Source of the DNA: Elusimicrobiota bacterium
GTDB lineage: Bacteria > Elusimicrobiota > Elusimicrobia > F11
Direction: 5' to 3'
Assembly: GCA_044221725.1 (NCBI GenBank)
Contig: JBGAON010000003.1
Coordinates: 128,001 to 192,000, forward strand
DNA: 64,000 bases
Shown: positions 1 to 64,000 of the stretch, piece after piece
Numbering within the stretch: position 1 is the stretch's first letter
Layout of the letters: each line of letters starts with the position of its first letter
Made by a program: the position numbers and the translations under genes
The notes under the pieces: model-generated
The model's input: only the letters and a program-made list of their open reading frames with translations
Databases searched by the model: none
What the model was told of the DNA's origin: nothing

Positions 1-2
1 AA

Positions 3-308
3 ACCGAAGGCATGCTGCACGGTTTTCTCACCGCCAGCCTTGGGACGCTTTTTGTTCTGTATTTGATGACAACGGCCGTGCGCGGAATTTTCGGAACGGC
101 GTTCAACTTGTTTAACAACAACTTAAACTCGTTGAACGGGAACGTGACGCAGCAAACAAATCAGGCGGCGCAGACGGCTGCGCCCGGCGTCGCGACAGCG
201 GCATATGCCTCGTTCGGTTTGCTGCTTTTGGGATGCGGAGCGGCAATGTGGGGCGGCTACGTAAGCGCGCCCAAGGAAGTTAAGAAGAGAGCCCCCGCAG
301 CTGTGTAA
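3..308 (+). CDS. Membrane protein, C-terminal fragment (starts before the window)
   Basis: Frame open from base 3; two hydrophobic helices separated by an Asn/Gln/Ala-rich linker; basic C-terminal tail. Confidence 0.7.
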   Translation, partial: TEGMLHGFLTASLGTLFVLYLMTTAVRGIFGTAFNLFNNNLNSLNGNVTQQTNQAAQTAAPGVATAAYASFGLLLLGCGAAMWGGYVSAPKEVKKRAPAAV

Positions 309-320
309 GACGATTTCGTC

Positions 321-364
321 TGAAAACAAAATCGCCGCCGCGTCCTTTTGACGCGGCGGCGATT
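321..364 (-). terminator. Intrinsic terminator-like hairpin, possibly bidirectional
   Basis: 15-bp perfect inverted repeat aatcgccgccgcgtc/gacgcggcggcgatt (330-364); T-rich tract follows on the minus strand. Confidence 0.65.
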
Positions 365-404
365 CCTCAATATGTACGATTCCGCCCAAGTCCAGATTTG
401 GGGG

Positions 405-432
405 AATAAAAAACCCCTCCATGAGAGGGGTT
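405..432 (-). terminator. Intrinsic terminator of tRNA-Leu
   Basis: Stem aacccctc/gaggggtt with a T tract on the minus strand, directly after the tRNA 3' end. Confidence 0.7.
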
Positions 433-435
433 AAT

Positions 436-518
436 TACCGGCGATAGGACTTGAACCTACACACCCGTGAAGGTATCAGATTTTGAGTCTGACGCGTCTG
501 CCATTCCGCCACGCCGGC
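436..518 (-). tRNA. tRNA-Leu(CAA)
   Basis: Reverse complement folds as a cloverleaf: GCCGGCG acceptor, anticodon arm TCAGA-CTCAAAA-TCTGA, long variable arm, GTTCAAGTC T loop; CCA not encoded. Confidence 0.95.
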
Positions 519-527
519 GAGGCGCGG

Positions 528-536
528 ATTGTAGCA
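528..536 (-). promoter_or_regulatory. Extended -10 promoter for tRNA-Leu
   Basis: TGCTACAAT on the minus strand, followed by a GC-rich discriminator just before the tRNA. Confidence 0.55.
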
Positions 537-722
537 AATGGTCCAATCGCGGCTTACACGATGAGTTTTGTTCGGCTCGTTACCAAGGCCTTTTCTTAAA
601 AGGTACACTCGCACGAAACCCAAAGGGCCTCCTATTGCACAGCGATGTCGGCACGGCCTCAATTATGTCGGGTTTGCTGTGTGAAACACAAAACAAAATT
701 AGTCGAAAAGGATACTCCGAAA

Positions 723-2288
723 ATGAAAAAACAGATCGGGGCACTGATCTCATTATTTTTTACGTTATCAACGGCATTTCCACCCGCCTCATTTGCGTCT
801 AATAACCCTCAAGAAAAAAAGAAACCGAATATTTTAATTATATGGGGAGATGATGTCGGCTATTGGAACATCAGCGCCTATAACCAAGGAATGATGGGAT
901 ACAGAACTCCCAACATCGATCGTTTGGCAAAAGAAGGCGGACTGTTTACCGATTGGTACGGACAACAGAGTTGTACCGCCGGACGCTCCTGCTTTATCAC
1001 GGGCCAAGTGGGATTTCGCACCGGCATGTTGAAGGTGGGCTTGCCTGGCGCTTCGGAAGGACTTAAGGCACGTGACGTAACGATCGCCGAATTGCTCAAA
1101 GCACAGGGGTACAAAACCGGCCAGTTTGGCAAGAACCATCTCGGGGATCGCGATGAACATCTCCCCACCGCTCACGGTTTCGATGAATTCTATGGGTCGC
1201 TGTATCACTTAAATGCCGAGCAAGAGCCGGAGCATCCGGATTATTTTAAAGACCCAGAAATGCGAAAAAAGTACGGGACGCGCGGCGTCATTCATTCATG
1301 GGCGAAACCAGACGGGAGTCAAAAGATTGAGTCTACAGGCCCCCTCACTATCGAACGCATGAAGACCGTTGATGAAGAGTTCACGAAGGAAGCGTTGCGT
1401 TTTATGGACGAATCGAACAAGGAAGGGAAGCCATTTTTTGTCTGGTGGAATTCTACTCGCATGCACATCTGGACGCATTTAAAAACGGAGTCCAATGGCA
1501 AAACCGGTTTGGGTGTCTATCCTGACGGAATGGTCGAGCACGATGCAATGGTTGGCCAGCTACTGGACAAGCTCAGAGAACTCGGTCTCGATGATAACAC
1601 GATTGTCATGTATTCAACCGATAACGGCGCGGAAAAAATGACGTGGCCTGATGGTGGAGCATCTCCGTTTCGTAACGAGAAGGGAAGCAACTGGGAAGGG
1701 GCTTATCGTGTTCCGTGCATTATCCGATGGCCTGGGGTTGTTAAGGGTGGAACCGTTTACAACGATATTTTCGCTCACGAAGACATGCTCCCCACTTTGC
1801 TTGCGGCCGCGGGAGCGCCGGACGTGAAGTCGCGACTTCTTAAAGGAACGAAAGTCGGCGGCAAGTCATTCAAAGTTCATCTCGACGGCTACAACCTTGC
1901 GGACGCACTGGTCAGAAAGTCACCGAGCCCGCGCCATGAGTTCTATTACTTCAATGATGACGGCTCGCTCGTCGGACTTCGGTACAACCAATACAAAGTT
2001 GTTTTTGCTGAGCAACGCAGTCACGGGTTCGATGTTTGGCAGGAACCATTCACGCCGCTGCGCGTGCCCAAGCTTTTTAATTTGCGTTCGGATCCCTTTG
2101 AGACGGCGGATCACGATTCGATCGACTATGCTCGATGGCGGATTGATCATCTGTTTGTGCTTGTGCCGGCGCAACAGTATGTCGCGCAATTTTTAGGGAC
2201 GTTTCGCGAATTTCCGCCAAGCCAAAAGCCGGGAAGCTTTGCGCTCGACAAGGTACTCGAGTCTCTCCAAGCACCGTCTGGTAATTGA
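723..2288 (+). CDS. Secreted arylsulfatase (Cys-type sulfatase)
   Basis: Signal peptide; KPNILIIWGDD, SCTAGR formylglycine motif, GKNHLG, STDNG; start moved to the ATG at 723. Confidence 0.9.
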   Translation: MKKQIGALISLFFTLSTAFPPASFASNNPQEKKKPNILIIWGDDVGYWNISAYNQGMMGYRTPNIDRLAKEGGLFTDWYGQQSCTAGRSCFITGQVGFRTGMLKVGLPGASEGLKARDVTIAELLKAQGYKTGQFGKNHLGDRDEHLPTAHGFDEFYGSLYHLNAEQEPEHPDYFKDPEMRKKYGTRGVIHSWAKPDGSQKIESTGPLTIERMKTVDEEFTKEALRFMDESNKEGKPFFVWWNSTRMHIWTHLKTESNGKTGLGVYPDGMVEHDAMVGQLLDKLRELGLDDNTIVMYSTDNGAEKMTWPDGGASPFRNEKGSNWEGAYRVPCIIRWPGVVKGGTVYNDIFAHEDMLPTLLAAAGAPDVKSRLLKGTKVGGKSFKVHLDGYNLADALVRKSPSPRHEFYYFNDDGSLVGLRYNQYKVVFAEQRSHGFDVWQEPFTPLRVPKLFNLRSDPFETADHDSIDYARWRIDHLFVLVPAQQYVAQFLGTFREFPPSQKPGSFALDKVLESLQAPSGN

Positions 2289-2332
2289 ACGTCGACTAGA
2301 TTCGTGCGTTAGCTCGGCGCGAAAATGCAGTT

Positions 2333-3304
2333 ATGAAAGTCATACTTACCGGCGCGGCCGGATTCATCGGGAGTTGTTATCTCCGCAAATTAAACGATCT
2401 CGGTATCGACGACGTCTGGCTCGTTGATGCCGGTGACGACGAGAGAAACTCGCCGAATCTCCGTACCAAGAAATTTCGAGATTATTTATCGCGCGAGAAA
2501 CTCCTTGAGTCCTTCGACAAAAACCGGCTAAAAGAAATCAATTTGATTGTGCACATGGGCGCGTGTTCGGACACCACCGAAATGGACCGCGCGTTCTTAA
2601 AGAAAAACAATACCGCGTACAGCCAAATTCTTGCAAAGTGGGCATTGGCCAACGGCGCGCGGTTCCATTATGCCTCGAGCGCCTCGGTTTACGGCGATGG
2701 GAAAGACGGCTACAGTGATGATGATAAATTCCTCTCAATTTTTAAGCCGCTTAATCCTTACGCCGAATCGAAACATGCATTTGATGCGTGGCTTATCAAA
2801 GAGAATTTAACAAACAAGGTTGTCGGTTTCCGTTACTTTAACGTTTTCGGTCCGAACGAATATCACAAAGGTGAGATGCGGAGCATGGTTTGCAAAGCGG
2901 TTGATCAGATTAGAAAAGAGGGATCCGTACGTTTGTTCGCGACAAGCCGCGAAGGTTACGGCAATGGTTCGGAAGAACGGGATTTTGTGTACGTTAAAGA
3001 CGTGAACGAAGTAATGGCTTACTTTTTGGAACACCCCGACAAAAACGGAATTTTTAATGTGGGTTCGGGAAAGGCCCGAACATTTAAGGATCTCATGCTC
3101 GCCGTCTTCAAGGCCATGGGATTGGAGCCGAACATCACTTACATACCTATGCCCGAAAAATTGCGTGGCCAATACCAGTACTACACGCAAGCGGATCTCT
3201 CGAAACTTCGCGCGATCGGCTACAAGAAACCGTTTCTTTCGCTTGAAGATTCGGTGGTCGACTACGTCCAAAAGCACCTGACAGCGGAAAACCCCATCTA
3301 CTAG
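2333..3304 (+). CDS. hldD: ADP-L-glycero-D-manno-heptose 6-epimerase
   Basis: TGAAGFIGS, HMGACSDTTE, YASSASVYG, PLNPYAESK, RYFNVFGPNEYHKG, RDFVYVKD, YQYYTQAD. Confidence 0.93.
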   Translation: MKVILTGAAGFIGSCYLRKLNDLGIDDVWLVDAGDDERNSPNLRTKKFRDYLSREKLLESFDKNRLKEINLIVHMGACSDTTEMDRAFLKKNNTAYSQILAKWALANGARFHYASSASVYGDGKDGYSDDDKFLSIFKPLNPYAESKHAFDAWLIKENLTNKVVGFRYFNVFGPNEYHKGEMRSMVCKAVDQIRKEGSVRLFATSREGYGNGSEERDFVYVKDVNEVMAYFLEHPDKNGIFNVGSGKARTFKDLMLAVFKAMGLEPNITYIPMPEKLRGQYQYYTQADLSKLRAIGYKKPFLSLEDSVVDYVQKHLTAENPIY

Positions 3305-3318
3305 CTCCAGAAATTCGA

Positions 3319-3350
3319 AACCCTCCGGCGCCATTTTGCACCGGAGGGTT
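3319..3350. terminator. Hairpin between convergent genes (probable bidirectional terminator)
   Basis: 10-bp stem aaccctccgg/ccggagggtt between the stops at 3304 and 3375. Confidence 0.6.
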
Positions 3351-3374
3351 CCCTCGGCCGATTCGGTTTAATTC

Positions 3375-4631
3375 TTAAGGAATGATGATCTTCATTCCCT
3401 TTTCAATTTGTTTCGGGTCATCGATCAGATGGCGATTTGCGGTGTAGATCGCTTGCCATTTGCGCTTATCTCCCAGTTCGCTGCGGGCGATCGAAGCCAG
3501 TGTGTCGCCTTCTTTGACGACGTATACGCGGCGCTGCGATTGACGAACGGGAGCCCGTAAAATTGTCTCTCCGCCCAACGAATGACGGTGTTCGCTGACG
3601 GCTCCTGCGACGGGCGCCGCCACATTCTCGGCAATCGCGGAATCGTCGGCCTTGCGTTTTTTCGCTTCCTGAATTTCTCGTTTCGTGGAGGTCTGCACCT
3701 TGGCGAATGCCGGAGTCGCGTCAATCCCGCCCCCAAAGCTTAGGCCGAGGCTCAGTTTGTGCTGGGCATCCAATTGGTTCATCATCCCAAACGAGTAATC
3801 GAGATTCGTGCGGCCCAAACGAAATCCGGTTCCGAGAGTAAGTTTCTTCAAATCGCCTGCCTGATAACCGGCGCGAAGCGCCAATGGTCCGAACGCGGTT
3901 TCAAGACCGACGGATGGCGTCGACGTCTTATCGAACGCCATGTAAGATTCGTTCACGAGCATCATAACGCTCGTTCGACCTGACAACAGCGCGAAAGAAG
4001 CCCCCAGGTTGTACGTGCGGGGCAAATTATCTCCTTCCGACAAATAAGTGATTTTGTTTCCATAGTTCAAAACGGACGCGCCCAAACGAAAACGTGACGT
4101 AATCTGCATTCCCAGGCCCGCATCAAACGCGTAGGTGGAGGCGCTGTAGGTTCCGAGCAAGGTTGATTGCATGTATTTACCGGCAATACCCATTTCGAAG
4201 CCACGAAAATTGTGCGCGAACGCCAGATTGCCAACCATGTCACGTTGAGCCGATTGGGAACTCGTGGTTCCATCCGCATTTGCCGTTTCAATTGTTCCAG
4301 CATCGTAGTAATTGAACGAGAAACCCCAGGCGGATTTCAACGATGACGTACGTGAGCCGACCAAAAACTGGCCGTTGGTGTCTCCGATCAAACCGGGTCC
4401 ATAAAACAACGAAGCTTGTCCGGATTCCAAAGATAATAGCGACGACGGGTTGTAGACCATGCCTCCGATATCGTTCGCAATGGCGGTTCCCGCCTCACCA
4501 AGGGCGGAAATACGTGCGGTTCCTTCGGTCACAAGCGAAAGGGCGCCTGAGGCGCCAGCGCTGGCATGGATCTTCATCGGAAGTGCTGCAAGAACGCTGC
4601 TAAATATCGCAACAAACGCTGCTTTTGCCAT
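3375..4631 (-). CDS. PorV/PorQ-like outer-membrane beta-barrel with C-terminal LysM domain
   Basis: Signal peptide; ARISALGEA...YNPSSL N-terminal motif; beta strands ending DYSFG...HKLSLGLSF; LysM YVVKEGDTLASIA...WQAIYTANR...IEKGMKIIIP. Confidence 0.75.
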   Translation of the reverse strand: MAKAAFVAIFSSVLAALPMKIHASAGASGALSLVTEGTARISALGEAGTAIANDIGGMVYNPSSLLSLESGQASLFYGPGLIGDTNGQFLVGSRTSSLKSAWGFSFNYYDAGTIETANADGTTSSQSAQRDMVGNLAFAHNFRGFEMGIAGKYMQSTLLGTYSASTYAFDAGLGMQITSRFRLGASVLNYGNKITYLSEGDNLPRTYNLGASFALLSGRTSVMMLVNESYMAFDKTSTPSVGLETAFGPLALRAGYQAGDLKKLTLGTGFRLGRTNLDYSFGMMNQLDAQHKLSLGLSFGGGIDATPAFAKVQTSTKREIQEAKKRKADDSAIAENVAAPVAGAVSEHRHSLGGETILRAPVRQSQRRVYVVKEGDTLASIARSELGDKRKWQAIYTANRHLIDDPKQIEKGMKIIIP

Positions 4632-4820
4632 TTGTTTGTCTCTCTTCCGTCGAACCATAGTTCTATTTAGGGCTCCTTTAAAAAATTGTAAAGGTGACAT
4701 CTGTCATTTTCCTTGATGCGAATTGGTTTGGTTTCATCCAAAGTAATGCATCGGTGCTGCCACGGGTGGGGAGTGGCTTATTTGGTAACCTTATTTCGTT
4801 ATTTTGAGAGGGAGGTTTTT

Positions 4821-5588
4821 ATGCAGCGGTCAAGGCTTGTGTTGATACTCAGTTCCTTTCTATTGGCGGCCTGCGCGACGGTGCAATACACCGGTCGACA
4901 CCAATTCAATTTGGTTTCCGAGTCGGACGAAATGAAGATGGGTGACGAGGCTTATGCGGATGTGCTGAAGAAAAATCCGATTACTAAGAACGCAGATTAT
5001 CAACGACGGGTAAAAGAGGTCGGTGCCCGCATAAAAGCAGCCGCCGATAAACCGGACTACCAATGGGAATTTAATGTGTTGCAGGGAAAAGATGTAAATG
5101 CGTTTTGTTTGCCCGGAGGCAAAGTGGCCTTTTGGGAAGCGATTATTCCGATTTGCCAAACCTACGAGGGAATTGCCGTCGTCATGGGACACGAAGTGGC
5201 CCATGCGCTGGCGCATCACGGTGCCGAGCGAATGAGTCAAGGAATGGGCGCGGAGCTGGTCGGTCAATTGTTGTCGGTAGGACTCGGCAAGGCTGATCCC
5301 GCGGTACGCGACGGAGCCCTTCAAGCATACGGTCTTGGCGCTCAGGTTGGTGTTATGCTGCCATTTAGCCGCAAACACGAGTCGGAGGCCGATCACATCG
5401 GACTCATCCTTATGGCGAAAGCCGGCTACGACCCGCGCACCGCCGTCGAATTTTGGAAACGAATGGCCAGTCAGGGCGACGGACAGAAACCGCCCGAATT
5501 TTTATCGACTCATCCGGCAGACGAAACCCGAATCAAGCAGATTGAAGAATGGTTGCCAGAAGCCCTGACGTATTACAAAGGGACATGA
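4821..5588 (+). CDS. M48 family Zn-metallopeptidase lipoprotein
   Basis: GGAGG SD; lipobox LAAC; NAFCLPGGK, HEVAH, SRKHESEAD, FLSTHP. Confidence 0.92.
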   Translation: MQRSRLVLILSSFLLAACATVQYTGRHQFNLVSESDEMKMGDEAYADVLKKNPITKNADYQRRVKEVGARIKAAADKPDYQWEFNVLQGKDVNAFCLPGGKVAFWEAIIPICQTYEGIAVVMGHEVAHALAHHGAERMSQGMGAELVGQLLSVGLGKADPAVRDGALQAYGLGAQVGVMLPFSRKHESEADHIGLILMAKAGYDPRTAVEFWKRMASQGDGQKPPEFLSTHPADETRIKQIEEWLPEALTYYKGT

Positions 5589-6388
5589 GCAAAAAACTCG
5601 CCGTTGTCATTAATCCCGACAAGTCTCGCGCACGCGAGGAAATGCCGCGTCTGTCCAAATGGTGCAAGAGTCGGAAAATCTCGCTGGTGGCGGGCTCGAA
5701 CTTTCAGAAGGCCGATGCCATTGTGACGCTCGGAGGTGACGGAACAATTTTGTCGATTGCACCGAAAGCCGCAGTGCTCGGCGTTCCGGTATTGGGTGTA
5801 AATATTGGACGGTTGGGTTTTATGACGGCCATCGACCTCGAGGGGTTTTACCCTGCACTGGAGGCGTGGCTTTCTAAAAAGCTGATCATCAGCGAGCGTT
5901 TGATGCTCGAAGTTCGGGCTCCTCGGGTTAAAGTGCCGCTTTTCGCGCTGAACGATGCGGTCATCCGGATTGGTTCCACCACCCGAGTGACGAATATTTC
6001 TGCTTCAATCGAGAACGAAGAATTGGGGCAATTTACCGGTGACGGCGTCATTGTTTCCACGCCGACCGGATCAACCGCCTATTCGTTGGCGGCCCAAGGT
6101 CCGGTCGTTCATCCGGAAGTAGAAGCGTTTGTGCTAACGCCTATCTGTGCGCACAGTTTTACGCAACGACCGGTTGTTTTTCCTAAACACCAGACTCTGC
6201 AACTTCGATTAAAGGATCAGCGAAAAGGCAACCAGGTTCAATTGTGCCTCGACGGCCAGCGCGTCTTCGTTTTGAAGACGGATGACGAAGTGAGCGTGCG
6301 GTGCGCGCAACATAAACTAAAATTGTTTCAGGATCCCAATGTTTCCTATTTCCGGGTTCTGCGAGAAAAACTATCTTGGGGAGAATGA
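5585..6388 (+). CDS. nadK: NAD kinase
   Basis: GGDGT, GVNIGRLGF, LND, GDGVIVSTPTGSTAYSLAAQGP; ATGA overlap with the upstream gene. Confidence 0.93.
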   Translation: MSKKLAVVINPDKSRAREEMPRLSKWCKSRKISLVAGSNFQKADAIVTLGGDGTILSIAPKAAVLGVPVLGVNIGRLGFMTAIDLEGFYPALEAWLSKKLIISERLMLEVRAPRVKVPLFALNDAVIRIGSTTRVTNISASIENEELGQFTGDGVIVSTPTGSTAYSLAAQGPVVHPEVEAFVLTPICAHSFTQRPVVFPKHQTLQLRLKDQRKGNQVQLCLDGQRVFVLKTDDEVSVRCAQHKLKLFQDPNVSYFRVLREKLSWGE

Positions 6389-6885
6389 TGAAAAAAGCCC
6401 TTTTTTCTGTTGGCCTATTAGTAACTTTAATTTTGCCTGTGCATGCCGATCACAGTGGCGATCAAGGAATTGGTCTGATGCTCGGAAATCCGAGCGGCGC
6501 TTCTTATAAGGTATGGCTCAATAACATTGCCGCAATTGATGCCGCTGTAGGTGTCGCCCAAGGTGATTTCGATATTCACGCGACGTTGCTCTGGCACAAT
6601 TTTACATGGGCGAAGGGAATCAACGATCGGCTTATCAAAGGAATTACCGACAGCGGCGATTTCCCATTTTATTTCGGTGTCGGTCCGCGCGTCTTATTTC
6701 AAGGCAACACGGAAGTCGGATTGCGTTTTCCGGTCGGTTTGTCTTATCTGCCGAACAAAACGGATTGGGAATTTTTTACGGAAGTAGCGCCCGTATTGCG
6801 TTTTACGCCCGACACAGGAATTGATGCTGATTTTGCGATCGGTGCGCGTTACTATTTTCCGGCCGTCCGCCCGATGGGACAATAA
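6385..6885 (+). CDS. Small outer-membrane beta-barrel protein (DUF3996-like)
   Basis: Signal peptide; GIGLMLGNPSG...FYFGVG...GLRFPVGL...EFFTEVAP...GARYYF amphipathic strand pattern. Confidence 0.65.
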   Translation: MMKKALFSVGLLVTLILPVHADHSGDQGIGLMLGNPSGASYKVWLNNIAAIDAAVGVAQGDFDIHATLLWHNFTWAKGINDRLIKGITDSGDFPFYFGVGPRVLFQGNTEVGLRFPVGLSYLPNKTDWEFFTEVAPVLRFTPDTGIDADFAIGARYYFPAVRPMGQ

Positions 6886-9800
6886 TTGAAAGTCGATCCG
6901 CGCTTTACAAAAACATCCGGCGTTGAAGCTTACACAGGCAACGAGCTGCTCGTGAAAGGCGCCCTCGAAGCGGGCGTCGGTCTCATTACCGGTTATCCAG
7001 GTTCTCCTGTTTCTGAAGTTTTTGATGCCATTAGCGAAGTTTCTCCCTATCTCGTTGAGCGCGGTGTTGTGGCTCAAATTGCGAACAACGAAGCGCTCGC
7101 TACGGCTCGATTGAACGGAGCTCGCCAAGCAGGCTTGCGCGCAATGGCCGTTATGAAATCCGTCGGATTGCACGTGGGCGCCGACGGGCTCGCAATTGGA
7201 AATCTCATGGAAATGCGCAAGCGCGATGGCGGCGCTGTTGTTGTGGTGGGCGACGATCCATGGAACGAAACGACGCAAATCAATTCCGATTCTCGTTTTT
7301 TATCCAAGCATCTCAGTATGCCGCTTTTGGAGCCGTCGACATTTCAGGAAATAAAAGATTGGGTGAATGTCGCATTTGATCTGTCGGGTTGTTCCGATTT
7401 GTATGTGACCTATCTTCTTACCACGAACCAAGCGGATGGAGGGGGAACTGTAAAAGTCCATCCGCATCCGGAAATCCCAATTAACCATCTTCATCCGGCG
7501 ACACTCTCCAGTTCCGAAATTCATCTCGCGGATTCTGTTCTTATTCCGCCCCACACGTCGATGCGCGAAGCCACATTGGCCGAACGTTTTCAGCGATTGA
7601 CAAAACGTGCGCGCGAAATTGGTGTGAACCAGTGGCATGGCCCCAAGCGCGTTCGTATGCCTGTGGGATTTATTACGTCGGGACTCGCGTATTCCTATCT
7701 CGAAGAGGTGCTGCGCTTGCTGGGACTCTGGACGCGCACGCCGGTCCTCAAATTGGGAATGACCTATCCGGTTGATGCAGAGGACGTTTTTGATATCGCG
7801 AATCACGTTGAACATTTGGTGATCGTTGAAGAGAAGAGAGGTTTTCTCGAATCACAAGTTTCTGAGATTTTGACGGACCTCCGTCAGACCGGTCGCTTAA
7901 CGAAACCGCCAGCGTTGTGGGGAAAGAAATTTCCGAACGATGAGCCTGGCTTCCCTTCGGTGCGCGGACTCAATGTGTCCGTGGTGCTTGAAGTTCTTGG
8001 CCCGGCATTTCTACGTTGGAAAGAATATTTCCCGACGCTAAACGTGGACCGGATTGAAAGGGAGTTGGCTGAGATTGTTCACACGCGCTCGTCTTCTTAC
8101 GATGTGCCGCTTCGAACTCCGACCTTTTGCCCAGGTTGTCCGCATCGCGATTCTTCGACGGTTAGTTTGAAAATGAAAACGAACTTCATGAAGTTCGATT
8201 ACATGGAACAGAAGAAATCAAAGCCCGTTGATGTGGTCTTCCACGGAGAATCGGGATGCCATTCGATGTTGCAATTCGCTCCGAACGAAGGGCTTATGCA
8301 AAATTACTCGGGCATGGGATTGGGCGGTGGTACCGGCGCTGGGATGGCGCCGTTTGTGACCAACAAACAGCTCGTGTTTCTCGGTGACTCAACATTTTTT
8401 CATTCGGGAATGATCGCGATTTCGGATTCGATCAAGAACAGCCAGGACATCACGTACGTGATTCTTGAAAACAAAACAACCGCGATGACCGGCCATCAGC
8501 CGACGCCCGGAAACGAAGTCGATGTGATGGGCGCCGCAACGGTCTCACAGAATATCGAAAATGTTTTGAATGGTTTAGCGCCGCAAGGATTGAAAGTCAT
8601 CCGCACAAACCCCGCCGACCGCGACGCTTATCAAGCGCTTTTGGAAAGCACCGTTCTCGAGAAAGGTGTCAAAGTGATCATCGCGGACAAGGAATGCGCG
8701 ATCACGCTTTACCGCCGGAAGAACGCTGAAAAGAAAAACGTGATTAAAGAAATGGGTTTTCTTCCGAAAGAAGAAAAAATCAACATCACGCCGGAAGTTT
8801 GTGAATACTGTCTCGAGTGCACTCGCCAAACGGGCTGCCCCGGTCTTACCGTTGAAGAAACTGCCTACGGGCGAAAAATCGCGACGGATCTTTCCACCTG
8901 CGTGGATGATGGCGCCTGTTCACGCACAAAGGCGTGTCCGTCATTTGAGAAGGTTGTAATAACGCGCCAGAACGCGCCAAAGAAAAAAGAATTTTCCAAG
9001 TTTGATTTCTCGGATTTGATTGAACCGTCTATTCAGTCGTTTGACGACCGCTGGGCTGCTTACACGGCCGGCGTCGGTGGCATGGGCGCTGGAATTGTGA
9101 ACGCGGTTCTCGTGCGCGCCGGAATGACGGAAGGCTTTGATGTGAGTTTCCTTGATAAGAAAGGACTCGCGATTCGAAATGGCGGCGTTTATGGTCATAT
9201 CGTTTTCTCGAAGAAAGGCCCGGTCAGCTCGCCGGTCATCCCGTATGGAAAGGCCGACCTTTTGATCGGTCTCGATCTTTTGGAAGCGGCGCGCGCGCTC
9301 GATGCGCGGATGAATTTGCGTGTGGCGCATCCGGCTCGCACGCACGGCGTCATCAACAATCACAAACACGAGACGGTTTTGTCGCTTATGGGCCGTGTGG
9401 ATTTCAATCCGCAAAAGCTTGAAGATGTGATCCGTGCGAAGGTTCGACTCGGTGGCTATGTTTCGGCCGACTTCTCCAGTTTGTCGGAACAGCACATAGG
9501 CTCAAAGTTATACGCGAACATGATGATTCTCGGCTCTGCATATCAGAAAGGTTGGATTCCGCTTTCCGAGGGCCGGTTGCTCGCAGCGATAAAAGAAACG
9601 GTTCGTAAAGCGGATATTGAATCGAACAATTTGGCGTTTAAGTTGGGACGTTATTTTGCCGCGCATCCGGAACTGTTACACCCCGAATACAAACGCGAAT
9701 CGGTAACCGAGGTCATCGAGAAAAACGCGCGCTTGTTGGAAAAAGATTCCTGGCTCCAAGGGCCACGCCTTGCACGGCAGTACAGAAGACTTATGGATCA

Positions 9801-10479
9801 ATCGTTGCGTTGGATGGATTTGCCCGGCGACAATGCGGCGCTTTTGGCGCGTGTTGTGTACGATCTGATTCGATACGAAGACGTTAAATTTGCCGAGCGA
9901 TATATTTTCCTTTTGTGGAATACACATCGTCGCGATCAAAAGAAATTCGGATACAAAGCGACCGAGACTGTGCTCATGGGCCTTTTCCGCGTTATGGCGA
10001 TTAAAGATGAAGTGTGGGTTGCAAAACTTTTAACGTCCGAAGAAAAATATGCACGCGACCGCGAGCGATATAAAATCGACGAATCTGTTGGAGACAAAAT
10101 TTCATACGTTCACCTGAACCGCCCGCAGTTTACCGTGTTTGGCCGCTCGATCGAGTTTGACGTGAAGACCCGCGATTGGATGTTGCGGTGCATGTCCAAA
10201 GCGAAATTCTTGCGAAAACTTTTACCGGCGTGGCACGCCAAAGAAAAAGCGTTTCGTGACTGGTACATTCAACTCGTCAACAAGTTTACGTTCTTCGAAT
10301 CGCAGCAGGATTACGAATTCTACGTCGAAGCACTGAAATGCTTTGAGAAAGTTCGTGGTTATCGCGCTGTGCGCTATCCATTGATGGAAAAGGCTCAATC
10401 CGACGTGAAAGAAGTGCTTGCTCGAATCAATTCTCAAAAGACAACACTGATTCGTGTTCCGGACGTAACGAACACATAA
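6886..10479 (+). CDS. Indolepyruvate:ferredoxin oxidoreductase family, fused alpha/beta chain
   Basis: GYPGSPVSE, FCPGCPHR, GDSTFFHSG TPP motif, TTAMTGHQP, CEYCLEC/CVDDGAC ferredoxin Cys motifs, GVGGMG, GLAIRNGGV, AIKDEVWVA. Confidence 0.88.
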   Translation: MKVDPRFTKTSGVEAYTGNELLVKGALEAGVGLITGYPGSPVSEVFDAISEVSPYLVERGVVAQIANNEALATARLNGARQAGLRAMAVMKSVGLHVGADGLAIGNLMEMRKRDGGAVVVVGDDPWNETTQINSDSRFLSKHLSMPLLEPSTFQEIKDWVNVAFDLSGCSDLYVTYLLTTNQADGGGTVKVHPHPEIPINHLHPATLSSSEIHLADSVLIPPHTSMREATLAERFQRLTKRAREIGVNQWHGPKRVRMPVGFITSGLAYSYLEEVLRLLGLWTRTPVLKLGMTYPVDAEDVFDIANHVEHLVIVEEKRGFLESQVSEILTDLRQTGRLTKPPALWGKKFPNDEPGFPSVRGLNVSVVLEVLGPAFLRWKEYFPTLNVDRIERELAEIVHTRSSSYDVPLRTPTFCPGCPHRDSSTVSLKMKTNFMKFDYMEQKKSKPVDVVFHGESGCHSMLQFAPNEGLMQNYSGMGLGGGTGAGMAPFVTNKQLVFLGDSTFFHSGMIAISDSIKNSQDITYVILENKTTAMTGHQPTPGNEVDVMGAATVSQNIENVLNGLAPQGLKVIRTNPADRDAYQALLESTVLEKGVKVIIADKECAITLYRRKNAEKKNVIKEMGFLPKEEKINITPEVCEYCLECTRQTGCPGLTVEETAYGRKIATDLSTCVDDGACSRTKACPSFEKVVITRQNAPKKKEFSKFDFSDLIEPSIQSFDDRWAAYTAGVGGMGAGIVNAVLVRAGMTEGFDVSFLDKKGLAIRNGGVYGHIVFSKKGPVSSPVIPYGKADLLIGLDLLEAARALDARMNLRVAHPARTHGVINNHKHETVLSLMGRVDFNPQKLEDVIRAKVRLGGYVSADFSSLSEQHIGSKLYANMMILGSAYQKGWIPLSEGRLLAAIKETVRKADIESNNLAFKLGRYFAAHPELLHPEYKRESVTEVIEKNARLLEKDSWLQGPRLARQYRRLMDQSLRWMDLPGDNAALLARVVYDLIRYEDVKFAERYIFLLWNTHRRDQKKFGYKATETVLMGLFRVMAIKDEVWVAKLLTSEEKYARDRERYKIDESVGDKISYVHLNRPQFTVFGRSIEFDVKTRDWMLRCMSKAKFLRKLLPAWHAKEKAFRDWYIQLVNKFTFFESQQDYEFYVEALKCFEKVRGYRAVRYPLMEKAQSDVKEVLARINSQKTTLIRVPDVTNT

Positions 10480-10482
10480 ACT

Positions 10483-10896
10483 GTGTCCCACGCTCCACTA
10501 GCGTTTAAGATCCGCGAAGCCGCCGGTAAAGATGTTGATGCGATTGTTTCGTTAATCAATTCGCCGCACAGCTCTGGAAAAATCTTGAAACGGACACGCA
10601 AAGAAATTCGCAAAGCGCTGCGTAGTTTCTCCGTTGTTGAGAACGATGGCGAGATTATCGCTTGCGGTGCGCTCGAGATTTATAACAAAAAGCTGGCCGA
10701 AGTCCGCTCGCTCGTCGTGGATCCGCGTTTTCAGAAGAAGGGGGTGGCCAGCGCGCTGCTTCGACGTTTGATTGCTCTGGCGGAAAAGAAAGAAATTTAC
10801 GAAGTGCTCGCCATTACCGACCGGGACAACGTATTCACGCGACTCGGTTTTTCCCAGCAGCTACACGGACAGAAAGCCCTTTTTTTACGTCCGTAA
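10483..10896 (+). CDS. GNAT acetyltransferase (short ArgA-like)
   Basis: IIACGALEIYNKKLAEVRSLVV...QKKGVAS acetyl-CoA motif; FTRLGF. Confidence 0.75.
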   Translation: MSHAPLAFKIREAAGKDVDAIVSLINSPHSSGKILKRTRKEIRKALRSFSVVENDGEIIACGALEIYNKKLAEVRSLVVDPRFQKKGVASALLRRLIALAEKKEIYEVLAITDRDNVFTRLGFSQQLHGQKALFLRP

Positions 10897-10947
10897 AAAT
10901 TCATCTTCAACGGGTTTTCGATTTAATGAGCGGGTCTGTGAGACACA

Positions 10948-11484
10948 CTACGTTAGTGACCAAGCGCGATACGCGAGCAAACCGATAAGCGTTTTCGCAT
11001 CACGTATTTTCCCTGCATCAATCGCCCGATAAATCTTCTTCAGCGGCCAAACTTCGCTGCGCAAAAATTCGTCCGCATCCAAATTGACCTTTCCCGGTTT
11101 AAGTTTATCCGCGACATAGATGTGGAGAGTTTCGTTCGCAAATGTGGCCGTCGGCCAGAACGACAGCAGCTTTCTTACGCGGCCCGCTTTGTACCCGGTT
11201 TCTTCTTCGAGTTCGCGGTGCACGCATGTAAGTGGCGCTTCGCCTTTGTCCAACTTCCCGGCCGGGATTTCTATCGTCACTTGATTGACGGGATAACGGA
11301 ATTGGCGCACCAATAAAACTTTTCCCGGCGCCACGATCGGAATAACGGCGACGGCCCCAGGATGATTTATATATTCACGCGTCGCGTGTTGGCCGTTCGG
11401 TAACTTTATTTCGTCGACGCGAAAGCCAATCGCTTTTCCTTTGAAATCGTGCTGCCGTCGGACAAAAGTTTCGTTCAGTTTCAT
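10948..11484 (-). CDS. nudF: NUDIX hydrolase (ADP-ribose pyrophosphatase)
   Basis: REYINHPGAV, RQFRYP, Nudix box GKLDKGEAPLTCVHRELEEETG, DADEFL, DAKT. Confidence 0.88.
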   Translation of the reverse strand: MKLNETFVRRQHDFKGKAIGFRVDEIKLPNGQHATREYINHPGAVAVIPIVAPGKVLLVRQFRYPVNQVTIEIPAGKLDKGEAPLTCVHRELEEETGYKAGRVRKLLSFWPTATFANETLHIYVADKLKPGKVNLDADEFLRSEVWPLKKIYRAIDAGKIRDAKTLIGLLAYRAWSLT

Positions 11485-11524
11485 GGTCCGGCAGTGTTAC
11501 CATTTTTAAGTACAATCGGCGCTC

Positions 11525-12403
11525 ATGAAAGTCGCCGACATTCTTAAGCACGGCCCACCGGTTGTTTCCTTTGAGTTCTTCCCTCCGAAAACCGATGACG
11601 GCCTAGAGAATCTTCTCGAGACGATTGCAACGCTAAAAGCGTTGTCACCCTCCTTTGTATCCATGACCTACGGCGCCGGCGGCAGCACGCGCGCAAAGAC
11701 CGTGGACCTTGTAACGAAAATAAAAAACGATATCGGAATCGAAGCGGTGGCGCACCTCACGTGCGTTGGCCACAGTCAAAAAGAGTTAAAAGAAATATTA
11801 ACCGAACTGGCCGAGCGAAAAATCGATAATGTATTGGCGTTGCGCGGCGATCCTCCGAAAGGTCAGGCGACTTTTGTGCCCGCACGTGACGGTTTTGAGC
11901 ACGCGGCGCAGTTGGTCCGGTTTATTCGGTCGAATTTTCCTTTTGGTGTCGGGGTTGCGGGTTATCCCGAAAAGCATCCCGAGGCCGAGTCAATGGAGTC
12001 GGATTTGAACCATCTTCAACAAAAGGTGGCCGCCGGAGGAGATTTTGTTGTTACCCAGCTGTTCTTCAACAACCATGAATACTTCTCTTTCGTGTCGGAT
12101 TTGCGGCGTCGCAATGTGAACGTGCCCGTGATAGCGGGAATCATGCCAATCACTGATTTTGATCAGATCAAACGGTTCGCGTCCATGTGTGGCGCGCGAA
12201 TCCCCGATGCGCTGCGGAAGAAACTCGAAGAAGCCGACGGCAACAAGTCAAAGGTCGAGCAAATCGGCATTGAGTTCGCTGTCGCGCAATGCGAAGAATT
12301 GATCCGAAAAGGAGCGCCTGGCTTGCATTTCTATACGCTTAACAAGTCGCGGGCGACGCTCGAAATATTTCGGCAGCTAAAAAGCAAAAAGGTTGTGCCA
12401 TGA
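11525..12403 (+). CDS. metF: 5,10-methylenetetrahydrofolate reductase
   Basis: SFEFFPPK, TYGAGGST, HLTC, LALRGD, AGYPEKHP, TQLFF, HFYTLN. Confidence 0.96.
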   Translation: MKVADILKHGPPVVSFEFFPPKTDDGLENLLETIATLKALSPSFVSMTYGAGGSTRAKTVDLVTKIKNDIGIEAVAHLTCVGHSQKELKEILTELAERKIDNVLALRGDPPKGQATFVPARDGFEHAAQLVRFIRSNFPFGVGVAGYPEKHPEAESMESDLNHLQQKVAAGGDFVVTQLFFNNHEYFSFVSDLRRRNVNVPVIAGIMPITDFDQIKRFASMCGARIPDALRKKLEEADGNKSKVEQIGIEFAVAQCEELIRKGAPGLHFYTLNKSRATLEIFRQLKSKKVVP

Positions 12404-13074
12404 GGTTTCTGTTGGCTTTGGTGTTTGTTGGTTTGTCGGGCTGCGTCTCGATCGCTACGCATGAGCAGGCAATGAAAAAATGCCGCGATCAAGAAGAGGC
12501 GTTGAGTCAGTTGCGCGTACACGCGACCGATTTGGAGACAAAAAATACCGACCTCAACAAAGCGCTGTACGACAGCCAAACCGAGCACGCGCGGTTGCAG
12601 GGAGAAATGTCGGATGTTCGGAACACATACGACGAATTGGTCAAGCAATTGAAAGACAATATTGCGAATGGGGAAATAAGTGTGCGACAAACCGACAAAG
12701 GGCTCACGGTCGCGATGGGCAACGAAATCCTGTTCGCATCGGGCCAAGCGGAACTTCAGCAACGGGGAAAGAAAGTTTTGATGCAGGTTGCTTCGATTAT
12801 TAATAAACAAACGGATCGGCTGGTCCAAGTTGAAGGGCATACCGACAATATTCGGATTGCGGGTGGGTTGAAAAAGAAATTTCCGTCCAATTGGGATCTC
12901 TCTTCCGCGCGGGCAGCGTCAGTTGTCCGATTTCTGCAGGAAAAAGGATTGATAGATTCGTCACGTTTAATTTTGATGGCGTTCGCTGAGAATCATCCGA
13001 TTGCTGACAACAATACGCCCGAGGGACGGCAACAGAACCGACGCGTCGAAATTACGTTGATTTCCCAGCCCTGA
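12400..13074 (+). CDS. OmpA/MotB-domain lipoprotein with coiled coil
   Basis: Lipobox LSGC; coiled coil; LFASGQA, VEGHTDN, NWDLSSARA, NRRVEI. Confidence 0.85.
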   Translation: MRFLLALVFVGLSGCVSIATHEQAMKKCRDQEEALSQLRVHATDLETKNTDLNKALYDSQTEHARLQGEMSDVRNTYDELVKQLKDNIANGEISVRQTDKGLTVAMGNEILFASGQAELQQRGKKVLMQVASIINKQTDRLVQVEGHTDNIRIAGGLKKKFPSNWDLSSARAASVVRFLQEKGLIDSSRLILMAFAENHPIADNNTPEGRQQNRRVEITLISQP

Positions 13075-13084
13075 AAGGAAGTGT

Positions 13085-13369
13085 ATGCCGGCGCTTAAGA
13101 TTCCCAAGAAGATCAAAAAGGCCACGACCGGTTCCGGTTCCGGATTCGAGGCGCGAACCATTCTTTTCAACGACAATTTCCATACGTTTGATGAGGTGGC
13201 CTATCAACTGGTGAAAGCGATTCGATGTAGTTATTCGAAAGGAATGGCACTCGCGAACGTGGTGCACAATCTCGGGAGTGCAATTGTTTATACCGGACAT
13301 CCGGAACGTTGCGAAGCGGTAGCGATGGTGCTTGAAGAAATTAAGCTGCGAACAATGGTTGAGCGGTAG
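13085..13369 (+). CDS. clpS: Clp protease adaptor ClpS (short type)
   Basis: ILFNDNFHTFDEV...VHNLGSAIV; AGGA SD. Confidence 0.8.
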   Translation: MPALKIPKKIKKATTGSGSGFEARTILFNDNFHTFDEVAYQLVKAIRCSYSKGMALANVVHNLGSAIVYTGHPERCEAVAMVLEEIKLRTMVER

Positions 13370-13766
13370 GTTTGCGTGCGTTTAATTCGCCAACGGTGCG
13401 CGTGAGCGGATCCATCGCGGAGACGGTGGTGTCTCGTTCGATCAACATGGCGTCCACGAATGGTTTAAGCTGTTCGGCCCGTAGCGGAGGATTGAGCGGT
13501 TTTAGGCTGTTCAATAATTCCGAGGTCGCGTACATATAGTCCTTGAGCGCCAACAGAATTTTCGATTCCAGAGACGAGAGTTCAATTTTTGTGCTCTCCA
13601 ATACGCGCGTATCCGAAAATTTTCTTTCCGCTTGGATTTTCTGAGCCCACATTCTCATCTCGGCACCAATTTCCCGCGCTTTGCGAACCAGATCGTAAGC
13701 CAGGAACAACGCTTCCTGTTCGCGCTCTTCTGTTTGAGAAATGGCGTATCCAAATTGCGTTTTCAT
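13341..13766 (-). CDS. Hypothetical alpha-helical protein
   Basis: 141-aa ORF filling the gap; 3' overlap with clpS; no recognisable motif. Confidence 0.55.
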   Translation of the reverse strand: MKTQFGYAISQTEEREQEALFLAYDLVRKAREIGAEMRMWAQKIQAERKFSDTRVLESTKIELSSLESKILLALKDYMYATSELLNSLKPLNPPLRAEQLKPFVDAMLIERDTTVSAMDPLTRTVGELNARKPTAQPLFAA

Positions 13767-13908
13767 ACGTCAACCTTGTGTGCAACGGTTGCGCCAAAGG
13801 ATCGTCTGTGAAAAATTGGTGAAATCGGGTTCACTCCGAAAATTCAATGCATTCTGAAACAAAAATCATTGGAAAATTGAAACCGCGGCTGTTACCCTCT
13901 TCCTAAGT

Positions 13909-14841
13909 ATGAAGCGCAAGTACGACTACAGTGTTTCGTGGTGGTGGGCCGGAATGGTCTTCTTCCTTTTCGGCTTTTATTTTTTTGCAAGACCCACCAA
14001 AGCGGTTGTTTCTTCGCCGCTTCCCTCTCCGACCGATGTCCGTTGGAACGCCATGGTGAAAAATATCGAAGAGATGGTTCAGGGATACAATGGCGACGTC
14101 GGAATCTATATTAAGAATCTAAAGAATGGCCGGACCTACGAATACCACACGGAGCACAGCTTTGTGTGCGCAAGCCTCATTAAGTTGCCGATTATGGCAG
14201 CTACCTTTGAAGCCATTCACGAAGGCCGTATTACACTTAATACACGCATCAGATATCGACGCAACTACCGCCGGGAGGGGTCCGGCGTGCTCAAGTGGGC
14301 GCGTCCGGGAGCGTATTATCCGCTTTCCTATTTGATTTATCAGATGATCACGAAGTCCGACAACACGGCCACCGCCATGATTATTGATTTGCTTGGCTAT
14401 GACTATCTAAACGAGAAGTTCGCAAAAATGGGTTTGCAGGCGACACGCATCGCTCCCACCGGAATGAGTTTGGCGTCTCGATTGTCCAATCCAGCGCTCG
14501 ATAATTACACAACGCCGGTCGAAATGGCGTCGATTCTTGAGAAGATTTACAAGCACCAAATGGTAAGCGACGGATTAAGCGATCTAATGCTCGAAATTAT
14601 GAAAGGGGCAAATTCGCGAACTCGATTGTCCAAAAACCTGCCGCAGGATTGGCAATTTGCTCGGAAAACCGGCCTCTTGCGTAAGAATTGTCACGATGTT
14701 GGAATCGTTTTCTCGCCAGAAGGCGATTACATTCTTTGCGTGCTCACCAACGGCCGAACCGAAAACTATAAAGTCGCAAAAGGCCTGATCTCATCGGTCG
14801 GCAAGCAAGCTTACGAATACATCGATCAATCTTCGATCTAA
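13909..14841 (+). CDS. Class A beta-lactamase-like serine hydrolase (PBP-like) with N-terminal membrane anchor
   Basis: SxxK (SLIK), SDN and KTG motifs; NYTTP. Confidence 0.85.
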   Translation: MKRKYDYSVSWWWAGMVFFLFGFYFFARPTKAVVSSPLPSPTDVRWNAMVKNIEEMVQGYNGDVGIYIKNLKNGRTYEYHTEHSFVCASLIKLPIMAATFEAIHEGRITLNTRIRYRRNYRREGSGVLKWARPGAYYPLSYLIYQMITKSDNTATAMIIDLLGYDYLNEKFAKMGLQATRIAPTGMSLASRLSNPALDNYTTPVEMASILEKIYKHQMVSDGLSDLMLEIMKGANSRTRLSKNLPQDWQFARKTGLLRKNCHDVGIVFSPEGDYILCVLTNGRTENYKVAKGLISSVGKQAYEYIDQSSI

Positions 14842-14985
14842 AACGCCCGCCTCTCGCATTCCCATGCATTTTCCGACGGTAATCACGCTCAGTTCAAGTG
14901 TTTACCGATTCTTCTCCGCTATTTAAGGCGATTTTAATCTCCGCTCAGTACCATAGAAGAAATTTAACTGAGGGGATTCTATTCT

Positions 14986-17900
14986 ATGGGACTGCGCAAG
15001 CCGTTGGTAGCTGTCTTGGCGCTTTTTTATTTGGTCGAGAACGTTGCCTTGGCGACGGCCAGTGAGTCCAATCTCTGGTCGGAACGCCGCAAATCGCTTC
15101 AAATAGCACAACTTCCTTTCCTGCCGGCAAACGCCGCGTTGCCCGATTCCAAAACGTTGTTGTCGACATTTCCGGAAATGCATCAAACGCTGCGGGCGTC
15201 CGTGGCCCACGGAACTCCGGATTGGGTGCAGGATGCAATTGCGGGGCACGCCACGGTTAATGAAACTTTTCTGTCGCAATCTCCGAACGCTCCGACGATC
15301 TTTGTTGTACAAGACGTTCATTTGCACACGGAAGCTCAGAGAAATATTGCCGCCGTGGTCGACGCGCTGACGAACGCAGTCGCAAAAAAAGGGACGCGGA
15401 TGACTGTGGGGCTCGAAGGGGCGCGCAGTGGTCCAATCGATCTCACGTTGTTCGACGTTAACGCTGACGCGGAGCTCGTTAAAAGTATTGCTACCGGTTT
15501 TCTAAATGTTCATGCCATTAGCGGTGTCGAAATGGCGGCTATCTCAACGCCTCGACAATTCAATCTAACCGGCGTTGAAAACATCGCCGATTACAACACC
15601 AACGTTCAAGCGCTGCGCGACAGTGCGCCCAAAAAGAAGACCGCGCTTGCCGCGCTGGATGAGCTAAGCCGAGAACTGACTGGGCTTAAGAAGAAATCAT
15701 TCGACGGCGAACTGCGGCGGTTTGACGAAACGAACGCGGCCTACGAGACCGGAAAGCTCGGTTTGCCCGCGTACGTGATGTATTTGGATTCAATCAGCCC
15801 CGCCACCACGCCGAACGTGCGTGAACTTGTTAATGCGGCGCTCATCGAAAGCTCGCTCAATTTCAAAAAGGTCGAAAACGAACGGAACCGGTTAATTCGT
15901 TCGCTTGTCGCGAATCTGTCGGAGCGGGAAACGAAATTGCTCATTGGGCTTACCGCGCTCTTGCGTTCCGGTGATGTGTCCGTGTCTTCCTATTATGAGC
16001 ATCTGAAAAACTTATCGGCGTCGCACGGTTTACCGCTGTCGCAGTTTCCCGAGATGAACCTGTATATCCAATACGTTTTGAAAACAGAGGCCATCCACCA
16101 CACGGCTCTTTTCGAAGAAATCAAACAGCTTGAAGAATTGGTCAGAACCAAGCTTGCTCGAACCGACGGAGAGCGCGACATGTTGGTGATGACGGCCGAT
16201 CAACATTTATTGTTGAAACTAATTGAAAGCTCAATGACCGAAAGCGAATGGCGCGCCTATGAAGAAAGGAAACCAGCGATAGAAAAAACGTCAGCACGGC
16301 TGGCCGGTTTGGGTATCCGCGTTCCTATTTCGGTTAAAGAAATGATCAGCGGGCTTCAGCCCTTCGAACGTTTTTACACCCAGGCGCTTCGCCGCAATGA
16401 CGCGATGGCGAAGAATATCCTAACGACCAGTCCAGACGTGGCTCTTCTTGTCGTGGGAGGTTTTCATACCAATGGCGTTACTTCACGCTTGAAAACTGCC
16501 GGTGCAAACGTTTATGTGTTAACACCCACTTTCACGGAGGGGGACGATGGGCCGTCCTCGTTGGAGTTCTTGGCTTCCGGACGCCTGCCGCTCGATGAAA
16601 TTTTTGTGGGACAAAAACTTTTTCTGCCGACGGCTCCCGTCATCGTGGGTGCTCACGCCGAGGTGATCGCCGCAATTCAAAAAGCCGTGGCTTTGGCCGT
16701 TGAACACCTTATTGCCGACCCTATTAAAGCGAGCTCAGTTCAAACGATAGACGGAGAAAAAGTGAAAGTGGTCCGAGATGGCTCGGGTAGCGCCGGGTTC
16801 TCGGTTACTTACAAAAATCAAAAATATCAGGTCTTGCCTGCGCACGGTAGAGATACAAAAATTTCGTGGAGTTCCATCGCCAACGTTACCGTGCCGCGAC
16901 TCGTCAGCTCGTTATTGGGTTTGGGAGCGGCCGTTTTCTACGTCGGGATGAAAGCGGGGCTGATTCACTATCCGCTTCAAGGTGTTGTGGCAACACTTTT
17001 AACAGCGACGCTTGTGTTTGTCGCCAGCCAGGTTGAAGAAGAAATCCATTACCGCCTACGCAAAGTCGAGTTCGCCCAACAGTTCAGGGAGAAGATGGCG
17101 CAGTTGGAAAATCAGCGAAATTTGGATAGCAAAGCCCTCAGGAAAGCACTCCGGGCGTATGCCGAACGAAATGCGCCTGTTCGGCGGCTTCTGCGCGTTG
17201 ACAATTCGGGCCCTTCCATTCGTGTCTATGCGTTTGGGCAGATCGGATTTTTTGCGGCATTATCGGCGGCCTCCATTGCGTTTGCTGCGTTTACGCCCAA
17301 TTTTTTGCGCTCCATCGGAATCCTTTTGCCGTTCGTGTTCTTATTCAGCTTTGGGAACGAGGAAGCATTGGCCGAGAACGGCTGGATTCGTCGTGGGCTG
17401 CGGATTTTGAGAACCAATGCGAAGGAAGGTTTTGGAGAAGCCGTAGCCGAACGTGCCGAACCGCTGTTCAAGCTCAATGATCCGATGCGTTTGACCAGGG
17501 GCCGGGACGGAAATTTAACTTTCGACACATTTACCACTGATCGCGCTGCGCATATGGCGGCGTTGAAACAAAACAAAGACGTGGAAATTGGGAATTTGAA
17601 AGAGGGGCTGTCCGCGCTGCTTCACGTGGCGTGGCTTGCAGCGAAAGACAAAAAGTTCGCACGCCGTTTTTTCGACAGAATTAAATGGGTCGGCGATAAT
17701 TCGGATTCCTTTGAGAAGGTGATCAAACCAATTTTTAGAAATGCCATCTTCTATGTCGATACCCACGTTGGCGATCTCAATTCGTTGCTTTACCAACATG
17801 CGGGTACCGAATATGAAGATATTGCTTTAAACGTGAGAGCTCCCGTCTATGCTGCTTTTGCGTTCGTAAATCGCCTTAAAGACGATGATTATGTTTCCGA

Positions 17901-19821
17901 TGATCAAAAGGAAAACTTTCTACAGAGTCTGAATCGCGTTCGCATTCAGGTGCCGGGACCAGCGGGGGGCGAGATCCTTTCGCCAGCGCAAATGATCGAA
18001 CGGTTTCAAAAGATCGAAAATCGAATTGTAAATGAGCGGTTCCGCCGAATGTCTCAAATTTTGAATAACGCGAATTACCGTTATGACACGCAATCTCGCG
18101 AAGCTAGCAAACGCGGTTGGAAAATTTCTCGGGGCACCTTTAAACGCATCTATTTCGCGGGGCCCGTCCGATTCATAAAGGGGGAATTGGCCGCTTTGGG
18201 TGGGCAACTCGATTCGTCTGTCCAGCGAACGAAAGGAGAATCCGCGGTCGTGACATTAATTCTTCAATTGGAAGAATACTCGAAGACAATATCCACGCAT
18301 TATTCGAATCCCAGCGCGGCGCAAATTGTTTTTGGGGCCTTGTTGTCGCGAATCGACGAAGGGCGCGACAATCTAAAAATTACCGCCTACGCGAATGCTC
18401 CGGGGGCTCTCTCTCGAAGAATGTGGATCGCCCTAAGAAAATGGGAAAGTTTTTCGAAAGGAAAAGAAAGTTCAAGGTCTAATCCCGCGGTCGCTGATCC
18501 GGATGCTGAAACGGCAGAAGAAGATGTTTTTGTGCACGATGGGGAATTCTTAAGGACTCTTGAACCGGTGACACCGGAGGTGCCAAATTCGAATAAAGAA
18601 ACAACCGTTAGCGGGAAATTCGCGAGCGAAGCAGCAAACCGTTCTGTCGGGCCCTCGTACGCGCACCTGATGCTGTCGTTGAAATCGTCACGAACGTATC
18701 GGTACGTAATCGGGGTACCGAAGGAAATTTATGCTATCGCGGGCGGGATTCTATTCATATTTGTTTCTGGCTCGAGTTCCGTGGCAATGTCACTGGCTGC
18801 GTTTCCTTCTGCAATGTTGGGGTATGTTTCTTCGACATCTGTATTTCGGGCCTTGCGAGCGTCGCGCGCTTCAAAGGGATTGATGTTGCCGACAGCTTGG
18901 CAGTTGGCGCTTAAGAAACGGATGGAAGAGCAAATGGAAATAGCGAGAGACTTGCTCGCGGTGGATGCAAACGTGGAAGTTATTTTTGAGAATGGAAATC
19001 GCGCGACGGCTCGCCTCGCTTACAAGCCCGGTGAAGATCGCCGGCCCGAATTTGTTCTCTTCGCAACCGAAGCTGGCCTGCAAAGAGTGCTTCGAGAAAG
19101 CGGAGACAATATGTACCTCCTTCGCCAAATGGCAAAAGCGGCGAGGGTCCCGTTGCCGGGCGACCTGACTCCCGTCCGTGACGCTGCGCGAATTGCCGAG
19201 ATGATCGCTGTTGGAAAAATCCTTGGCCGAAAATTTCCGAAAAAAATTCTTCAGAACTACGATGCCAACGTTTTTGAGGAATTTTTGGACAAAGGATTTG
19301 AAATAGTCGGAGGCAAATTCCTCAGCGAAGGCGCTGGCAACGTCATCAATCCATCCCGTCCGTACATAATTGATCGCGAATTATCGATTCCGGCAATCGC
19401 GGCACTTTTAAGAGGCATGGATCAAGTCCGCGGTTCCGAAGGAGTCAAATATTTGCCGGTTCTCATGAATTCTCAGGAGTTCTCGACGAAGTTGAAAAAA
19501 GCCGCCATGGACCCAAGCACTCGGGATGCTGCTCAATACGTCAGCCTACAGGGAAAAGCGAAAAAATTGGTGGTGTTGGGATTAGACTCGTTCAGCGGCA
19601 TACCCTACCTCGATCGCACCACGGTGAGTGGCGATGCGATCACCTATCTGTTGGAATCGTTTGCACGGCAAACCGGCCAAGCGGTCAATCCGGCCGTGTT
19701 ATCGGCTCGTCGTTTGACGTTGCCGGCCGATTTGGCCATTCAACTTATTTTTTCCGTCGACGTGATGGTGAAAGTGGGCGATAACCTTCGACTGGAACAA
19801 GTCGTGTTGGTGCAAGCCTAA
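14986..19821 (+). CDS. Large exported/membrane protein with N-terminal EreA/ChaN/TIKI-like domain
   Basis: 1611-aa ORF; signal peptide; QDVH...GLEG...RRNDAMA...GGFH pattern; internal hydrophobic segments. Product call is tentative. Confidence 0.7.
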   Translation: MGLRKPLVAVLALFYLVENVALATASESNLWSERRKSLQIAQLPFLPANAALPDSKTLLSTFPEMHQTLRASVAHGTPDWVQDAIAGHATVNETFLSQSPNAPTIFVVQDVHLHTEAQRNIAAVVDALTNAVAKKGTRMTVGLEGARSGPIDLTLFDVNADAELVKSIATGFLNVHAISGVEMAAISTPRQFNLTGVENIADYNTNVQALRDSAPKKKTALAALDELSRELTGLKKKSFDGELRRFDETNAAYETGKLGLPAYVMYLDSISPATTPNVRELVNAALIESSLNFKKVENERNRLIRSLVANLSERETKLLIGLTALLRSGDVSVSSYYEHLKNLSASHGLPLSQFPEMNLYIQYVLKTEAIHHTALFEEIKQLEELVRTKLARTDGERDMLVMTADQHLLLKLIESSMTESEWRAYEERKPAIEKTSARLAGLGIRVPISVKEMISGLQPFERFYTQALRRNDAMAKNILTTSPDVALLVVGGFHTNGVTSRLKTAGANVYVLTPTFTEGDDGPSSLEFLASGRLPLDEIFVGQKLFLPTAPVIVGAHAEVIAAIQKAVALAVEHLIADPIKASSVQTIDGEKVKVVRDGSGSAGFSVTYKNQKYQVLPAHGRDTKISWSSIANVTVPRLVSSLLGLGAAVFYVGMKAGLIHYPLQGVVATLLTATLVFVASQVEEEIHYRLRKVEFAQQFREKMAQLENQRNLDSKALRKALRAYAERNAPVRRLLRVDNSGPSIRVYAFGQIGFFAALSAASIAFAAFTPNFLRSIGILLPFVFLFSFGNEEALAENGWIRRGLRILRTNAKEGFGEAVAERAEPLFKLNDPMRLTRGRDGNLTFDTFTTDRAAHMAALKQNKDVEIGNLKEGLSALLHVAWLAAKDKKFARRFFDRIKWVGDNSDSFEKVIKPIFRNAIFYVDTHVGDLNSLLYQHAGTEYEDIALNVRAPVYAAFAFVNRLKDDDYVSDDQKENFLQSLNRVRIQVPGPAGGEILSPAQMIERFQKIENRIVNERFRRMSQILNNANYRYDTQSREASKRGWKISRGTFKRIYFAGPVRFIKGELAALGGQLDSSVQRTKGESAVVTLILQLEEYSKTISTHYSNPSAAQIVFGALLSRIDEGRDNLKITAYANAPGALSRRMWIALRKWESFSKGKESSRSNPAVADPDAETAEEDVFVHDGEFLRTLEPVTPEVPNSNKETTVSGKFASEAANRSVGPSYAHLMLSLKSSRTYRYVIGVPKEIYAIAGGILFIFVSGSSSVAMSLAAFPSAMLGYVSSTSVFRALRASRASKGLMLPTAWQLALKKRMEEQMEIARDLLAVDANVEVIFENGNRATARLAYKPGEDRRPEFVLFATEAGLQRVLRESGDNMYLLRQMAKAARVPLPGDLTPVRDAARIAEMIAVGKILGRKFPKKILQNYDANVFEEFLDKGFEIVGGKFLSEGAGNVINPSRPYIIDRELSIPAIAALLRGMDQVRGSEGVKYLPVLMNSQEFSTKLKKAAMDPSTRDAAQYVSLQGKAKKLVVLGLDSFSGIPYLDRTTVSGDAITYLLESFARQTGQAVNPAVLSARRLTLPADLAIQLIFSVDVMVKVGDNLRLEQVVLVQA

Positions 19822-19832
19822 AAAAGAATTAC

Positions 19833-21461
19833 CTAAAACGCCTGGCCAGTTCCAAACGTCACCACGAACTTCGCGTCATCGGGGTTGATGCGTTGCGGCC
19901 GATAGGACAAATCCAAGCGAATGATAACTTCGTTCGAAGAGTGGGTTAGCCCAAAACGCAATCCGGCGCCAATATCGCTTTTCAGTTTCGAGAGCGCTAT
20001 CGGTTCGTTTTCAGCCCACACATAACCTGTGTCATAAAATACCGCAGCGCCAAGCGAAACCAAGTTCCAGAGTTCGTCGATTAAAAACATTCGATCTTCA
20101 AGATTGAGGACCCAGCCTTTGTTCCCAATAATGCTGTCCACAGGAAACGCTCGCAATCCGTTGTCTCCGCCGAGTTTCACTTCGTTGTCCGGGTCCAGTT
20201 TGTCGCCCCAATCGGCGCGCGTGTTAATCACCATGGTGTGAAAGTCGCTGGCCCGGTTGTAGTGTTTAAGCTGAATGCCATAGCGCTGATTTTCGCCGTT
20301 TTCGAATGGATTTCGCCCCGAATAGGAGTAGCGCTGAAAAAGCATTTTCTGCTTCGACATCGTGCGTTTCTCAAACGAAGCTTCCGCTTCTGGTTTGTTG
20401 CCGGAACCGGTGAGAGCGTGAGGGGAAAAACCGGGGGACAGCGCGAGAATAGGACCGAGATTGATGTCTTCGACGCGCGTCATTTTTTCGAGATGAGTTG
20501 CTTCGATGAAGGCGCTGCGTTGCCCCATATAGTCGAGGAAAATCGTCTGAAGGTTTTCGCCTCCCGGAACATCCCGGCCCGGTGCCGTCTGACTGTTTCG
20601 TTCGTAATCGGTGACGATACGTTTGTAGCGCAAGCCCAAGCGGTTAACCACATCGCGCCCGCCGCCCAGTTTTATGCCGCCGAAAACCTCGTTCGTCTGT
20701 TTTGTTTGTTGAAAACGGGATACGAGCACATTGTTTTCGTGTTCGCTCAGGACTTGCTGTTGCCAATCATTCGTGGCCCGCGCGGACCATTTTGTGTCGG
20801 TGGCGTAAAACGGACGTTCGAGTTTTAATAGCCGCTCCTCGCCCTCGGTTTTATTCGTGAGAGACGCGTTTAGTTGCCACCGAGATCCGAGCAACCGAGG
20901 ATCAAAATAGGTGTATTGGCGTTGGGTAAAGTTATCGCCTCTCTTGTAAAAAATCCCGATGGTTTTACCGTATCCCAACAAATTCTTTTCTTTGAAACCA
21001 AATTCGGTGCTGTTAATTTTGTTTTGCCCACCGAGATTGATTTGCGGTTCGGTTGTCCATGCATCGTTCACATGCACGACGAGAGCAACCGAACCGTCGC
21101 GCTGAGGAAACTTGGCTACGCGTGCCGCTCGAATAAAAGAAAGCGCGCGAAGATTCCTCTCGGTTTCGCTGAGCAAGAAAGGATCCAAGCGGTCGCCCAC
21201 TTTAAATAAAAGTTCTTGGCGAATAACTTCTTCCTTGGTCTTTATGTGCAGGAAGTTGATGGTGTTATAAGGAAACCGGTTCAACGACACGTTTGTGTCC
21301 ATGTCGAAGATATCGGTGCCCCGAATGGTAATCCGCGAAATAACCGGAGAGGATTTGGACGTTGCTGCGGCAGCCCTTATTGCAAACGTACTTCCGATAA
21401 GAATCGCTACGAAGAACGACCGAAAAAGCGCCGAGGATGATGCGAAGGTATTTCCGAGCAA
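19833..21461 (-). CDS. Omp85 (BamA/TamA family) protein
   Basis: Signal peptide; POTRA-like TKEEVIRQELL...ETERNLRAL; EKNLLGYG; LGGDNGLRAF lid-lock motif; FYDTG; C-terminal GQAF. Confidence 0.85.
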   Translation of the reverse strand: MLGNTFASSSALFRSFFVAILIGSTFAIRAAAATSKSSPVISRITIRGTDIFDMDTNVSLNRFPYNTINFLHIKTKEEVIRQELLFKVGDRLDPFLLSETERNLRALSFIRAARVAKFPQRDGSVALVVHVNDAWTTEPQINLGGQNKINSTEFGFKEKNLLGYGKTIGIFYKRGDNFTQRQYTYFDPRLLGSRWQLNASLTNKTEGEERLLKLERPFYATDTKWSARATNDWQQQVLSEHENNVLVSRFQQTKQTNEVFGGIKLGGGRDVVNRLGLRYKRIVTDYERNSQTAPGRDVPGGENLQTIFLDYMGQRSAFIEATHLEKMTRVEDINLGPILALSPGFSPHALTGSGNKPEAEASFEKRTMSKQKMLFQRYSYSGRNPFENGENQRYGIQLKHYNRASDFHTMVINTRADWGDKLDPDNEVKLGGDNGLRAFPVDSIIGNKGWVLNLEDRMFLIDELWNLVSLGAAVFYDTGYVWAENEPIALSKLKSDIGAGLRFGLTHSSNEVIIRLDLSYRPQRINPDDAKFVVTFGTGQAF

Positions 21462-21474
21462 GGGGGGCTTGGTT

Positions 21475-21852
21475 TTATCGTGCGACCACTACGGTTCCTG
21501 TCGCTTGGTGGGTGCCGAGGACAAATGAATAAATGTAAATCCCTGATGGCGCCACACGTCCGCCGTCGTCCTTCCCATCCCACAGCATGGCCGTTTCCGT
21601 CGAGTCGAGCGTTGTGTGGGCAACTTTGGCTCCATTGAGGTCGAAAATGTTGCCCTCGAGCGGGAGGCCAGAGATGGTGTCATCGAATTTGAAGTATACA
21701 ACGTCGTTCAAAAGGTCTCCGTTCGGTGTAATGACGCGAGGGGCAACCTCAATTAACGAGATGCCGCCCAACGATTGGGAAGACGCGCCTGCAAACGCGA
21801 GCCACGGAAGCGTCAGTGCTGCCAGTGTGGCCAAAATAACTCGACTTTTCAT
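21475..21852 (-). CDS. Stand-alone T9SS-type C-terminal sorting / FlgD-Ig domain protein
   Basis: Signal peptide followed directly by ITPNGDLLND...IFDLNGAKV...WDGKDDGG...SGIYIY...GTVVVAR. Confidence 0.8.
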   Translation of the reverse strand: MKSRVILATLAALTLPWLAFAGASSQSLGGISLIEVAPRVITPNGDLLNDVVYFKFDDTISGLPLEGNIFDLNGAKVAHTTLDSTETAMLWDGKDDGGRVAPSGIYIYSFVLGTHQATGTVVVAR

Positions 21853-21890
21853 AACGTTTTCGTACCGAGCATATCTTTATTCGGTTTCCA

Positions 21891-23468
21891 TTATTTTAAA
21901 AGTTTCATTTCGTCTTCCGCGGACGATACGTCGATACCGCTGCCTTTGTATTTCTGAATGATACGTTCGAGCATGCCACGACGCTCGTCCGTGCTCGCTC
22001 CTTGTTGAACGAGTCGACGATAGAAATTCATCGATAGATCAAAGTCCTTCTTCGCTTTGTTCTCGTCGCCCTTCAAGCTCTTTAATTCCCGTTGAACGGT
22101 CGACAAATCAACACCTTTGCCGGCAAATTCGGTCATAATTTTTTCGAGCGTGTGACGTTTCTCCTCGAGCGATATCCCTTGTGTTACTTTTTCGTTGTAA
22201 TCGGCGAGAGCCGCTGTGTAGCTGTTGAAGACAGTACGTTTTTGTGTCGTTGCCGTTTGAACGGCCGCGCGTTCTTTTTGCGCGCGCGCTTCTTGGTCTT
22301 GAGCTTCCTTGAGTGCGAGTTCCGACGCTTTGCGCTCGGCTTCCTGTTCGGCTTGCGTTTTTGCTTCGGTTAACGCATAGAGCTGTTTCTTGAGCCGATC
22401 GGCTTCCGCTTTCGCGTAGCGAGCTTCGGTTTCGGCGCGGATGCGGTCCTCTTTCTCTTTGATCAGTTGTTTTTCAATCGGATCGACCGGCGGCTTGCCG
22501 AGACGAACCGTCAACGAAACTTGCTGGATTCCAAGCGTACCGGAAATACCTTCGAGCGGGAGAACCGTTGCGTAGTCGAGTTGGATGGATTCCATCTTGT
22601 ATGACGCACCGAACGAAATTGATGAATAACTGCGGGAAGCTGAAGCCGCTCCTGCGCGCAATCCAAAACCGTTTTTGAACCATTTTTCTCCGCCAAGCGC
22701 GAAACGTAGATTGTTGTCGACGGATGTCCAGTTCGTCACTTCGACGCCAATGCAGCCCGAACGCCAACGGCGCGCAATCGACCCGGTGTAGATAGCCGGC
22801 ACCTTGTCTTTGCCACCCCCCAGCCCGACGTCCGGACTGTTTATGTTGCGCGCGGTCAGCCCGAGAGCATACGCTTGATTAAGCCGATATTGAAAACCAA
22901 GGTCAAGTGCAACGGCCGATGCCGAGCGGCTTTTGGCGAGCAACGGGTCCGCGGTGCCAGTTGCATTTCCAGTGATGGGGTTGATTGCGTTCGAAGAATA
23001 TTCGTCCGAGCCGATTGATTTTTTTAGAAGTTTTACCGAACCACCAAAATTCCATTTGTGACGGAAGTCGCGTCCGTAGGTGATTCCAATCGATTCCTCT
23101 TTGTAGAGCCCCGGCAATTCCATGGATAGATAACTGGCGCCAATGCCGCCGTGTTTTCCAAGCTCGCCCAGCGGTTGGCCATAGCCAAGGAAAATGCGGC
23201 TGATTTGCGAATGATCGGAGAGACCCGGATACAGCTGCGAATAGTAGCTGCCGATCTCCGGACGGTTCAGTTGAAGAATTCCGGCCGGGTTGTAGTAAAC
23301 AGAGTAGACATCGTCCACGATAGCGGAATAGGCTTCTCCCATTCCTGCGGCGCGGCCACCGACAGGAAGAGGCTCAAAAGACGCGTAAGAAATGGCAGAA
23401 AACCACAGGGATAGAAACGCAGGAAGAAGAAGGGTGTACGAGAACTTGAATTCCGCTGTGAACTTCAT
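21891..23468 (-). CDS. PorV/PorP-like beta-barrel with coiled-coil stalk and two 53-aa C-terminal repeats
   Basis: Signal peptide; GGRAAGMGEAY...YYNPAG; barrel ending DYA...QQVSLTVRLG; E/K/A-rich coiled coil; duplicated helical domain. Confidence 0.75.
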   Translation of the reverse strand: MKFTAEFKFSYTLLLPAFLSLWFSAISYASFEPLPVGGRAAGMGEAYSAIVDDVYSVYYNPAGILQLNRPEIGSYYSQLYPGLSDHSQISRIFLGYGQPLGELGKHGGIGASYLSMELPGLYKEESIGITYGRDFRHKWNFGGSVKLLKKSIGSDEYSSNAINPITGNATGTADPLLAKSRSASAVALDLGFQYRLNQAYALGLTARNINSPDVGLGGGKDKVPAIYTGSIARRWRSGCIGVEVTNWTSVDNNLRFALGGEKWFKNGFGLRAGAASASRSYSSISFGASYKMESIQLDYATVLPLEGISGTLGIQQVSLTVRLGKPPVDPIEKQLIKEKEDRIRAETEARYAKAEADRLKKQLYALTEAKTQAEQEAERKASELALKEAQDQEARAQKERAAVQTATTQKRTVFNSYTAALADYNEKVTQGISLEEKRHTLEKIMTEFAGKGVDLSTVQRELKSLKGDENKAKKDFDLSMNFYRRLVQQGASTDERRGMLERIIQKYKGSGIDVSSAEDEMKLLK

Positions 23469-23474
23469 GTTCTA

Positions 23475-23502
23475 AGTGTAAAGTCACAGGGGTATTATTC
23501 AA
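23475..23502 (-). promoter_or_regulatory. Sigma70-type promoter giving a probable leaderless mRNA
   Basis: TTGAAT-N16-TACACT-N6-ATG on the minus strand. Confidence 0.6.
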
Positions 23503-23628
23503 GGCTGCCATCAATTTTTCACAAAATAATCGAGTTGATTTTTAGAGGGAAAGATTACGAGCGGCAACTTTCTGTCGGGGGAATCCGTAGTGCGATTAAG
23601 TTTTCAGCTTTAGGAAATCCGTGCACGA

Positions 23629-24564
23629 TTAATTTGTGCTCGAAGAACCCAATTTGTAACCGATGGAGATCCGGTGGGAGAGTCCAAGATCACCGAAAGG
23701 TGAGACCGAATAGTCTAAATTAAACCGGTTGAGTTGCATGCCCAAACCAGCGTTAAGGCCCGCCAGTCCGCCCAGATCCGCGCTCTGCCCGGGAGTTGCT
23801 TCGTAACCGCCGCGAACCGCGAACGCGGGGGTGAGGTGATACTCTGCACCGAGGTGCAGGGAGACGTTTGCGTCGTTCGGTTTGGAGGCTTCGAGCGCCA
23901 CGAGGAGCCGTTCGTTTAGCACATGTGTCGACGCTCCAAGCCGAACCGTGGCGGGCAGCGGTGAAGAGTCCTTCACGAGCTTCATGCTAGGTCCCAGATG
24001 TTGAACAACACCGCTAAAATTCATGTTGTTTCTTTTGTAGAGAATGCCAAGGTCCGCGGCGAAAGTGGACGCTTTTTCGCTCTCAATCGATTCCGAAACA
24101 TATTTCAAATTCGCGCCCACCAACAAGTTGTCCTGAATTTTCTTGGCTGCTGAGATGCTTCCAGCGAGCGATCCGGCATTGAACGATCCGTCTTTTGTGT
24201 CGCTCGCGGTATACCGGTCGATCGTTCCATAATCAAGACGGTAAACGGATGCGCCCAACACAAAACCTGCCATCGGTGATACGGCGCCGATATATTGAAA
24301 ATTTGTGTTATCAAAATGGCTGTTCTGCATGGCGCCAATTTCGGTGGATTCAAGTTGAGCCAATCCGGCCGGATTCCAGTACGTTGCCGTCACATCGTCA
24401 GCGACGGAAGAAAACGCGTTTGCCATGCCGGTTGCGCGGGCGCCGACGCTGAGTTTCAAAAACTGGGCCGCGGAAGTACCCGTCGCGAAAGTGTTTGATG
24501 CGGCCATCATCATAATCGCTGCTATCACCGCTGCCACTGAGCTGTTCGTATTCGTCCTCTTCAT
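23629..24564 (-). CDS. PorV/PorQ family outer-membrane beta-barrel
   Basis: Signal peptide; AQFLKLSVGARATGMANAF...YWNPAGL; DYSVSPFGDLGLSHRISIGYK. Confidence 0.85.
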   Translation of the reverse strand: MKRTNTNSSVAAVIAAIMMMAASNTFATGTSAAQFLKLSVGARATGMANAFSSVADDVTATYWNPAGLAQLESTEIGAMQNSHFDNTNFQYIGAVSPMAGFVLGASVYRLDYGTIDRYTASDTKDGSFNAGSLAGSISAAKKIQDNLLVGANLKYVSESIESEKASTFAADLGILYKRNNMNFSGVVQHLGPSMKLVKDSSPLPATVRLGASTHVLNERLLVALEASKPNDANVSLHLGAEYHLTPAFAVRGGYEATPGQSADLGGLAGLNAGLGMQLNRFNLDYSVSPFGDLGLSHRISIGYKLGSSSTN

Positions 24565-24760
24565 GCTCAAAGCCTAAAAGAGAACCATGACAGATCAGTG
24601 ACCCCAAAAAGATAGATACGAGAAACTTGCGGCACGTAAAAGAGGAATTATGCGAGGAGACCGGAGAGCAACAGGAAGCCAATGTGAGCTTTAAGTTTAA
24701 GCAATCGAGGCGTCATTACGAGGCAATTGCTGGATTGTAAAAGGTCACATCAGGATTTTC

Positions 24761-26236
24761 TTAGCGGAGAACGGCGATTTTGCCTTGTTTTTTGTGACCG
24801 GCGGAATCGGTGATCAGAAAATAATAAACACCGGACGCTACTTGCTTTCCATCGTCGTTTACGGCCATCCATTTCAAGGTCGTTGAGCCAACAGCCGCTT
24901 CTTTATTAAAAACTGGTTCGCCGGCCACTGTAAAAATTTGCACTTTTGCGCCGGGCGTCAGATTCGTGAAGGTGACGTCGCTATGGCCCAAATTTGAGTT
25001 TGGCTTGAACGGATTCGGATAGGCGTGCGCGTCGTCCAGTGTAGAAGGGGTTATTCCACTGCTGGTCGGACCCGAACCTGACGCGCTGGAAAATACCGTG
25101 GAGACGCGCAATTGGACGTCCTGTGCTGCGATGGCTTGCGCCGTTTGGCTTGTGTTTTGGGGTATTAGCACCTGAAAATTTTCTTGGGCGCTGTCGAAGT
25201 TGCCGTCCACCGGAGTTGCGATAGCCCATGTTCCGTCTTTTAGTCGATACTCCACCTTCGCAATCGTATCGACGGAGAAACCATATCCTTGGGAGTTCGA
25301 CTGGCGTGGCAGAATCGACACGGCTGCTTGGCCCGTAAAAGCGGTGCTTCCCGACGTTGCGGACTGGGACGGTTGTGGCGTGAGTGTGACCCTTGGAGAT
25401 TGATCGAGAATATCATCACGACCGTTTTTGTCGCTATCGCGCCACCCGATCGCGAGCTTGGCCCAATCGTCGAGCCCCCAACGAATACCACCGCGCATGA
25501 TAGAGTCTGGGGCGTTCGCCTTTGAAGAGTAAGCATGGTTGCCGTTTATCGTCGGAAAATAGCCGTCGGTATAATCGTTCGGGCCGCTGGCTCCGGCGTA
25601 TTCGTCGAGCGCGTGGAAGATATGTCCCATTTCGTGCGCCGCTACCACGTTCATGTTGCTGATGCCATATCCGTCGTTGTCGTATGTCATTACAGCAAAT
25701 GGTCCGCCGAGATAAGCATACGCAAACAACCCGTCCGCAAACATTCCATTGGAATCCTTTAGACTATCGACGACAAATATGACGTAGCCCCAATCTGTCT
25801 TGTACTGTTTACGAAGGTCGTTTACATAAGCGCGTGTCGCGGAAAACCGTGTTCCGCTGTAACCCACCTTGCTCATGATGTCGGGGATCCAAAGCGACTC
25901 GTCGTAATAAGGTCGATTTATAGGCTCGTATTTTGTGGCGACCGTTCGTGAAACAACCGTAAAGCTGACAGGCGACCTGGGATTTTGCTTTGTCCACCAA
26001 TCGAGACCCGACATAATTTGGCTGAGCACCTGCGCTTTGCGATCGTCGCTCCAGTCTTCGGTGTTCGCGTCCTGGGTTCCATCCGATTCCGGGAAAATCA
26101 CAGAGACCACGACGCTTCCCATTAAAAAATCGCTTGTGTAATTCGATTGGTCGAGGCCGACGCTGCTCAGTTTCGCATGCACCGGTTGCATCATCGTGAG
26201 CGCCAGCGCCGCTGCAATGACTGTTTTCTGTTTCAT
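24761..26236 (-). CDS. Secreted metzincin-like Zn protease with T9SS type A-like C-terminal domain
   Basis: Signal peptide; HEMGHIFHALDEY zinc motif; SIM Met-turn; CTD AYPNPFKP...IFTVAGE...SGVYYFLI...GKIAVLR. Confidence 0.82.
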   Translation of the reverse strand: MKQKTVIAAALALTMMQPVHAKLSSVGLDQSNYTSDFLMGSVVVSVIFPESDGTQDANTEDWSDDRKAQVLSQIMSGLDWWTKQNPRSPVSFTVVSRTVATKYEPINRPYYDESLWIPDIMSKVGYSGTRFSATRAYVNDLRKQYKTDWGYVIFVVDSLKDSNGMFADGLFAYAYLGGPFAVMTYDNDGYGISNMNVVAAHEMGHIFHALDEYAGASGPNDYTDGYFPTINGNHAYSSKANAPDSIMRGGIRWGLDDWAKLAIGWRDSDKNGRDDILDQSPRVTLTPQPSQSATSGSTAFTGQAAVSILPRQSNSQGYGFSVDTIAKVEYRLKDGTWAIATPVDGNFDSAQENFQVLIPQNTSQTAQAIAAQDVQLRVSTVFSSASGSGPTSSGITPSTLDDAHAYPNPFKPNSNLGHSDVTFTNLTPGAKVQIFTVAGEPVFNKEAAVGSTTLKWMAVNDDGKQVASGVYYFLITDSAGHKKQGKIAVLR

Positions 26237-27282
26237 CGCGGCGCCTCAGGATTTACGAAAACATCTGTTTTGGAATTTTCGGGAGCGTTCACATTGATTG
26301 TGCGGATTTCTGACCAATCGCTTTTTTGATCGCCCCAAAATTGAGCTCGCCAATACAATTTGTCGCCGACTCTTAAATCCGGGGAAGGACACACGAATTC
26401 GCCCGTTGCCGAGATAGCGTCCACTATCGTCCGACCAAAGTCGGAACTTCTCGCAACTTGAATGCGCACGGGCGTGCTGGCGTTGGCTTGCCATTCGAGA
26501 ATTAAGTTGAATCCGCGCGATTCAAAATTGGACAAGGGTGAGGTTAAGAGCGGGGCGGGAGACGTCGTTTCCGAAATGCTCGCGGGTACGCTTACAGTCG
26601 CTGTCCGAGAGAACGCGCCATAGACATTTTCTCGGCTCCCCGTTTCCGTTGTCACCACATCCACCGCTCGTACGCGCACAAAAACTGTCGAAGGATTCGC
26701 CTGAATTGGCGCCGGAAGATCTGCGGTTGGCTGGCTCGTCTGATCGAAAGAGATTCGATTGCTAAAAGTTTCATCCGAGGCGCTTTCGACTTCATAGAAA
26801 AGCGCGCCACTGAGGCCGGTCCACGAGACGTGCAGCGTGTGACCGTTCCGTTCGCAAAGAACTCCTTGCGGAGAAGGCAGCGACTGTCGCGCCACCAATG
26901 AACGAATCGCTCCGGCCGTTGCTTGGGACCCCACCCTTTTTGAATCTGCGAGCAGCTGCCTGTTCCATTGCGTTCCGGCGGCCACCGCTAGAGGGCCAAG
27001 CGGTTGAAGCGTATCGAGAGAAACGGCGCTGGTTGTAAAGAATTTAACGGATGCCATCGTTTTGGGGTTGACCGAATCCGGAAAATTCGCAATGAGAATT
27101 TGAGGCGGGACTTGGTGGTGAATCCGAACACCTTTTTGTGCGAGGTGCGCGGCCTCGTCAACGATATCTGTGCCGTCATTTAGGATTAGAAAAAAAGGCG
27201 TCTCGGCTCGCAGGTTCGCAACGGAGGTAACAGTTAGAAAAACGAATATCCAAGAAAGGTTATTCAGCAGGAGTTTTCGCAT
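26233..27282 (-). CDS. Secreted protein with two fibronectin-III-like domains
   Basis: Signal-like N terminus from the ATG at 27282; SWTG...FYEVE...FVRVRA and LEWQ...QVARSSDF...YWRAQ...SDWS patterns; ATGA-coupled to the protease. Confidence 0.7.
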   Translation of the reverse strand: MRKLLLNNLSWIFVFLTVTSVANLRAETPFFLILNDGTDIVDEAAHLAQKGVRIHHQVPPQILIANFPDSVNPKTMASVKFFTTSAVSLDTLQPLGPLAVAAGTQWNRQLLADSKRVGSQATAGAIRSLVARQSLPSPQGVLCERNGHTLHVSWTGLSGALFYEVESASDETFSNRISFDQTSQPTADLPAPIQANPSTVFVRVRAVDVVTTETGSRENVYGAFSRTATVSVPASISETTSPAPLLTSPLSNFESRGFNLILEWQANASTPVRIQVARSSDFGRTIVDAISATGEFVCPSPDLRVGDKLYWRAQFWGDQKSDWSEIRTINVNAPENSKTDVFVNPEAPR

Positions 27283-27421
27283 CACCTGTTCATATACGCG
27301 AATCGAAAAAGATTCAATGACTTTTCTGCGCTTTTTCATCGTCTCTTAAGCGTAAGCCTCGACTGTGTTAAAGCCGTGACAAGCTGTGGAAAACTGTGCG
27401 AATTTCTTATGATCCTCCAGC

Positions 27422-27922
27422 ATGATCATCATTAAGATCATCTTTGGCGCGCTGCTTTTGTTCGTCGCCTGGACGTATATCTTCCATAAGAAGTTAGCCT
27501 TCCAACTAAACGCGTGGATGCGCGAATATGTTTTCAATGATCAGATCGTTTTGTTCTCCGGCCGGCGCATCGCGATTCTTCTCCTCATTTTGGGAGGCGT
27601 GGCTTTGTTCTCGGGGCTTGAAGGAATTATCGATGTTCAACCCGTCAAGCCCAATATTGCAGCAACAATGATCGAGGAAGCTCGTAAGGACAGTAAGAAC
27701 GGGCGCTATTCGGCCGTTGTTCGCCGGTGTCGAGAGCTGATTCGTTCAACTCCCAATTCGGTCGAAGCGTGGGAATTGTTGGTTGACGCGTACAGCCGTC
27801 TCGGAGAGAAACAGCTCGCGCAAGAAGCCGCAAGCGTATTGCTGCGATTGAGCCCCGATCACCCCATCGGGCAAAGTTTTTTCCAGACGGAAAAACAAAG
27901 AGTGGATCGTGAACGCGAATGA
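27422..27922 (+). CDS. Membrane protein with TPR repeats
   Basis: Two hydrophobic helices, then TPR pattern PNSVEAWELLVDAYSRLG...A...LRLSPDHP. Confidence 0.75.
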   Translation: MIIIKIIFGALLLFVAWTYIFHKKLAFQLNAWMREYVFNDQIVLFSGRRIAILLLILGGVALFSGLEGIIDVQPVKPNIAATMIEEARKDSKNGRYSAVVRRCRELIRSTPNSVEAWELLVDAYSRLGEKQLAQEAASVLLRLSPDHPIGQSFFQTEKQRVDRERE

Positions 27923-29253
27923 AAACTTCCGCCGAATTCGCCGCCCGATTGAAAATATTGGCTGCAGCGGTTCCTGCAGAAACCGAACTGTTTGCGCATG
28001 TGCAAATGCGCCGATCCATTGGATGGTCGGATGGGAAACCAAGTCTAAACGCGTGTTCCGATGAGGAAGGGCTTTGTGTGCGGGTTCTCAAGGCGGGAAA
28101 ACAGGGTATTGTTACGGCCCGAACTCTCGAACCAGCGAACATCCAGCAATTGGTTTTCGATTCGGCTTTTGTTGCTAAAAGTACGCCAGCCGATCCCTTC
28201 CGGTCTTTTGCAAACGCATCGCCCGATGTGTCGCAATTGCCGGTCGATTCCGATCTTTTCGCCCGCCCATTAACGTCGGTCCGCGAATGCTTGGAAGATC
28301 TCGAGCGAAAGGTTTTGCAGCACGATAAACGGATAAAGAAGGTCATCAAATTTCAATTTTCGGAGGGCCGTTCGTTGAAAGGCATCGCCGGATCGCGGAA
28401 AAATCCAATTGTTTCGGAACAGTCCGAAACGAGTTTTTCGGCGGAAGTGTTGGCCGTGGAAGGAAATGCCAACGAGGTGGCTTGGGATCATCGGTCAAAA
28501 CGTTTTTCGAAAAATCTGATGCTTGATGAAATGGCAATGTCAGTGGCGGAGCACGCCGTTGAATCGCTCGGGGGGCGGCCCGTTCCTTCGGGAGCGTACA
28601 CGGTCGCCGTGCATCCGCGCGTGGGTGTTCAGATATTAAGTCTCTTGGCGGGCGCATTATCGGCCGAAGCCGTTCAGCGGAACCGTTCGTTCCTTGTCAA
28701 CAAACGACAACAAAAAATTGCAGCGTCCATCGTTAATCTCGTTGACGATCCGTTGCTGCCCGATGGCGTTGCGAGCGCCGAATTTGATGACGAAGGAACG
28801 CCGCATAAACGCGTTGCCGTTTTGTCGGAAGGTGTGTTGAACGATTACTTTTACGATGTTGCTTCCGCAAACAAAGAAAATCGTACGTCAAACGGCCATG
28901 GGATCAAGCAGAGCCTCGGATCCGCCCCGCGTCCCAGCGCGACCAATTTCTATATGGGTGCCGGACCATCAACCACCGAGGAAATGCTCACGGCGGAGAA
29001 AAAGATTTTTTTCTTGAAAGATGTTATGGGACTCCATATGGCGGACCCGATTACAGGCGAGTTTTCATTGGGAGCGTCGGGATCTCTCTACGAAAATGGG
29101 CGCCGCGTTCAGCCGGTACGAGGCGTTACCATCGCCGGAACGGTGCTGGACGTATTGAAAAATATTGGTGCCATTGGCAAAGAAGTCGTTTGGTATGGTT
29201 CCATCGGATGCCCCATGTTTCTATTGCCAAACGTTGTGATCGCCGGAACCTGA
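27919..29253 (+). CDS. PmbA/TldE family protein
   Basis: GLCVRVLK, DDPLLPDG, FDDEGTP, SNGHG, DPITGEFSLG, PVRGVTIAG; no HExxxH. Confidence 0.85.
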   Translation: MKTSAEFAARLKILAAAVPAETELFAHVQMRRSIGWSDGKPSLNACSDEEGLCVRVLKAGKQGIVTARTLEPANIQQLVFDSAFVAKSTPADPFRSFANASPDVSQLPVDSDLFARPLTSVRECLEDLERKVLQHDKRIKKVIKFQFSEGRSLKGIAGSRKNPIVSEQSETSFSAEVLAVEGNANEVAWDHRSKRFSKNLMLDEMAMSVAEHAVESLGGRPVPSGAYTVAVHPRVGVQILSLLAGALSAEAVQRNRSFLVNKRQQKIAASIVNLVDDPLLPDGVASAEFDDEGTPHKRVAVLSEGVLNDYFYDVASANKENRTSNGHGIKQSLGSAPRPSATNFYMGAGPSTTEEMLTAEKKIFFLKDVMGLHMADPITGEFSLGASGSLYENGRRVQPVRGVTIAGTVLDVLKNIGAIGKEVVWYGSIGCPMFLLPNVVIAGT

Positions 29254-29256
29254 GGC

Positions 29257-30132
29257 ATGTCTCAGCAGGATAAGCAGGGCGACGACCAATTCGCTAAAGT
29301 CAAACCGGGTGACATGGGAATCATTGGAAATCCCGTTGAACATTCGATGTCTCCGCGAATGCAAGGCCCCGCGCTTCGCTATTGGTGGACGCAGCTTGGC
29401 CGAGCAGCCGATACGGCGCCGCGCTATCACAAATTTCTTGTCCCTATTGACCAGCTTGAACGCTCGCTGTCACTGGTTCGTGAGCGCCACTTGCTTGGTG
29501 TAAATGTTACCGTTCCATTTAAGCGAGCGGTTTGCAGCCACCTGAACGAAATTGATGAATTTGCGAACAACGTGCAGTCGGTTAACACGGTCAAAGTTAT
29601 CGATGGAAAATTGGTGGGATATAATACGGATGCTTATGGATTTGAAAAATCGCTCGAAGAGTTTGGTTTTGAGCCACGACAGAAGTCCGTGCTTGTTCTG
29701 GGTTTGGGCGGGACGGGCGTCGTTCTTATTCACAGGTTGTTGGAATTAGGGATTAAATCTCTGTTCGTTTGGAATCGTTCAAGTCAGCGATCCCTCTCGG
29801 TTCCTCAAACGAAGATTCAGCCTGTTCGCGTGGAAACCGAGCACTTGAAAGAAGTGGTTCCGGAAGTTGACCTCGTCGTTAACGCGACAAGTGTTGGACT
29901 AAAAGAGGGCGATCCATCTCCTATTCCGAAACCGAGATTTCAGTCGCGGCAATTTGTATACGATGTTGTCTACCACCGAGAAACCGAGTTTTTGAAGCTA
30001 GCGAAACAATCTGGCGCGAAAACATCGAACGGGCTTGGCATGTTGCTTCATCAAGGTGCCAAGTCGTTCGAAATTTGGACCGGCGCGACAGCGCCCATTG
30101 AACTAATGAGGAAGGAACTTAAAACCGTATGA
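29257..30132 (+). CDS. aroE: Shikimate dehydrogenase
   Basis: GNPVEHSMSP, NVTVPFK, VNT, NTD, NATSVG, DVVY, GLGMLLHQG. Confidence 0.93.
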   Translation: MSQQDKQGDDQFAKVKPGDMGIIGNPVEHSMSPRMQGPALRYWWTQLGRAADTAPRYHKFLVPIDQLERSLSLVRERHLLGVNVTVPFKRAVCSHLNEIDEFANNVQSVNTVKVIDGKLVGYNTDAYGFEKSLEEFGFEPRQKSVLVLGLGGTGVVLIHRLLELGIKSLFVWNRSSQRSLSVPQTKIQPVRVETEHLKEVVPEVDLVVNATSVGLKEGDPSPIPKPRFQSRQFVYDVVYHRETEFLKLAKQSGAKTSNGLGMLLHQGAKSFEIWTGATAPIELMRKELKTV

Positions 30133-31295
30133 GCATTCGATATTTGACCGCCGGAGAATCGCATGGCCGGCACCTAACCGCGATTTTGGAAGGTCTTCCA
30201 GCCGGTGTGCCAATTACCGAAGCGGAAGTGAACGAACAGCTCTCGCGGCGACAACACACATTTGGACGCGGTGAACGTCAACAATATATCGAAAGCGACG
30301 CGGCGAAATTTGTTTCCGGGGTTCGACACGGCCAAACGCTCGGTTCGCCCATCACAATGGTGGTTGAGAACAAAGACTGGCCAAATTGGGAAAAAATAAT
30401 GTCTGTGGACGCGGCCGATTTCGACGAGAAATTTGCTCTTGTGCGTCCGCGCCCCGGTCACGCCGATCTCGTCGGGGCGATCAAATATGACCGTTACGAC
30501 ACACGAGACATTCTCGAGCGTGCCAGCGCGCGTGAAACGGCGGCACGCACAGCGGTCGGCGCTGTGTGCCAGAAGTTTCTTGAACAGTTCGGTATCAAAA
30601 TTTTCTCTTGGGTAATCGACATCGGCGGGGTTCGCGCAAAATTGCCAGAGGGACAGGCCGTGGAAATTTACAAAAAGGCCAAGGAATCTCCCGTGCAATG
30701 CCCGGACGAAGAGGCCACGCAAAAAATGATGGAAATTATTCACGCGGCGAAAAAAGCCGGCGATACGCTCGGAGGGGTCTATGAAGTGTGGGCAACCGGA
30801 TTGCCGGTGGGTTTGGGATCGCACGTTCAGTGGGATCTAAAGCTCGATGGCCAATTGGCGCAGGCGATCATGTCCATTCAAGCGCATAAGGGGGTGGAAT
30901 TCGGTCGCGGTTTTGAGCTCGGAAATCGCAAGGGTTCCGAAGTGCATGACGAAATTTACTATTCGAAAGAACAGGGTTTCTACCGAAAGGCGAACAATGC
31001 GGGCGGCGTTGAGGGCGGAATGACAAATGGTGAACCGCTTATTATTCGAGCGGTCATCAAGCCGCTGGCGAGTTTGCGCAAGCCGTTGAACTCCGTTCAT
31101 CTGAAAACAAAGGAAGCGCTGCGGGCTGAAATTGTTCGGTCCGATGTGGCTCCTGTGGCGGCCGCGGCAATTATTGCTGAATCCGTCACTGCAATCACGT
31201 TGGCGCAATCGTTTGTCAACAAATTTGGCGGCGATTCGCTGCGCGAGATGAAAGACAATTACGAACGGTATCTCGAACACGTAAAGTCCTATTGA
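30129..31295 (+). CDS. aroC: Chorismate synthase
   Basis: TAGESHG, RPGHAD, ERASARETA, GGVEGGMTNG, RSD. Confidence 0.97.
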   Translation: MSIRYLTAGESHGRHLTAILEGLPAGVPITEAEVNEQLSRRQHTFGRGERQQYIESDAAKFVSGVRHGQTLGSPITMVVENKDWPNWEKIMSVDAADFDEKFALVRPRPGHADLVGAIKYDRYDTRDILERASARETAARTAVGAVCQKFLEQFGIKIFSWVIDIGGVRAKLPEGQAVEIYKKAKESPVQCPDEEATQKMMEIIHAAKKAGDTLGGVYEVWATGLPVGLGSHVQWDLKLDGQLAQAIMSIQAHKGVEFGRGFELGNRKGSEVHDEIYYSKEQGFYRKANNAGGVEGGMTNGEPLIIRAVIKPLASLRKPLNSVHLKTKEALRAEIVRSDVAPVAAAAIIAESVTAITLAQSFVNKFGGDSLREMKDNYERYLEHVKSY

Positions 31296-31804
31296 TGAAC
31301 ATCGTTCTAATTGGGTTCATGTGCTCCGGCAAATCACGCGTCGGACAGGAACTTGCTCGTCTACTGAAGTGGCCGCATTTTGACACCGATGAAATGATTA
31401 CCAAAGACGTGGGGGCTTCGGTCGCCGACATTATTCACAAACAAGGCGAGCCGGCCTTTCGAAGTATCGAAAAAAAAGCGGTTCAACTGGTTGCGTCCTT
31501 GGATAACTCCGTCATATCGACAGGCGGCGGAGTGCCGCTGGACCCTAATAATATGAAGGCGCTTTCGGAACGAGGTCGCTTTGTATGGCTAAAAATCTCC
31601 CCCGAAACGGTTTTAAAGCGTGCCGGCAATTTGAAATCGCGTCCCCTTATAGATCCACAAGACCCAATCGGTTCCATTAAGCGCCGAATGACAGAACGAG
31701 AGCCCGCGTATGCGAAAGCAGAGTTTCAAGTTTCAGTGGAGGACAAAACTCCGTCTTCTGTGGCGGAGCAGATTCTCGGATTAATTCCCGCGGTTAAGTC
31801 ATGA
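31295..31804 (+). CDS. aroK: Shikimate kinase
   Basis: GFMCSGKS P-loop, DTD, GEPAFR, STGGG, RPL. Confidence 0.95.
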   Translation: MNIVLIGFMCSGKSRVGQELARLLKWPHFDTDEMITKDVGASVADIIHKQGEPAFRSIEKKAVQLVASLDNSVISTGGGVPLDPNNMKALSERGRFVWLKISPETVLKRAGNLKSRPLIDPQDPIGSIKRRMTEREPAYAKAEFQVSVEDKTPSSVAEQILGLIPAVKS

Positions 31805-32892
31805 CACCAATTCGAGTGAAGCTCAAAGAGCGCTCCTATGAAATCCGATTCGGAAGTTTGAAAAGCGATTTTGGAATAATTTTCAAACGCTTATTTCCTC
31901 AGAAACCCAACGTCCTGATTGTTACCTCGCAAGCGGTCAAAAACGCAGGGCACTCAAAACGACTCGAGGCGGCACTGAAAGGAAAAGTATCGGGTGGTCA
32001 CACCGTGGTACTGCCGAACGGGGAGCAACATAAAAATCTCCGATCGATTGAAGCGCTGTACAAAGAGGGTCTCGCGTGTGGGCTTGATCGCAAATCGGTC
32101 ATTATTGGGTTCGGCGGTGGTGTGATTACCGACATGGCCGGATTTTTTGCTTCAACATACATGCGCGGAATACCCTTCGTGTCGATTCCGACGACAATTC
32201 TCGGAATGGTCGACGCGGCCATCGGTGGGAAAACAGGCGTGGATCTGCCGGAAGGGAAAAACTTGGTGGGTGCTTTTTGGCAACCGAGATTGGTTTGGAT
32301 CGATCCAGAAACATTGAAAACTTTGCCCGAGCGGGAGTGGAGAACTGGTTTCGCCGAAGTAATCAAGTACGGCGTAATCAAGAATCGATCGTTCTTTGAA
32401 TGGCTAGAAAAAAAAGTTCTTGCCGAGCCCAATTTCTCGAAGTGGGCGATTAAAGACGTTTTGAAAGCCATTTATATTTCAGCGCAGACAAAAGCCAGCG
32501 TCGTGAGCGCCGATGAACGAGAAACACCCCTGAAAGGGGGGCGTGAAATTTTGAATCTCGGGCATACATCGGGGCACGCCTTGGAAGCCGCTTTTGGTTA
32601 TCGCCAACTGTCGCATGGAGAGGCAATCTCGATCGGAATGGTTTTGGCGGGAAGATTGGCGATACGTCACAAAATGTGGTCCGCGCGCGAGCAGCTTCGG
32701 CTCATGCGAATACTCCGGCAATCCGGTTTGCCGATTGAACTCCCTCGTCTTTCTCCCAAGCAACGGAGTGTTTTCTGGTCCGCTCTTTTGAAAGACAAGA
32801 AGAATGTGAATGGGCAATTGCGATTTGTTTTACCGGTACGTTTGGGCATCGCAACCGTCGCTAGCGTAAAATTGGGCAGGAATTTGCTGTAA
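31801..32892 (+). CDS. aroB: 3-dehydroquinate synthase
   Basis: GEQHK, GGGVITD, PTT, DAAIGGKTG, KNLVG, LNLGHTSGHALE, HGEAI, DKK. Confidence 0.96.
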   Translation: MTPIRVKLKERSYEIRFGSLKSDFGIIFKRLFPQKPNVLIVTSQAVKNAGHSKRLEAALKGKVSGGHTVVLPNGEQHKNLRSIEALYKEGLACGLDRKSVIIGFGGGVITDMAGFFASTYMRGIPFVSIPTTILGMVDAAIGGKTGVDLPEGKNLVGAFWQPRLVWIDPETLKTLPEREWRTGFAEVIKYGVIKNRSFFEWLEKKVLAEPNFSKWAIKDVLKAIYISAQTKASVVSADERETPLKGGREILNLGHTSGHALEAAFGYRQLSHGEAISIGMVLAGRLAIRHKMWSAREQLRLMRILRQSGLPIELPRLSPKQRSVFWSALLKDKKNVNGQLRFVLPVRLGIATVASVKLGRNLL

Positions 32893-32907
32893 TAACTAGG
32901 AGCAACG

Positions 32908-33954
32908 ATGGCAGATAACAAGTTTAAGTATTTGGAAAAGAGAGTTTCGGATTTTCGAGCGGTTTTGAAAGACAAACAGCTCGATGGATATTTCTTATCT
33001 CATCTTTCGGATCTGTATTATTTTACGGACTACCGATCGGAAGGTTATTACGCTCTCATCGGACTTGAAGAATCGTGGCTTTTCCTTCCCAATTTGCTGT
33101 TTGAACAAGGCAAATCCAGCACGCGCGGGTTCCACTGTCTGCAGGGCAAATTTTTTGATGAGCTGAAATCCACTATCGAAAAGCGAAAGCTCAAAAAGGT
33201 TGGCTTCGACCCCAATCAGCTTTCATTTGCTTTTGGGCAATCGCTCGCAAAGCTTGGTTTTGTGCCAGTGCCGGGGCTGGTGACCGAATTGCGCGCAATC
33301 AAGGATGCTTTTGAGCTAAAGCGCTTGTCCGCGGCCAATCATCTTGCCGCAAGAGGCGCCGAATTCGCGCGCAAACGACTTAAGCCAGGCCGCCGCGAAA
33401 AACAAATTTCGGCCGACTTGGCCCATTTCTTTAACTTGGAAGGCGATGGAATCGCGTTCGACCTTATTATTGCGGGCGGAGCGAACGGGGCGTTCCCACA
33501 CCATATAACTTCGGACTACAAATTGAAGAACGGAGAGGCGGTCATTTGCGATATTGGCGCAACCTGGGAGGGGTACCGCTCTGACTTGACCCGTACATTT
33601 CCGTTAGGTAGGATGCCCGACGAATTCACGCGAGTTTTTCGGATCGTGGAAAAGTCTCAAAAGGACGGGATGCGTCACATAAAGCCGGGCGTGACCGCAG
33701 GTTCTGTTGACGATGTATGTCGTCGCATAATTGAAAGCGAAGGTTTTGGAGAGACGTTTGTCCATAGCACCGGACATGGAGTTGGCATTGATATTCACGA
33801 GCACCCTCGGTTGGGTCCCGGAGCCACCGATAAGTTAGAGGAAGGAATGGTTGTCACCGTGGAGCCGGGCATTTATCTCCCGGGAAAATTTGGTGTTCGA
33901 ATTGAAGATACGCTTCTCGTAACCAAGAGCGGTTCAAAGATTCTCACGAAATAG
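32908..33954 (+). CDS. Xaa-Pro aminopeptidase (M24)
   Basis: PHH, DIG...YRSDLTRT, HSTGHGVG, HE, EPGIY, GVRIED. Confidence 0.92.
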   Translation: MADNKFKYLEKRVSDFRAVLKDKQLDGYFLSHLSDLYYFTDYRSEGYYALIGLEESWLFLPNLLFEQGKSSTRGFHCLQGKFFDELKSTIEKRKLKKVGFDPNQLSFAFGQSLAKLGFVPVPGLVTELRAIKDAFELKRLSAANHLAARGAEFARKRLKPGRREKQISADLAHFFNLEGDGIAFDLIIAGGANGAFPHHITSDYKLKNGEAVICDIGATWEGYRSDLTRTFPLGRMPDEFTRVFRIVEKSQKDGMRHIKPGVTAGSVDDVCRRIIESEGFGETFVHSTGHGVGIDIHEHPRLGPGATDKLEEGMVVTVEPGIYLPGKFGVRIEDTLLVTKSGSKILTK

Positions 33955-34017
33955 TCCCACCAAGGTTTTTCCTGATCCATCCATCTTTAAATCACAAAAG
34001 GAGCATTACTAGGTCTT

Positions 34018-34575
34018 ATGATTTCGACAAGCGAATTTAAGAACGGAACCATTTTTGAATGGGACAGTCGCATCTGGCAGGTCGTCTGGTTCCAGCACCA
34101 CAAACCCGGAAAAGGTGGCGCCGTGATGCGCCTCAAATTAAAGAACATGCGCACGGGAGACATCATTGAGCGCACGTTTAAATCCGGCGAGTCGTTCCGC
34201 GATGTCGAAGCGAACCGACGAAAGAAGACCTTTTCCTATGTGGATGGCGACAAATATCATTTCCTCGACTCCGAAACCTACGAAGATATGGAGATTTCAA
34301 AAGAACAGCTTGGCGATGCGGCGGGTTTTCTACAAGAAAATATGGAAGTGCAGGCTCTCTATTTGGATGGAGAGTTTTTGAATATCGAAATGCCGGCTTC
34401 GGTTCAATTGAAGGTTACTGAAACGGTGCCGGGCGTGCGCGGAAACACGGTTTCGAACACCATGAAACCGGCGACGCTGGAAACGGGTATCGAAATTCAG
34501 GTTCCGCTTTTCATTGATGAAGGCGATGTGATCAAGGTTGATACGCGATCACATGAGTACGTAGAGCGCGTATGA
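34018..34575 (+). CDS. efp: Elongation factor P
   Basis: HHKPGKGGA loop; KPATLETG, VPLFI, DTR. Confidence 0.96.
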   Translation: MISTSEFKNGTIFEWDSRIWQVVWFQHHKPGKGGAVMRLKLKNMRTGDIIERTFKSGESFRDVEANRRKKTFSYVDGDKYHFLDSETYEDMEISKEQLGDAAGFLQENMEVQALYLDGEFLNIEMPASVQLKVTETVPGVRGNTVSNTMKPATLETGIEIQVPLFIDEGDVIKVDTRSHEYVERV

Positions 34576-35024
34576 GCGATTCCTTGCAAGAGAAACTCCA
34601 AGAGCTTTTGCAATTCGCTAAAAAACACGGTCTCATGGAGATTGTTTGGAAAGACGGTGATTTGAAAATCGCTTTTCGGCGCAGTCTCGAAGAAGCAGAA
34701 ATTCCCGTTCCCGCCACGGTGGAATCCACCGAAGAAGAGCCCGCCCCGAAAGATGATCGCGTGTTCGTGAAATCTCCCATTGTCGGAACATTCCGCCGCG
34801 CTGTGGCGAAAGGCCGCCCGCCTCTTATTATGGTTGGAAATCACATAAAGCCGGGCGACCCGTTGGCCGTCGTTGAATGCATGAAAATCCCGACGGATGT
34901 GGTTAGCTACGCTTCGGGTGAAATCAAGGAAATTTTGGTGGAAGATGGACAAGCCGTGGAATACGGGCAGCCCCTTTTCTCGATTGTGCCAAACGGAAAC
35001 GGCCATTCGAACGGAGCTCAATAA
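34572..35024 (+). CDS. accB: Biotin carboxyl carrier protein
   Basis: SPIVGTF, ECMK biotinyl-lysine, VEYGQPLF; located between efp and accC. Confidence 0.88.
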
Positions 35025-36403
35025 TGTTTAAGAAAGTTTTGATCGCAAACCGCGGTGAAATTGCTGTTCGTGTCATCCGCGCCTGCCGTGAACTTGGAAT
35101 TTTGACTGTTGCGGTTCACTCCGATGTGGATCGCGATTCGTTGCACGTGAAATTGGCCGACGAATCGGTTTGCATTGGCCCAGCCCCGGCCGCCGAAAGT
35201 TATTTGAATATCCCGGCAATTATTTCCGCGGCGGAGATCAGCGGAGCAGACGCCATTCATCCGGGATATGGTTTCTTGTCAGAGAACGCGCATTTCGCTG
35301 AAGTGTGCGACTCGTGCAAAATAAAATTTATCGGCCCAAGTGCCGCTTCCATTATGGCTATGGGAGACAAACTGGAAGCACGTCGATTGGTGCAAGATTA
35401 TGGGGTTCCGGTGTTGCCCGGTTCGGACGGTCCCGTTGATCCGGAGGATCCAAAACTTTTCAAACTCGCAAAGACGATCGGCTATCCGATCATGGTGAAG
35501 GCGCGTGCGGGTGGCGGCGGAAAAGGGATGCGCATCGTTCGCGAAGAAGCGCAGCTCAAAGACGCGATCTTTGCGGCGCAATCCGAAGCGAAAAAGTCTT
35601 TCAAAGAAGCGGGCGTGTATTTGGAAAAGTTCCTTGAAAGTCCTCGGCACATCGAAGTTCAGGTTGCTGGCGACGTTTTTGGAAATGTTGTGAGTTACCC
35701 GGAACGGGACTGCACAATTCAACGCCGCCATCAAAAACTCGTTGAAGAATCTCCATCGCCGGCCGTCACCGAAAGTATTCGCAAGAAGCTGGGTAAGGCA
35801 GCGCGTCGCGCAACACGGGCCGCCAAATACGTGACGGTGGGAACCATCGAGTTTTTGTTCGATGGTAAAAAAGATTTTTATTTCTTAGAGATGAACACGC
35901 GTATCCAAGTCGAGCATCCGGTTACAGAAATAGTGACGGGTATCGATTTGATTAAGGAGCAAATCCGTTTGGCCGCCGGCGAGAAGCTCGGTTATGACAA
36001 GGATGATGTTCAGATTCTTGGGCACGCCATCGAATGTCGTATCAACGCCGAAGATCCCGACTACAATTTTGCACCGTCACCGGGAAAAATTGAGACGCTG
36101 GTGCTGCCGGGGGGGCCCGGCGTTCGCGTTGATACGCATGTGTACGCCGGTTACACGGTTCCGACTCAATACGATAGCCTGTTGGGAAAACTTATTGTGG
36201 GCTCGACGCGAGGGCGAGCCGCCGCTATTTCGCGAATGGAACGAGCGCTTAAAGAATTCCATATCGAAGGAATTAAGAGCACCGTACCGTTTCATAAAAA
36301 AGTAATGGAACATCCGGCCTTCCGCAGTGGACAGTTTGCGACGAACTTCATTGAAAAATTTATGAGTGGAACCAATGGAAATGGCAACGGTCGCAAGTCA
36401 TAA
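35024..36403 (+). CDS. accC: Biotin carboxylase
   Basis: [47 protein letters not shown]. Confidence 0.97.
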
Positions 36404-36974
36404 AGCAGTCATCACCGAAGCGGTTCTTGAAACCAGCGCATCCATCGCTAAGATCGTCGACAACACAGCGGTTCTCGAAAAAATTGCCGATGCGTTGGTG
36501 ACCGCCTACAAAAACGGCAAGAAGATGGTGCTTTGTGGAAACGGTGGAAGCGCCGCCGACGCGCAGCATCTGGCCGCCGAACTCGTGGGCAGTTACGCCA
36601 ACCGAAACCGTCCCGCTCTTCCAGCTCTTGCGTTAACGACGGATACGTCGGCTCTCACCGCGATTGGAAATGATTATTCGTACGACGATGTATTTGCCCG
36701 CCAAGTGGAAGCCATGGTCAACACCGGCGATATTTTTATCGGTATCTCCACGAGCGGAAATTCCAAAAATGTTTTGAAAGCCATGAAAGCCGCGAAAGCG
36801 AAGAATGCCATCACGGTTGGATTCACTGGAGAAACGGGCGGTCAGTTGAAAACCGAGAGTGATCTTTGTTTTTGCGCTCCCTCCAAGATTACGTCGCATA
36901 TTCAAGAGTGCCATATCACAGTGGGTCACATCCTGTGCGGCATTGTTGAAAAGGCGATGGCGCCCCAGATTTGA
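36381..36974 (+). CDS. gmhA: Phosphoheptose isomerase
   Basis: [27 protein letters not shown]; start could be 36375 or 36381. Confidence 0.95.
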
Positions 36975-37456
36975 AACTCGCGGAGATTCGCCGAAAAATT
37001 TGTTCGTGGTCCGATCTTAAAAAGCGGTTAGCGACAGACCGGAAGCAACGAAAGGAAATTGTTTTCACGAATGGATGTTTTGACCTTTTGCATGTCGGGC
37101 ACTTAAAAATATTTTCTGCCTGCAAAGAAAAAGGGGACGTGTTGGTTCTTGGTTTAAACTCCGATGCTTCAATCCGTCGCATCAAAGGTCCGGATCGGCC
37201 GATTGTTCCGCAAGATGAACGTGCGCTGATGTTGGCCGGGCTTGAACCGATCGATTACGTAACAATTTTTGAAGAAGACACGCCGGAGCGTTTGATTCGG
37301 CTTGTTCAGCCGGACATTCTAATCAAAGGCGGCGACTGGAAGGCGAGTGAGATTGTGGGGCGCGACGTCGCAAAAAAAGTGGTCCGTATTCCCCTGATCA
37401 AAGGGCATTCGACGTCGGACCTCATTGCGCGAATCGTCGAACGCTATGGAAAATAA
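36971..37456 (+). CDS. rfaE2: D-glycero-beta-D-manno-heptose 1-phosphate adenylyltransferase
   Basis: FTNGCFDLLHVGH, GLNSDAS, KG.DRP, KGGDW, STS. Confidence 0.92.
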   Translation: MKLAEIRRKICSWSDLKKRLATDRKQRKEIVFTNGCFDLLHVGHLKIFSACKEKGDVLVLGLNSDASIRRIKGPDRPIVPQDERALMLAGLEPIDYVTIFEEDTPERLIRLVQPDILIKGGDWKASEIVGRDVAKKVVRIPLIKGHSTSDLIARIVERYGK

Positions 37457-37840
37457 AAAGATTGTCCGGTTGTTGGACGCGAATTTAAACCGAGCGCGAG
37501 AAGGCTTGCGGGTTGTCGAAGACACCGCCCGATTTGTTTGGGACGATTCTCGGATGTATCAGCGGTTGCGGACTTTAAGGCATCGGTTGCACGAGGTAAC
37601 GGAATGTTCGTACAAAGATCTCGTCGAAGCGCGCGACTCGGGCAGCGACGCGGGACGAAAAATCAAAGAAGGTTTACGCGCGACGTTGGGAGCGGTGGTG
37701 GCGGCGAACTTGCGGCGCGCACAGGAAGCGGTTCGAGTTCTCGAGGAATATGGGAAAATAGTATCGCCCACGGCAGCGCCGGCGTTCAAGCAGATTCGAT
37801 TTCAGTTGTATCAGGAAGAAAAAAAGATTTTGAAAAGAAT

Positions 37841-37844
<4 letters not shown>
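37446..37844 (+). CDS. Stand-alone ThiD2-like protein (homolog of the N-terminal extension of long ThiE)
   Basis: DANLNRAREGLRVVED...RH...RD...ANLRRAQEAVRVLEE motif. Confidence 0.8.
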
Positions 37845-39816
<1,972 letters not shown>

Positions 39817-39818
39817 TT

Positions 39819-40742
39819 TTGATTCGTCGCGTTTCTGTCACTGTTCCCGCTTCGAGCGGAAATCTTGGCCCAGGTTTTGATGTCCTGGGCCTTGCGCTTG
39901 ATTATCGAAACGAATTGCATGTTCGCGTACTCGATAAGAAGCCAGGCGCACCGCTCATTCGAATCGTTGGTGAGGGTGATGGTTTAAATTTGGGGCGGGC
40001 GCTTCCCACAGACGAAAAGAATGGAATTTACCGCACGATGGAATGGCTGTTTCGGCGGGCGAAGAAAGAGTGTCCGAAGCTCGATATCGTTTGCGTGAAC
40101 CGCATTCCTTTGGCGCGCGGCCTGGGATCAAGTTCGGCCGCGTACCTCTCGGCGTTGTTGGCCGCGAATCGACTTTTGGAGGATGCGTTCTCACGCGAAG
40201 ATATCCTTCGGTTTGCGACGGAATTAGAGGGCCATCCGGACAATGTTGCGCCGGCTCTTCTCGGCGGAATCCGCGCCTCGGGTGTTTTCGAGAAAAAAAT
40301 TGTGACGGCCAAACTTCCAACGCCACGCTTGAAGATGGTGGTTGCGGTTCCTGCCTTCGAGCTTGCGACGAAAAAAGCACGACAGGTTTTGCCCAAACGC
40401 GTCCCGATGCAGGATGCGGTATTTAATTTATCCGCGGTGGCGCTGATGTCCGAAGCGCTGGGTTCACGCCCCGAGCTTCTCAAAGATTTGCTGAACGATA
40501 AATTGCATGAGCCATACCGCGCGCCATTGATAAAAGGATTTCATAAAGTGAAAGAAGCGGCTTTGCGTGCGGGGGCATTTGGCGTGATTTTGTCTGGCGC
40601 GGGACCAACGATTTTGGCGTTTGCTCGTCCCTCGTTAAGCGAACAAGTTGCGACGGCCATGCGATCGGCGTTTAAGAAAGCCGGTGTCGAATGCAAAACG
40701 ATGAAACTCGAAATAGATAGCAAGGGAGCGGTAGTGAAATGA
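39819..40742 (+). CDS. thrB: Homoserine kinase
   Basis: PASSGNLGPGFD, PLARGLGSS, EGHPDN, SGAGPT. Confidence 0.94.
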   Translation: MIRRVSVTVPASSGNLGPGFDVLGLALDYRNELHVRVLDKKPGAPLIRIVGEGDGLNLGRALPTDEKNGIYRTMEWLFRRAKKECPKLDIVCVNRIPLARGLGSSSAAYLSALLAANRLLEDAFSREDILRFATELEGHPDNVAPALLGGIRASGVFEKKIVTAKLPTPRLKMVVAVPAFELATKKARQVLPKRVPMQDAVFNLSAVALMSEALGSRPELLKDLLNDKLHEPYRAPLIKGFHKVKEAALRAGAFGVILSGAGPTILAFARPSLSEQVATAMRSAFKKAGVECKTMKLEIDSKGAVVK

Positions 40743-41968
40743 AGCGTAAAACTGTGGTCATGAAATTTGGCGGCACGTCAGTGAAAGATGCTGATCGCGT
40801 GAAGCGCGCCGCGCAGCGGATCGCTGAAACACGACGCAAAGGAAATAATGTTGTTGTGGTGGTTTCCGCCCCGGGAGATATGACCGATGATCTCATCGAA
40901 AAAGCGCAATCCATTACATCCGAACCCGATGGTCGCGAGCTCGACATGCTGCTCGCCACCGGGGAACAGGTTTCCATTGCGCTCTTGTGTATGGCCATTA
41001 AAAATTTAAAAGTGGACGCTATCTCGCTCACGGGCCCGCAAGCGGGCATCCGCGCCGACCACGTGCACACCAAAGCCCGCATCACTGCCATTAAGCCGAA
41101 AAAACTATCGCGTGAACTTCAGGATGGAAAAGTTGTGGTAGTCGCAGGTTTTCAGGGACTTAACCCCCATGACGACATAACAACATTGGGTCGCGGCGGG
41201 TCGGATTTGACCGCGGTCGCGCTGGCCGCAGCGCTGAAAAGCGATGTGTGTGAGATCTATACCGATGTATTGGGCGTCTATACGACGGACCCGAGAATTG
41301 TTCCCGAAGCACAAAAAATCGAACAAATTTCCTATGATGAGATGCTTGAGCTCGCTGGCTCCGGTTCCCAAGTGATGCAGGCGCGTTCAATTGAAGTTGC
41401 AAAAAAATTCGGAGTGGATATTCACGTGCGATCGAGTCTCGAAAACAAACAAGGAACTCTCATCACAAAGTTGCGTCCGTCAATGGAAGCACCGGTTGTG
41501 TCCGGTATCGCCTACGACGGAAACGAAGCGAAGTTGTCGATTATCGGCGTGCCCGATCAACCCGGTGTGGCCGCCACCATTTTTGGTGCGCTCGCACAAG
41601 ACAACATCAACGTCGACATGATCATTCAATCCACGGCGCAAAACGCGACAAACGATATTTCTTTTACGATCACACGTTCGGATCTCAATCGTGCTGTGGT
41701 GATTCTTGAATCCGTGAAAAAGAAGCTTGGCGCAAAATCGATTCTTTCCGATAATAGTGTTGCGAAAGTGTCGATCGTTGGCGTTGGCATGCGTAGTCAT
41801 CCTGGTGTCGCGGCAAAAATGTTTTCCACCTTTGCCGAAAATGAAATCAATATCGAAATGATTTCCACTTCGGAAATTAAAGTCGCTTGTGTGATTAAAC
41901 AAGCGGACGGCTCGCGGGCCGTCAAACTCCTTCATAAAGCGTTTGGACTTGAGAAATCCCGCACATGA
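40739..41968 (+). CDS. lysC: Aspartokinase
   Basis: KFGGTS, TLGRGGSD, two ACT domains, ISTSEIK. Confidence 0.95.
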   Translation: MKRKTVVMKFGGTSVKDADRVKRAAQRIAETRRKGNNVVVVVSAPGDMTDDLIEKAQSITSEPDGRELDMLLATGEQVSIALLCMAIKNLKVDAISLTGPQAGIRADHVHTKARITAIKPKKLSRELQDGKVVVVAGFQGLNPHDDITTLGRGGSDLTAVALAAALKSDVCEIYTDVLGVYTTDPRIVPEAQKIEQISYDEMLELAGSGSQVMQARSIEVAKKFGVDIHVRSSLENKQGTLITKLRPSMEAPVVSGIAYDGNEAKLSIIGVPDQPGVAATIFGALAQDNINVDMIIQSTAQNATNDISFTITRSDLNRAVVILESVKKKLGAKSILSDNSVAKVSIVGVGMRSHPGVAAKMFSTFAENEINIEMISTSEIKVACVIKQADGSRAVKLLHKAFGLEKSRT

Positions 41969-43614
41969 CCGTCCGCGCCAAGAAGCGCCGACCCAACAAG
42001 CGGGACCTGCCTTCAGCAACACGATTCATAAAACTTTTTGATACCACGCTGCGCGATGGAACGCAGGGCGAAGGAATTTCCATTTCGGTCGACGATAAAC
42101 TGAAAGTCGCCGAGACGCTGGATCAGCTCGGTGTTCATTACATCGAAGCCGGCTGGCCGGGCTCGAATCCAAAAGACGAGCTTTTTTTCGTACGAGCGCG
42201 CAAAGAACTGAAACTGAAAAAGGCAAAGCTTGTCGCGTTTTCGAGCACGCGACGAAAAGGCCGCACCGCCGCAACGGACGACAACATCAAGCGGCTCGTG
42301 GACGCACACACACCGGCCGTATGCATTTTTGGAAAAAGCTGGGACAGTCACGTGATCAATGCGCTGCGCGCATCGTTGCCAGAGAATTTGGAAATTATTT
42401 CGGATACGGTTTCTTTCTTGAAATCGAAAAAGAAAGAAGTGATTTACGATGCCGAGCATTTTTTTGATGGTTATCGGGCAAATCCGTCGTACGCGTTGTC
42501 AACGCTGAAAGCCGCGGCCGACGCGGGCGCCGATAACATCACGCTTTGTGACACGAACGGAGGCTGCCTGCCGGATGACATAGCGCAAGCGGTGCGAGAG
42601 GTGAAGCGGCATTTGCCCGGAGTTTCGCTCGGTATTCATGTGCACAACGATTCGAATTGCGCCGTGGCGAATTCATTGGCCGCAGTAAAAGAGGGCGTGG
42701 ACCTCGTGCAAGGAACGTTAAACGGATACGGCGAGCGTTGTGGAAACGCGAACCTCAGTTCGATCATTGCGAATTTGAAAGTAAAGATGGGCTTGGACTG
42801 TATCTCGGACAACCAACTTCGATTTTTGGCCGAGGCGTCGCGCTACATCGACGAACTTGCAAACGTGATTCCGCAGGACAGCATGCCGTATGTCGGTAAT
42901 TCGGCTTTTGCGCACAAAGGTGGCGTGCACGCTTCTGCGGTTGCGCGGTCGGCAAGTTACGAGCACATCGACCCGGCCATCGTCGGAAACAAACGCCGCA
43001 TATTGATTTCGGAGTTGTCGGGCAAAGCAAATATTTTGGCGAAGTCCGTCGAACTCAAATTGAATTTTGAAAAAGACTCGGACGCTGTAACCAAAGTTCT
43101 CAATTTGGTGAAACAAAAAGAGAGCGTTGGATTTCAATACGAAGGGGCCGAAGGTTCTTTCGTGTTGCTCGTGGAAGAAGCTCTTGGCAAGAAGCCAAGT
43201 TTTTTTGATCTCGAAGGTTTTCGTGTGACCGTTGAGAAGAGTGAGCAGAACGGCGAAATGATTTCCGAAGCCACGTTAAAAATTAGCGTGAACGGAAAGG
43301 CCAAACACACGGTTGGTGAAGGAACGGGGCCCGTCGACGCGCTCGATAAAGCGCTACGCCACGCGCTCGAAGATTTTTATCCAAGACTCAGAGAAATGTC
43401 GCTGATGGATTTCAAAGTGCGCGTTATCAACGCTCAGGCGGGGACGAGCGCACGCGTGCGAGTTTTCATTAACTCAAAGGATTCAAAAGCAGAATGGGGA
43501 ACCGTCGGGGTTTCGAGCAACGTGATCGAAGCATCCTGGCAAGCGCTTGTTGATGCCGTTGAATACAAGCTCTTTAAAGACCGTAAAAGGAGTTCCATCG
43601 ACCATGCAAAGTGA
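41965..43614 (+). CDS. cimA: Citramalate synthase
   Basis: DTTLRDGTQGEG, GWPGSNPKD, DAEHFFDG, PYVGNSAFAHKGG.H, YEHIDP, WGTVGVS.NVIEASW. Confidence 0.92.
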   Translation: MTVRAKKRRPNKRDLPSATRFIKLFDTTLRDGTQGEGISISVDDKLKVAETLDQLGVHYIEAGWPGSNPKDELFFVRARKELKLKKAKLVAFSSTRRKGRTAATDDNIKRLVDAHTPAVCIFGKSWDSHVINALRASLPENLEIISDTVSFLKSKKKEVIYDAEHFFDGYRANPSYALSTLKAAADAGADNITLCDTNGGCLPDDIAQAVREVKRHLPGVSLGIHVHNDSNCAVANSLAAVKEGVDLVQGTLNGYGERCGNANLSSIIANLKVKMGLDCISDNQLRFLAEASRYIDELANVIPQDSMPYVGNSAFAHKGGVHASAVARSASYEHIDPAIVGNKRRILISELSGKANILAKSVELKLNFEKDSDAVTKVLNLVKQKESVGFQYEGAEGSFVLLVEEALGKKPSFFDLEGFRVTVEKSEQNGEMISEATLKISVNGKAKHTVGEGTGPVDALDKALRHALEDFYPRLREMSLMDFKVRVINAQAGTSARVRVFINSKDSKAEWGTVGVSSNVIEASWQALVDAVEYKLFKDRKRSSIDHAK

Positions 43615-45274
43615 CAGCAACCGCCCTAACCACGGCGGCATTCGTCTGAGACCCGAAGGGGCTCTCTTGCGGACTTATTTGCGCGCCGCCGGTGTTGCGC
43701 AGGAATCAATCAACAAGCCACTTATTGGAGTCGTGACGGTGGCGACGCAGATCTTTTCCGAGCGTCCCGATGCGCGGGAACTGGGAAATGCCGCGGTCTC
43801 TGGCGTGGAAGCCGCTGGAGGAATGGCTGTCCGTTGGGACACTGTTCGCACGCCCGACCAAGTTGCCTGGGGACATGCGGATAGTTACAGCTTTGCGTGG
43901 CGAGATCAGCTGGCCGATTTCATTGAAAGTTGGGCACGACAGGAAGCGCTCGATGGTCTTGTTCTCGTCGGTGACTCCCATAAAACGCTCGTGGGCATGG
44001 CCATGGCGGCGGCGCGATTGAATTTGCCGGCAATTGTTATTCCCGCTGGTTCGGCAAAATGGGTTTACAAGGAAAGCGAGAAAGAGAGCGACAAAAAATC
44101 ATCGGCGTCCGAAGAATTTTCAGAAATTGTTTTTGGGAAAAAGAAGGTTCCGGCCACACAGGAAAAACTTTTTAACGAAGCCCTGCTTGCACAAGACGGA
44201 CATTCAACGCACGCGATGGATCTTGTAATCGAAGCGTTGGGGCTGGCGTTACCGGGTATCTCGACTGCGAGCATTGGCTCGCCCAAGAAGCACGAGCTGG
44301 CACACGCATCGGGTCAGCGAATCATTGCGTTGGTCCAGTCAGGATTTTCGGCGCGTCGCGCGCTAACGTCCAACTCGTTTAATAACGCCGTGCGACTCAA
44401 CGCGGCTCTCGGCGGTTCGGTGGATGTGGCGGTGCATTTGATGGCTCTTGCGCACGAAGCGGGCGTGACGCTCGCAATTGATCAGTTCGATAAGATCAGT
44501 CGTGAAACGCCCCAAATAACTCGCTTGGGCGGTGTAGGTCTTAAGGCGCCGCACAACATCGAAGATTTGGATCGTGCCGGCGGGGTTTGGTCCATCTTGC
44601 ATGCGCTGAAAGATTCGGTAGCGCCGTCGACGACCGTTTGCGGAAAGGGGGCATCGGAACTTGCGAGATCCGCGGTCATTAAAGAAACACAAATAATTTC
44701 AGCGAACCGACCGCTCGCAAAACAGAGTGGAGTCGGTGTTTTGCGTGGCAACTTGGCGCCGAAAGGGGCTGTGTATCTTTTGAATCAAGTGTATCCAGCG
44801 CTCATCCAATTCCGCGGCACCGCCGCGGTGTTTGAATCCGAATTCGAAGCGATTCGTGCGATCAGCGATAATCAGATCAAGAAAGGAATGGCCATTGTTG
44901 TGCGCGGGCAAGGAGCAAAAGGTGGCCCGGGGCTTCGCAAGCTGAGAATTTTGCCGGCGCTGCTGGAAAGTCGTGGGCTTAACAAGACGACACCGGTGAT
45001 AACGGATGGTCGTTTGCCGGACACGCCGGCCGGACTTTTTATTAGCTTTGTTTCGCCGGAGGGTGCGGTGAGTGGTCCATTGGCGGTTCTTAAAACCGGT
45101 GATGCGATTGAAATTAATACATTCGCACATTCGCTATCGGTTCGTTTGACGGACATGGAGCTCAAGATTCGACAGACGCGTTGGCAGGCTCCGGAGTCCA
45201 AAGCGGCAAAAGGATTTTTAGGACGATATTCGCGTTCCGTGTCAGAAGCACACGAGGGCGCGGTGCTTAAATAA
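43604..45274 (+). CDS. Dihydroxy-acid dehydratase (IlvD/Edd) homolog lacking catalytic residues
   Basis: Full-length IlvD-like sequence (KPLIG, LNLPAI, GGS...HL.A.A.EAG, LRGNLAP.GA, GGPG, ITDGR, VSPE), but the Fe-S Cys residues and catalytic Ser are replaced. Confidence 0.85.
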   Translation: MQSDSNRPNHGGIRLRPEGALLRTYLRAAGVAQESINKPLIGVVTVATQIFSERPDARELGNAAVSGVEAAGGMAVRWDTVRTPDQVAWGHADSYSFAWRDQLADFIESWARQEALDGLVLVGDSHKTLVGMAMAAARLNLPAIVIPAGSAKWVYKESEKESDKKSSASEEFSEIVFGKKKVPATQEKLFNEALLAQDGHSTHAMDLVIEALGLALPGISTASIGSPKKHELAHASGQRIIALVQSGFSARRALTSNSFNNAVRLNAALGGSVDVAVHLMALAHEAGVTLAIDQFDKISRETPQITRLGGVGLKAPHNIEDLDRAGGVWSILHALKDSVAPSTTVCGKGASELARSAVIKETQIISANRPLAKQSGVGVLRGNLAPKGAVYLLNQVYPALIQFRGTAAVFESEFEAIRAISDNQIKKGMAIVVRGQGAKGGPGLRKLRILPALLESRGLNKTTPVITDGRLPDTPAGLFISFVSPEGAVSGPLAVLKTGDAIEINTFAHSLSVRLTDMELKIRQTRWQAPESKAAKGFLGRYSRSVSEAHEGAVLK

Positions 45275-45278
45275 CTCA

Positions 45279-45382
45279 TAGGTTATTAGACCCTCTTCTG
45301 CAAACCGAAGAGGGTGTCGCTGGCCAGACGTTTTGGCGGCTCCCAGAACCCTCTACAAAAGGCAATTCGGGGCGATAGCTTA
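45279..45382 (+). promoter_or_regulatory. Candidate structured cis-regulatory RNA upstream of ilvB
   Basis: Hand-folded four-helix junction filling the intergenic region (see findings). Confidence 0.45.
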
Positions 45383-45393
45383 GAGAAAAAAGG

Positions 45394-47190
45394 ATGAACA
45401 TGAACATCATGAAAGACTCAGCAAAAAAAGCCTCAAGCAGTACTCCGCAAGAATCAACTCCAACGTTGTTATCCGGTGCGCAAATCGTTGTGGAAGGATT
45501 GGTCCGCGAAGGTGTCACGCACATTTTCGGAATTCCGGGTGGCGCGTGTTTGCCGCTGTTCGATGCGTTTTACGGATCGAAACTCAACCTCGTTCTCACG
45601 CGTCACGAACAAGGTGCCTCGCACATGGCCGACGGTTACGCTCGGTCCACGGGTCGCGTCGGCGTTTGTATCGCCACCTCGGGTCCCGGTGCAACGAACC
45701 TTGTGACCGGTCTCGCGACAGCGAACATGGACTCCATTCCGGTTGTGGCGATCACAGGACAGGTGGCCACGCATCTCATCGGTAACGACGCGTTCCAAGA
45801 AGCGGATGCGACCGGCGTCATGCGCCCCGTCACAAAACACAATTTCATGGTGAAAGACGTGCGCGACCTCGCGCGCACGATTCGCGAAGCTTTTTATATC
45901 GCACGCTCCGGTCGTCCGGGGCCCGTGCACATTGATATCCCCGTCGACATTCAGCGCGCAAAGATTGCGTTCGAATGGCCGGAAACAGTAAAGCTCCGTT
46001 CGTACAAACCGAAAACCGAAGGTCATCCGAAACAGATTCAGAAAGCCATTGAGTTGCTGGAGAATGCCGAAAAGCCGCTGCTCTACGTTGGTGGTGGTGC
46101 GGTGCTCTCGGGCGCCACACAAGAATTGTTGCGACTGTCCGATCGCGCCGACATTCCGGTGGTCCACACGCTGATGGCAAACGGTGCCTTTCCATTTGAC
46201 CATCCGAATTATATTGGTGTGCTTGGTATGCATGGAAAATATTCAGCGAATATTGCCATGCAAAATTGTGATGTGCTCGTTTCTGCGGGAGCTCGGTTTG
46301 ATGACCGTGTGACCGGGAATCTGGCCACGTTCTCAAAGCAATCAAAGAAAATCCATATTGATATTGATCCGGCCAACATCGGAAAAACCGTGCCGGTCGA
46401 CGTGCCACTCGTGGGCGATGTGAAAGCGGTGATCAAATCGATCGCCGATCAGATAAAGCCAGCGAAGCACGCGCCATGGCGAAAGCAGCTCCAAGAATGG
46501 GAAGACAAGCATCCGTTCGCGATTAAGCCGGGTTCGAAAGTTCTGCAACCGCAGTTTCTCATTCAGGAACTGCACCGCCTCACAAAAGGCGAAGCGATTG
46601 TTGCGACGGGCGTGGGCCAACACCAGATGTGGGCCATGCAGTGGTATCAAGCGAAATACCCGAAGACATTTTTGACATCGGGTGGGCTTGGTACGATGGG
46701 CTTTGGTTTTCCGTCGGCGATTGGAGCACGGTTTGCGAATCCGGACCGCGTTGTTGTGTGTATCGACGGCGACGGATCGTTCCAAATGACGATGTCGGAG
46801 CTGGCGACGATTGTGCATGAGAACGTGAAGGTGATCATCATTGTGATCAACAACTACTTCTTGGGCATGGTGCGTCAGTGGCAGGAGCTCTTTTATAAGG
46901 AGCGCTTCTCCGCATCGAATCTCACGACGAATGGAGCGGACACTGAAAAATCAGGTTTTCCAGAAGCGGGTTCGCTGAAATATCTTCCGGACTTCGTGAA
47001 GTTTGTGGATGCCTACGGCGTGAAAGGCGTGCGCATTTTCAAGAACGAAGAAGTCGAAGGCGCGATCAAAGAAGCATTGGCATCGAAAGGATCTTTCCTT
47101 ATTGAAGCGATGATCTCGCCCGATGAGAAAGTGTTCCCAATGGTGCCCGCCGGCGCCGGTCTCGACGATATTATTGTGGACATGGCGTGA
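45394..47190 (+). CDS. ilvB: Acetolactate synthase large subunit
   Basis: [50 protein letters not shown]; exact start uncertain (45394-45409). Confidence 0.96.
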
Positions 47191-47201
47191 TGGAGGGAAT
47201 T

Positions 47202-47732
47202 ATGAACGAATCCAATATGAGACATACCATTTCACTTTTGGTGGAAAATAAGTTCGGCGTTTTGGCGCGGATCTCGGGACTTTTCTCGGCGCGCGGGTAC
47301 AACATTGACTCGCTGTCGGTCGGAACCACCGAGGATCCGAACGTGTCGCGCATGACGATTGTTGTGAAAGGCGACAACCAAGTGCTCGAACAAGTTGAAA
47401 AACAATTGAACAAGCTCATCGATGTTATCAAGGTGGCCGATTATCAAGAGACGCCGCACTTGGAACGCAATCTCGCATTAATTAAGGTTGCCGCGGACAA
47501 AGCAACGCGCAGTGAGCTGATTCAAATTTGCGATATCTTTCGCGCAAAGATTGTGGACGTAGCGGTTGATTCGATTATTGTCGAGATGACCGGTGATGAA
47601 GAAAAAATAGAAGCTCTGTTACGGATGCTTCGACCGTTTGGCATTAAAGAAATGTGTCGCACGGGCATTGTGGCGATGGCAAGGGGAGCCAAAGGCATCT
47701 CGGTCGCCGAATTGGAGAGGGTATTGTCATGA
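47202..47732 (+). CDS. ilvN: Acetolactate synthase small subunit
   Basis: [40 protein letters not shown]. Confidence 0.95.
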
Positions 47733-48826
47733 GCAAAACAGCAACAAAATCGGCAGCAAAGAAGCACACGTTTTCAACGAACGGAAAAAGCAAACTCGAT
47801 CTTTCGGGATTGAAAGCCAAGGTGTATCACGATCAGGATGCGGATCTGAAATGGTTAAAGAATAAAAAGATCGTCGTTGTTGGTTATGGTTCGCAGGGGC
47901 ACGGTCAGGCGTTAAACTTGCGGGATTCCGGTCTCAACGTTCACATCGCGGTGCGCAAAGGCGGACGCGGATGGAATTTGGCGCTGAAGCACGGTTGGGC
48001 CGAAGGCAAGAACCTCTCGGACAATGTGGCCGAAGCCGTGAAGCAAGCGGATTGGATTCATATTCTTCTCCCAGATGAAACCCAAGGCGAAGTGTGGCAG
48101 AACGAAATTGCGCCAAACTTGAAGAAAGGCGCGACGGTTGCTTTCTCGCACGGATTTAATATCCGCTATTCGCAGATTGTTCCTCCGAAAGATTGCGACG
48201 TTGTGTTGGTGGCGCCGAAAGGCCCGGGCCATTTGGTTCGCCGCACCTACGAAGAAGGTCGCGGAACGCCGGCGCTCTTTGCGATTGAACAAGACGCTTC
48301 CGGAAAAGCCTTTCAAAACTGTCTCGCGTTCTGCAAAGGCATTGGTGCCACACGCGCGGGCGTGCTTCGCACCACCTTCAAAGAAGAAACCGAAACGGAT
48401 TTGTTCGGTGAACAGGTCGTTCTTTGTGGTGGCGCCGTTGAGCTCATCAAGAAAGGTTTCGAAACTTTGGTGGAGGCCGGCTATCAACCCGAGCTTGCGT
48501 ACTTCGAGTGCTTGCACGAACTGAAACTCATTGTCGACCTTGTTCAAGAAGGCGGCATTGGATGGATGAACTACTCGATTTCGAACACGGCGGAATACGG
48601 CGAATACAGCCGCGGTCCGCGCATTGTGACCGATGAGACAAAGAAAGAAATGAAAAAAATTCTTAAAGAAATTCAGAACGGTGAGTTCGCGCGCGAATAT
48701 TTGCTCGAGAACAAAGCCGGTAAGCCTGTCTTTAATTCGTATCGCAAAGCGATGGACGAACACGAAATTGAGAAAGTGGGCGCAGCGCTGCGCGGCATGA
48801 TGCCGTGGCTTAAGAAAAAAGAGTGA
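47729..48826 (+). CDS. ilvC: Ketol-acid reductoisomerase
   Basis: [43 protein letters not shown]. Confidence 0.97.
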
Positions 48827-49461
48827 AGCTCGTCCCGATCGCCGGTGACGGCTGGCGATTTATCATTGGTTTCACGGCGCTCGGAGCGTTTCTTTTGTGG
48901 CTGGGTCGATGGTGGAGCACGCCGTGGGGCGTGCTCTTCATCGGCCTGGGCGTATTTTCGGTGTTTTTCTTCCGAGATTTCGATCGTAACACGCCTGCGG
49001 ATGAAAACGCGATTTATAGCCCGGGGGACGGAAAGGTCGTTGACGTTTCCACCGTTGCGGATGGTGAATACGCTGGGCAGGCGATCATCCGTATATTTCT
49101 TTCCGTATTTGACGGACATGTTCAGCGGATGCCGGCGAACGGTCGCGTGAGAAAGATCGAGTATAAAAAAGGTTTGTTCTTGGACGCGCGCCACGAGCGT
49201 GCGCACGTGGACAACGAGCAAAATACTGTGGTGCTCGATACGCCGAAAGGCACATTGATTGTGAAACAAATCGCCGGCCTCATTGCGCGGCGAATTGTCT
49301 GCTGGGCCAAAGAAGGGGACAGTTTTGTACAGGGACAACGTTACGGACTCATCCGTTTCGGTTCTCAAGTGGATGTCATTATGCCGGCCAAAGTTCAGAC
49401 GTCGGTGAAGCCCGGCGACCGGGTTGTTTCAGGAATTTCGGTTCTCGCGAGGTGGAAATAA
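48823..49461 (+). CDS. psd: Phosphatidylserine decarboxylase proenzyme
   Basis: [29 protein letters not shown] cleavage motif. Confidence 0.92.
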
Positions 49462-50258
49462 TGAGGGTTGGTGAAGTGAAGTTTCACAAGGCACGCGTTT
49501 TTCTTCCGAGCGTCTTCACGGTCGGTAACATGGCCATGGGCTTTTATGCGATTTTGGCGGCGTTCGAAGGTCGCTGGATTGCCGCGCCCACCGCCGTTTT
49601 TATCGGACATATCCTGGATATTCTCGATGGCCGCGTCGCTCGCTGGTTCAATATGACGAGCCGCTTCGGTGGTGAATTTGATTCGTTTGCAGACTGGGTT
49701 TCCTTTGGTATCGCACCAGCGATCATGGTTTATCTGCTTGCTCTAAAGGAATTCGGAAAAGCGGGTTTTCTGTTGGTTTTTCTGTTCGTCTTGTGCGGCG
49801 CGCTTCGTCTTACGCGGTTCAATCTGAAATCGTTTGAAGCGGAAGATGCACACGCTCCATCGAGTCCGAATTTTAGTGGTCTGCCAATTCCGGTCGCCGG
49901 CGGTTTTATTGCGGTGCTCGTGCTTCTGTTTGGATTGTCGGAAAGCGGGCATCAGGGACGCACCATGAACCTTATTTATTATCAGGTTCCGTACTTGCGC
50001 GAAGCGATTCCTCTTATTGTGTTTGGATTATCGCTGCTCATGGTTTCAAAGGTTCAGTACGTCTCCTTCAAGAAAACACATTTCTTCCGTCCGCAGTCGC
50101 TGCCCACGTTTATGGTCACGGTGTTTGTGTTTTTCATGATTTACATGTATCCGCAAAACACAATTTTTATTCTTTACTCCTCTTATATTCTGTGGGGGCT
50201 CATCATCACGTTGTGGCGCTCCACGAAAGTTCGGCCAAAGGAATCCAATCCGTCGTGA
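49461..50258 (+). CDS. pssA: CDP-diacylglycerol--serine O-phosphatidyltransferase
   Basis: DILDGRVAR...FGGEFDSFADWVSFGIAPA, LRLTRFN, FSGLP.P. Confidence 0.92.
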   Translation: MRVGEVKFHKARVFLPSVFTVGNMAMGFYAILAAFEGRWIAAPTAVFIGHILDILDGRVARWFNMTSRFGGEFDSFADWVSFGIAPAIMVYLLALKEFGKAGFLLVFLFVLCGALRLTRFNLKSFEAEDAHAPSSPNFSGLPIPVAGGFIAVLVLLFGLSESGHQGRTMNLIYYQVPYLREAIPLIVFGLSLLMVSKVQYVSFKKTHFFRPQSLPTFMVTVFVFFMIYMYPQNTIFILYSSYILWGLIITLWRSTKVRPKESNPS

Positions 50259-51814
50259 GCAACAAGGCAAATCGCCTCATTATTTTTGATACCACGCTGC
50301 GGGACGGCGAACAGTCCCCGGGCGCCAGTCTCAACATTGAAGAGAAGATTGAGGTTGCCCATCAACTCGCGCGCTTAAACGTTGATGTTATTGAAGGCGG
50401 CTTCCCGATCACGAGCCCGGGCGATTTTGAAGCGGTCTCACAGATGGCCAAGAAAGTTAAAGGTCCCGAAATTTGTGGCCTCGCGCGTTGCGTGAAAAAA
50501 GACATCGACGCCGCGTGGGAAGCCGTCAAACATTCGAAGAAACCGCGTATCCACGTGTTTCTCGCGACAAGCGACATTCACATGGAGAAAAAACTAAAGA
50601 TGACGCGTCAGCAGGTGTTGGACCGCATCGCTGAAATGGTTGCCTACGCCTGCAAGTTTACTGGGAATGTTGATTTCTCTCCCGAAGATGCCGTGCGCAC
50701 CGATTTTCCGTTTCTCGTTCAGGCGGTAAAAACCGCGATCGAAGCTGGTGCGCGCACAATCAATGTGCCGGACACCGTCGGATATGCGATCCCCTTCGAG
50801 TTCGGAGGAATGATTAAGCGTTTGGTCACCGAGACCCCCGGAGCGGACAAAGCGATTTTTTCCGTCCACTGTCACAACGACTTGGGATTGGCTGTCTCAA
50901 ATTCATTGGCGGCGGTTCGAAATGGTGCGCTGCAGGTTGAGTGCACCATAAACGGTATCGGCGAGCGCGCTGGCAACGCTTCGCTTGAAGAAATTGTTAT
51001 GGCGCTCGCGACACGCAAAGATTTTTTCAATTTGGAAACGAATATTAAGACGGAGGAAATTTATCGAACGAGCCGTCTCGTTTCACGACTGACCGGAATG
51101 GCGGTTCAGCCGAACAAAGCCATCGTGGGCGCGAACGCGTTTGCGCACGAGTCCGGCATTCATCAAGATGGCGTGATTAAACATCGCCAGACGTATGAAA
51201 TCATGACACCCGAGTCGGTGGGCGTTCCGTCATCACAGATTATTCTCGGTAAATTGTCTGGGCGAAATGCGTTGCAGAAGCGCATGAAAGAGTTGGGGTA
51301 TGATCTCGACGGCAAACCGCTCGACGATTTTTTCGAACAGTTCAAGCAATTGTCCGACAAGAAAAAATACGTGTTTGATGAAGATTTGCTCACGTTGATT
51401 GAGGAGAAGGATGGCGCGGCTGCCGACCGCTACAAGTTGGAATATTTACAGACAAGTTCAGGAACTGGCGTCGTTCCAACGGCCACCGTACGTGTCTCGT
51501 TTAAGGGACAGCTATTTCAAGAGGCCGCGTGCGGCGATGGCCCCGTCGATGCTGTGTACAAAGCGATCGATAAGATCACAAAAATCGAGGTAAAACTTTT
51601 AGATTATAAACTGGCCGCTGTTTCCGGCGGAAAAGACGCGCAAGGCGAAGTGACAGTGCAGTTGGAAACGAAGTACGGATCGACGGTTCGTGGGAAAGGT
51701 GCTTCGACGGATATTATTGAGGCCAGTGCGAAGGCTTATCTATCAGCGGTGAACCGCGTCGAGGCAAAACGAACGGCAAAGCCGGCGGTTGATGCCCGTG
51801 TGGAAAAGGTTTAA
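50255..51814 (+). CDS. leuA: 2-isopropylmalate synthase
   Basis: DTTLRDGEQSPG, HCHNDLG, GERAGN, HESGIHQDG, GDGPVDA regulatory domain. Confidence 0.96.
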   Translation: MSNKANRLIIFDTTLRDGEQSPGASLNIEEKIEVAHQLARLNVDVIEGGFPITSPGDFEAVSQMAKKVKGPEICGLARCVKKDIDAAWEAVKHSKKPRIHVFLATSDIHMEKKLKMTRQQVLDRIAEMVAYACKFTGNVDFSPEDAVRTDFPFLVQAVKTAIEAGARTINVPDTVGYAIPFEFGGMIKRLVTETPGADKAIFSVHCHNDLGLAVSNSLAAVRNGALQVECTINGIGERAGNASLEEIVMALATRKDFFNLETNIKTEEIYRTSRLVSRLTGMAVQPNKAIVGANAFAHESGIHQDGVIKHRQTYEIMTPESVGVPSSQIILGKLSGRNALQKRMKELGYDLDGKPLDDFFEQFKQLSDKKKYVFDEDLLTLIEEKDGAAADRYKLEYLQTSSGTGVVPTATVRVSFKGQLFQEAACGDGPVDAVYKAIDKITKIEVKLLDYKLAAVSGGKDAQGEVTVQLETKYGSTVRGKGASTDIIEASAKAYLSAVNRVEAKRTAKPAVDARVEKV

Positions 51815-52323
51815 TGGCCCGTCTTGTTCCGAAAGCCACTCCGGATGATGCGTGGAAGCAGTTATCACCAAACCGCGACTACGCGGTGTTGTGCAATCCT
51901 CAGGACACAATCTATTTTCGCTTTGGTCAGGGGCGAAGCATGTTTATGTCGCTCGAACCTTCGGCGACGGTTCGAACACTGAACAGTATCGATTTTGAAA
52001 ATGGCGAGCCCGCGCTTATAGCGAAGCTCAATCCCGATGAGAAAAATGTGCTGGGACGTACAAGCGACTGCTCCGTGAAAGTGATGCATGCGATCATATC
52101 GCGCCAACATTTGGAAATGATGCTGAAAGGCAACGTGCTCATCGTGCGGGATTTGGGTTCGACGAACGGAAGTTACATCAGTGTTCACAACAAACATTTT
52201 GATATCGAAGAATATTTGCAGGCACACCCATTGAAAGAAGCGCAAGAAAGCACAATGGATTGGGTCCATGAAGCGTTCGGGCCCGACATCGATACGTTTT
52301 TAAAAAATTACTCTGAGAAATAA
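51814..52323 (+). CDS. FHA domain protein
   Basis: LGR...ISRQH...DLGSTNGS phosphothreonine-binding motifs. Confidence 0.85.
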   Translation: MARLVPKATPDDAWKQLSPNRDYAVLCNPQDTIYFRFGQGRSMFMSLEPSATVRTLNSIDFENGEPALIAKLNPDEKNVLGRTSDCSVKVMHAIISRQHLEMMLKGNVLIVRDLGSTNGSYISVHNKHFDIEEYLQAHPLKEAQESTMDWVHEAFGPDIDTFLKNYSEK

Positions 52324-52335
52324 AGGAAATTGATT

Positions 52336-53445
52336 ATGTCATCCGCCACCATGAGCGCCAAAACAAGTTCAAAATCAAAAGAGCCAAAAACCAGTTACAA
52401 GATCGCCGTCATCGGCGGCGATGGAACCGGTCCAGAAGTTGTGCGGGAAGGGTTAAAGGTTCTTAACGCCGCTTCGAAGAAATTTAAATTCAAACTCGAT
52501 TACGTGAACTACGATTTGGGTGGCGAACGTTACAAGAAATCCGGGGAGATTCTTCCTGATGGGACCGTGGATGAACTCCGCAAAATGGATTCCATTTTTC
52601 TCGGCGCCATCGGACATCCCGATGTGAAGCCCGGCATCCTCGAAAAGGGTTTGCTGCTTCGTTTGCGTTTCGAGCTCGATCAATACATCAACCTTCGTCC
52701 GGTGAAACTTTTTCCGAATGTGGAAACACCGCTGGCCAATAAGAGACCGGAAGATATCGATTTTGTGGTGGTTCGCGAAAATACCGAGGGCCTCTATGCG
52801 GGTGCGGGTGGATTTTTGCGTCGCGGCACACCGCACGAAGTGGCGGTTCAAGAGTCGATAAACACGCGGATGGGAGCGGAGCGCTGCCTGCGTTATGCGT
52901 TTGAGTACACGAAGAAACGCAACAAGAAAAACATGCTCACTCTCTGCGGAAAAACCAACGTTTTGACCTATGCGTTTGATTTGTGGGAGCGCGCGTTTCA
53001 TGATGTGGGAAAAGAATATCCGAGCATTAAAATGGATTACGCGCACGTGGACGCGACCTGCATGTGGATGGTGAAAAATCCGGAATACTTTGACGTGATC
53101 GTGACCGACAACATGTTTGGTGACATTATCACCGACTTGGGCGCCATGGTTCAGGGCGGAATGGGCATTGCGGCCGGCGGAAATATTAATCCAGAAGGTG
53201 TTTCAATGTTCGAACCCATCGGTGGATCGGCTCCAAAATACACGGGCCGGAATGTAATCAATCCCTTGGCCGCCATTTGTGCCGGCGGAATGATGCTCAC
53301 CGAAATCGGCCAATCGGAAGCAGGCGACGCCGTCGAGGCAGCGGTATACAAAGCACTCGAATCCGGCAAAATAAAAAGCTTGGCCGCCGGGAAAATGGGA
53401 ATGTCCACGACCGAAGTGGGCGACCTCGTCGCTTCTTTGATCTAG
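52336..53445 (+). CDS. leuB: 3-isopropylmalate dehydrogenase
   Basis: [40 protein letters not shown]; start approximate. Confidence 0.92.
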
Positions 53446-54476
53446 GAGACTTTTAAAAGAACCTTTCCGGTCTGCTGTTTGCCTTCGACGTAATCGTGGG
53501 CGGTGGCCGCTTCTTCCAAGGGATAAATTTTGTCGACCGTGGGCGAAATTTCTCCCTTAAAGACGACGTTGCAAAGATCCTGAAATTCGCGCTGCGTTCC
53601 TAAGTAGGCGCCGTGGATACTCAAATCGCGACTGAACACGTATCGCAAATCAAGCGTTGCGGTTGGTCCCGTCGTGGCGCCGCAGGTTACGAGCCGGCCG
53701 TAGCGCGCGAGTGACTTCACGCTTTTCTCCCATGTCGCCGGGCCAACGTGTTCGACGACAACATTCACGCCGCGTCCGTCGGTGTGCTTGATTGCCCACG
53801 TCGAAAAATCGGAATCTTTTTCCTCGAAGAAAACGTCATCAGCGCCGAGCGATTTGAGCTTGTTCACTTTGTGGCGACTCGTGGTCACCGCAAAAACTTT
53901 AGCGCCTTTCCATTTTGCAATTTGAATCGACGCCGCACCGATTCCACTGCCCGCTCCTAGCACCAACACGCTTTCGCCAGCCGTGAGTTTTGCTTTTCCG
54001 ATAAGCATGTGCCACGCGGTGACATACGCAAGCGGGAATGCGGCGGCTTTTTCGAAGGAAAAATCATCTGGAATTGCGACAACATTCGAGTCGGGCACGG
54101 AAATATATTCGGCGTACGTTCCGTGCCTTTTTGCGCCGAGCATCGCGAAGTTATCGCACTGATTTTCGAGCCCTTTTCGGCACATTGCGCATGTCCCGTC
54201 GCTGACACCAGGGAAAAGCAGCACGCGATCGCCGACACTAACACCTTCGGCGTCTTTTCCGAGCGCCTCAACCGTACCAGCGCCGTCGGCGCCGATGATG
54301 TGAGGGAATTTCACGGGATAGGCCGGGCTCCCTTTGCGAATCCAGATGTCCACGTGGTTAATTCCCGCGAACGCGAGCTTTACCAAAACCTCATTTTCTT
54401 TCGGTTCGGGTCGAGCGATTTCTCCGACGCCTAAAACATCCGGAGCTCCGTGCTGATTTATCAAAATCGCCTTCAT
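53442..54476 (-). CDS. MDR-family zinc-binding dehydrogenase / quinone oxidoreductase
   Basis: PHIIGADGAG, DGTCAMC...C, GAGSGIG, CGATTG, GKVLL; GGAGG SD. Confidence 0.88.
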   Translation of the reverse strand: MKAILINQHGAPDVLGVGEIARPEPKENEVLVKLAFAGINHVDIWIRKGSPAYPVKFPHIIGADGAGTVEALGKDAEGVSVGDRVLLFPGVSDGTCAMCRKGLENQCDNFAMLGAKRHGTYAEYISVPDSNVVAIPDDFSFEKAAAFPLAYVTAWHMLIGKAKLTAGESVLVLGAGSGIGAASIQIAKWKGAKVFAVTTSRHKVNKLKSLGADDVFFEEKDSDFSTWAIKHTDGRGVNVVVEHVGPATWEKSVKSLARYGRLVTCGATTGPTATLDLRYVFSRDLSIHGAYLGTQREFQDLCNVVFKGEISPTVDKIYPLEEAATAHDYVEGKQQTGKVLLKVS

Positions 54477-54562
54477 AAAATCCTCCAAAAATGGGTTGAA
54501 ACCACGCCGCTTCTACCATAAATACGTAGAGAACTTCAGGTTTTGGCCACGCATCGGTGATT

Positions 54563-55501
54563 ATGAGAAAAACGAGTCTAATTTTGGCGGTGTTTATGGT
54601 TTTTCCGGCTATCAGCGAAACACACGCTTGGAGCTGGGATTCTCCCGAAAATGTGATGCCCACATTGCGAGACGATCTCGACCGAGAAATTGCGGCGTAC
54701 CGTCAGCAGGTTTTAAACGGAATGGCTGTGCACGACCGGATCATCGCGCTCGACCGGCTAATTGACAACTACAAACCAATGGGAATAAATGTCGCCGAGC
54801 TTGAAACCGAACGGTCCCGCCTTGTGCTTGAAGAAAAACAGCAACAGTTGCGCACCTCTCAAGCTCAGGATCAAGCGACCATTCTTTTTGAACGCGGTGT
54901 TTCCGAGTACAAAGAAGGTCAATACGAAACCGCGCGTCAAACATTCCTCGAAGCCGAACGTCTTCTCCCTCAAGATTCTGCGATTAAGGAAACGCGTCGA
55001 CGATTGTCGAATGTGACGCCAATTCTCGAAGTCGAAGTCGGAGCCGGAAAAGATTCCCAGCTCATCCGTCTCGCGGTGACTCGTTATCTTGAAAACGATC
55101 CAAAGAGAGCGCTGAACGCATTGATTTACGCAAACGATAAAAAAATAGCGCGACCTGAAATTCCACGTCTTCGTCGTCTCATTGAAACCGATCATCCCGA
55201 AATCGAACCGCCGGCACTTCCAGCCGGTTTGTCGCTCGTGGATCACAAGTTGCAACTCACGCTCGAGGCGATTTACGACGGACGCTACCTGTCGGCCATC
55301 ACCGAGTGCACCGATGTTCTCGATTTGGAACCGACCAACGTAATGGCGCTTACGCGACTGGGGTCCGCTTATTTTGCCATGAACGAGCGCGAGAAAGCCA
55401 AGCAGATTTGGACGAAAGCGCTGCAATATGATCCGAACAACGAAGTTCTGAGAAAATTCTTGTATGGCTCAAAAGGATCTTCCCGTGTTGAAACGCGTTA
55501 A
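54563..55501 (+). CDS. Secreted TPR protein with N-terminal ~50-aa helical domain
   Basis: Signal peptide ending THA; TPR repeats (LFERGVSEYKEGQY...; ALTRLGSAYFAM...WTKALQYDP). Confidence 0.82.
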   Translation: MRKTSLILAVFMVFPAISETHAWSWDSPENVMPTLRDDLDREIAAYRQQVLNGMAVHDRIIALDRLIDNYKPMGINVAELETERSRLVLEEKQQQLRTSQAQDQATILFERGVSEYKEGQYETARQTFLEAERLLPQDSAIKETRRRLSNVTPILEVEVGAGKDSQLIRLAVTRYLENDPKRALNALIYANDKKIARPEIPRLRRLIETDHPEIEPPALPAGLSLVDHKLQLTLEAIYDGRYLSAITECTDVLDLEPTNVMALTRLGSAYFAMNEREKAKQIWTKALQYDPNNEVLRKFLYGSKGSSRVETR

Positions 55502-57194
55502 CCAATATCTTCTGTTCATCGTTTTTTCCGCTGTCGTTCTGCTTGGCGGTTTTGCGAACGCCGAACTTTCGCTCGATAGCGAACGCCTGGATCTTGAAAT
55601 GAGAATGCAAAAGCGCGTGGAAGAAGCGCTTGGAAAAATTTTGCCGGAGGGGCAGTTCGTTGTCGTTATTCGCGTGGAGCCACTCGCCATTAAAGAATCC
55701 ACAAGCAAGAACGAGAAAGACGACAACGGTTTTTATCTGCCCGGTGTGCCCGTGAAAAAAAGTTTCGACTCGACCGGTGAGCAAATGCAAAACCTCGTCG
55801 ACACGCTAAAACCTGAATCAAAAATTTTCCAGCGTTTCATCAAACGCATCCAAGTCACCCTCGTTCTCGATCAGGCGACGGCGGATGATGTTGTGTCGAA
55901 GGTGCGCGAGCTCACGCGTCAAATGCTCAGTCTTGATTCCGAACGGGGCGATACGCTTGATATTCAGAAAACTGCGTTTTCGAAACCCACCGAGGTTCAA
56001 CTTTCGCCAACCGGAATTCTTAAATTGCAGAAAGACTTAAAAAATTACTGGCTGCTCATTCTCCTTGTGCTTGTTATTTTCTGCATCATCGTTTTTTTCT
56101 TGTTCATGTTTGGGCCGCTTCGCGGTTTCTTGAACAACTTCGTGCAAATCTTACCGACGCTCAAATCACAGGAAGCGGCGCGCGTCCGCATGGAGATGCC
56201 ATTTATTCCACCGTACATGAATCCGTACGGTTTGCCGGGACCGAACGGTCCCACCGTGGCCGCAGGAAATGCGGCGTTCTCAGGTTCGTTGCAAGTTGAG
56301 AATCCCAACAAAACCATCCTGCCGTTCGGATTTATTCGGGAAGATCATCTCGGAAATTTGGCAATTTTGTTGGCGCGTGAAGTGCCCGAAAAAGCGGCTG
56401 TCGTGCTCGGCTATTTGCCCCCCGATTGGATCAGCCGTGTACTGGCGCGTTTGGATCAGACAATGCAGTCGGATATTGCTGCTCATCTCGCTACAACCCG
56501 GCAGCTTCTCCCGGAACAAGTGGAAGACATCGAGCAGGATTTAAAACGCCGGCTCGATTATCTCGTGGGCGGGCCGGACCGCATCTTCGCGATTTATGAA
56601 TCACTCGAGCCTGAGGGGCAGAAGCGAATGCTCGATAGTCTTAAGGAATCACGCCCCGAAATTGTCGAAGAGCTTCGGCAACGAACGCTTTTGTTTGAGG
56701 ATCTTGAGCGCTTGGATTCGCCCGCGCTCAAATCTGTTTTGCGTGAAGTGGATTTGCAAACGATTGTGACCAGCTTGAAAGGCGTTACGGAGTCCTTCAA
56801 GACCCGCATCTTGGAACACATGTCCGAGGGCAAGGCAGAGATCGTAAGGCAAGAGCTTGACCTGAGCGACGCCAACGCCGTCGGAAAAGCCACGATGGAA
56901 GCGCAGCGTAAAGTGGTGCTTTTGGCCAAACGCCTTGAGCGCGAGGGACACATCCATATCCCGCACGTGACCGAGGGCGCCCCGCCAACGCGGTTCGGCC
57001 CATCGTTGCGTTCGACGCTCAAGTTGCCACCGGGGCTCAAGATTGACGATACCCTTCCGGTCGAACCGATTTCTTCGGAAACTCCGGCTCCGAAGGACAA
57101 CATCCAAGACCGTATTCGCAAATTTATTAGCCGACGCAACGACGATCGGGCCGAAAGATACCCGACCGACAAGCCGCCAAAAGATAGGAGATAA
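55464..57194 (+). CDS. FliF-FliG fusion protein (ring-building domain, TM helix, FliG middle and C domains)
   Basis: FliF-like LEMRMQKRVEEALGKIL and IKRIQVTLVLD...LDSERGDTLDI; TM helix; FliG-like EVPEKAAVVLGYLP, FEDL..LD, HMSEGKA, EAQRKVV...LEREGHI; start may be the GTG at 55485. Confidence 0.8.
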   Translation: MAQKDLPVLKRVNQYLLFIVFSAVVLLGGFANAELSLDSERLDLEMRMQKRVEEALGKILPEGQFVVVIRVEPLAIKESTSKNEKDDNGFYLPGVPVKKSFDSTGEQMQNLVDTLKPESKIFQRFIKRIQVTLVLDQATADDVVSKVRELTRQMLSLDSERGDTLDIQKTAFSKPTEVQLSPTGILKLQKDLKNYWLLILLVLVIFCIIVFFLFMFGPLRGFLNNFVQILPTLKSQEAARVRMEMPFIPPYMNPYGLPGPNGPTVAAGNAAFSGSLQVENPNKTILPFGFIREDHLGNLAILLAREVPEKAAVVLGYLPPDWISRVLARLDQTMQSDIAAHLATTRQLLPEQVEDIEQDLKRRLDYLVGGPDRIFAIYESLEPEGQKRMLDSLKESRPEIVEELRQRTLLFEDLERLDSPALKSVLREVDLQTIVTSLKGVTESFKTRILEHMSEGKAEIVRQELDLSDANAVGKATMEAQRKVVLLAKRLEREGHIHIPHVTEGAPPTRFGPSLRSTLKLPPGLKIDDTLPVEPISSETPAPKDNIQDRIRKFISRRNDDRAERYPTDKPPKDRR

Positions 57195-57196
57195 CC

Positions 57197-57982
57197 ATGG
57201 ATTTGATGACGCTTCTCGGATGGGTCGTGGGTCTTGGAGCCATTGGATGGGTCCTTCAAGAAGGTGGCACCATTCACTTTTTTGTGAACGTTCGTGCGAT
57301 TGTGTTGGTGTTCGGCGGAACTTTTGGCGCAACGCTGATCACCTATCCGTGGGGAATTTTGAAGCGCATGCCGTCGTCACTTCTTTATTTCATATTCCCT
57401 GGACGTCGCGAGTCGGCGGACAGTTTGATGTCGCGCTTGTTGGCGTTGTCGAATCGCGCGCGTCGGACCGGCATGGAGAGCCTTGATCTCGACATGCGCG
57501 GCACACGCGATCATTTTCTCGCGAATGGTTTAAAAATGATTGCCGACGGATTGCCGCCAAACGTGGTTCGTTCGAATCTCGAGAAGGAAATTTATTTCAT
57601 TCGCTTGCGGCACGCCGAAATTTCAAACGTCTTTAGAAATATGGCCACGTACGCGCCCATTTTTGGTTTGCTGGGAACCTTGGTGGGCGTGGTCGAAGTC
57701 ATGCTAAATCTAACGGATCCGCGCACGATGGGCATGCACATGGCTGTCGCGATGACCGCCACGTTCTACGGAATTTTCGGCGCAAACTTTTTGTTTCTGC
57801 CGGTCGCTGGGAAGCTGCAATCTTATTCGGAGCAAGAAATCTTTCTTAAAGAAGTAACGATCGAAGGAATCTTGTCCATTCAGCGCCAAGAAGTTCCGGC
57901 CATCTTAACCCGTCGCCTGGAGTCCTATCTGAATCGGCGCAGCCGTACACGTATCGCCGATGAACGGAGAGACGCCGCTTGA
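57197..57982 (+). CDS. motA: MotA/PomA-family stator A subunit
   Basis: MDLMTLLG, VFGGTFGA, ARRTG..SLD, FL..GL.MIADG, APIFGLLGTLVG, ATFYG, LPVAGKL, EGILSIQ. Confidence 0.9.
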   Translation: MDLMTLLGWVVGLGAIGWVLQEGGTIHFFVNVRAIVLVFGGTFGATLITYPWGILKRMPSSLLYFIFPGRRESADSLMSRLLALSNRARRTGMESLDLDMRGTRDHFLANGLKMIADGLPPNVVRSNLEKEIYFIRLRHAEISNVFRNMATYAPIFGLLGTLVGVVEVMLNLTDPRTMGMHMAVAMTATFYGIFGANFLFLPVAGKLQSYSEQEIFLKEVTIEGILSIQRQEVPAILTRRLESYLNRRSRTRIADERRDAA

Positions 57983-58635
57983 TTCATCGATTGATTCGTT
58001 TCAAAAACGATTCCCGACTCGAAACTATTTGGCTTACGATTTACGCGGATCTCATCACGAACATGATGCTGGTTTTCCTTGCGTTGTACGGATTAACTGT
58101 AATGGGAGATGACGCGCTCACACGTGCGGTTCAGTCGATGAGCTTGAACGATATTTACTCAATGAAGGAAACCAATCTTGATTTTTCTGATATCGCGCCG
58201 GCCTTGCGGCAGAAATTCAAGCAGCAAGCCGATATAAAGATTACCGAGGAAGTGGGTGTGGTGCACATTGAATTTGGGGAACAAATTCTTTTTGATTCCG
58301 GTCGGGCTGTGCCAAAAGGAAGCGCGATCGAGCCGGTCAGAGTGGTTGCCGATCTGATTAAACCGTTGCCGCACACCATTGTCGTTGAAGGACACACGGA
58401 CTCCAGTCCGTTGCAGCACGGAAATGGTTATCGCGACAATTACGAGCTCTCATTGGCGCGCTCAATGTCCATCGTTAATCTCCTGATCGCCGACGGTATT
58501 CCCGCGGATCAAATTGCCGCGGCTGCGTATGGCGAATATCGTCCGCGGGCTTCCAATAGCACGGCGTTGGGGCGTGGCGTCAATCGTCGGGTGGAGATCG
58601 CACTCTTTAAGGATTTCGGTTATGTCCATCGATGA
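57979..58635 (+). CDS. motB: MotB-family stator B subunit 1
   Basis: WLTIYADLIT TM helix with the conserved Asp; OmpA-like LFDSG, VEGHTD, NYELSLAR, NRRVEI. Confidence 0.85.
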   Translation: MIHRLIRFKNDSRLETIWLTIYADLITNMMLVFLALYGLTVMGDDALTRAVQSMSLNDIYSMKETNLDFSDIAPALRQKFKQQADIKITEEVGVVHIEFGEQILFDSGRAVPKGSAIEPVRVVADLIKPLPHTIVVEGHTDSSPLQHGNGYRDNYELSLARSMSIVNLLIADGIPADQIAAAAYGEYRPRASNSTALGRGVNRRVEIALFKDFGYVHR

Positions 58636-59338
58636 GAACGAAGAGGGATTAGGGGCGTCCGAGCCGCTTCCTCTGTTTGAGGAAGACGACGCAGACGCGC
58701 ATGCGTCCGAAGCCGGTGAGGACGTTGACTCAGAATACATTCTGCGACGGCAACAGCCCGAGCGTCGAGCTCCGCGCCAACTTTGGCTCATTTCCTATTC
58801 GGACTTTATGACAATCCTTATGATTTTCTTTCTCGCAATGTACGGTTATACGTATCTTGCCAAGGCCGCTCTGTTAAAGAATGAAAAGAAAATTTCGAAT
58901 TACTCGCAGTTCACGACGCAGATACAAGAATTGCAGAAATCGCTCGGCAGTCAGCTACGAGTTCAAAACGACGTGGACAAAATCGTGATACAGCTCAGCG
59001 ACAAAATTCTTTTTGCCAGCGGCAGCGCCTCCGTCGAACCGGCCGCCGGGCCCACACTTGAAGAATTGGCCAATTCAATTAAGCTGGTGGACGGTGACGT
59101 CATCGTTCAAGGCCACACCGACAATGTTCCGATTCGTGGCGGTCGTTACAGGTCGAATTGGGAATTGTCAACGGCCCGAGCGTTTTCAGTAATCAAAAGA
59201 TTAACCGAGGCGGGCGTGCCCGCGCAGCGTCTGGCCGCGTGGGGACTTGGAGAGAACAGGCCGATCACGGACAATTTAACGCCCGAGCATCGCGCCGAGA
59301 ACAGACGCATTGAAGTCGTGATTTTGAAGAAGAAGTAA
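58622..59338 (+). CDS. motB: MotB-family stator B subunit 2
   Basis: Acidic N-terminal tail; WLISYSDFMTILMIFF TM helix with Asp; LFASGSA, QGHTDN, NWELSTARA, NRRIEV. Confidence 0.87.
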   Translation: MSIDENEEGLGASEPLPLFEEDDADAHASEAGEDVDSEYILRRQQPERRAPRQLWLISYSDFMTILMIFFLAMYGYTYLAKAALLKNEKKISNYSQFTTQIQELQKSLGSQLRVQNDVDKIVIQLSDKILFASGSASVEPAAGPTLEELANSIKLVDGDVIVQGHTDNVPIRGGRYRSNWELSTARAFSVIKRLTEAGVPAQRLAAWGLGENRPITDNLTPEHRAENRRIEVVILKKK

Positions 59339-59349
59339 AAAGGGGAATT

Positions 59350-60354
59350 ATGGCCGGTGAGCGCATCCTTATAATAGATGACGATGAGCAAGTCGCTTCC
59401 TATTGTCGTTTGGCGTTCACGCTGGCCGGATACCAGGTGGAGTGGATTAAAGACGGGCGCCAGGCGGTGCAGAAAGTGCGTGAAATGATTCCCGACGCCG
59501 TCATTCTCGATTTGAAGTTGCCCGGCATAAACGGTTTCCGAATTTGCGAACAACTTCGCTTGGAGCCTCAGACGCGCGCGATCCCTATTATCGTCGTGAG
59601 CGGCAGCTGGAAAGATTCGCAGGATCGCATTCGTTCGATCGAGGTCGGCGCCGATGATTTTCTCACAAAGCCGTTTGACGCCGAAGAACTGATTGCGCGG
59701 ATCAAACGCATGTTGCAGCGAAAGAAAGTTGATATGGGGCACAACCCGCTCACGGGTCTTCCCGGAAATCTTGCCATCGAAGAAGAGGCGCGGCGCCGGC
59801 TTGCACGGAAAGATCCGCTCGCGTTCGCGTATATCGACCTCGACAATTTCAAAGCCTACAACGATGTGTATGGCGTAAAACAAGGCGACAAAGTTATTCG
59901 ATTGCTAGCCGACTTGTTGGTCCAAGCCACGAAGCGGTGGGGAAATCAGGACGATTTCATTGGCCATGTTGGCGGAGACGATTTTATCGGAATGACAACG
60001 CCGGACAAAGCGCAAGCCGTGTTCGAATGGATTGCCAAGCGCTTCGACGAACGGATTGCCGCCTATTATTCGGAAGCCGATTTAAAAGCGGGTTGTATCA
60101 CGGCCAAAGACCGTCAAGGAAACGTGAAGAAATTCCGATTCGTTTCTGCTTCGATCGTTTATTTGACCGACAAAAACATTGAGACGAATCAATACCCGTT
60201 ATTGATTCAGGCGCTCACCGAAATGAAAGGATTTGTTAAACACACCATGGAACGCAAAGGCGGAAGCGTCGTGTTTCGGGATCGGCGTAGCACCGAAGAG
60301 CCGCCATCCAAAACGATTTCTGCCCCGATTCCAAAAACAAAACCCGCCGCTTAG
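59350..60354 (+). CDS. Response regulator with diguanylate cyclase domain (REC-GGDEF)
   Basis: ILIIDDD, ILD phosphoacceptor, KPF; PLTGLPGN, DLDNFKAYND.YG...GD, GHVGGDDF. Confidence 0.9.
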   Translation: MAGERILIIDDDEQVASYCRLAFTLAGYQVEWIKDGRQAVQKVREMIPDAVILDLKLPGINGFRICEQLRLEPQTRAIPIIVVSGSWKDSQDRIRSIEVGADDFLTKPFDAEELIARIKRMLQRKKVDMGHNPLTGLPGNLAIEEEARRRLARKDPLAFAYIDLDNFKAYNDVYGVKQGDKVIRLLADLLVQATKRWGNQDDFIGHVGGDDFIGMTTPDKAQAVFEWIAKRFDERIAAYYSEADLKAGCITAKDRQGNVKKFRFVSASIVYLTDKNIETNQYPLLIQALTEMKGFVKHTMERKGGSVVFRDRRSTEEPPSKTISAPIPKTKPAA

Positions 60355-60383
60355 TTTTCGAATACCTTCTGAAAAAAAGTTGT

Positions 60384-60412
60384 TTGACTCCCCACATGCC
60401 TTTTGTTATATA
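60384..60412 (+). promoter_or_regulatory. Probable sigma70 promoter of the tRNA-tuf operon
   Basis: A tract, then TTGACT-N17-TATATA with TG extension; the -10 box is imperfect. Confidence 0.45.
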
Positions 60413-60523
60413 GCTCACCGACCCCAGTTTCATCCTCGTCAACCTGCACCCCAGCACCTCGGAACAGGCTTCAAATCAGACGGGATTTTATTGTTTGGGA
60501 AGGGGTGGCTGCATCTGAAATTT

Positions 60524-60594
60524 GCGGGTGTGGTTCAATGGTAGAACGCGAGCCTTCCAAGCTTGAGACGTGGGTTCGATTCCCATCACCCGCT
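60524..60594 (+). tRNA. tRNA-Gly(TCC)
   Basis: GCGGGTG/CACCCGC acceptor, anticodon loop CTTCCAA, GTTCGATTC T loop. Confidence 0.95.
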
Positions 60595-60597
60595 AAC

Positions 60598-60670
60598 GCT
60601 GGGGTAGCTCAGTTGGTAGAGCACGTCCTTGGTAAGGACGAGGTCGGCAGTTCGATCCTGCTCCCCAGCT
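60598..60670 (+). tRNA. tRNA-Thr(GGT)
   Basis: GCTGGGG/CCCCAGC acceptor, anticodon arm CGTCC-TTGGTAA-GGACG, GTTCGATCC. Confidence 0.95.
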
Positions 60671-60695
60671 GATTTTTAATTTTTTTTATTTTTGC

Positions 60696-60723
60696 AGCTT
60701 AAAGCTCATGGCTTAAAGCTTAT
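60696..60723. repeat. Four degenerate tandem heptamers
   Basis: agcttaa agctcat ggcttaa agcttat. Confidence 0.6.
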
Positions 60724-60741
60724 TTCAAGGAGGCAGAAGCA

Positions 60742-61935
60742 ATGTCGAAAGCAAAGTTCGAGCGAACAAAACCGCATATGAACGTGGGAACCATCGGTCA
60801 CGTTGACCATGGAAAGACCACATTGACCACATCGATCCTCAAAGTTTTGTCCAAACAAGGAAAAGCGCAAGAGAAAGCCTATGCGGATATTGCAAAAGGC
60901 GGAACGGTTCGCGACGATTCAAAGATCGTGACGATCGCTGTCTCGCACGTTGAATACGAATCCGATAAACGGCACTACGCGCACATTGACTGCCCCGGTC
61001 ACGCTGATTACATTAAAAATATGATCACGGGCGCCGCCCAGATGGACGGTGGAATTCTCGTTGTGAGCGCTGCTGATGGACCCATGCCGCAAACCCGCGA
61101 ACACATTCTTCTCGCCCGCCAAGTGAACGTTCCAAACCTCGTGGTCTTCTTGAACAAGTGCGACCTCGTGGACGATCCGGAACTCTTGAACCTCGTTGAA
61201 CTCGAAATTCGTGAATTGCTCACGAAGTACGAATTCCCTGGCGATAAAATTGAAATCATTCATGGCAGCGCAACGAAAGCTCTCGCCGGCGATACCAGCG
61301 AGCTCGGTGAGCCGTCAATCCTGAAGCTTATGGCCGCGCTCGACAAATTCCCAGAGCCGCAGCGTGAAGTTGATAAACCCTTCCTTATGTCCGTCGAAGA
61401 CGTGTTCTCGATCACGGGTCGTGGAACCGTCGCAACGGGTCGCGTGGAACGCGGAAAACTCAAAGTGGGCGATAACGTTGAAATCGTTGGGTTGCAAGAA
61501 ACCCGCAAATCGGTTGCCACCGGTATCGAAATGTTCCGCAAACTCATGGACGAAACGATCGCTGGCGACAACGTCGGTGTTCTTCTCCGTGGTATTGAAA
61601 AAGATCAAATTGAGCGCGGACAAGTGTTGGCGGCTCCCGGCAGCATCACGCCCCACATCAAATTCAAAGGCGAAGTTTACGTGTTGAGCAAAGAAGAAGG
61701 CGGACGTCACACCCCGTTCTTCAACAACTATCGGCCGCAGTTCTACGTTCGTACCACGGACGTAACCGGCAGCGTGAAACTTCCGGCAGGCACCGAAATG
61801 GTGATGCCTGGCGACAACGTGACGATCGAAGTTGATTTGTTAACGCCCGTGGCGCTTGAAAAAGGTGTTCGCTTCGCTATCCGCGAAGGTGGACACACGG
61901 TGGGCGCTGGCGTCGTTACCGAAATTCTGAAATAA
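60742..61935 (+). CDS. tuf: Elongation factor Tu
   Basis: [44 protein letters not shown]. Confidence 0.98.
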
Positions 61936-61968
61936 GCGAAAAAGGAACAGGTTTAGAGAGAGGCTCTT

Positions 61969-62133
61969 ATGGCGACAGGAAGAAACGTTGTTGGACTCAA
62001 ATGCACGGAAACCGGCATCATTAATTATTACTACGAACGTGGTAAGAAGAAAGGTGACCGCGCAAAAATTGAGGTCAAGAAGTTCTCCCCGCGTTTGCGC
62101 AAGCACACCATCCATAAAGAGGTCAAGCTCTAA
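61969..62133 (+). CDS. rpmG: 50S ribosomal protein L33
   Basis: Translated by hand (not in the ORF track): MATGRNVVGLKCTETGIINYYYERGKKKGDRAKIEVKKFSPRLRKHTIHKEVKL; expected position after tuf. Confidence 0.92.
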   Translation: MATGRNVVGLKCTETGIINYYYERGKKKGDRAKIEVKKFSPRLRKHTIHKEVKL

Positions 62134-62137
62134 CCCC

Positions 62138-62208
62138 GGGAGTGTCGGTTAATGGCAAACCACCGGTCTCCAAAACCGGGACTGTAGGTTCAAGTCCTAC
62201 CACTCCCG
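62138..62208 (+). tRNA. tRNA-Trp(CCA)
   Basis: GGGAGTG/CACTCCC acceptor, anticodon arm CCGGT-CTCCAAA-ACCGG; located before secE. Confidence 0.93.
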
Positions 62209-62256
62209 TACCGATTCATCATGGAGATGGGACGGCGTTTAACCTGAAAAAATTCG

Positions 62257-62436
62257 ATGCAGACAATTATTGGTTTCTTTAAAGATTCCTGGGCTGAACT
62301 TAAGCAAGTTGCTTGGCTAACCGTTCCTCAGATGATTGCTTCCACCTGGATGGTCGTGATTCTTGTCATCATCATGGCGATATTTGTGGGGAGTATTGAT
62401 TTCGTTTTGTCTCGCGTGATGGGAGTATTGATTTAA
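62257..62436 (+). CDS. secE: Preprotein translocase subunit SecE
   Basis: Translated by hand, 59 aa: FFKDSWAELKQVAW followed by a single TM helix; located before nusG. Confidence 0.92.
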   Translation: MQTIIGFFKDSWAELKQVAWLTVPQMIASTWMVVILVIIMAIFVGSIDFVLSRVMGVLI

Positions 62437-62439
62437 GAC

Positions 62440-62982
62440 ATGAGCGACAGCAACAGCAAACATTGGTATCTAATTCACACGTTTTCTGGGCACGAAGACC
62501 GTGTTCGATCGGGGATTGAAAAGTCCGCGGCGATCAAGGGGCTTGGTCAGCAGATTGCGGAAGTTGTTATTCCGACGGAAGAAGTCATTGAGCTAAAGAA
62601 GAATAAGAAACAAATTCGGCGCCGAAAATTTTTTCCAGGCTACGTGCTTGTGAACATGATTTCAAATAATGAGACGTGCTATTTGATTCGTAACACGCCG
62701 GGTGTCACCGGTTTTTTGGGTGGCTCGAATCCGATTCCGCTCACGCAGTCGGACGTTGACCGCATGATGGAATTGAACGCGACGCCGAAAACGAACAAGC
62801 CGCGGCCCGCCGTGGTGTTTGATCGCGGCGAAAACGTGCGTATCAATGAAGGTCCATTCCGGCATTTTGTTGGAACCGTCGAAGAAGTGAACGAAGATCG
62901 CGCGAAGCTCAAAGTGACGGTCAGTATTTTTGGACGTGCAACGCCGGTGGAACTGGACTATTTGCAGGTAGAAAAAGTTTAA
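62440..62982 (+). CDS. nusG: Transcription factor NusG
   Basis: [38 protein letters not shown]. Confidence 0.96.
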
Positions 62983-62994
62983 ATCAATTTAAAA

Positions 62995-63025
62995 TGGATC
63001 CTGGCTAAAAGCATGCCGGGATGAC
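62995..63025. repeat. REP-like palindrome
   Basis: tggatcctggc-taaaagcat-gccgggatgac hairpin between nusG and rplK. Confidence 0.4.
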
Positions 63026-63046
63026 GAACGGAGAGAGAAGAAGACA

Positions 63047-63478
63047 ATGGCAAAACAAGTTAAAGCAATGGTGAAGTTACAGATTCCAGCAGGAGGCGCG
63101 AACCCCGCTCCGCCCGTTGGTCCCGCGCTCGGTCAACACGGCGTGCAGATCATGGATTTCTGCAAACAATTTAACGAGAAGACGAAAAAATTTGAAGCCG
63201 GCATGATTATCCCAGCGGTGATCACCATCTTCACGGATCGTTCGTTTACATTTATCACGAAGATGCCGCCGGTTCCTGCGTTGCTGAAAAAAGCCGCCGG
63301 TCTTGCGAAAGCGTCGTCCAAGCCAAACAAGGACAAAGTGGGCAACATCAACAAAAAGCAACTCGAAGATATCGCAAAACAGAAAATGCCAGACTTGAAC
63401 ACGCGCGACATCGACGCGGCGATGCGAATGGTCGCAGGAACGGCTCGTTCCATGGGCATTACGGTCGAGGGTAAATAA
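63047..63478 (+). CDS. rplK: 50S ribosomal protein L11
   Basis: [28 protein letters not shown]. Confidence 0.97.
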
Positions 63479-63479
63479 A

Positions 63480-64000
63480 ATGGGGAAAAGACAAAACGAA
63501 ATGGCGAAAAATTTTGACGCTTCAAAGAAATATTCTGTTCTTGAAGGCGCGAAGATCGTAAAGAAAAATGCGACAGCGAAGTTTGACGAAACGGTTGAGT
63601 TGCATGTTAAGTTGGGCGTCGATCCGAAGAAGACCGATCAAGCGGTTCGCGGCATTGCCGTGCTTCCGAAGGGGCTCGGGAAAAAGAAAACCGTTGTCGT
63701 GATTGCGAAAGGTGAGAAAGTGAAAGACGCGCAGGCCGCTGGCGCGGATCATGTTGGTGACGCCGATCTCATCGAAAAGATTTCCAAAGGTTGGACGGAC
63801 TTTGACGTGCTCGTCTCGACACCCGACATGATGAAGGATTTGTCGAAGCTTGGTAAAGTGCTCGGTCCCAAGGGACTCATGCCGAACCCGAAAGCCGGCA
63901 CCGTAACGTTCGACGTCGGTCAAGCAGTGAAAGAGCTTAAAGCCGGTCGCGTTGAATTTAAAATGGATGACTCGGCGAATCTTCATACCTCCGTCGGCAA
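63480..64000 (+). CDS. rplA: 50S ribosomal protein L1 (truncated by the window end)
   Basis: Translated by hand: MGKRQ...[26 protein letters not shown]...[20 protein letters not shown]. Confidence 0.96.

Follow-up and report, generated by a model that had tools for sequence, protein, structure and literature searches.

The closest described relative of the system reported here is the flagellar motor core, consisting of the FliF MS-ring, FliG and the MotA5B2/PomAB stator. FliG and FliF-type rings have so far been treated as flagellum-specific, and PMC12505986 treats flagellar-class stators as one motility-bound clade. Engineered Vibrio FliF–FliG fusions can form a ring, according to two papers (PMC11481574, 10.1101/2023.02.06.527414); these fusions were made in the laboratory and studied as components of the flagellum. 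Flagellar-type ring modules reused outside the flagellum are found in the injectisome (non-flagellar T3SS) and in the SpoIIIAG ring. In the Bacteroidota T9SS/gliding machinery (GldLM–GldKN, PorV shuttle, CTD cargo, SprB) a 5:2 ion motor is genetically tied to PorV-like barrels and CTD surface proteins. The AglRQS–Glt gliding motor of Myxococcus uses one A subunit and two B subunits and has TPR and outer-membrane partners, in likeness to the operon described below.

We analysed a stretch of 64,000 nucleotides from an Elusimicrobiota genome (the window), which contains an operon comparable to these systems. With the flagellar motor core it has in common the RBM3 ring fold, the FliG M and C domains, a flagellar-type MotA, and MotB with Asp and an OmpA-like domain. 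It differs by a dedicated TPR adaptor, two specialised MotBs, a rotor protein lacking RBM1/RBM2 and FliG-N, and the absence of FliM/N, export gate, rod, hook and filament. In contrast to the Vibrio constructs, its FliF–FliG fusion is natural, truncated and situated outside a flagellum. Export was retained and the motor lost in the injectisome; in the system reported here the motor was retained and export lost. The genetic link to PorV-like barrels and CTD surface proteins is shared with the T9SS, the 5:2 assembly being predicted here, but the motor combines MotAB with a FliG ring and, according to PMC9389320, is unrelated in sequence to GldLM, and its output would pass via the TPR adaptor, not via a GldM shaft. 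AglR belongs to the Tol/Exb-like class (PMC12505986) and works with no FliG/FliF ring, whereas the MotBs of the operon bear OmpA-like anchors. The ExbB/TolQ-type A subunit and OmpA-less ExbD-type B subunit typical of the generic Ton/Tol/Agl 5:2 motors were not found in the operon. The evidence points to an undescribed envelope motor, which probably acts on outer-membrane proteins instead of turning a propeller.

The motor operon

Six co-oriented genes on the forward strand occupy positions 54563..60354, with spacings of −38, +2, −4, −14 and +11 bases. The first gene (54563..55501) encodes a secreted TPR adaptor with a signal-peptide-like N-terminus, a helical motif of ~55 aa and a motor-specific TPR domain (TPRX). 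It is followed by the rotor fusion (55464..57194), the flagellar-type stator A subunit MotA (57197..57982), MotB1 (57979..58635), which has a membrane helix with Asp and an OmpA-like peptidoglycan-binding domain, MotB2 (58622..59338), in which an acidic N-terminal extension precedes the membrane helix with Asp and the OmpA-like domain, and a REC–GGDEF (GGDDF) response regulator (59350..60354). In gene order, Pfam matched TPR; FliG_M and FliG_C; MotA_ExbB; MotB_plug + OmpA (×2); and Response_reg and GGDEF. Coordinates, spacing and Pfam bear out the six overlapping or abutting genes of the original prediction.

The rotor fusion, MotA, MotB1, MotB2 and TPRX form a conserved five-gene core. No barrel or cargo gene is located inside the window operon itself. 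Scans for promoters and terminators gave no more matches than chance would (3 vs 4.5; 6 vs 10.9). In four metatranscriptome runs of a single study, scattered contigs covered the operon at a depth of ~1–5, not above the flanking genes; such contigs cannot show transcription, and DNA may be present.

Rotor fusion and stator

Pfam, an AlphaFold2 model, fold matches and hydropathy were combined to describe the rotor fusion. A signal-peptide-like N-terminus is followed by FliF RBM3 with a short insert, one membrane helix (about residues 195–216 by hydropathy), a linker, the FliG middle and C domains and a low-confidence tail. Model residues 30–173 matched FliF RBM3 (Z 14.5, rmsd 2.3, 101 aligned), and further fold matches were obtained with FliG MC (Z 16.9), FliG-C (Z 14.6, rmsd 1.5, 89 aligned) and SpoIIIAG (Z 8.3, rmsd 2.6, 80 aligned). 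Pfam gave a faint match to YscJ_FliF_C (E 0.004). Structure prediction supports both folds, and the predicted FliF–FliG fusion is present, albeit in reduced form: its FliF part is RBM3 and the second membrane helix only, its FliG part the M and C domains only. The FliM-binding His of the EHPQ motif was found in 0/91 fusions. The FliG R281 column holds Gly in 71/91 and Arg/Lys in 6/91 fusions, with Arg281 absent in the window fusion, and the D289 column holds Glu in 62/91. According to PMC6680979, the pairing of FliG R281 with MotA E98 likely plays a part in torque.

All PDB sequence matches of the operon's MotA (10/10) were MotA/PomA, the best with E 7e-46, and ExbB/TolQ were absent among the matches at E 0.001. 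The window MotA contains ARRTGMESLD, in which an Arg aligns with E. coli R90 and an Asp with E98. The rotor-facing Arg claimed for ARRTG..SLD was thus recovered, and the equivalents of P173 and P222 are kept as well. In the alignment the R90 column is Arg/Lys in 67/70 sequences and both prolines are invariant (70/70). The E98 column is Glu in 20/70 and, in three of the four flagellar MotAs of the same phylum, Gln. The loss of FliG R281 and an E98 column that is mostly not Glu weigh against the explanation we favour below; the conserved R90 and prolines of MotA and the Glu at FliG D289 speak for it.

An ion-binding Asp had also been predicted for both MotBs and was found at the D32 column of each. 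In 42 of 44 two-MotB operons the first MotB has the Asp, and the second has Asp in 26, Asn in 13 and Thr in 5. Since the second MotB thus lacks Asp in 18/44 operons, the sequences suggest that MotB1 and MotB2 form a B1B2 heterodimer. In a quick tree (SH-aLRT only), 43 of the 44 first MotBs cluster on a single unstarred branch. Judged by its residues, the stator is flagellar-type and of the FIT class (PMC12505986), with Arg and the prolines in the A subunit, Asp in the B subunit and OmpA-like domains on both Bs (Pfam). Operons that naturally combine B1(Asp) with B2(Asn or Thr) offer a test of a 5:2 motor on one ion site.

Independence from the flagellum

Flagellar and che genes had been reported missing from the 64 kb. 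This was confirmed and extended to the whole assembly (93.9% complete), in which no match to FlhA, flagellin, CheW or a chemoreceptor (MCP) was found while control genomes matched; FHIPEP, with controls matching, and Flagellin_N each gave 0/1. With the flagellar cluster of a flagellated genome of the same family (G242) as query, 32 of 34 proteins had no tblastn match in the window genome. This applies to the export gate (FlhA, FlhB, FliP, FliQ, FliR), to rod, hook and filament (FlgC, E, F, G, K, L, FliC, FliD) and to the C-ring switch (FliM, FliN), whose distant homologues escape tblastn. Because G242 FliG missed the FliG domains of the window genome itself, the test excludes orthologues, not distant homologues. 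A search for a flagellar gene set elsewhere in the assembly found none. Together with the fold support, the assembly-wide absence supports a flagellum-derived rotor–stator set used without a flagellum. The term stand-alone is not borne out, since the genome has a second paralogous motor locus and a probable partner barrel elsewhere.

The operon could still be what is left of a flagellum that disappeared, or it could drive a flagellum encoded in the unassembled 6% of the genome. The incomplete assembly and the flagellated genome of the same family would allow this, and motor remnants are discussed in 10.1101/2024.12.05.626484. Such an origin is extremely unlikely and largely refuted by the distribution of the system. 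Among 251 genomes of the phylum, 82 have rotor fusion and TPRX, 162 neither, one TPRX alone and six a FliG match alone; as the genomes are related by kinship, these counts are not independent events. FlhA was matched in just 6/251 genomes, and 79 of the 82 motor genomes had no FlhA match. Some 82 genomes carry an intact motor, frequently as 2–4 paralogues. In the flagellated genomes G242, G064 and G121 the flagellum has its own FliG and MotA alongside the fused system, which is therefore not the flagellar motor. The system has TPRX and barrel partners, and the four flagellar loci lack both.

Sequence, fold and genomic data establish the parts list, the conservation of the five-gene core and its independence from the flagellum. 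Orphan motAB/fliG in Elusimicrobiota have been noted by a preprint; no description of the fusion or the operon was found in the full-text literature, whose coverage lies mostly outside subscription journals.

TPR adaptor and probable partner barrel

The window genome has two high-scoring TPRX, one per motor locus. The distance from TPRX to the rotor gene does not exceed 4.5 kb in 81/92 loci, and in 38/43 of the loci outside profile building. Against PDB sequences the TPRX profile matched generic TPRs only. Complex prediction of RBM3 with TPRX lent weak support to a contact, with a score of 0.36 compared with 0.01 for the best control. The mark applied to such scores was reached by 116/157 solved and 2/215 mismatched pairs; scores of up to 0.60 at the mark came from only 18 solved pairs plus both mismatches. 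The RBM3–TPRX runs had at least 55% of contacts in common, with partner pLDDT of at least 85. The TPR protein had been proposed as periplasmic output of the motor, and its near-perfect co-occurrence with the rotor fusion and the weak complex prediction lend support to that role.

In relatives, TPRX and a PorV-like outer-membrane barrel frequently form one protein, encoded next to CTD-bearing surface proteins: the barrel fusion occurs in 47/92 loci and a CTD protein within 5 kb in 43/92. For the free TPRX of the window a candidate partner is encoded at 21891..23468 on the reverse strand, a 14-strand outer-membrane barrel of FadL/PorV fold (fold comparison) with a long helical C-terminal tail. 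In reciprocal comparison its best hit is the barrel whose gene immediately precedes the TPR gene of the G064 motor operon, and the tail of the window barrel ends in a helical motif shared with the N-terminus of the TPR protein (35% over 52 aa, pairwise E 2e-7). With PorV_fam the barrel of the second motor locus reached 114 bits (cut-off 90), the barrel at 21891..23468 71 bits and thus less than the cut-off. From these sequence relations it is probably the partner of the window TPRX. Directly after it on the same strand, 21475..21852 encodes a 125-aa secreted protein that is a T9SS-type C-terminal domain alone (Pfam CHU_C, E 9e-7) and resembles the small CTD gene preceding the motor operon in family f17.

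A PorV-like shuttle together with CTD cargo, as in a T9SS, was found in the genome, with at least 12 UPF0164 and 18 FlgD_ig matches and cargo frames of 8,005 and 13,703 aa; SprA_N gave 0/1, and no control genome matched it either. An Omp85 protein encoded at 19833–21461 is a candidate for the translocon. The motor could, in the manner of GldLM/PorLM, energise T9SS-like export: it would pull a dedicated PorV-like shuttle so that particular large cargo leaves an outer-membrane translocon, and would take no part in later movement of surface proteins. For Bacteroidota, PMC10994853 has release of the substrate-carrier complex as the energy-requiring step, and PMC12618676 has shuttles that can be cargo-specific; most motor-less families also have few CTD matches per genome. 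Export as the sole task is nevertheless unlikely. FlgD_ig proteins occur in 211/251 genomes, including 63/70 and 51/84 in two families almost wholly without the motor, some motor-less genomes have 10–21 matches, only one of the many barrels of the window genome bears TPRX, and barrel and cargo are absent from Nitrospirota-like loci. A general need of the motor for CTD export is ruled out by the distribution of FlgD_ig.

In the Nitrospirota-like loci the five-gene core is found amid multiheme cytochromes. Four of them were seen in full and contain no barrel or CTD match; the barrel is therefore not universal. The Nitrospirota-like rows are nested among Elusimicrobiota rows in a quick tree (SH-aLRT only), which does not give the direction of transfer. 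These loci would suit an envelope-maintenance or Ton/Tol-like motor working on varied periplasmic targets, such as peptidoglycan via LysM or cytochrome conduits in Nitrospirota, with barrels as one client among several; TPRX of G064 carries LysM, and a 640-aa family without Pfam match adjoins 15 loci, most with free TPRX. This family gave no homologue in the window genome with a local profile, and no named family was found for it. We regard a maintenance motor as very unlikely, as MotA is flagellar-type and not ExbB/TolQ-type, a FliG ring is not required by Ton or Tol, and gut-type families live without the system.

Proposed mechanism

We favour a non-flagellar, ion-driven trans-envelope motor derived from the flagellar rotor–stator core. 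The rotor fusion would polymerise via RBM3 into an MS-like ring, with the cytoplasmic FliG domains as rotor rim. MotA5, arranged around a MotB1–MotB2 heterodimer whose OmpA domains hold peptidoglycan, would turn with ion flow and drive the rim. Since the genome lacks FliM/N and che genes and the fusion lacks the FliM-binding His, the rim would be driven one way only, by an unswitched motor. Because rod and export gate are absent, force would be passed on to the TPRX adaptor at the periplasmic side of the ring. Taken jointly, ring, stator drive and TPRX output are likely. TPRX, fused to or docked on a PorV-like barrel holding a CTD-bearing surface protein, would then let the motor move or handle the barrel–cargo pair; in the window genome this would involve the free TPRX and the likely barrel at 21.9–23.5 kb. 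The whole chain through barrel and cargo might equally well hold or fail. It counts against the explanation that a TPR domain of ~230 aa would have to cross peptidoglycan without rod or P-ring.

More tentatively, and less likely than not, the operon may represent a distinct bacterial rotary machine and a mirror image of the injectisome, a flagellar rotor–stator core free of export and filament. Its asymmetric MotA5–B1–B2 stator would use a single proton site in many lineages, and its rod-less ring would grip the TPR adaptor and, via the PorV-like barrel, spin or tow T9SS-type surface proteins. Surface motility or adhesin movement could result across free-living Elusimicrobiota, including non-flagellated magnetotactic members, the core being reused beside cytochrome clusters in Nitrospirota. 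In magnetotactic Elusimicrobiota the motor might account for motAB/fliG genes that lack an explanation and for movement without flagella (10.1101/2022.07.08.499144). With only five genes, the core is of a size suited to expression and imaging.

Signalling genes next to the motor

Kinase-like genes (named by sequence motifs, not by family scan) or REC–GGDEF often adjoin the operon, and tandem c-di-GMP-I riboswitches lie upstream of five of the seven coiled-coil-type loci examined. In the window, three related loci and the second motor locus of the genome, Rfam gave no riboswitch match. A mechanosensor or signalling device could be built from these parts: the stators would engage the FliG ring and do little work, and load or contact at barrel and TPRX would alter the engagement, to be read by the adjoining kinase or diguanylate cyclase. 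The lost FliG R281 and the frequent lack of Asp in MotB2 would agree with such a device, as would the signalling neighbours and riboswitches. We consider it quite unlikely, however, as the signalling neighbours vary by lineage and are missing from many loci, conservation is strong at R90 and the prolines of MotA and at the Asp of MotB1, and riboswitches are an input to the operon, not an output.

In the trans-envelope motor proposed above, REC–GGDEF would be an accessory at family level. The c-di-GMP control counted among the motor parts in the original prediction does not belong to the core: REC–GGDEF adjoins the motor in seven distinct loci of close relatives including the window (74–84% identical) and in no other fetched locus, and its homologues are common in motor-less families. 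It is probably co-transcribed with the operon. The GGDDF and DLDNFKAYND motifs are kept in close relatives, and from these active-cyclase motifs the protein is predicted to be active.

The rotor–stator operon and its fused rotor protein

The original prediction of a rotor–stator operon was confirmed. Six abutting genes at 54563–60354 of the window (+) code, in the order foreseen, for a TPR protein, a 576-aa FliF–FliG fusion, MotA, two MotBs and a REC-GGDEF protein. When the fusion was modelled with AlphaFold2 from a 48-row alignment (mean pLDDT 75, pTM 0.40), both folds that had been proposed for it were upheld: residues 30–173 match RBM3 of FliF (Z 14.5, rmsd 2.3, 101 aligned) and residues 295–501 the middle and C domains of FliG (Z 16.9, the rmsd between domains being large; Z 14.6 and rmsd 1.5 for the C domain by itself). 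Between the two parts lie one membrane helix and a 54–77-aa linker; the first two ring domains of FliF and the N domain of FliG are missing, and the protein begins with what resembles a signal peptide open to cleavage. All ten PDB sequence matches of MotA were MotA or PomA.

Independence from the flagellum

A flagellar gene set elsewhere in the genome, which could have spoken against the original prediction, was not found: FHIPEP, Flagellin_N, CheW and MCPsignal had no match in the source assembly G000 (2.82 Mb, 5 contigs, 93.9% complete), and the controls did give matches. As tblastn queries we used 34 flagellar-cluster proteins, 33 of them named by Pfam, of G242, a family member that has a flagellum. 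No match to G000 was obtained with 32 of these, and FliI and FliA matched at only 29% and 25%, probably hitting ATPase and sigma paralogues. Since FliG of G242 also missed G000, this test rules out orthologues only.

Searching with the fusion gave matches in 88 of the 251 phylum genomes, most families being represented; in each of two large families of small genomes (70 and 84 members) a single genome had a match. FlhA was found in 6 of the 251 genomes, and three of these (G242, G064 and G121) have the fused system besides a FliG and MotA of their own inside the flagellar cluster. The fused system is a machine separate from the flagellum, and the window operon represents, in minimal form, a conserved rotor–stator system of Elusimicrobiota that is not flagellar. 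There is good support for the set of parts and for their independence of the flagellum; the mechanism is what we infer.

A second motor of G000 (L001:52–17724; contig C3, about 233800–267724) comprises an 8,005-aa protein with a T9SS-type C-terminal domain (CTD), a PorV-family barrel fused to the motor-specific TPR domain (TPRX), a rotor fusion with a TPR tail, two cytoplasmic coiled-coil proteins (one N-terminally Pro-rich), FlbD, MotA and one MotB. At loci L111 and L112 two different motor operons stand in tandem.

The TPR domain

High TPRX profile scores occurred only twice in G000, both at motor loci, and just one of its many barrels bears the domain. Across the 251 genomes, fusion and TPRX were found together in 82 and neither in 162, TPRX only in 1 and a FliG match only in 6, three of the latter being flagellated genomes with a single weak match each. 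The profile was made from motor loci, so that the positives are partly circular and the negatives are not; TPRX was present in 38 of the 43 fetched loci left out of profile building. Among 92 fetched loci (two duplicates removed; drawn from the best matches, not from every match) TPRX lay within 4.5 kb in 81 and was fused to a barrel in 47, MotA was at most 6.5 kb away in 70, and 43 had a CTD protein no further off than 5 kb. The TPR domain belongs to the motor. Complex prediction for RBM3 and TPRX gave weak support (0.36 vs 0.01 for the best control), with at least 55% of contacts in common between runs and a partner pLDDT of at least 85; 116 of 157 solved pairs attained the mark applied, as did 2 of 215 mismatched ones, and with scores up to 0.60 only 18 solved pairs plus both mismatches did so.

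Many operons with a free TPRX adjoin a gene for a 640-aa secreted family ending in Phe (L097:14120–16060 and 14 other loci), often accompanied by FecR and carboxypeptidase-regulatory-domain genes. The family had no Pfam match and is perhaps a second barrel type.

Stator and rotor residues

Residues were numbered after E. coli in 70 MotAs, 91 fusions and 44 two-MotB operons. R90 of MotA is reported to pair with D289 of FliG and E98 with R281, the second pair being likely involved in torque (PMC6680979). The R90 column is basic (Arg or Lys) in 67 of 70 MotAs, P173 and P222 are invariant, and Glu occupies the E98 column in 20. In the fusions D289 is replaced by Glu in 62 of 91, K264 is basic in 72 and R281 is Gly in 71; the FliM-binding His is absent in all 91. 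From these columns, docking of the stator seems to be preserved, whereas switching seems to be lost and the torque interface to be changed. The last of these, with R281 mostly Gly and E98 mostly not Glu, speaks most strongly against ordinary rotation.

The first MotB has the Asp in 42 of 44 two-MotB operons, and 43 of 44 first MotBs fall on a single branch of a quick tree (support 87). In the second MotB the position is taken by Asp in 26, by Asn in 13 and by Thr in 5. Since it is difficult to see how a subunit without the Asp could work as a homodimer, B1 and B2 probably form a heterodimer; in the window both MotBs retain the Asp. For AglQ–AglS, heterodimer formation is stated as unknown in PMC9389320.

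A probable partner barrel

In the orthologous operon of G064 a barrel gene lies directly upstream of the TPR gene. Its best match in G000 is 21891–23468 (−) of the window (46%, E 1e-85), from which a search in the other direction leads back to the G064 barrel. In family f17 this barrel's full-length homologue is located upstream of the motor operon together with a small CTD-only gene; in the window the small CTD gene (21475–21852, −) comes after the barrel. In its model the barrel has 14 strands and carries a long helical tail, with best fold matches to FadL and T9SS-translocon chains, chain F of the matched translocon structure presumably being PorV. The tail ends in the motif that opens the TPR protein (35% over 52 aa), and the two may dock. 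This barrel is the probable missing partner of the window motor, and the barrel and motor genes would represent a split operon.

The barrel belongs to a secretion-like cluster of five to six genes (19833–27339, −) coding for a 368-aa protein, a CTD protein with a weak M6 metalloprotease match, two PorV-like barrels, the 125-aa CTD-only protein and an Omp85-family barrel, which could be a translocon candidate in a genome where SprA gave no match (nor did it in any control genome). Elsewhere the window holds a PorV-like barrel with a C-terminal LysM domain (3375–4700, −), a stand-alone OmpA-domain protein of MotB-like similarity (12400–13074, +), a protein with a Beta-lactamase2 match (13909–14841, +) and a 1,611-aa protein with a signal-like start and internal hydrophobic segments (14986–19821, +), resembling frame L002:8504–11188. 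Upstream of the motor in L049–L052, a barrel, a kinase-like gene and a small CTD-only gene are reminiscent of the PorA–PorXY signalling pair of Porphyromonas.

A proposed job for the motor

CTD proteins were found in 211 of the 251 genomes irrespective of the motor, and the motor is therefore ruled out as general engine of CTD export. The reading that we favour over all rivals is that the motor would turn one way and work via TPRX on a dedicated barrel–cargo pair; for the whole chain we see about an even chance. That the motor would instead energise cargo release is unlikely, and that the system is a mechanosensor somewhat more so. A general envelope motor appears very unlikely, and a remnant hardly credible.

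Possible control by c-di-GMP

A REC-GGDEF gene adjoins the motor in 7 close-relative loci and in none of the other fetched loci, and homologues occur in 84 of 121 genomes, motor-less families among them. No riboswitch was found in the window; c-di-GMP-I riboswitches lie upstream of 5 of 7 coiled-coil-type loci tested. Control of the motor system by c-di-GMP is plausible, and the cyclase of the window is at most a candidate regulator. In L063, L064, L069, L075 and L099 tandem c-di-GMP-I riboswitches precede the small CTD gene, the barrel–TPRX gene and the rotor fusion.

The core outside the phylum

A profile search found a large family, one member being annotated as from bacterium BMS3Abin07 and homologues being labelled Nitrospirota or Nitrospiraceae. 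Metagenome loci 44–48% identical to the BMS3Abin07 member code for the fusion, MotA, MotB, a MotB with Thr and TPRX amid multiheme cytochromes, and the four Nitrospirota-like loci seen in full had no barrel or CTD match. This leaves an invariant core of five genes (fusion, MotA, MotB, MotB and TPRX), all of which the window has too.

Free-living Elusimicrobiota without flagella have been noted to carry homologues of motAB and fliG, whose role was called unclear (Uzun et al., 10.1101/2022.07.08.499144), and alternative uses of rotor proteins have been raised in general terms (10.1101/2024.12.05.626484). The available portions of PMC12505986 and PMC13277936 make no mention of Elusimicrobiota, and our literature search, in a library with few subscription journals, turned up no account of the fusion, of TPRX or of the link to the barrel. 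The present analysis adds the co-occurrence of TPRX, the difference between MotB1 and MotB2, the barrel gene set apart from the operon and the core that Nitrospirota-like loci have without a barrel.

Two further observations were made. On the Nitrospirota-like contigs L136, L140, L141, L143 and L144 the five-gene core is situated within a cluster of multiheme cytochrome, NHL-repeat and RCC1-repeat genes, with Thr for Asp in MotB2. On contig C3 of G000, 407277–448388 is a 13,703-aa open frame with a CTD-type domain at its end.

Follow-up and report, generated by a model that had tools for sequence, protein, structure and literature searches.

The window analyzed here is a stretch of 64,000 nucleotides (G000:C5:128001-192000) from an Elusimicrobiota genome of 2.82 Mb assembled in 5 contigs and 94% complete. 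On its forward strand lies a motor operon that includes a gene for a TPR adaptor (54557..55501, the start codon being probably the ATG at 54563). The adaptor is made up of a signal peptide, a domain of ~55 amino acids with three predicted helices at the mature N-terminus (54659..54832), hereafter domain X, a long helix and a TPR module, hereafter Y (residues ~100-305). The same strand carries a FliF-FliG fusion (55464..57194) composed of an N-terminal hydrophobic segment, a FliF RBM3-like periplasmic domain, a membrane helix (residues 197-215) and the middle and C-terminal domains of FliG; a flagellar-type MotA (57197..57982), whose best models, MotA/PomA/MotP, all scored below cut-off; and two MotB proteins (57979..58635 and 58514..59338), each with a membrane Asp motif and an OmpA domain, the second of which probably starts downstream of its listed TTG. 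Directly 3' of the motor genes is the gene of a response regulator with a GGDEF domain (59350..60354, forward strand), a position suggestive of a tie to the motor. The closest named relatives of the FliF-FliG protein are all from Elusimicrobiota, including Ca. Obscuribacterium magneticum. Promoter and terminator scans of the operon gave no signal above shuffle level.

A cluster of outer membrane barrel genes occupies the reverse strand of the same window. It includes a PorV/PorP-like barrel (21891..23468; NF033709 E 1.2e-19, 71 bits against a cut-off of 90) in which the barrel proper (residues ~30-325) is followed by a coiled coil and two C-terminal copies of domain X, repeat 1 at 22071..22241 and repeat 2 at 21894..22064. 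Its neighbors are a 125-aa protein (21475..21852) consisting of a signal peptide and a T9SS-like C-terminal sorting domain (CHU_C, 29.4 bits; cut-off 27), a plain PorV/PorQ-family barrel (23629..24570; NF033709 168 bits, cut-off 90), an exported HExxH-motif protein with a T9SS-like sorting domain (24761..26236) and, at the end of the cluster, an Omp85-family protein (19833..21461). A mini sorting-domain protein of this kind adjoins the barrel-X genes in most of the loci examined.

The original prediction linked the two loci through X. Both peptides were found where it had placed them, and the core of the adaptor copy (54677-54823, forward strand) aligns without gaps to repeat 2 of the barrel with 17 of 49 residues identical. 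When the full proteins were compared by BLASTP, the X stretch scored E 4e-6 and the next stretch E 2.0; the local alignment score of 76 was reached by none of 3000 barrel shuffles (mean 35.9, SD 5.0, maximum 65). Searching the 22,846 six-frame ORFs with the 49 residues as a single query placed the barrel first after the self-match, at a whole-protein E of 3.9e-5; no single domain of it did better than E 0.11, however, a weak value that made profiles necessary. A profile of 13 TPR-protein copies then retrieved the barrel at a domain E of 3.3e-6 (next protein, E 0.13) and a profile of 45 barrel copies retrieved the TPR protein at 1.7e-6 (next unrelated ORF, E 0.87), both against the 22,846 ORFs, while the best E with either profile on reversed ORFs was 2.3. 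Compared directly, the two profiles matched with a probability of 97.9 and an E of 4.5e-13. The shuffles, the reciprocal profiles and the reversed control together rule out chance or a coiled-coil artefact as the cause of the similarity; the significance anticipated by the original prediction was thus borne out in both directions, at E ~1e-6 and with 0/3000 shuffles reaching the score. From signal peptides and topology, the X copies of both adaptor and barrel are predicted to be periplasmic.

The other X copy of the barrel is identical to the last repeat at 17 of 49 positions and to the TPR copy at 8 of 49. Listing the carriers, as had been proposed, yielded three proteins in this genome: the adaptor with one copy, the window barrel with two, and a second barrel of 772 aa, also with two (G000:C1:324657-326972). 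A quick tree of X over 57 columns, most of which stays open (58 of 95 inner branches), places 16 of 17 adaptor copies in a clade of their own (SH-aLRT 99) that is untied to the window barrel.

AlphaFold modeled the adaptor with a mean pLDDT of 91 and gave X helices at residues 6-29, 34-51 and from 56 onward, the third of which extends unbroken into the TPR region as a single long helix. Two residues, Y14 and L31, never vary among 58 copies, and G21 and E51 hardly do. No Pfam family matched the window copy, and the best Pfam match to the 58 copies was an unrelated family at E 0.003. A search of PDB sequences with the X profile found no solved structure resembling it (best E 0.009, spanning 18 positions), the ESM Atlas gave no usable match, and structure searches with the full adaptor model, which hardly probed X, returned TPR proteins only. 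The domain is rare: 261 of 1.84 billion representatives matched at E 0.001 or better. Among the best 150 of these 261, whose architectures were classed, 72 proteins carry X with a PorV-like barrel, 8 consist of X and a TPR module with no barrel detected, 2 have X fused to a FliF-FliG protein (P0109, P0132), 15 have an N-terminal X ahead of another domain, 41, mostly fragments, end in X with no detected barrel, and 12 are other pieces. A taxon label was found on 2 of 10 carriers looked up, both Elusimicrobiota.

Among the N-terminal-X proteins inspected, most (~11 database proteins) consist of a signal peptide, one or two X copies, a proline-rich linker and a small outer-membrane barrel, the latter called from sequence, two weak Pfam matches and one Atlas structure search. 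This layout mirrors that of OmpA and speaks for a reading in which X is a generic envelope anchor that binds the wall as a LysM or OmpA domain does and the adaptor is a fixed bushing, so that a shared X would by itself imply no coupling. The barrels of this genome end variously in LysM, an OmpA-type domain, TPR or X, and, in the accessible part of PMC10202324, PorE of P. gingivalis, which binds peptidoglycan, is described as a requirement of a type B substrate, both of which would suit an anchor. Nevertheless, a wall anchor fused to the rotor, as X is in P0109 and P0132, would stall the ring; some adaptors (P0119, P0141) carry LysM in addition to X-Y; and a Pfam wall-binding family matched none of the 58 X copies. 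We regard the anchor reading as unlikely on the sequence comparisons at hand.

X is also found on two Wza-like proteins, one multiheme cytochrome-like protein and one HEAT-like protein. We note that P0142, P0150, P0016, P0126 and P0144 place X on Wza-like polysaccharide export proteins, a multiheme cytochrome-like protein and zinc-finger repeat proteins, the last of which carry it behind their membrane helices; the N-terminal-X proteins inspected all appear compatible with a periplasmic X. The expectation that X would keep to proteins of the two loci therefore stands in part: exported small barrels, Wza and cytochrome proteins carry it too, yet 155 of the 164 genomes with X have FliG. Judged by its distribution, X is best described as a family mark of envelope proteins that mostly travel with the motor, and need not imply contact between the window barrel and the window adaptor.

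Flagellar rotors and stators are generally taken to serve a flagellum. The FliF-FliG fusion of the window has FliG_M and FliG_C (Pfam) above cut-off, and its predicted model matches the middle and C-terminal folds of FliG at E 5e-12 and an RBM3-like fold at E ~1e-3. YscJ_FliF_C is weak in the fusion (E 0.0044), and PF01514, as a sign of a full FliF MS-ring (RBM1-3), is unmatched there, whereas a flagellar FliF encoded by G020 does match PF01514 (E 7e-59). MotA retains the Arg-rich motif of a flagellar MotA of G020; the FliG torque helix reads SEGK here and SERV in a flagellar FliG of the phylum, a difference that weighs against the motor reading, the Arg of this helix and the Arg-rich motif of MotA being residues that we take to be functionally important. 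The window MotBs have the plug-region Asp together with the MotB plug and OmpA domains. The likeness to the flagellar motor core (PDB 6sd1, 1lkv and 8ucs among the structure matches) lies in the FliG folds, the RBM3-like fold and MotA/MotB; the differences are that FliF is cut to its RBM3-like domain and fused to FliG, and that FlhA and the rod were not found. Specifically, FlhA and Flg_bb_rod were not found in this genome (94% complete) or in four others, while four control genomes passed the cut-offs; with neither FlhA nor the rod genes detected, the absence of a flagellum is supported. A weak FlhA match (E 0.07) was dismissed, as it sits inside the FliG domain.

Over the phylum, FlhA was found in 9 of 401 genomes and FliG_C in 175 of 401; within a set of 41 genomes, a single genome may have as many as six FliG-domain genes. 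Five genomes (G007, G015, G148, G333, G339) have FlhA and long FliF-FliG fusion ORFs together, and the fusion motor is on that account a system separate from the flagellum.

The TPR arm offers a second connection between barrel and rotor. This genome encodes a further PorV-like barrel whose tail matches Y, the C-terminal 200 residues of the adaptor, at E 3.4e-27. The gene of this barrel-Y protein lies in a second motor locus (G000:C3:209206-267721, L073), between that of an 8005-aa sorting-domain giant and a second FliF-FliG gene, 3' of which follow two coiled-coil genes, MotA and MotB. Since Y matches the tail of a barrel encoded 5' of a rotor gene, the window adaptor is a barrel-less version of barrel-Y. 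We also note at L073 that the giant is the second of a pair of adjacent ORFs (8031 and 8005 aa) that may be one gene broken by a split or frameshift, its second part ending in the sorting domain, that the coiled-coil proteins are long, and that a thioredoxin-like protein follows MotB.

In 11 relatives belonging to other classes, barrel-X and FliF-FliG/MotA/MotB genes lie in one cluster, ordered as cargo, barrel-X(X), mini sorting-domain protein, barrel-Y and FliF-FliG, with MotA, MotB, MotB usually following; in some of them a kinase or a giant cargo gene separates the mini sorting-domain protein from barrel-Y. The clusters of G041, G135, G175 and G105 were selected for adjacency in match lists. 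Among 20 further X loci, 17 of them from other classes and not a random sample, the joint cluster was found in 7; 7 ended at a contig end, two of these right after barrel-Y, and 6 had no rotor in the 9-16 kb visible downstream. Variants of the connection include a barrel-Y-X protein encoded immediately 5' of the rotor (G019), the order barrel, X-Y, rotor (G032), an X at the periplasmic N-terminus of FliF-FliG itself (P0109, P0132) and adaptors in which LysM is added to X-Y (P0119, P0141). The claim that adaptor and barrel loci belong to one machine is supported by the joint clusters of the 11 relatives, the X-FliF-FliG fusions and the 155 genomes that share X and FliG, with the TPR arm a firmer barrel-motor link than X. 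In one further locus (L137, G270:C4:10001-30000), the barrel-Y and FliF-FliG ORFs are fragmented, through either decay or assembly error, in a genome that is 85% complete.

X was found in 164 of the 401 genomes of the phylum, 155 of them with FliG; X alone occurs in 9, FliG alone in 20 and neither in 217, where the FliG counts include flagellar FliG. Two families, f7 and f18, are made up mostly of small genomes and presumably of gut symbionts; they have X in 1 and 0 genomes and FliG in 2 and 1, respectively. Outside these two reduced families the corresponding numbers are 154 with both, 9 with X only, 18 with FliG only and 13 with neither (Fisher p 7e-7, overstated because the genomes are related). 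The absence of X from 206 of the 207 genomes of these motor-less families argues further against a generic anchor, although their small genomes mean that the joint absence of X and FliG may reflect general gene loss. In favor of an anchor, barrel-XX outlasts the rotor: G035 (99% complete, 3 contigs) and G361 (98%, 4 contigs) have it without a FliF-FliG fusion, and G028 and G194 keep it with a separate flagellar-type FliG only. The proposed bond of X to the motor locus accordingly holds as a tendency, the two mostly co-occurring, and is broken in G035 and G361. One candidate counter-case, G394 (FlhA, no FliG), was set aside as a possible assembly gap, its genome being in 460 contigs.

The barrels of the window belong to a wider set of type IX-like parts. 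A 1806-aa protein encoded elsewhere in this genome (G000:C4:344397-349814; L072:6397-11814) matches the SprA/Sov model TIGR04189 at E 1.7e-31 with 108.5 bits (cut-off 200); its sequence suggests a divergent homologue, and phmmer found no PDB match for it. The SprA-like N-terminus was recognized in 353 of 401 genomes and in 281 of the 293 high-quality ones, the giant barrel mostly giving one match per genome across the phylum. Of six PorV/PorP-family barrels submitted, three scored above the NF033709 cut-off. Local profiles count 28 barrels and 25 sorting-domain proteins in this genome, the latter being predicted cargo; CHU_C is above cut-off for the 125-aa protein, and type A/B matches to the others are weak.

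As had been predicted, genes for GldLM-GldKN were not found. GldM was found in none of 221 genomes (with a control set devoid of any T9SS organism), and searches of five genomes, run without a positive control, returned no GldL above cut-off, no GldN, no true GldK and no PorU C25. Two matches were rejected along the way: one to the GldK model, at 94 of 350 bits, was read as a sulfatase-modifying-factor protein, and a weak one to GldL (E 0.03) lay within an unrelated 1611-aa protein. These negative searches, and the position of the motor genes among T9SS-like genes, would be in keeping with FliF-FliG and MotAB energizing SprA-like export in place of GldLM-GldKN. The small-genome lineages would then have switched energizer, and the single MotA/ExbB-family gene present in each of four complete or near-complete motor-less genomes could substitute for the motor there. 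We consider this improbable, as the SprA-like translocon is found in 113 of 118 genomes of f7 and 51 of 89 of f18, where FliG is limited to 2 and 1, and is also found without FliG in G014, G024, G035 and G361. Since 113 of the 118 f7 genomes retain the translocon and just 2 have FliG, the motor is not an obligate replacement for GldLM-GldKN, and that part of the original prediction is not supported. Moreover, the tally of one translocon against 28 barrels, 25 cargo proteins and two rotor loci has a cargo-specific look, as does a further locus (G000:C5:478616-492842), where the genes of ExbB, a pair of ExbD-like proteins and a TPR protein adjoin those of a PorV-like barrel and of a sorting-domain cargo of 1973 aa. 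This Ton-type ExbB-ExbD-ExbD locus with its own barrel and cargo suggests that motors may be cargo-specific. The SprA-like pore persists in small genomes with neither FliG nor a detected Gld motor, and a pore without this motor raises the question of its power source.

The reading that we lean toward is that of an accessory, ion-driven motor of flagellar descent that acts on giant surface proteins held by barrels and for which X provides a periplasmic tether. The FliF-FliG fusion would build an inner-membrane ring turned by MotA5B2 stators, and Y would dock onto its periplasmic face. Where Y is no longer joined to a barrel, as in the window, X would provide the hold on the outer-membrane side, most likely through docking between proteins. 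Cargo would leave through the SprA-like pore and be held by its own barrel, export itself being independent of the FliF-FliG/MotAB motor, and the barrel-held cargo would then be moved or put under load, most likely in the service of surface motility or of the handling of adhesins. Going by these sequence relationships, X likely helps tether a flagellum-free rotary motor to large surface proteins, and the motor is probably an add-on and not the engine of type IX-like secretion. A bolder proposal, which we put forward tentatively and hold to be a good deal less probable, is that free-living Elusimicrobiota possess a third kind of bacterial gliding engine, in which the one-chain FliF-FliG ring would drive carrier barrels and giant adhesins through the TPR arm, and X would serve as a docking module shared by rotor, adaptor and barrels.

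The response regulator-GGDEF gene that follows MotB in the window, and the HAMP histidine kinases within or beside the G041 and G032 clusters, could instead point to a load sensor, in which adhesin tension would alter stator engagement and be read by the neighboring kinase and GGDEF proteins. This is a link by position, and the presence of up to six FliG-domain genes per genome together with giant cargo would suit mechanical work equally; we find a sensor quite improbable and retain the accessory motor as the preferred reading.

Set beside the T9SS and gliding machinery of Bacteroidota as presented in the accessible part of PMC10202324, the Elusimicrobiota system is alike in its SprA-like giant barrel, its PorV/PorQ-family barrels and the encoding of cargo beside its own barrel. 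Both also have an ion-driven stator of a family known as 5:2. They differ in that Bacteroidota have GldL/M/N/K and PorU, none of which was found here (searches without a positive control), and in that the Elusimicrobiota motor is a flagellar MotAB with a FliF-FliG ring in place of GldLM. The same source, in its accessible part, describes T9SS export as restricted to Bacteroidota, with the GldLM motor and the GldKN ring as core subcomplexes (PMC10202324), whereas the Elusimicrobiota translocon often occurs without the motor.

PorE has TPR repeats, and the adaptor differs from it in having neither a lipoprotein signal nor an OmpA domain, in carrying X instead and in being encoded with the rotor. 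The resemblance to the PorE/PorP/type B CTD arrangement of P. gingivalis lies in the provision of a periplasmic partner for barrel-held cargo (PMC10202324, accessible part).

Uzun et al. (10.1101/2022.07.08.499144) reported that free-living Elusimicrobiota have motAB and fliG but no flagellar structural genes, and called the role of motAB and fliG unclear; the accessible text of that paper makes no mention of a FliF fusion, barrels, domain X or a SprA-like pore, and a figure on motility in it may be relevant to the motor. The Elusimicrobiota motor-barrel system is likewise not mentioned in the accessible parts of a MotAB phylogeny (PMC12505986), a 2026 gliding review (PMC13104615) and a force-transducer paper (PMC12204202). 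No prior description of the machine or of X was found in the literature searched, whose coverage left out most subscription papers. Domain X is new in this sense, and the machine is an undescribed one that falls outside the flagellum by membership and is not classifiable as a T9SS. FliG in 175 of 401 Elusimicrobiota genomes against FlhA in 9, wired to T9SS-like barrels, provides a testable answer for the orphan motAB and fliG genes noted in 2022. The natural FliF-FliG fusion offers a way to study the flagellar motor core working alone, and X and the TPR arm are concrete interfaces at which coupling can be sought.

The second X barrel of this genome lies in a locus (G000:C1:323340-339556, L074) that looks like a fibre operon; a run of similar small exported proteins with an SDTLTVT motif, a 2195-aa protein and a sorting-domain protein precede the barrel gene and a coiled-coil gene follows it. 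In four wastewater metatranscriptomes from one study, contigs span both window loci and their flanks patchily and at low depth, such that transcription and library DNA are inseparable. Rfam recognized four tRNAs and no riboswitch in the window. The window also encodes a PorV-like barrel with a C-terminal LysM (3375-4700) and a stand-alone protein with a coiled coil and a MotB-type OmpA domain (12400-13074); a local profile counts 11 MotB/OmpA-domain ORFs in the genome. Finally, positions 14986-19821 encode a 1611-aa protein with no Pfam match that belongs to a family of giant proteins with a short terminal motif such as SQA, QGA or VQA, other members of which, reaching 18,016 aa, are encoded at G000:C2:219180-273227 and elsewhere.
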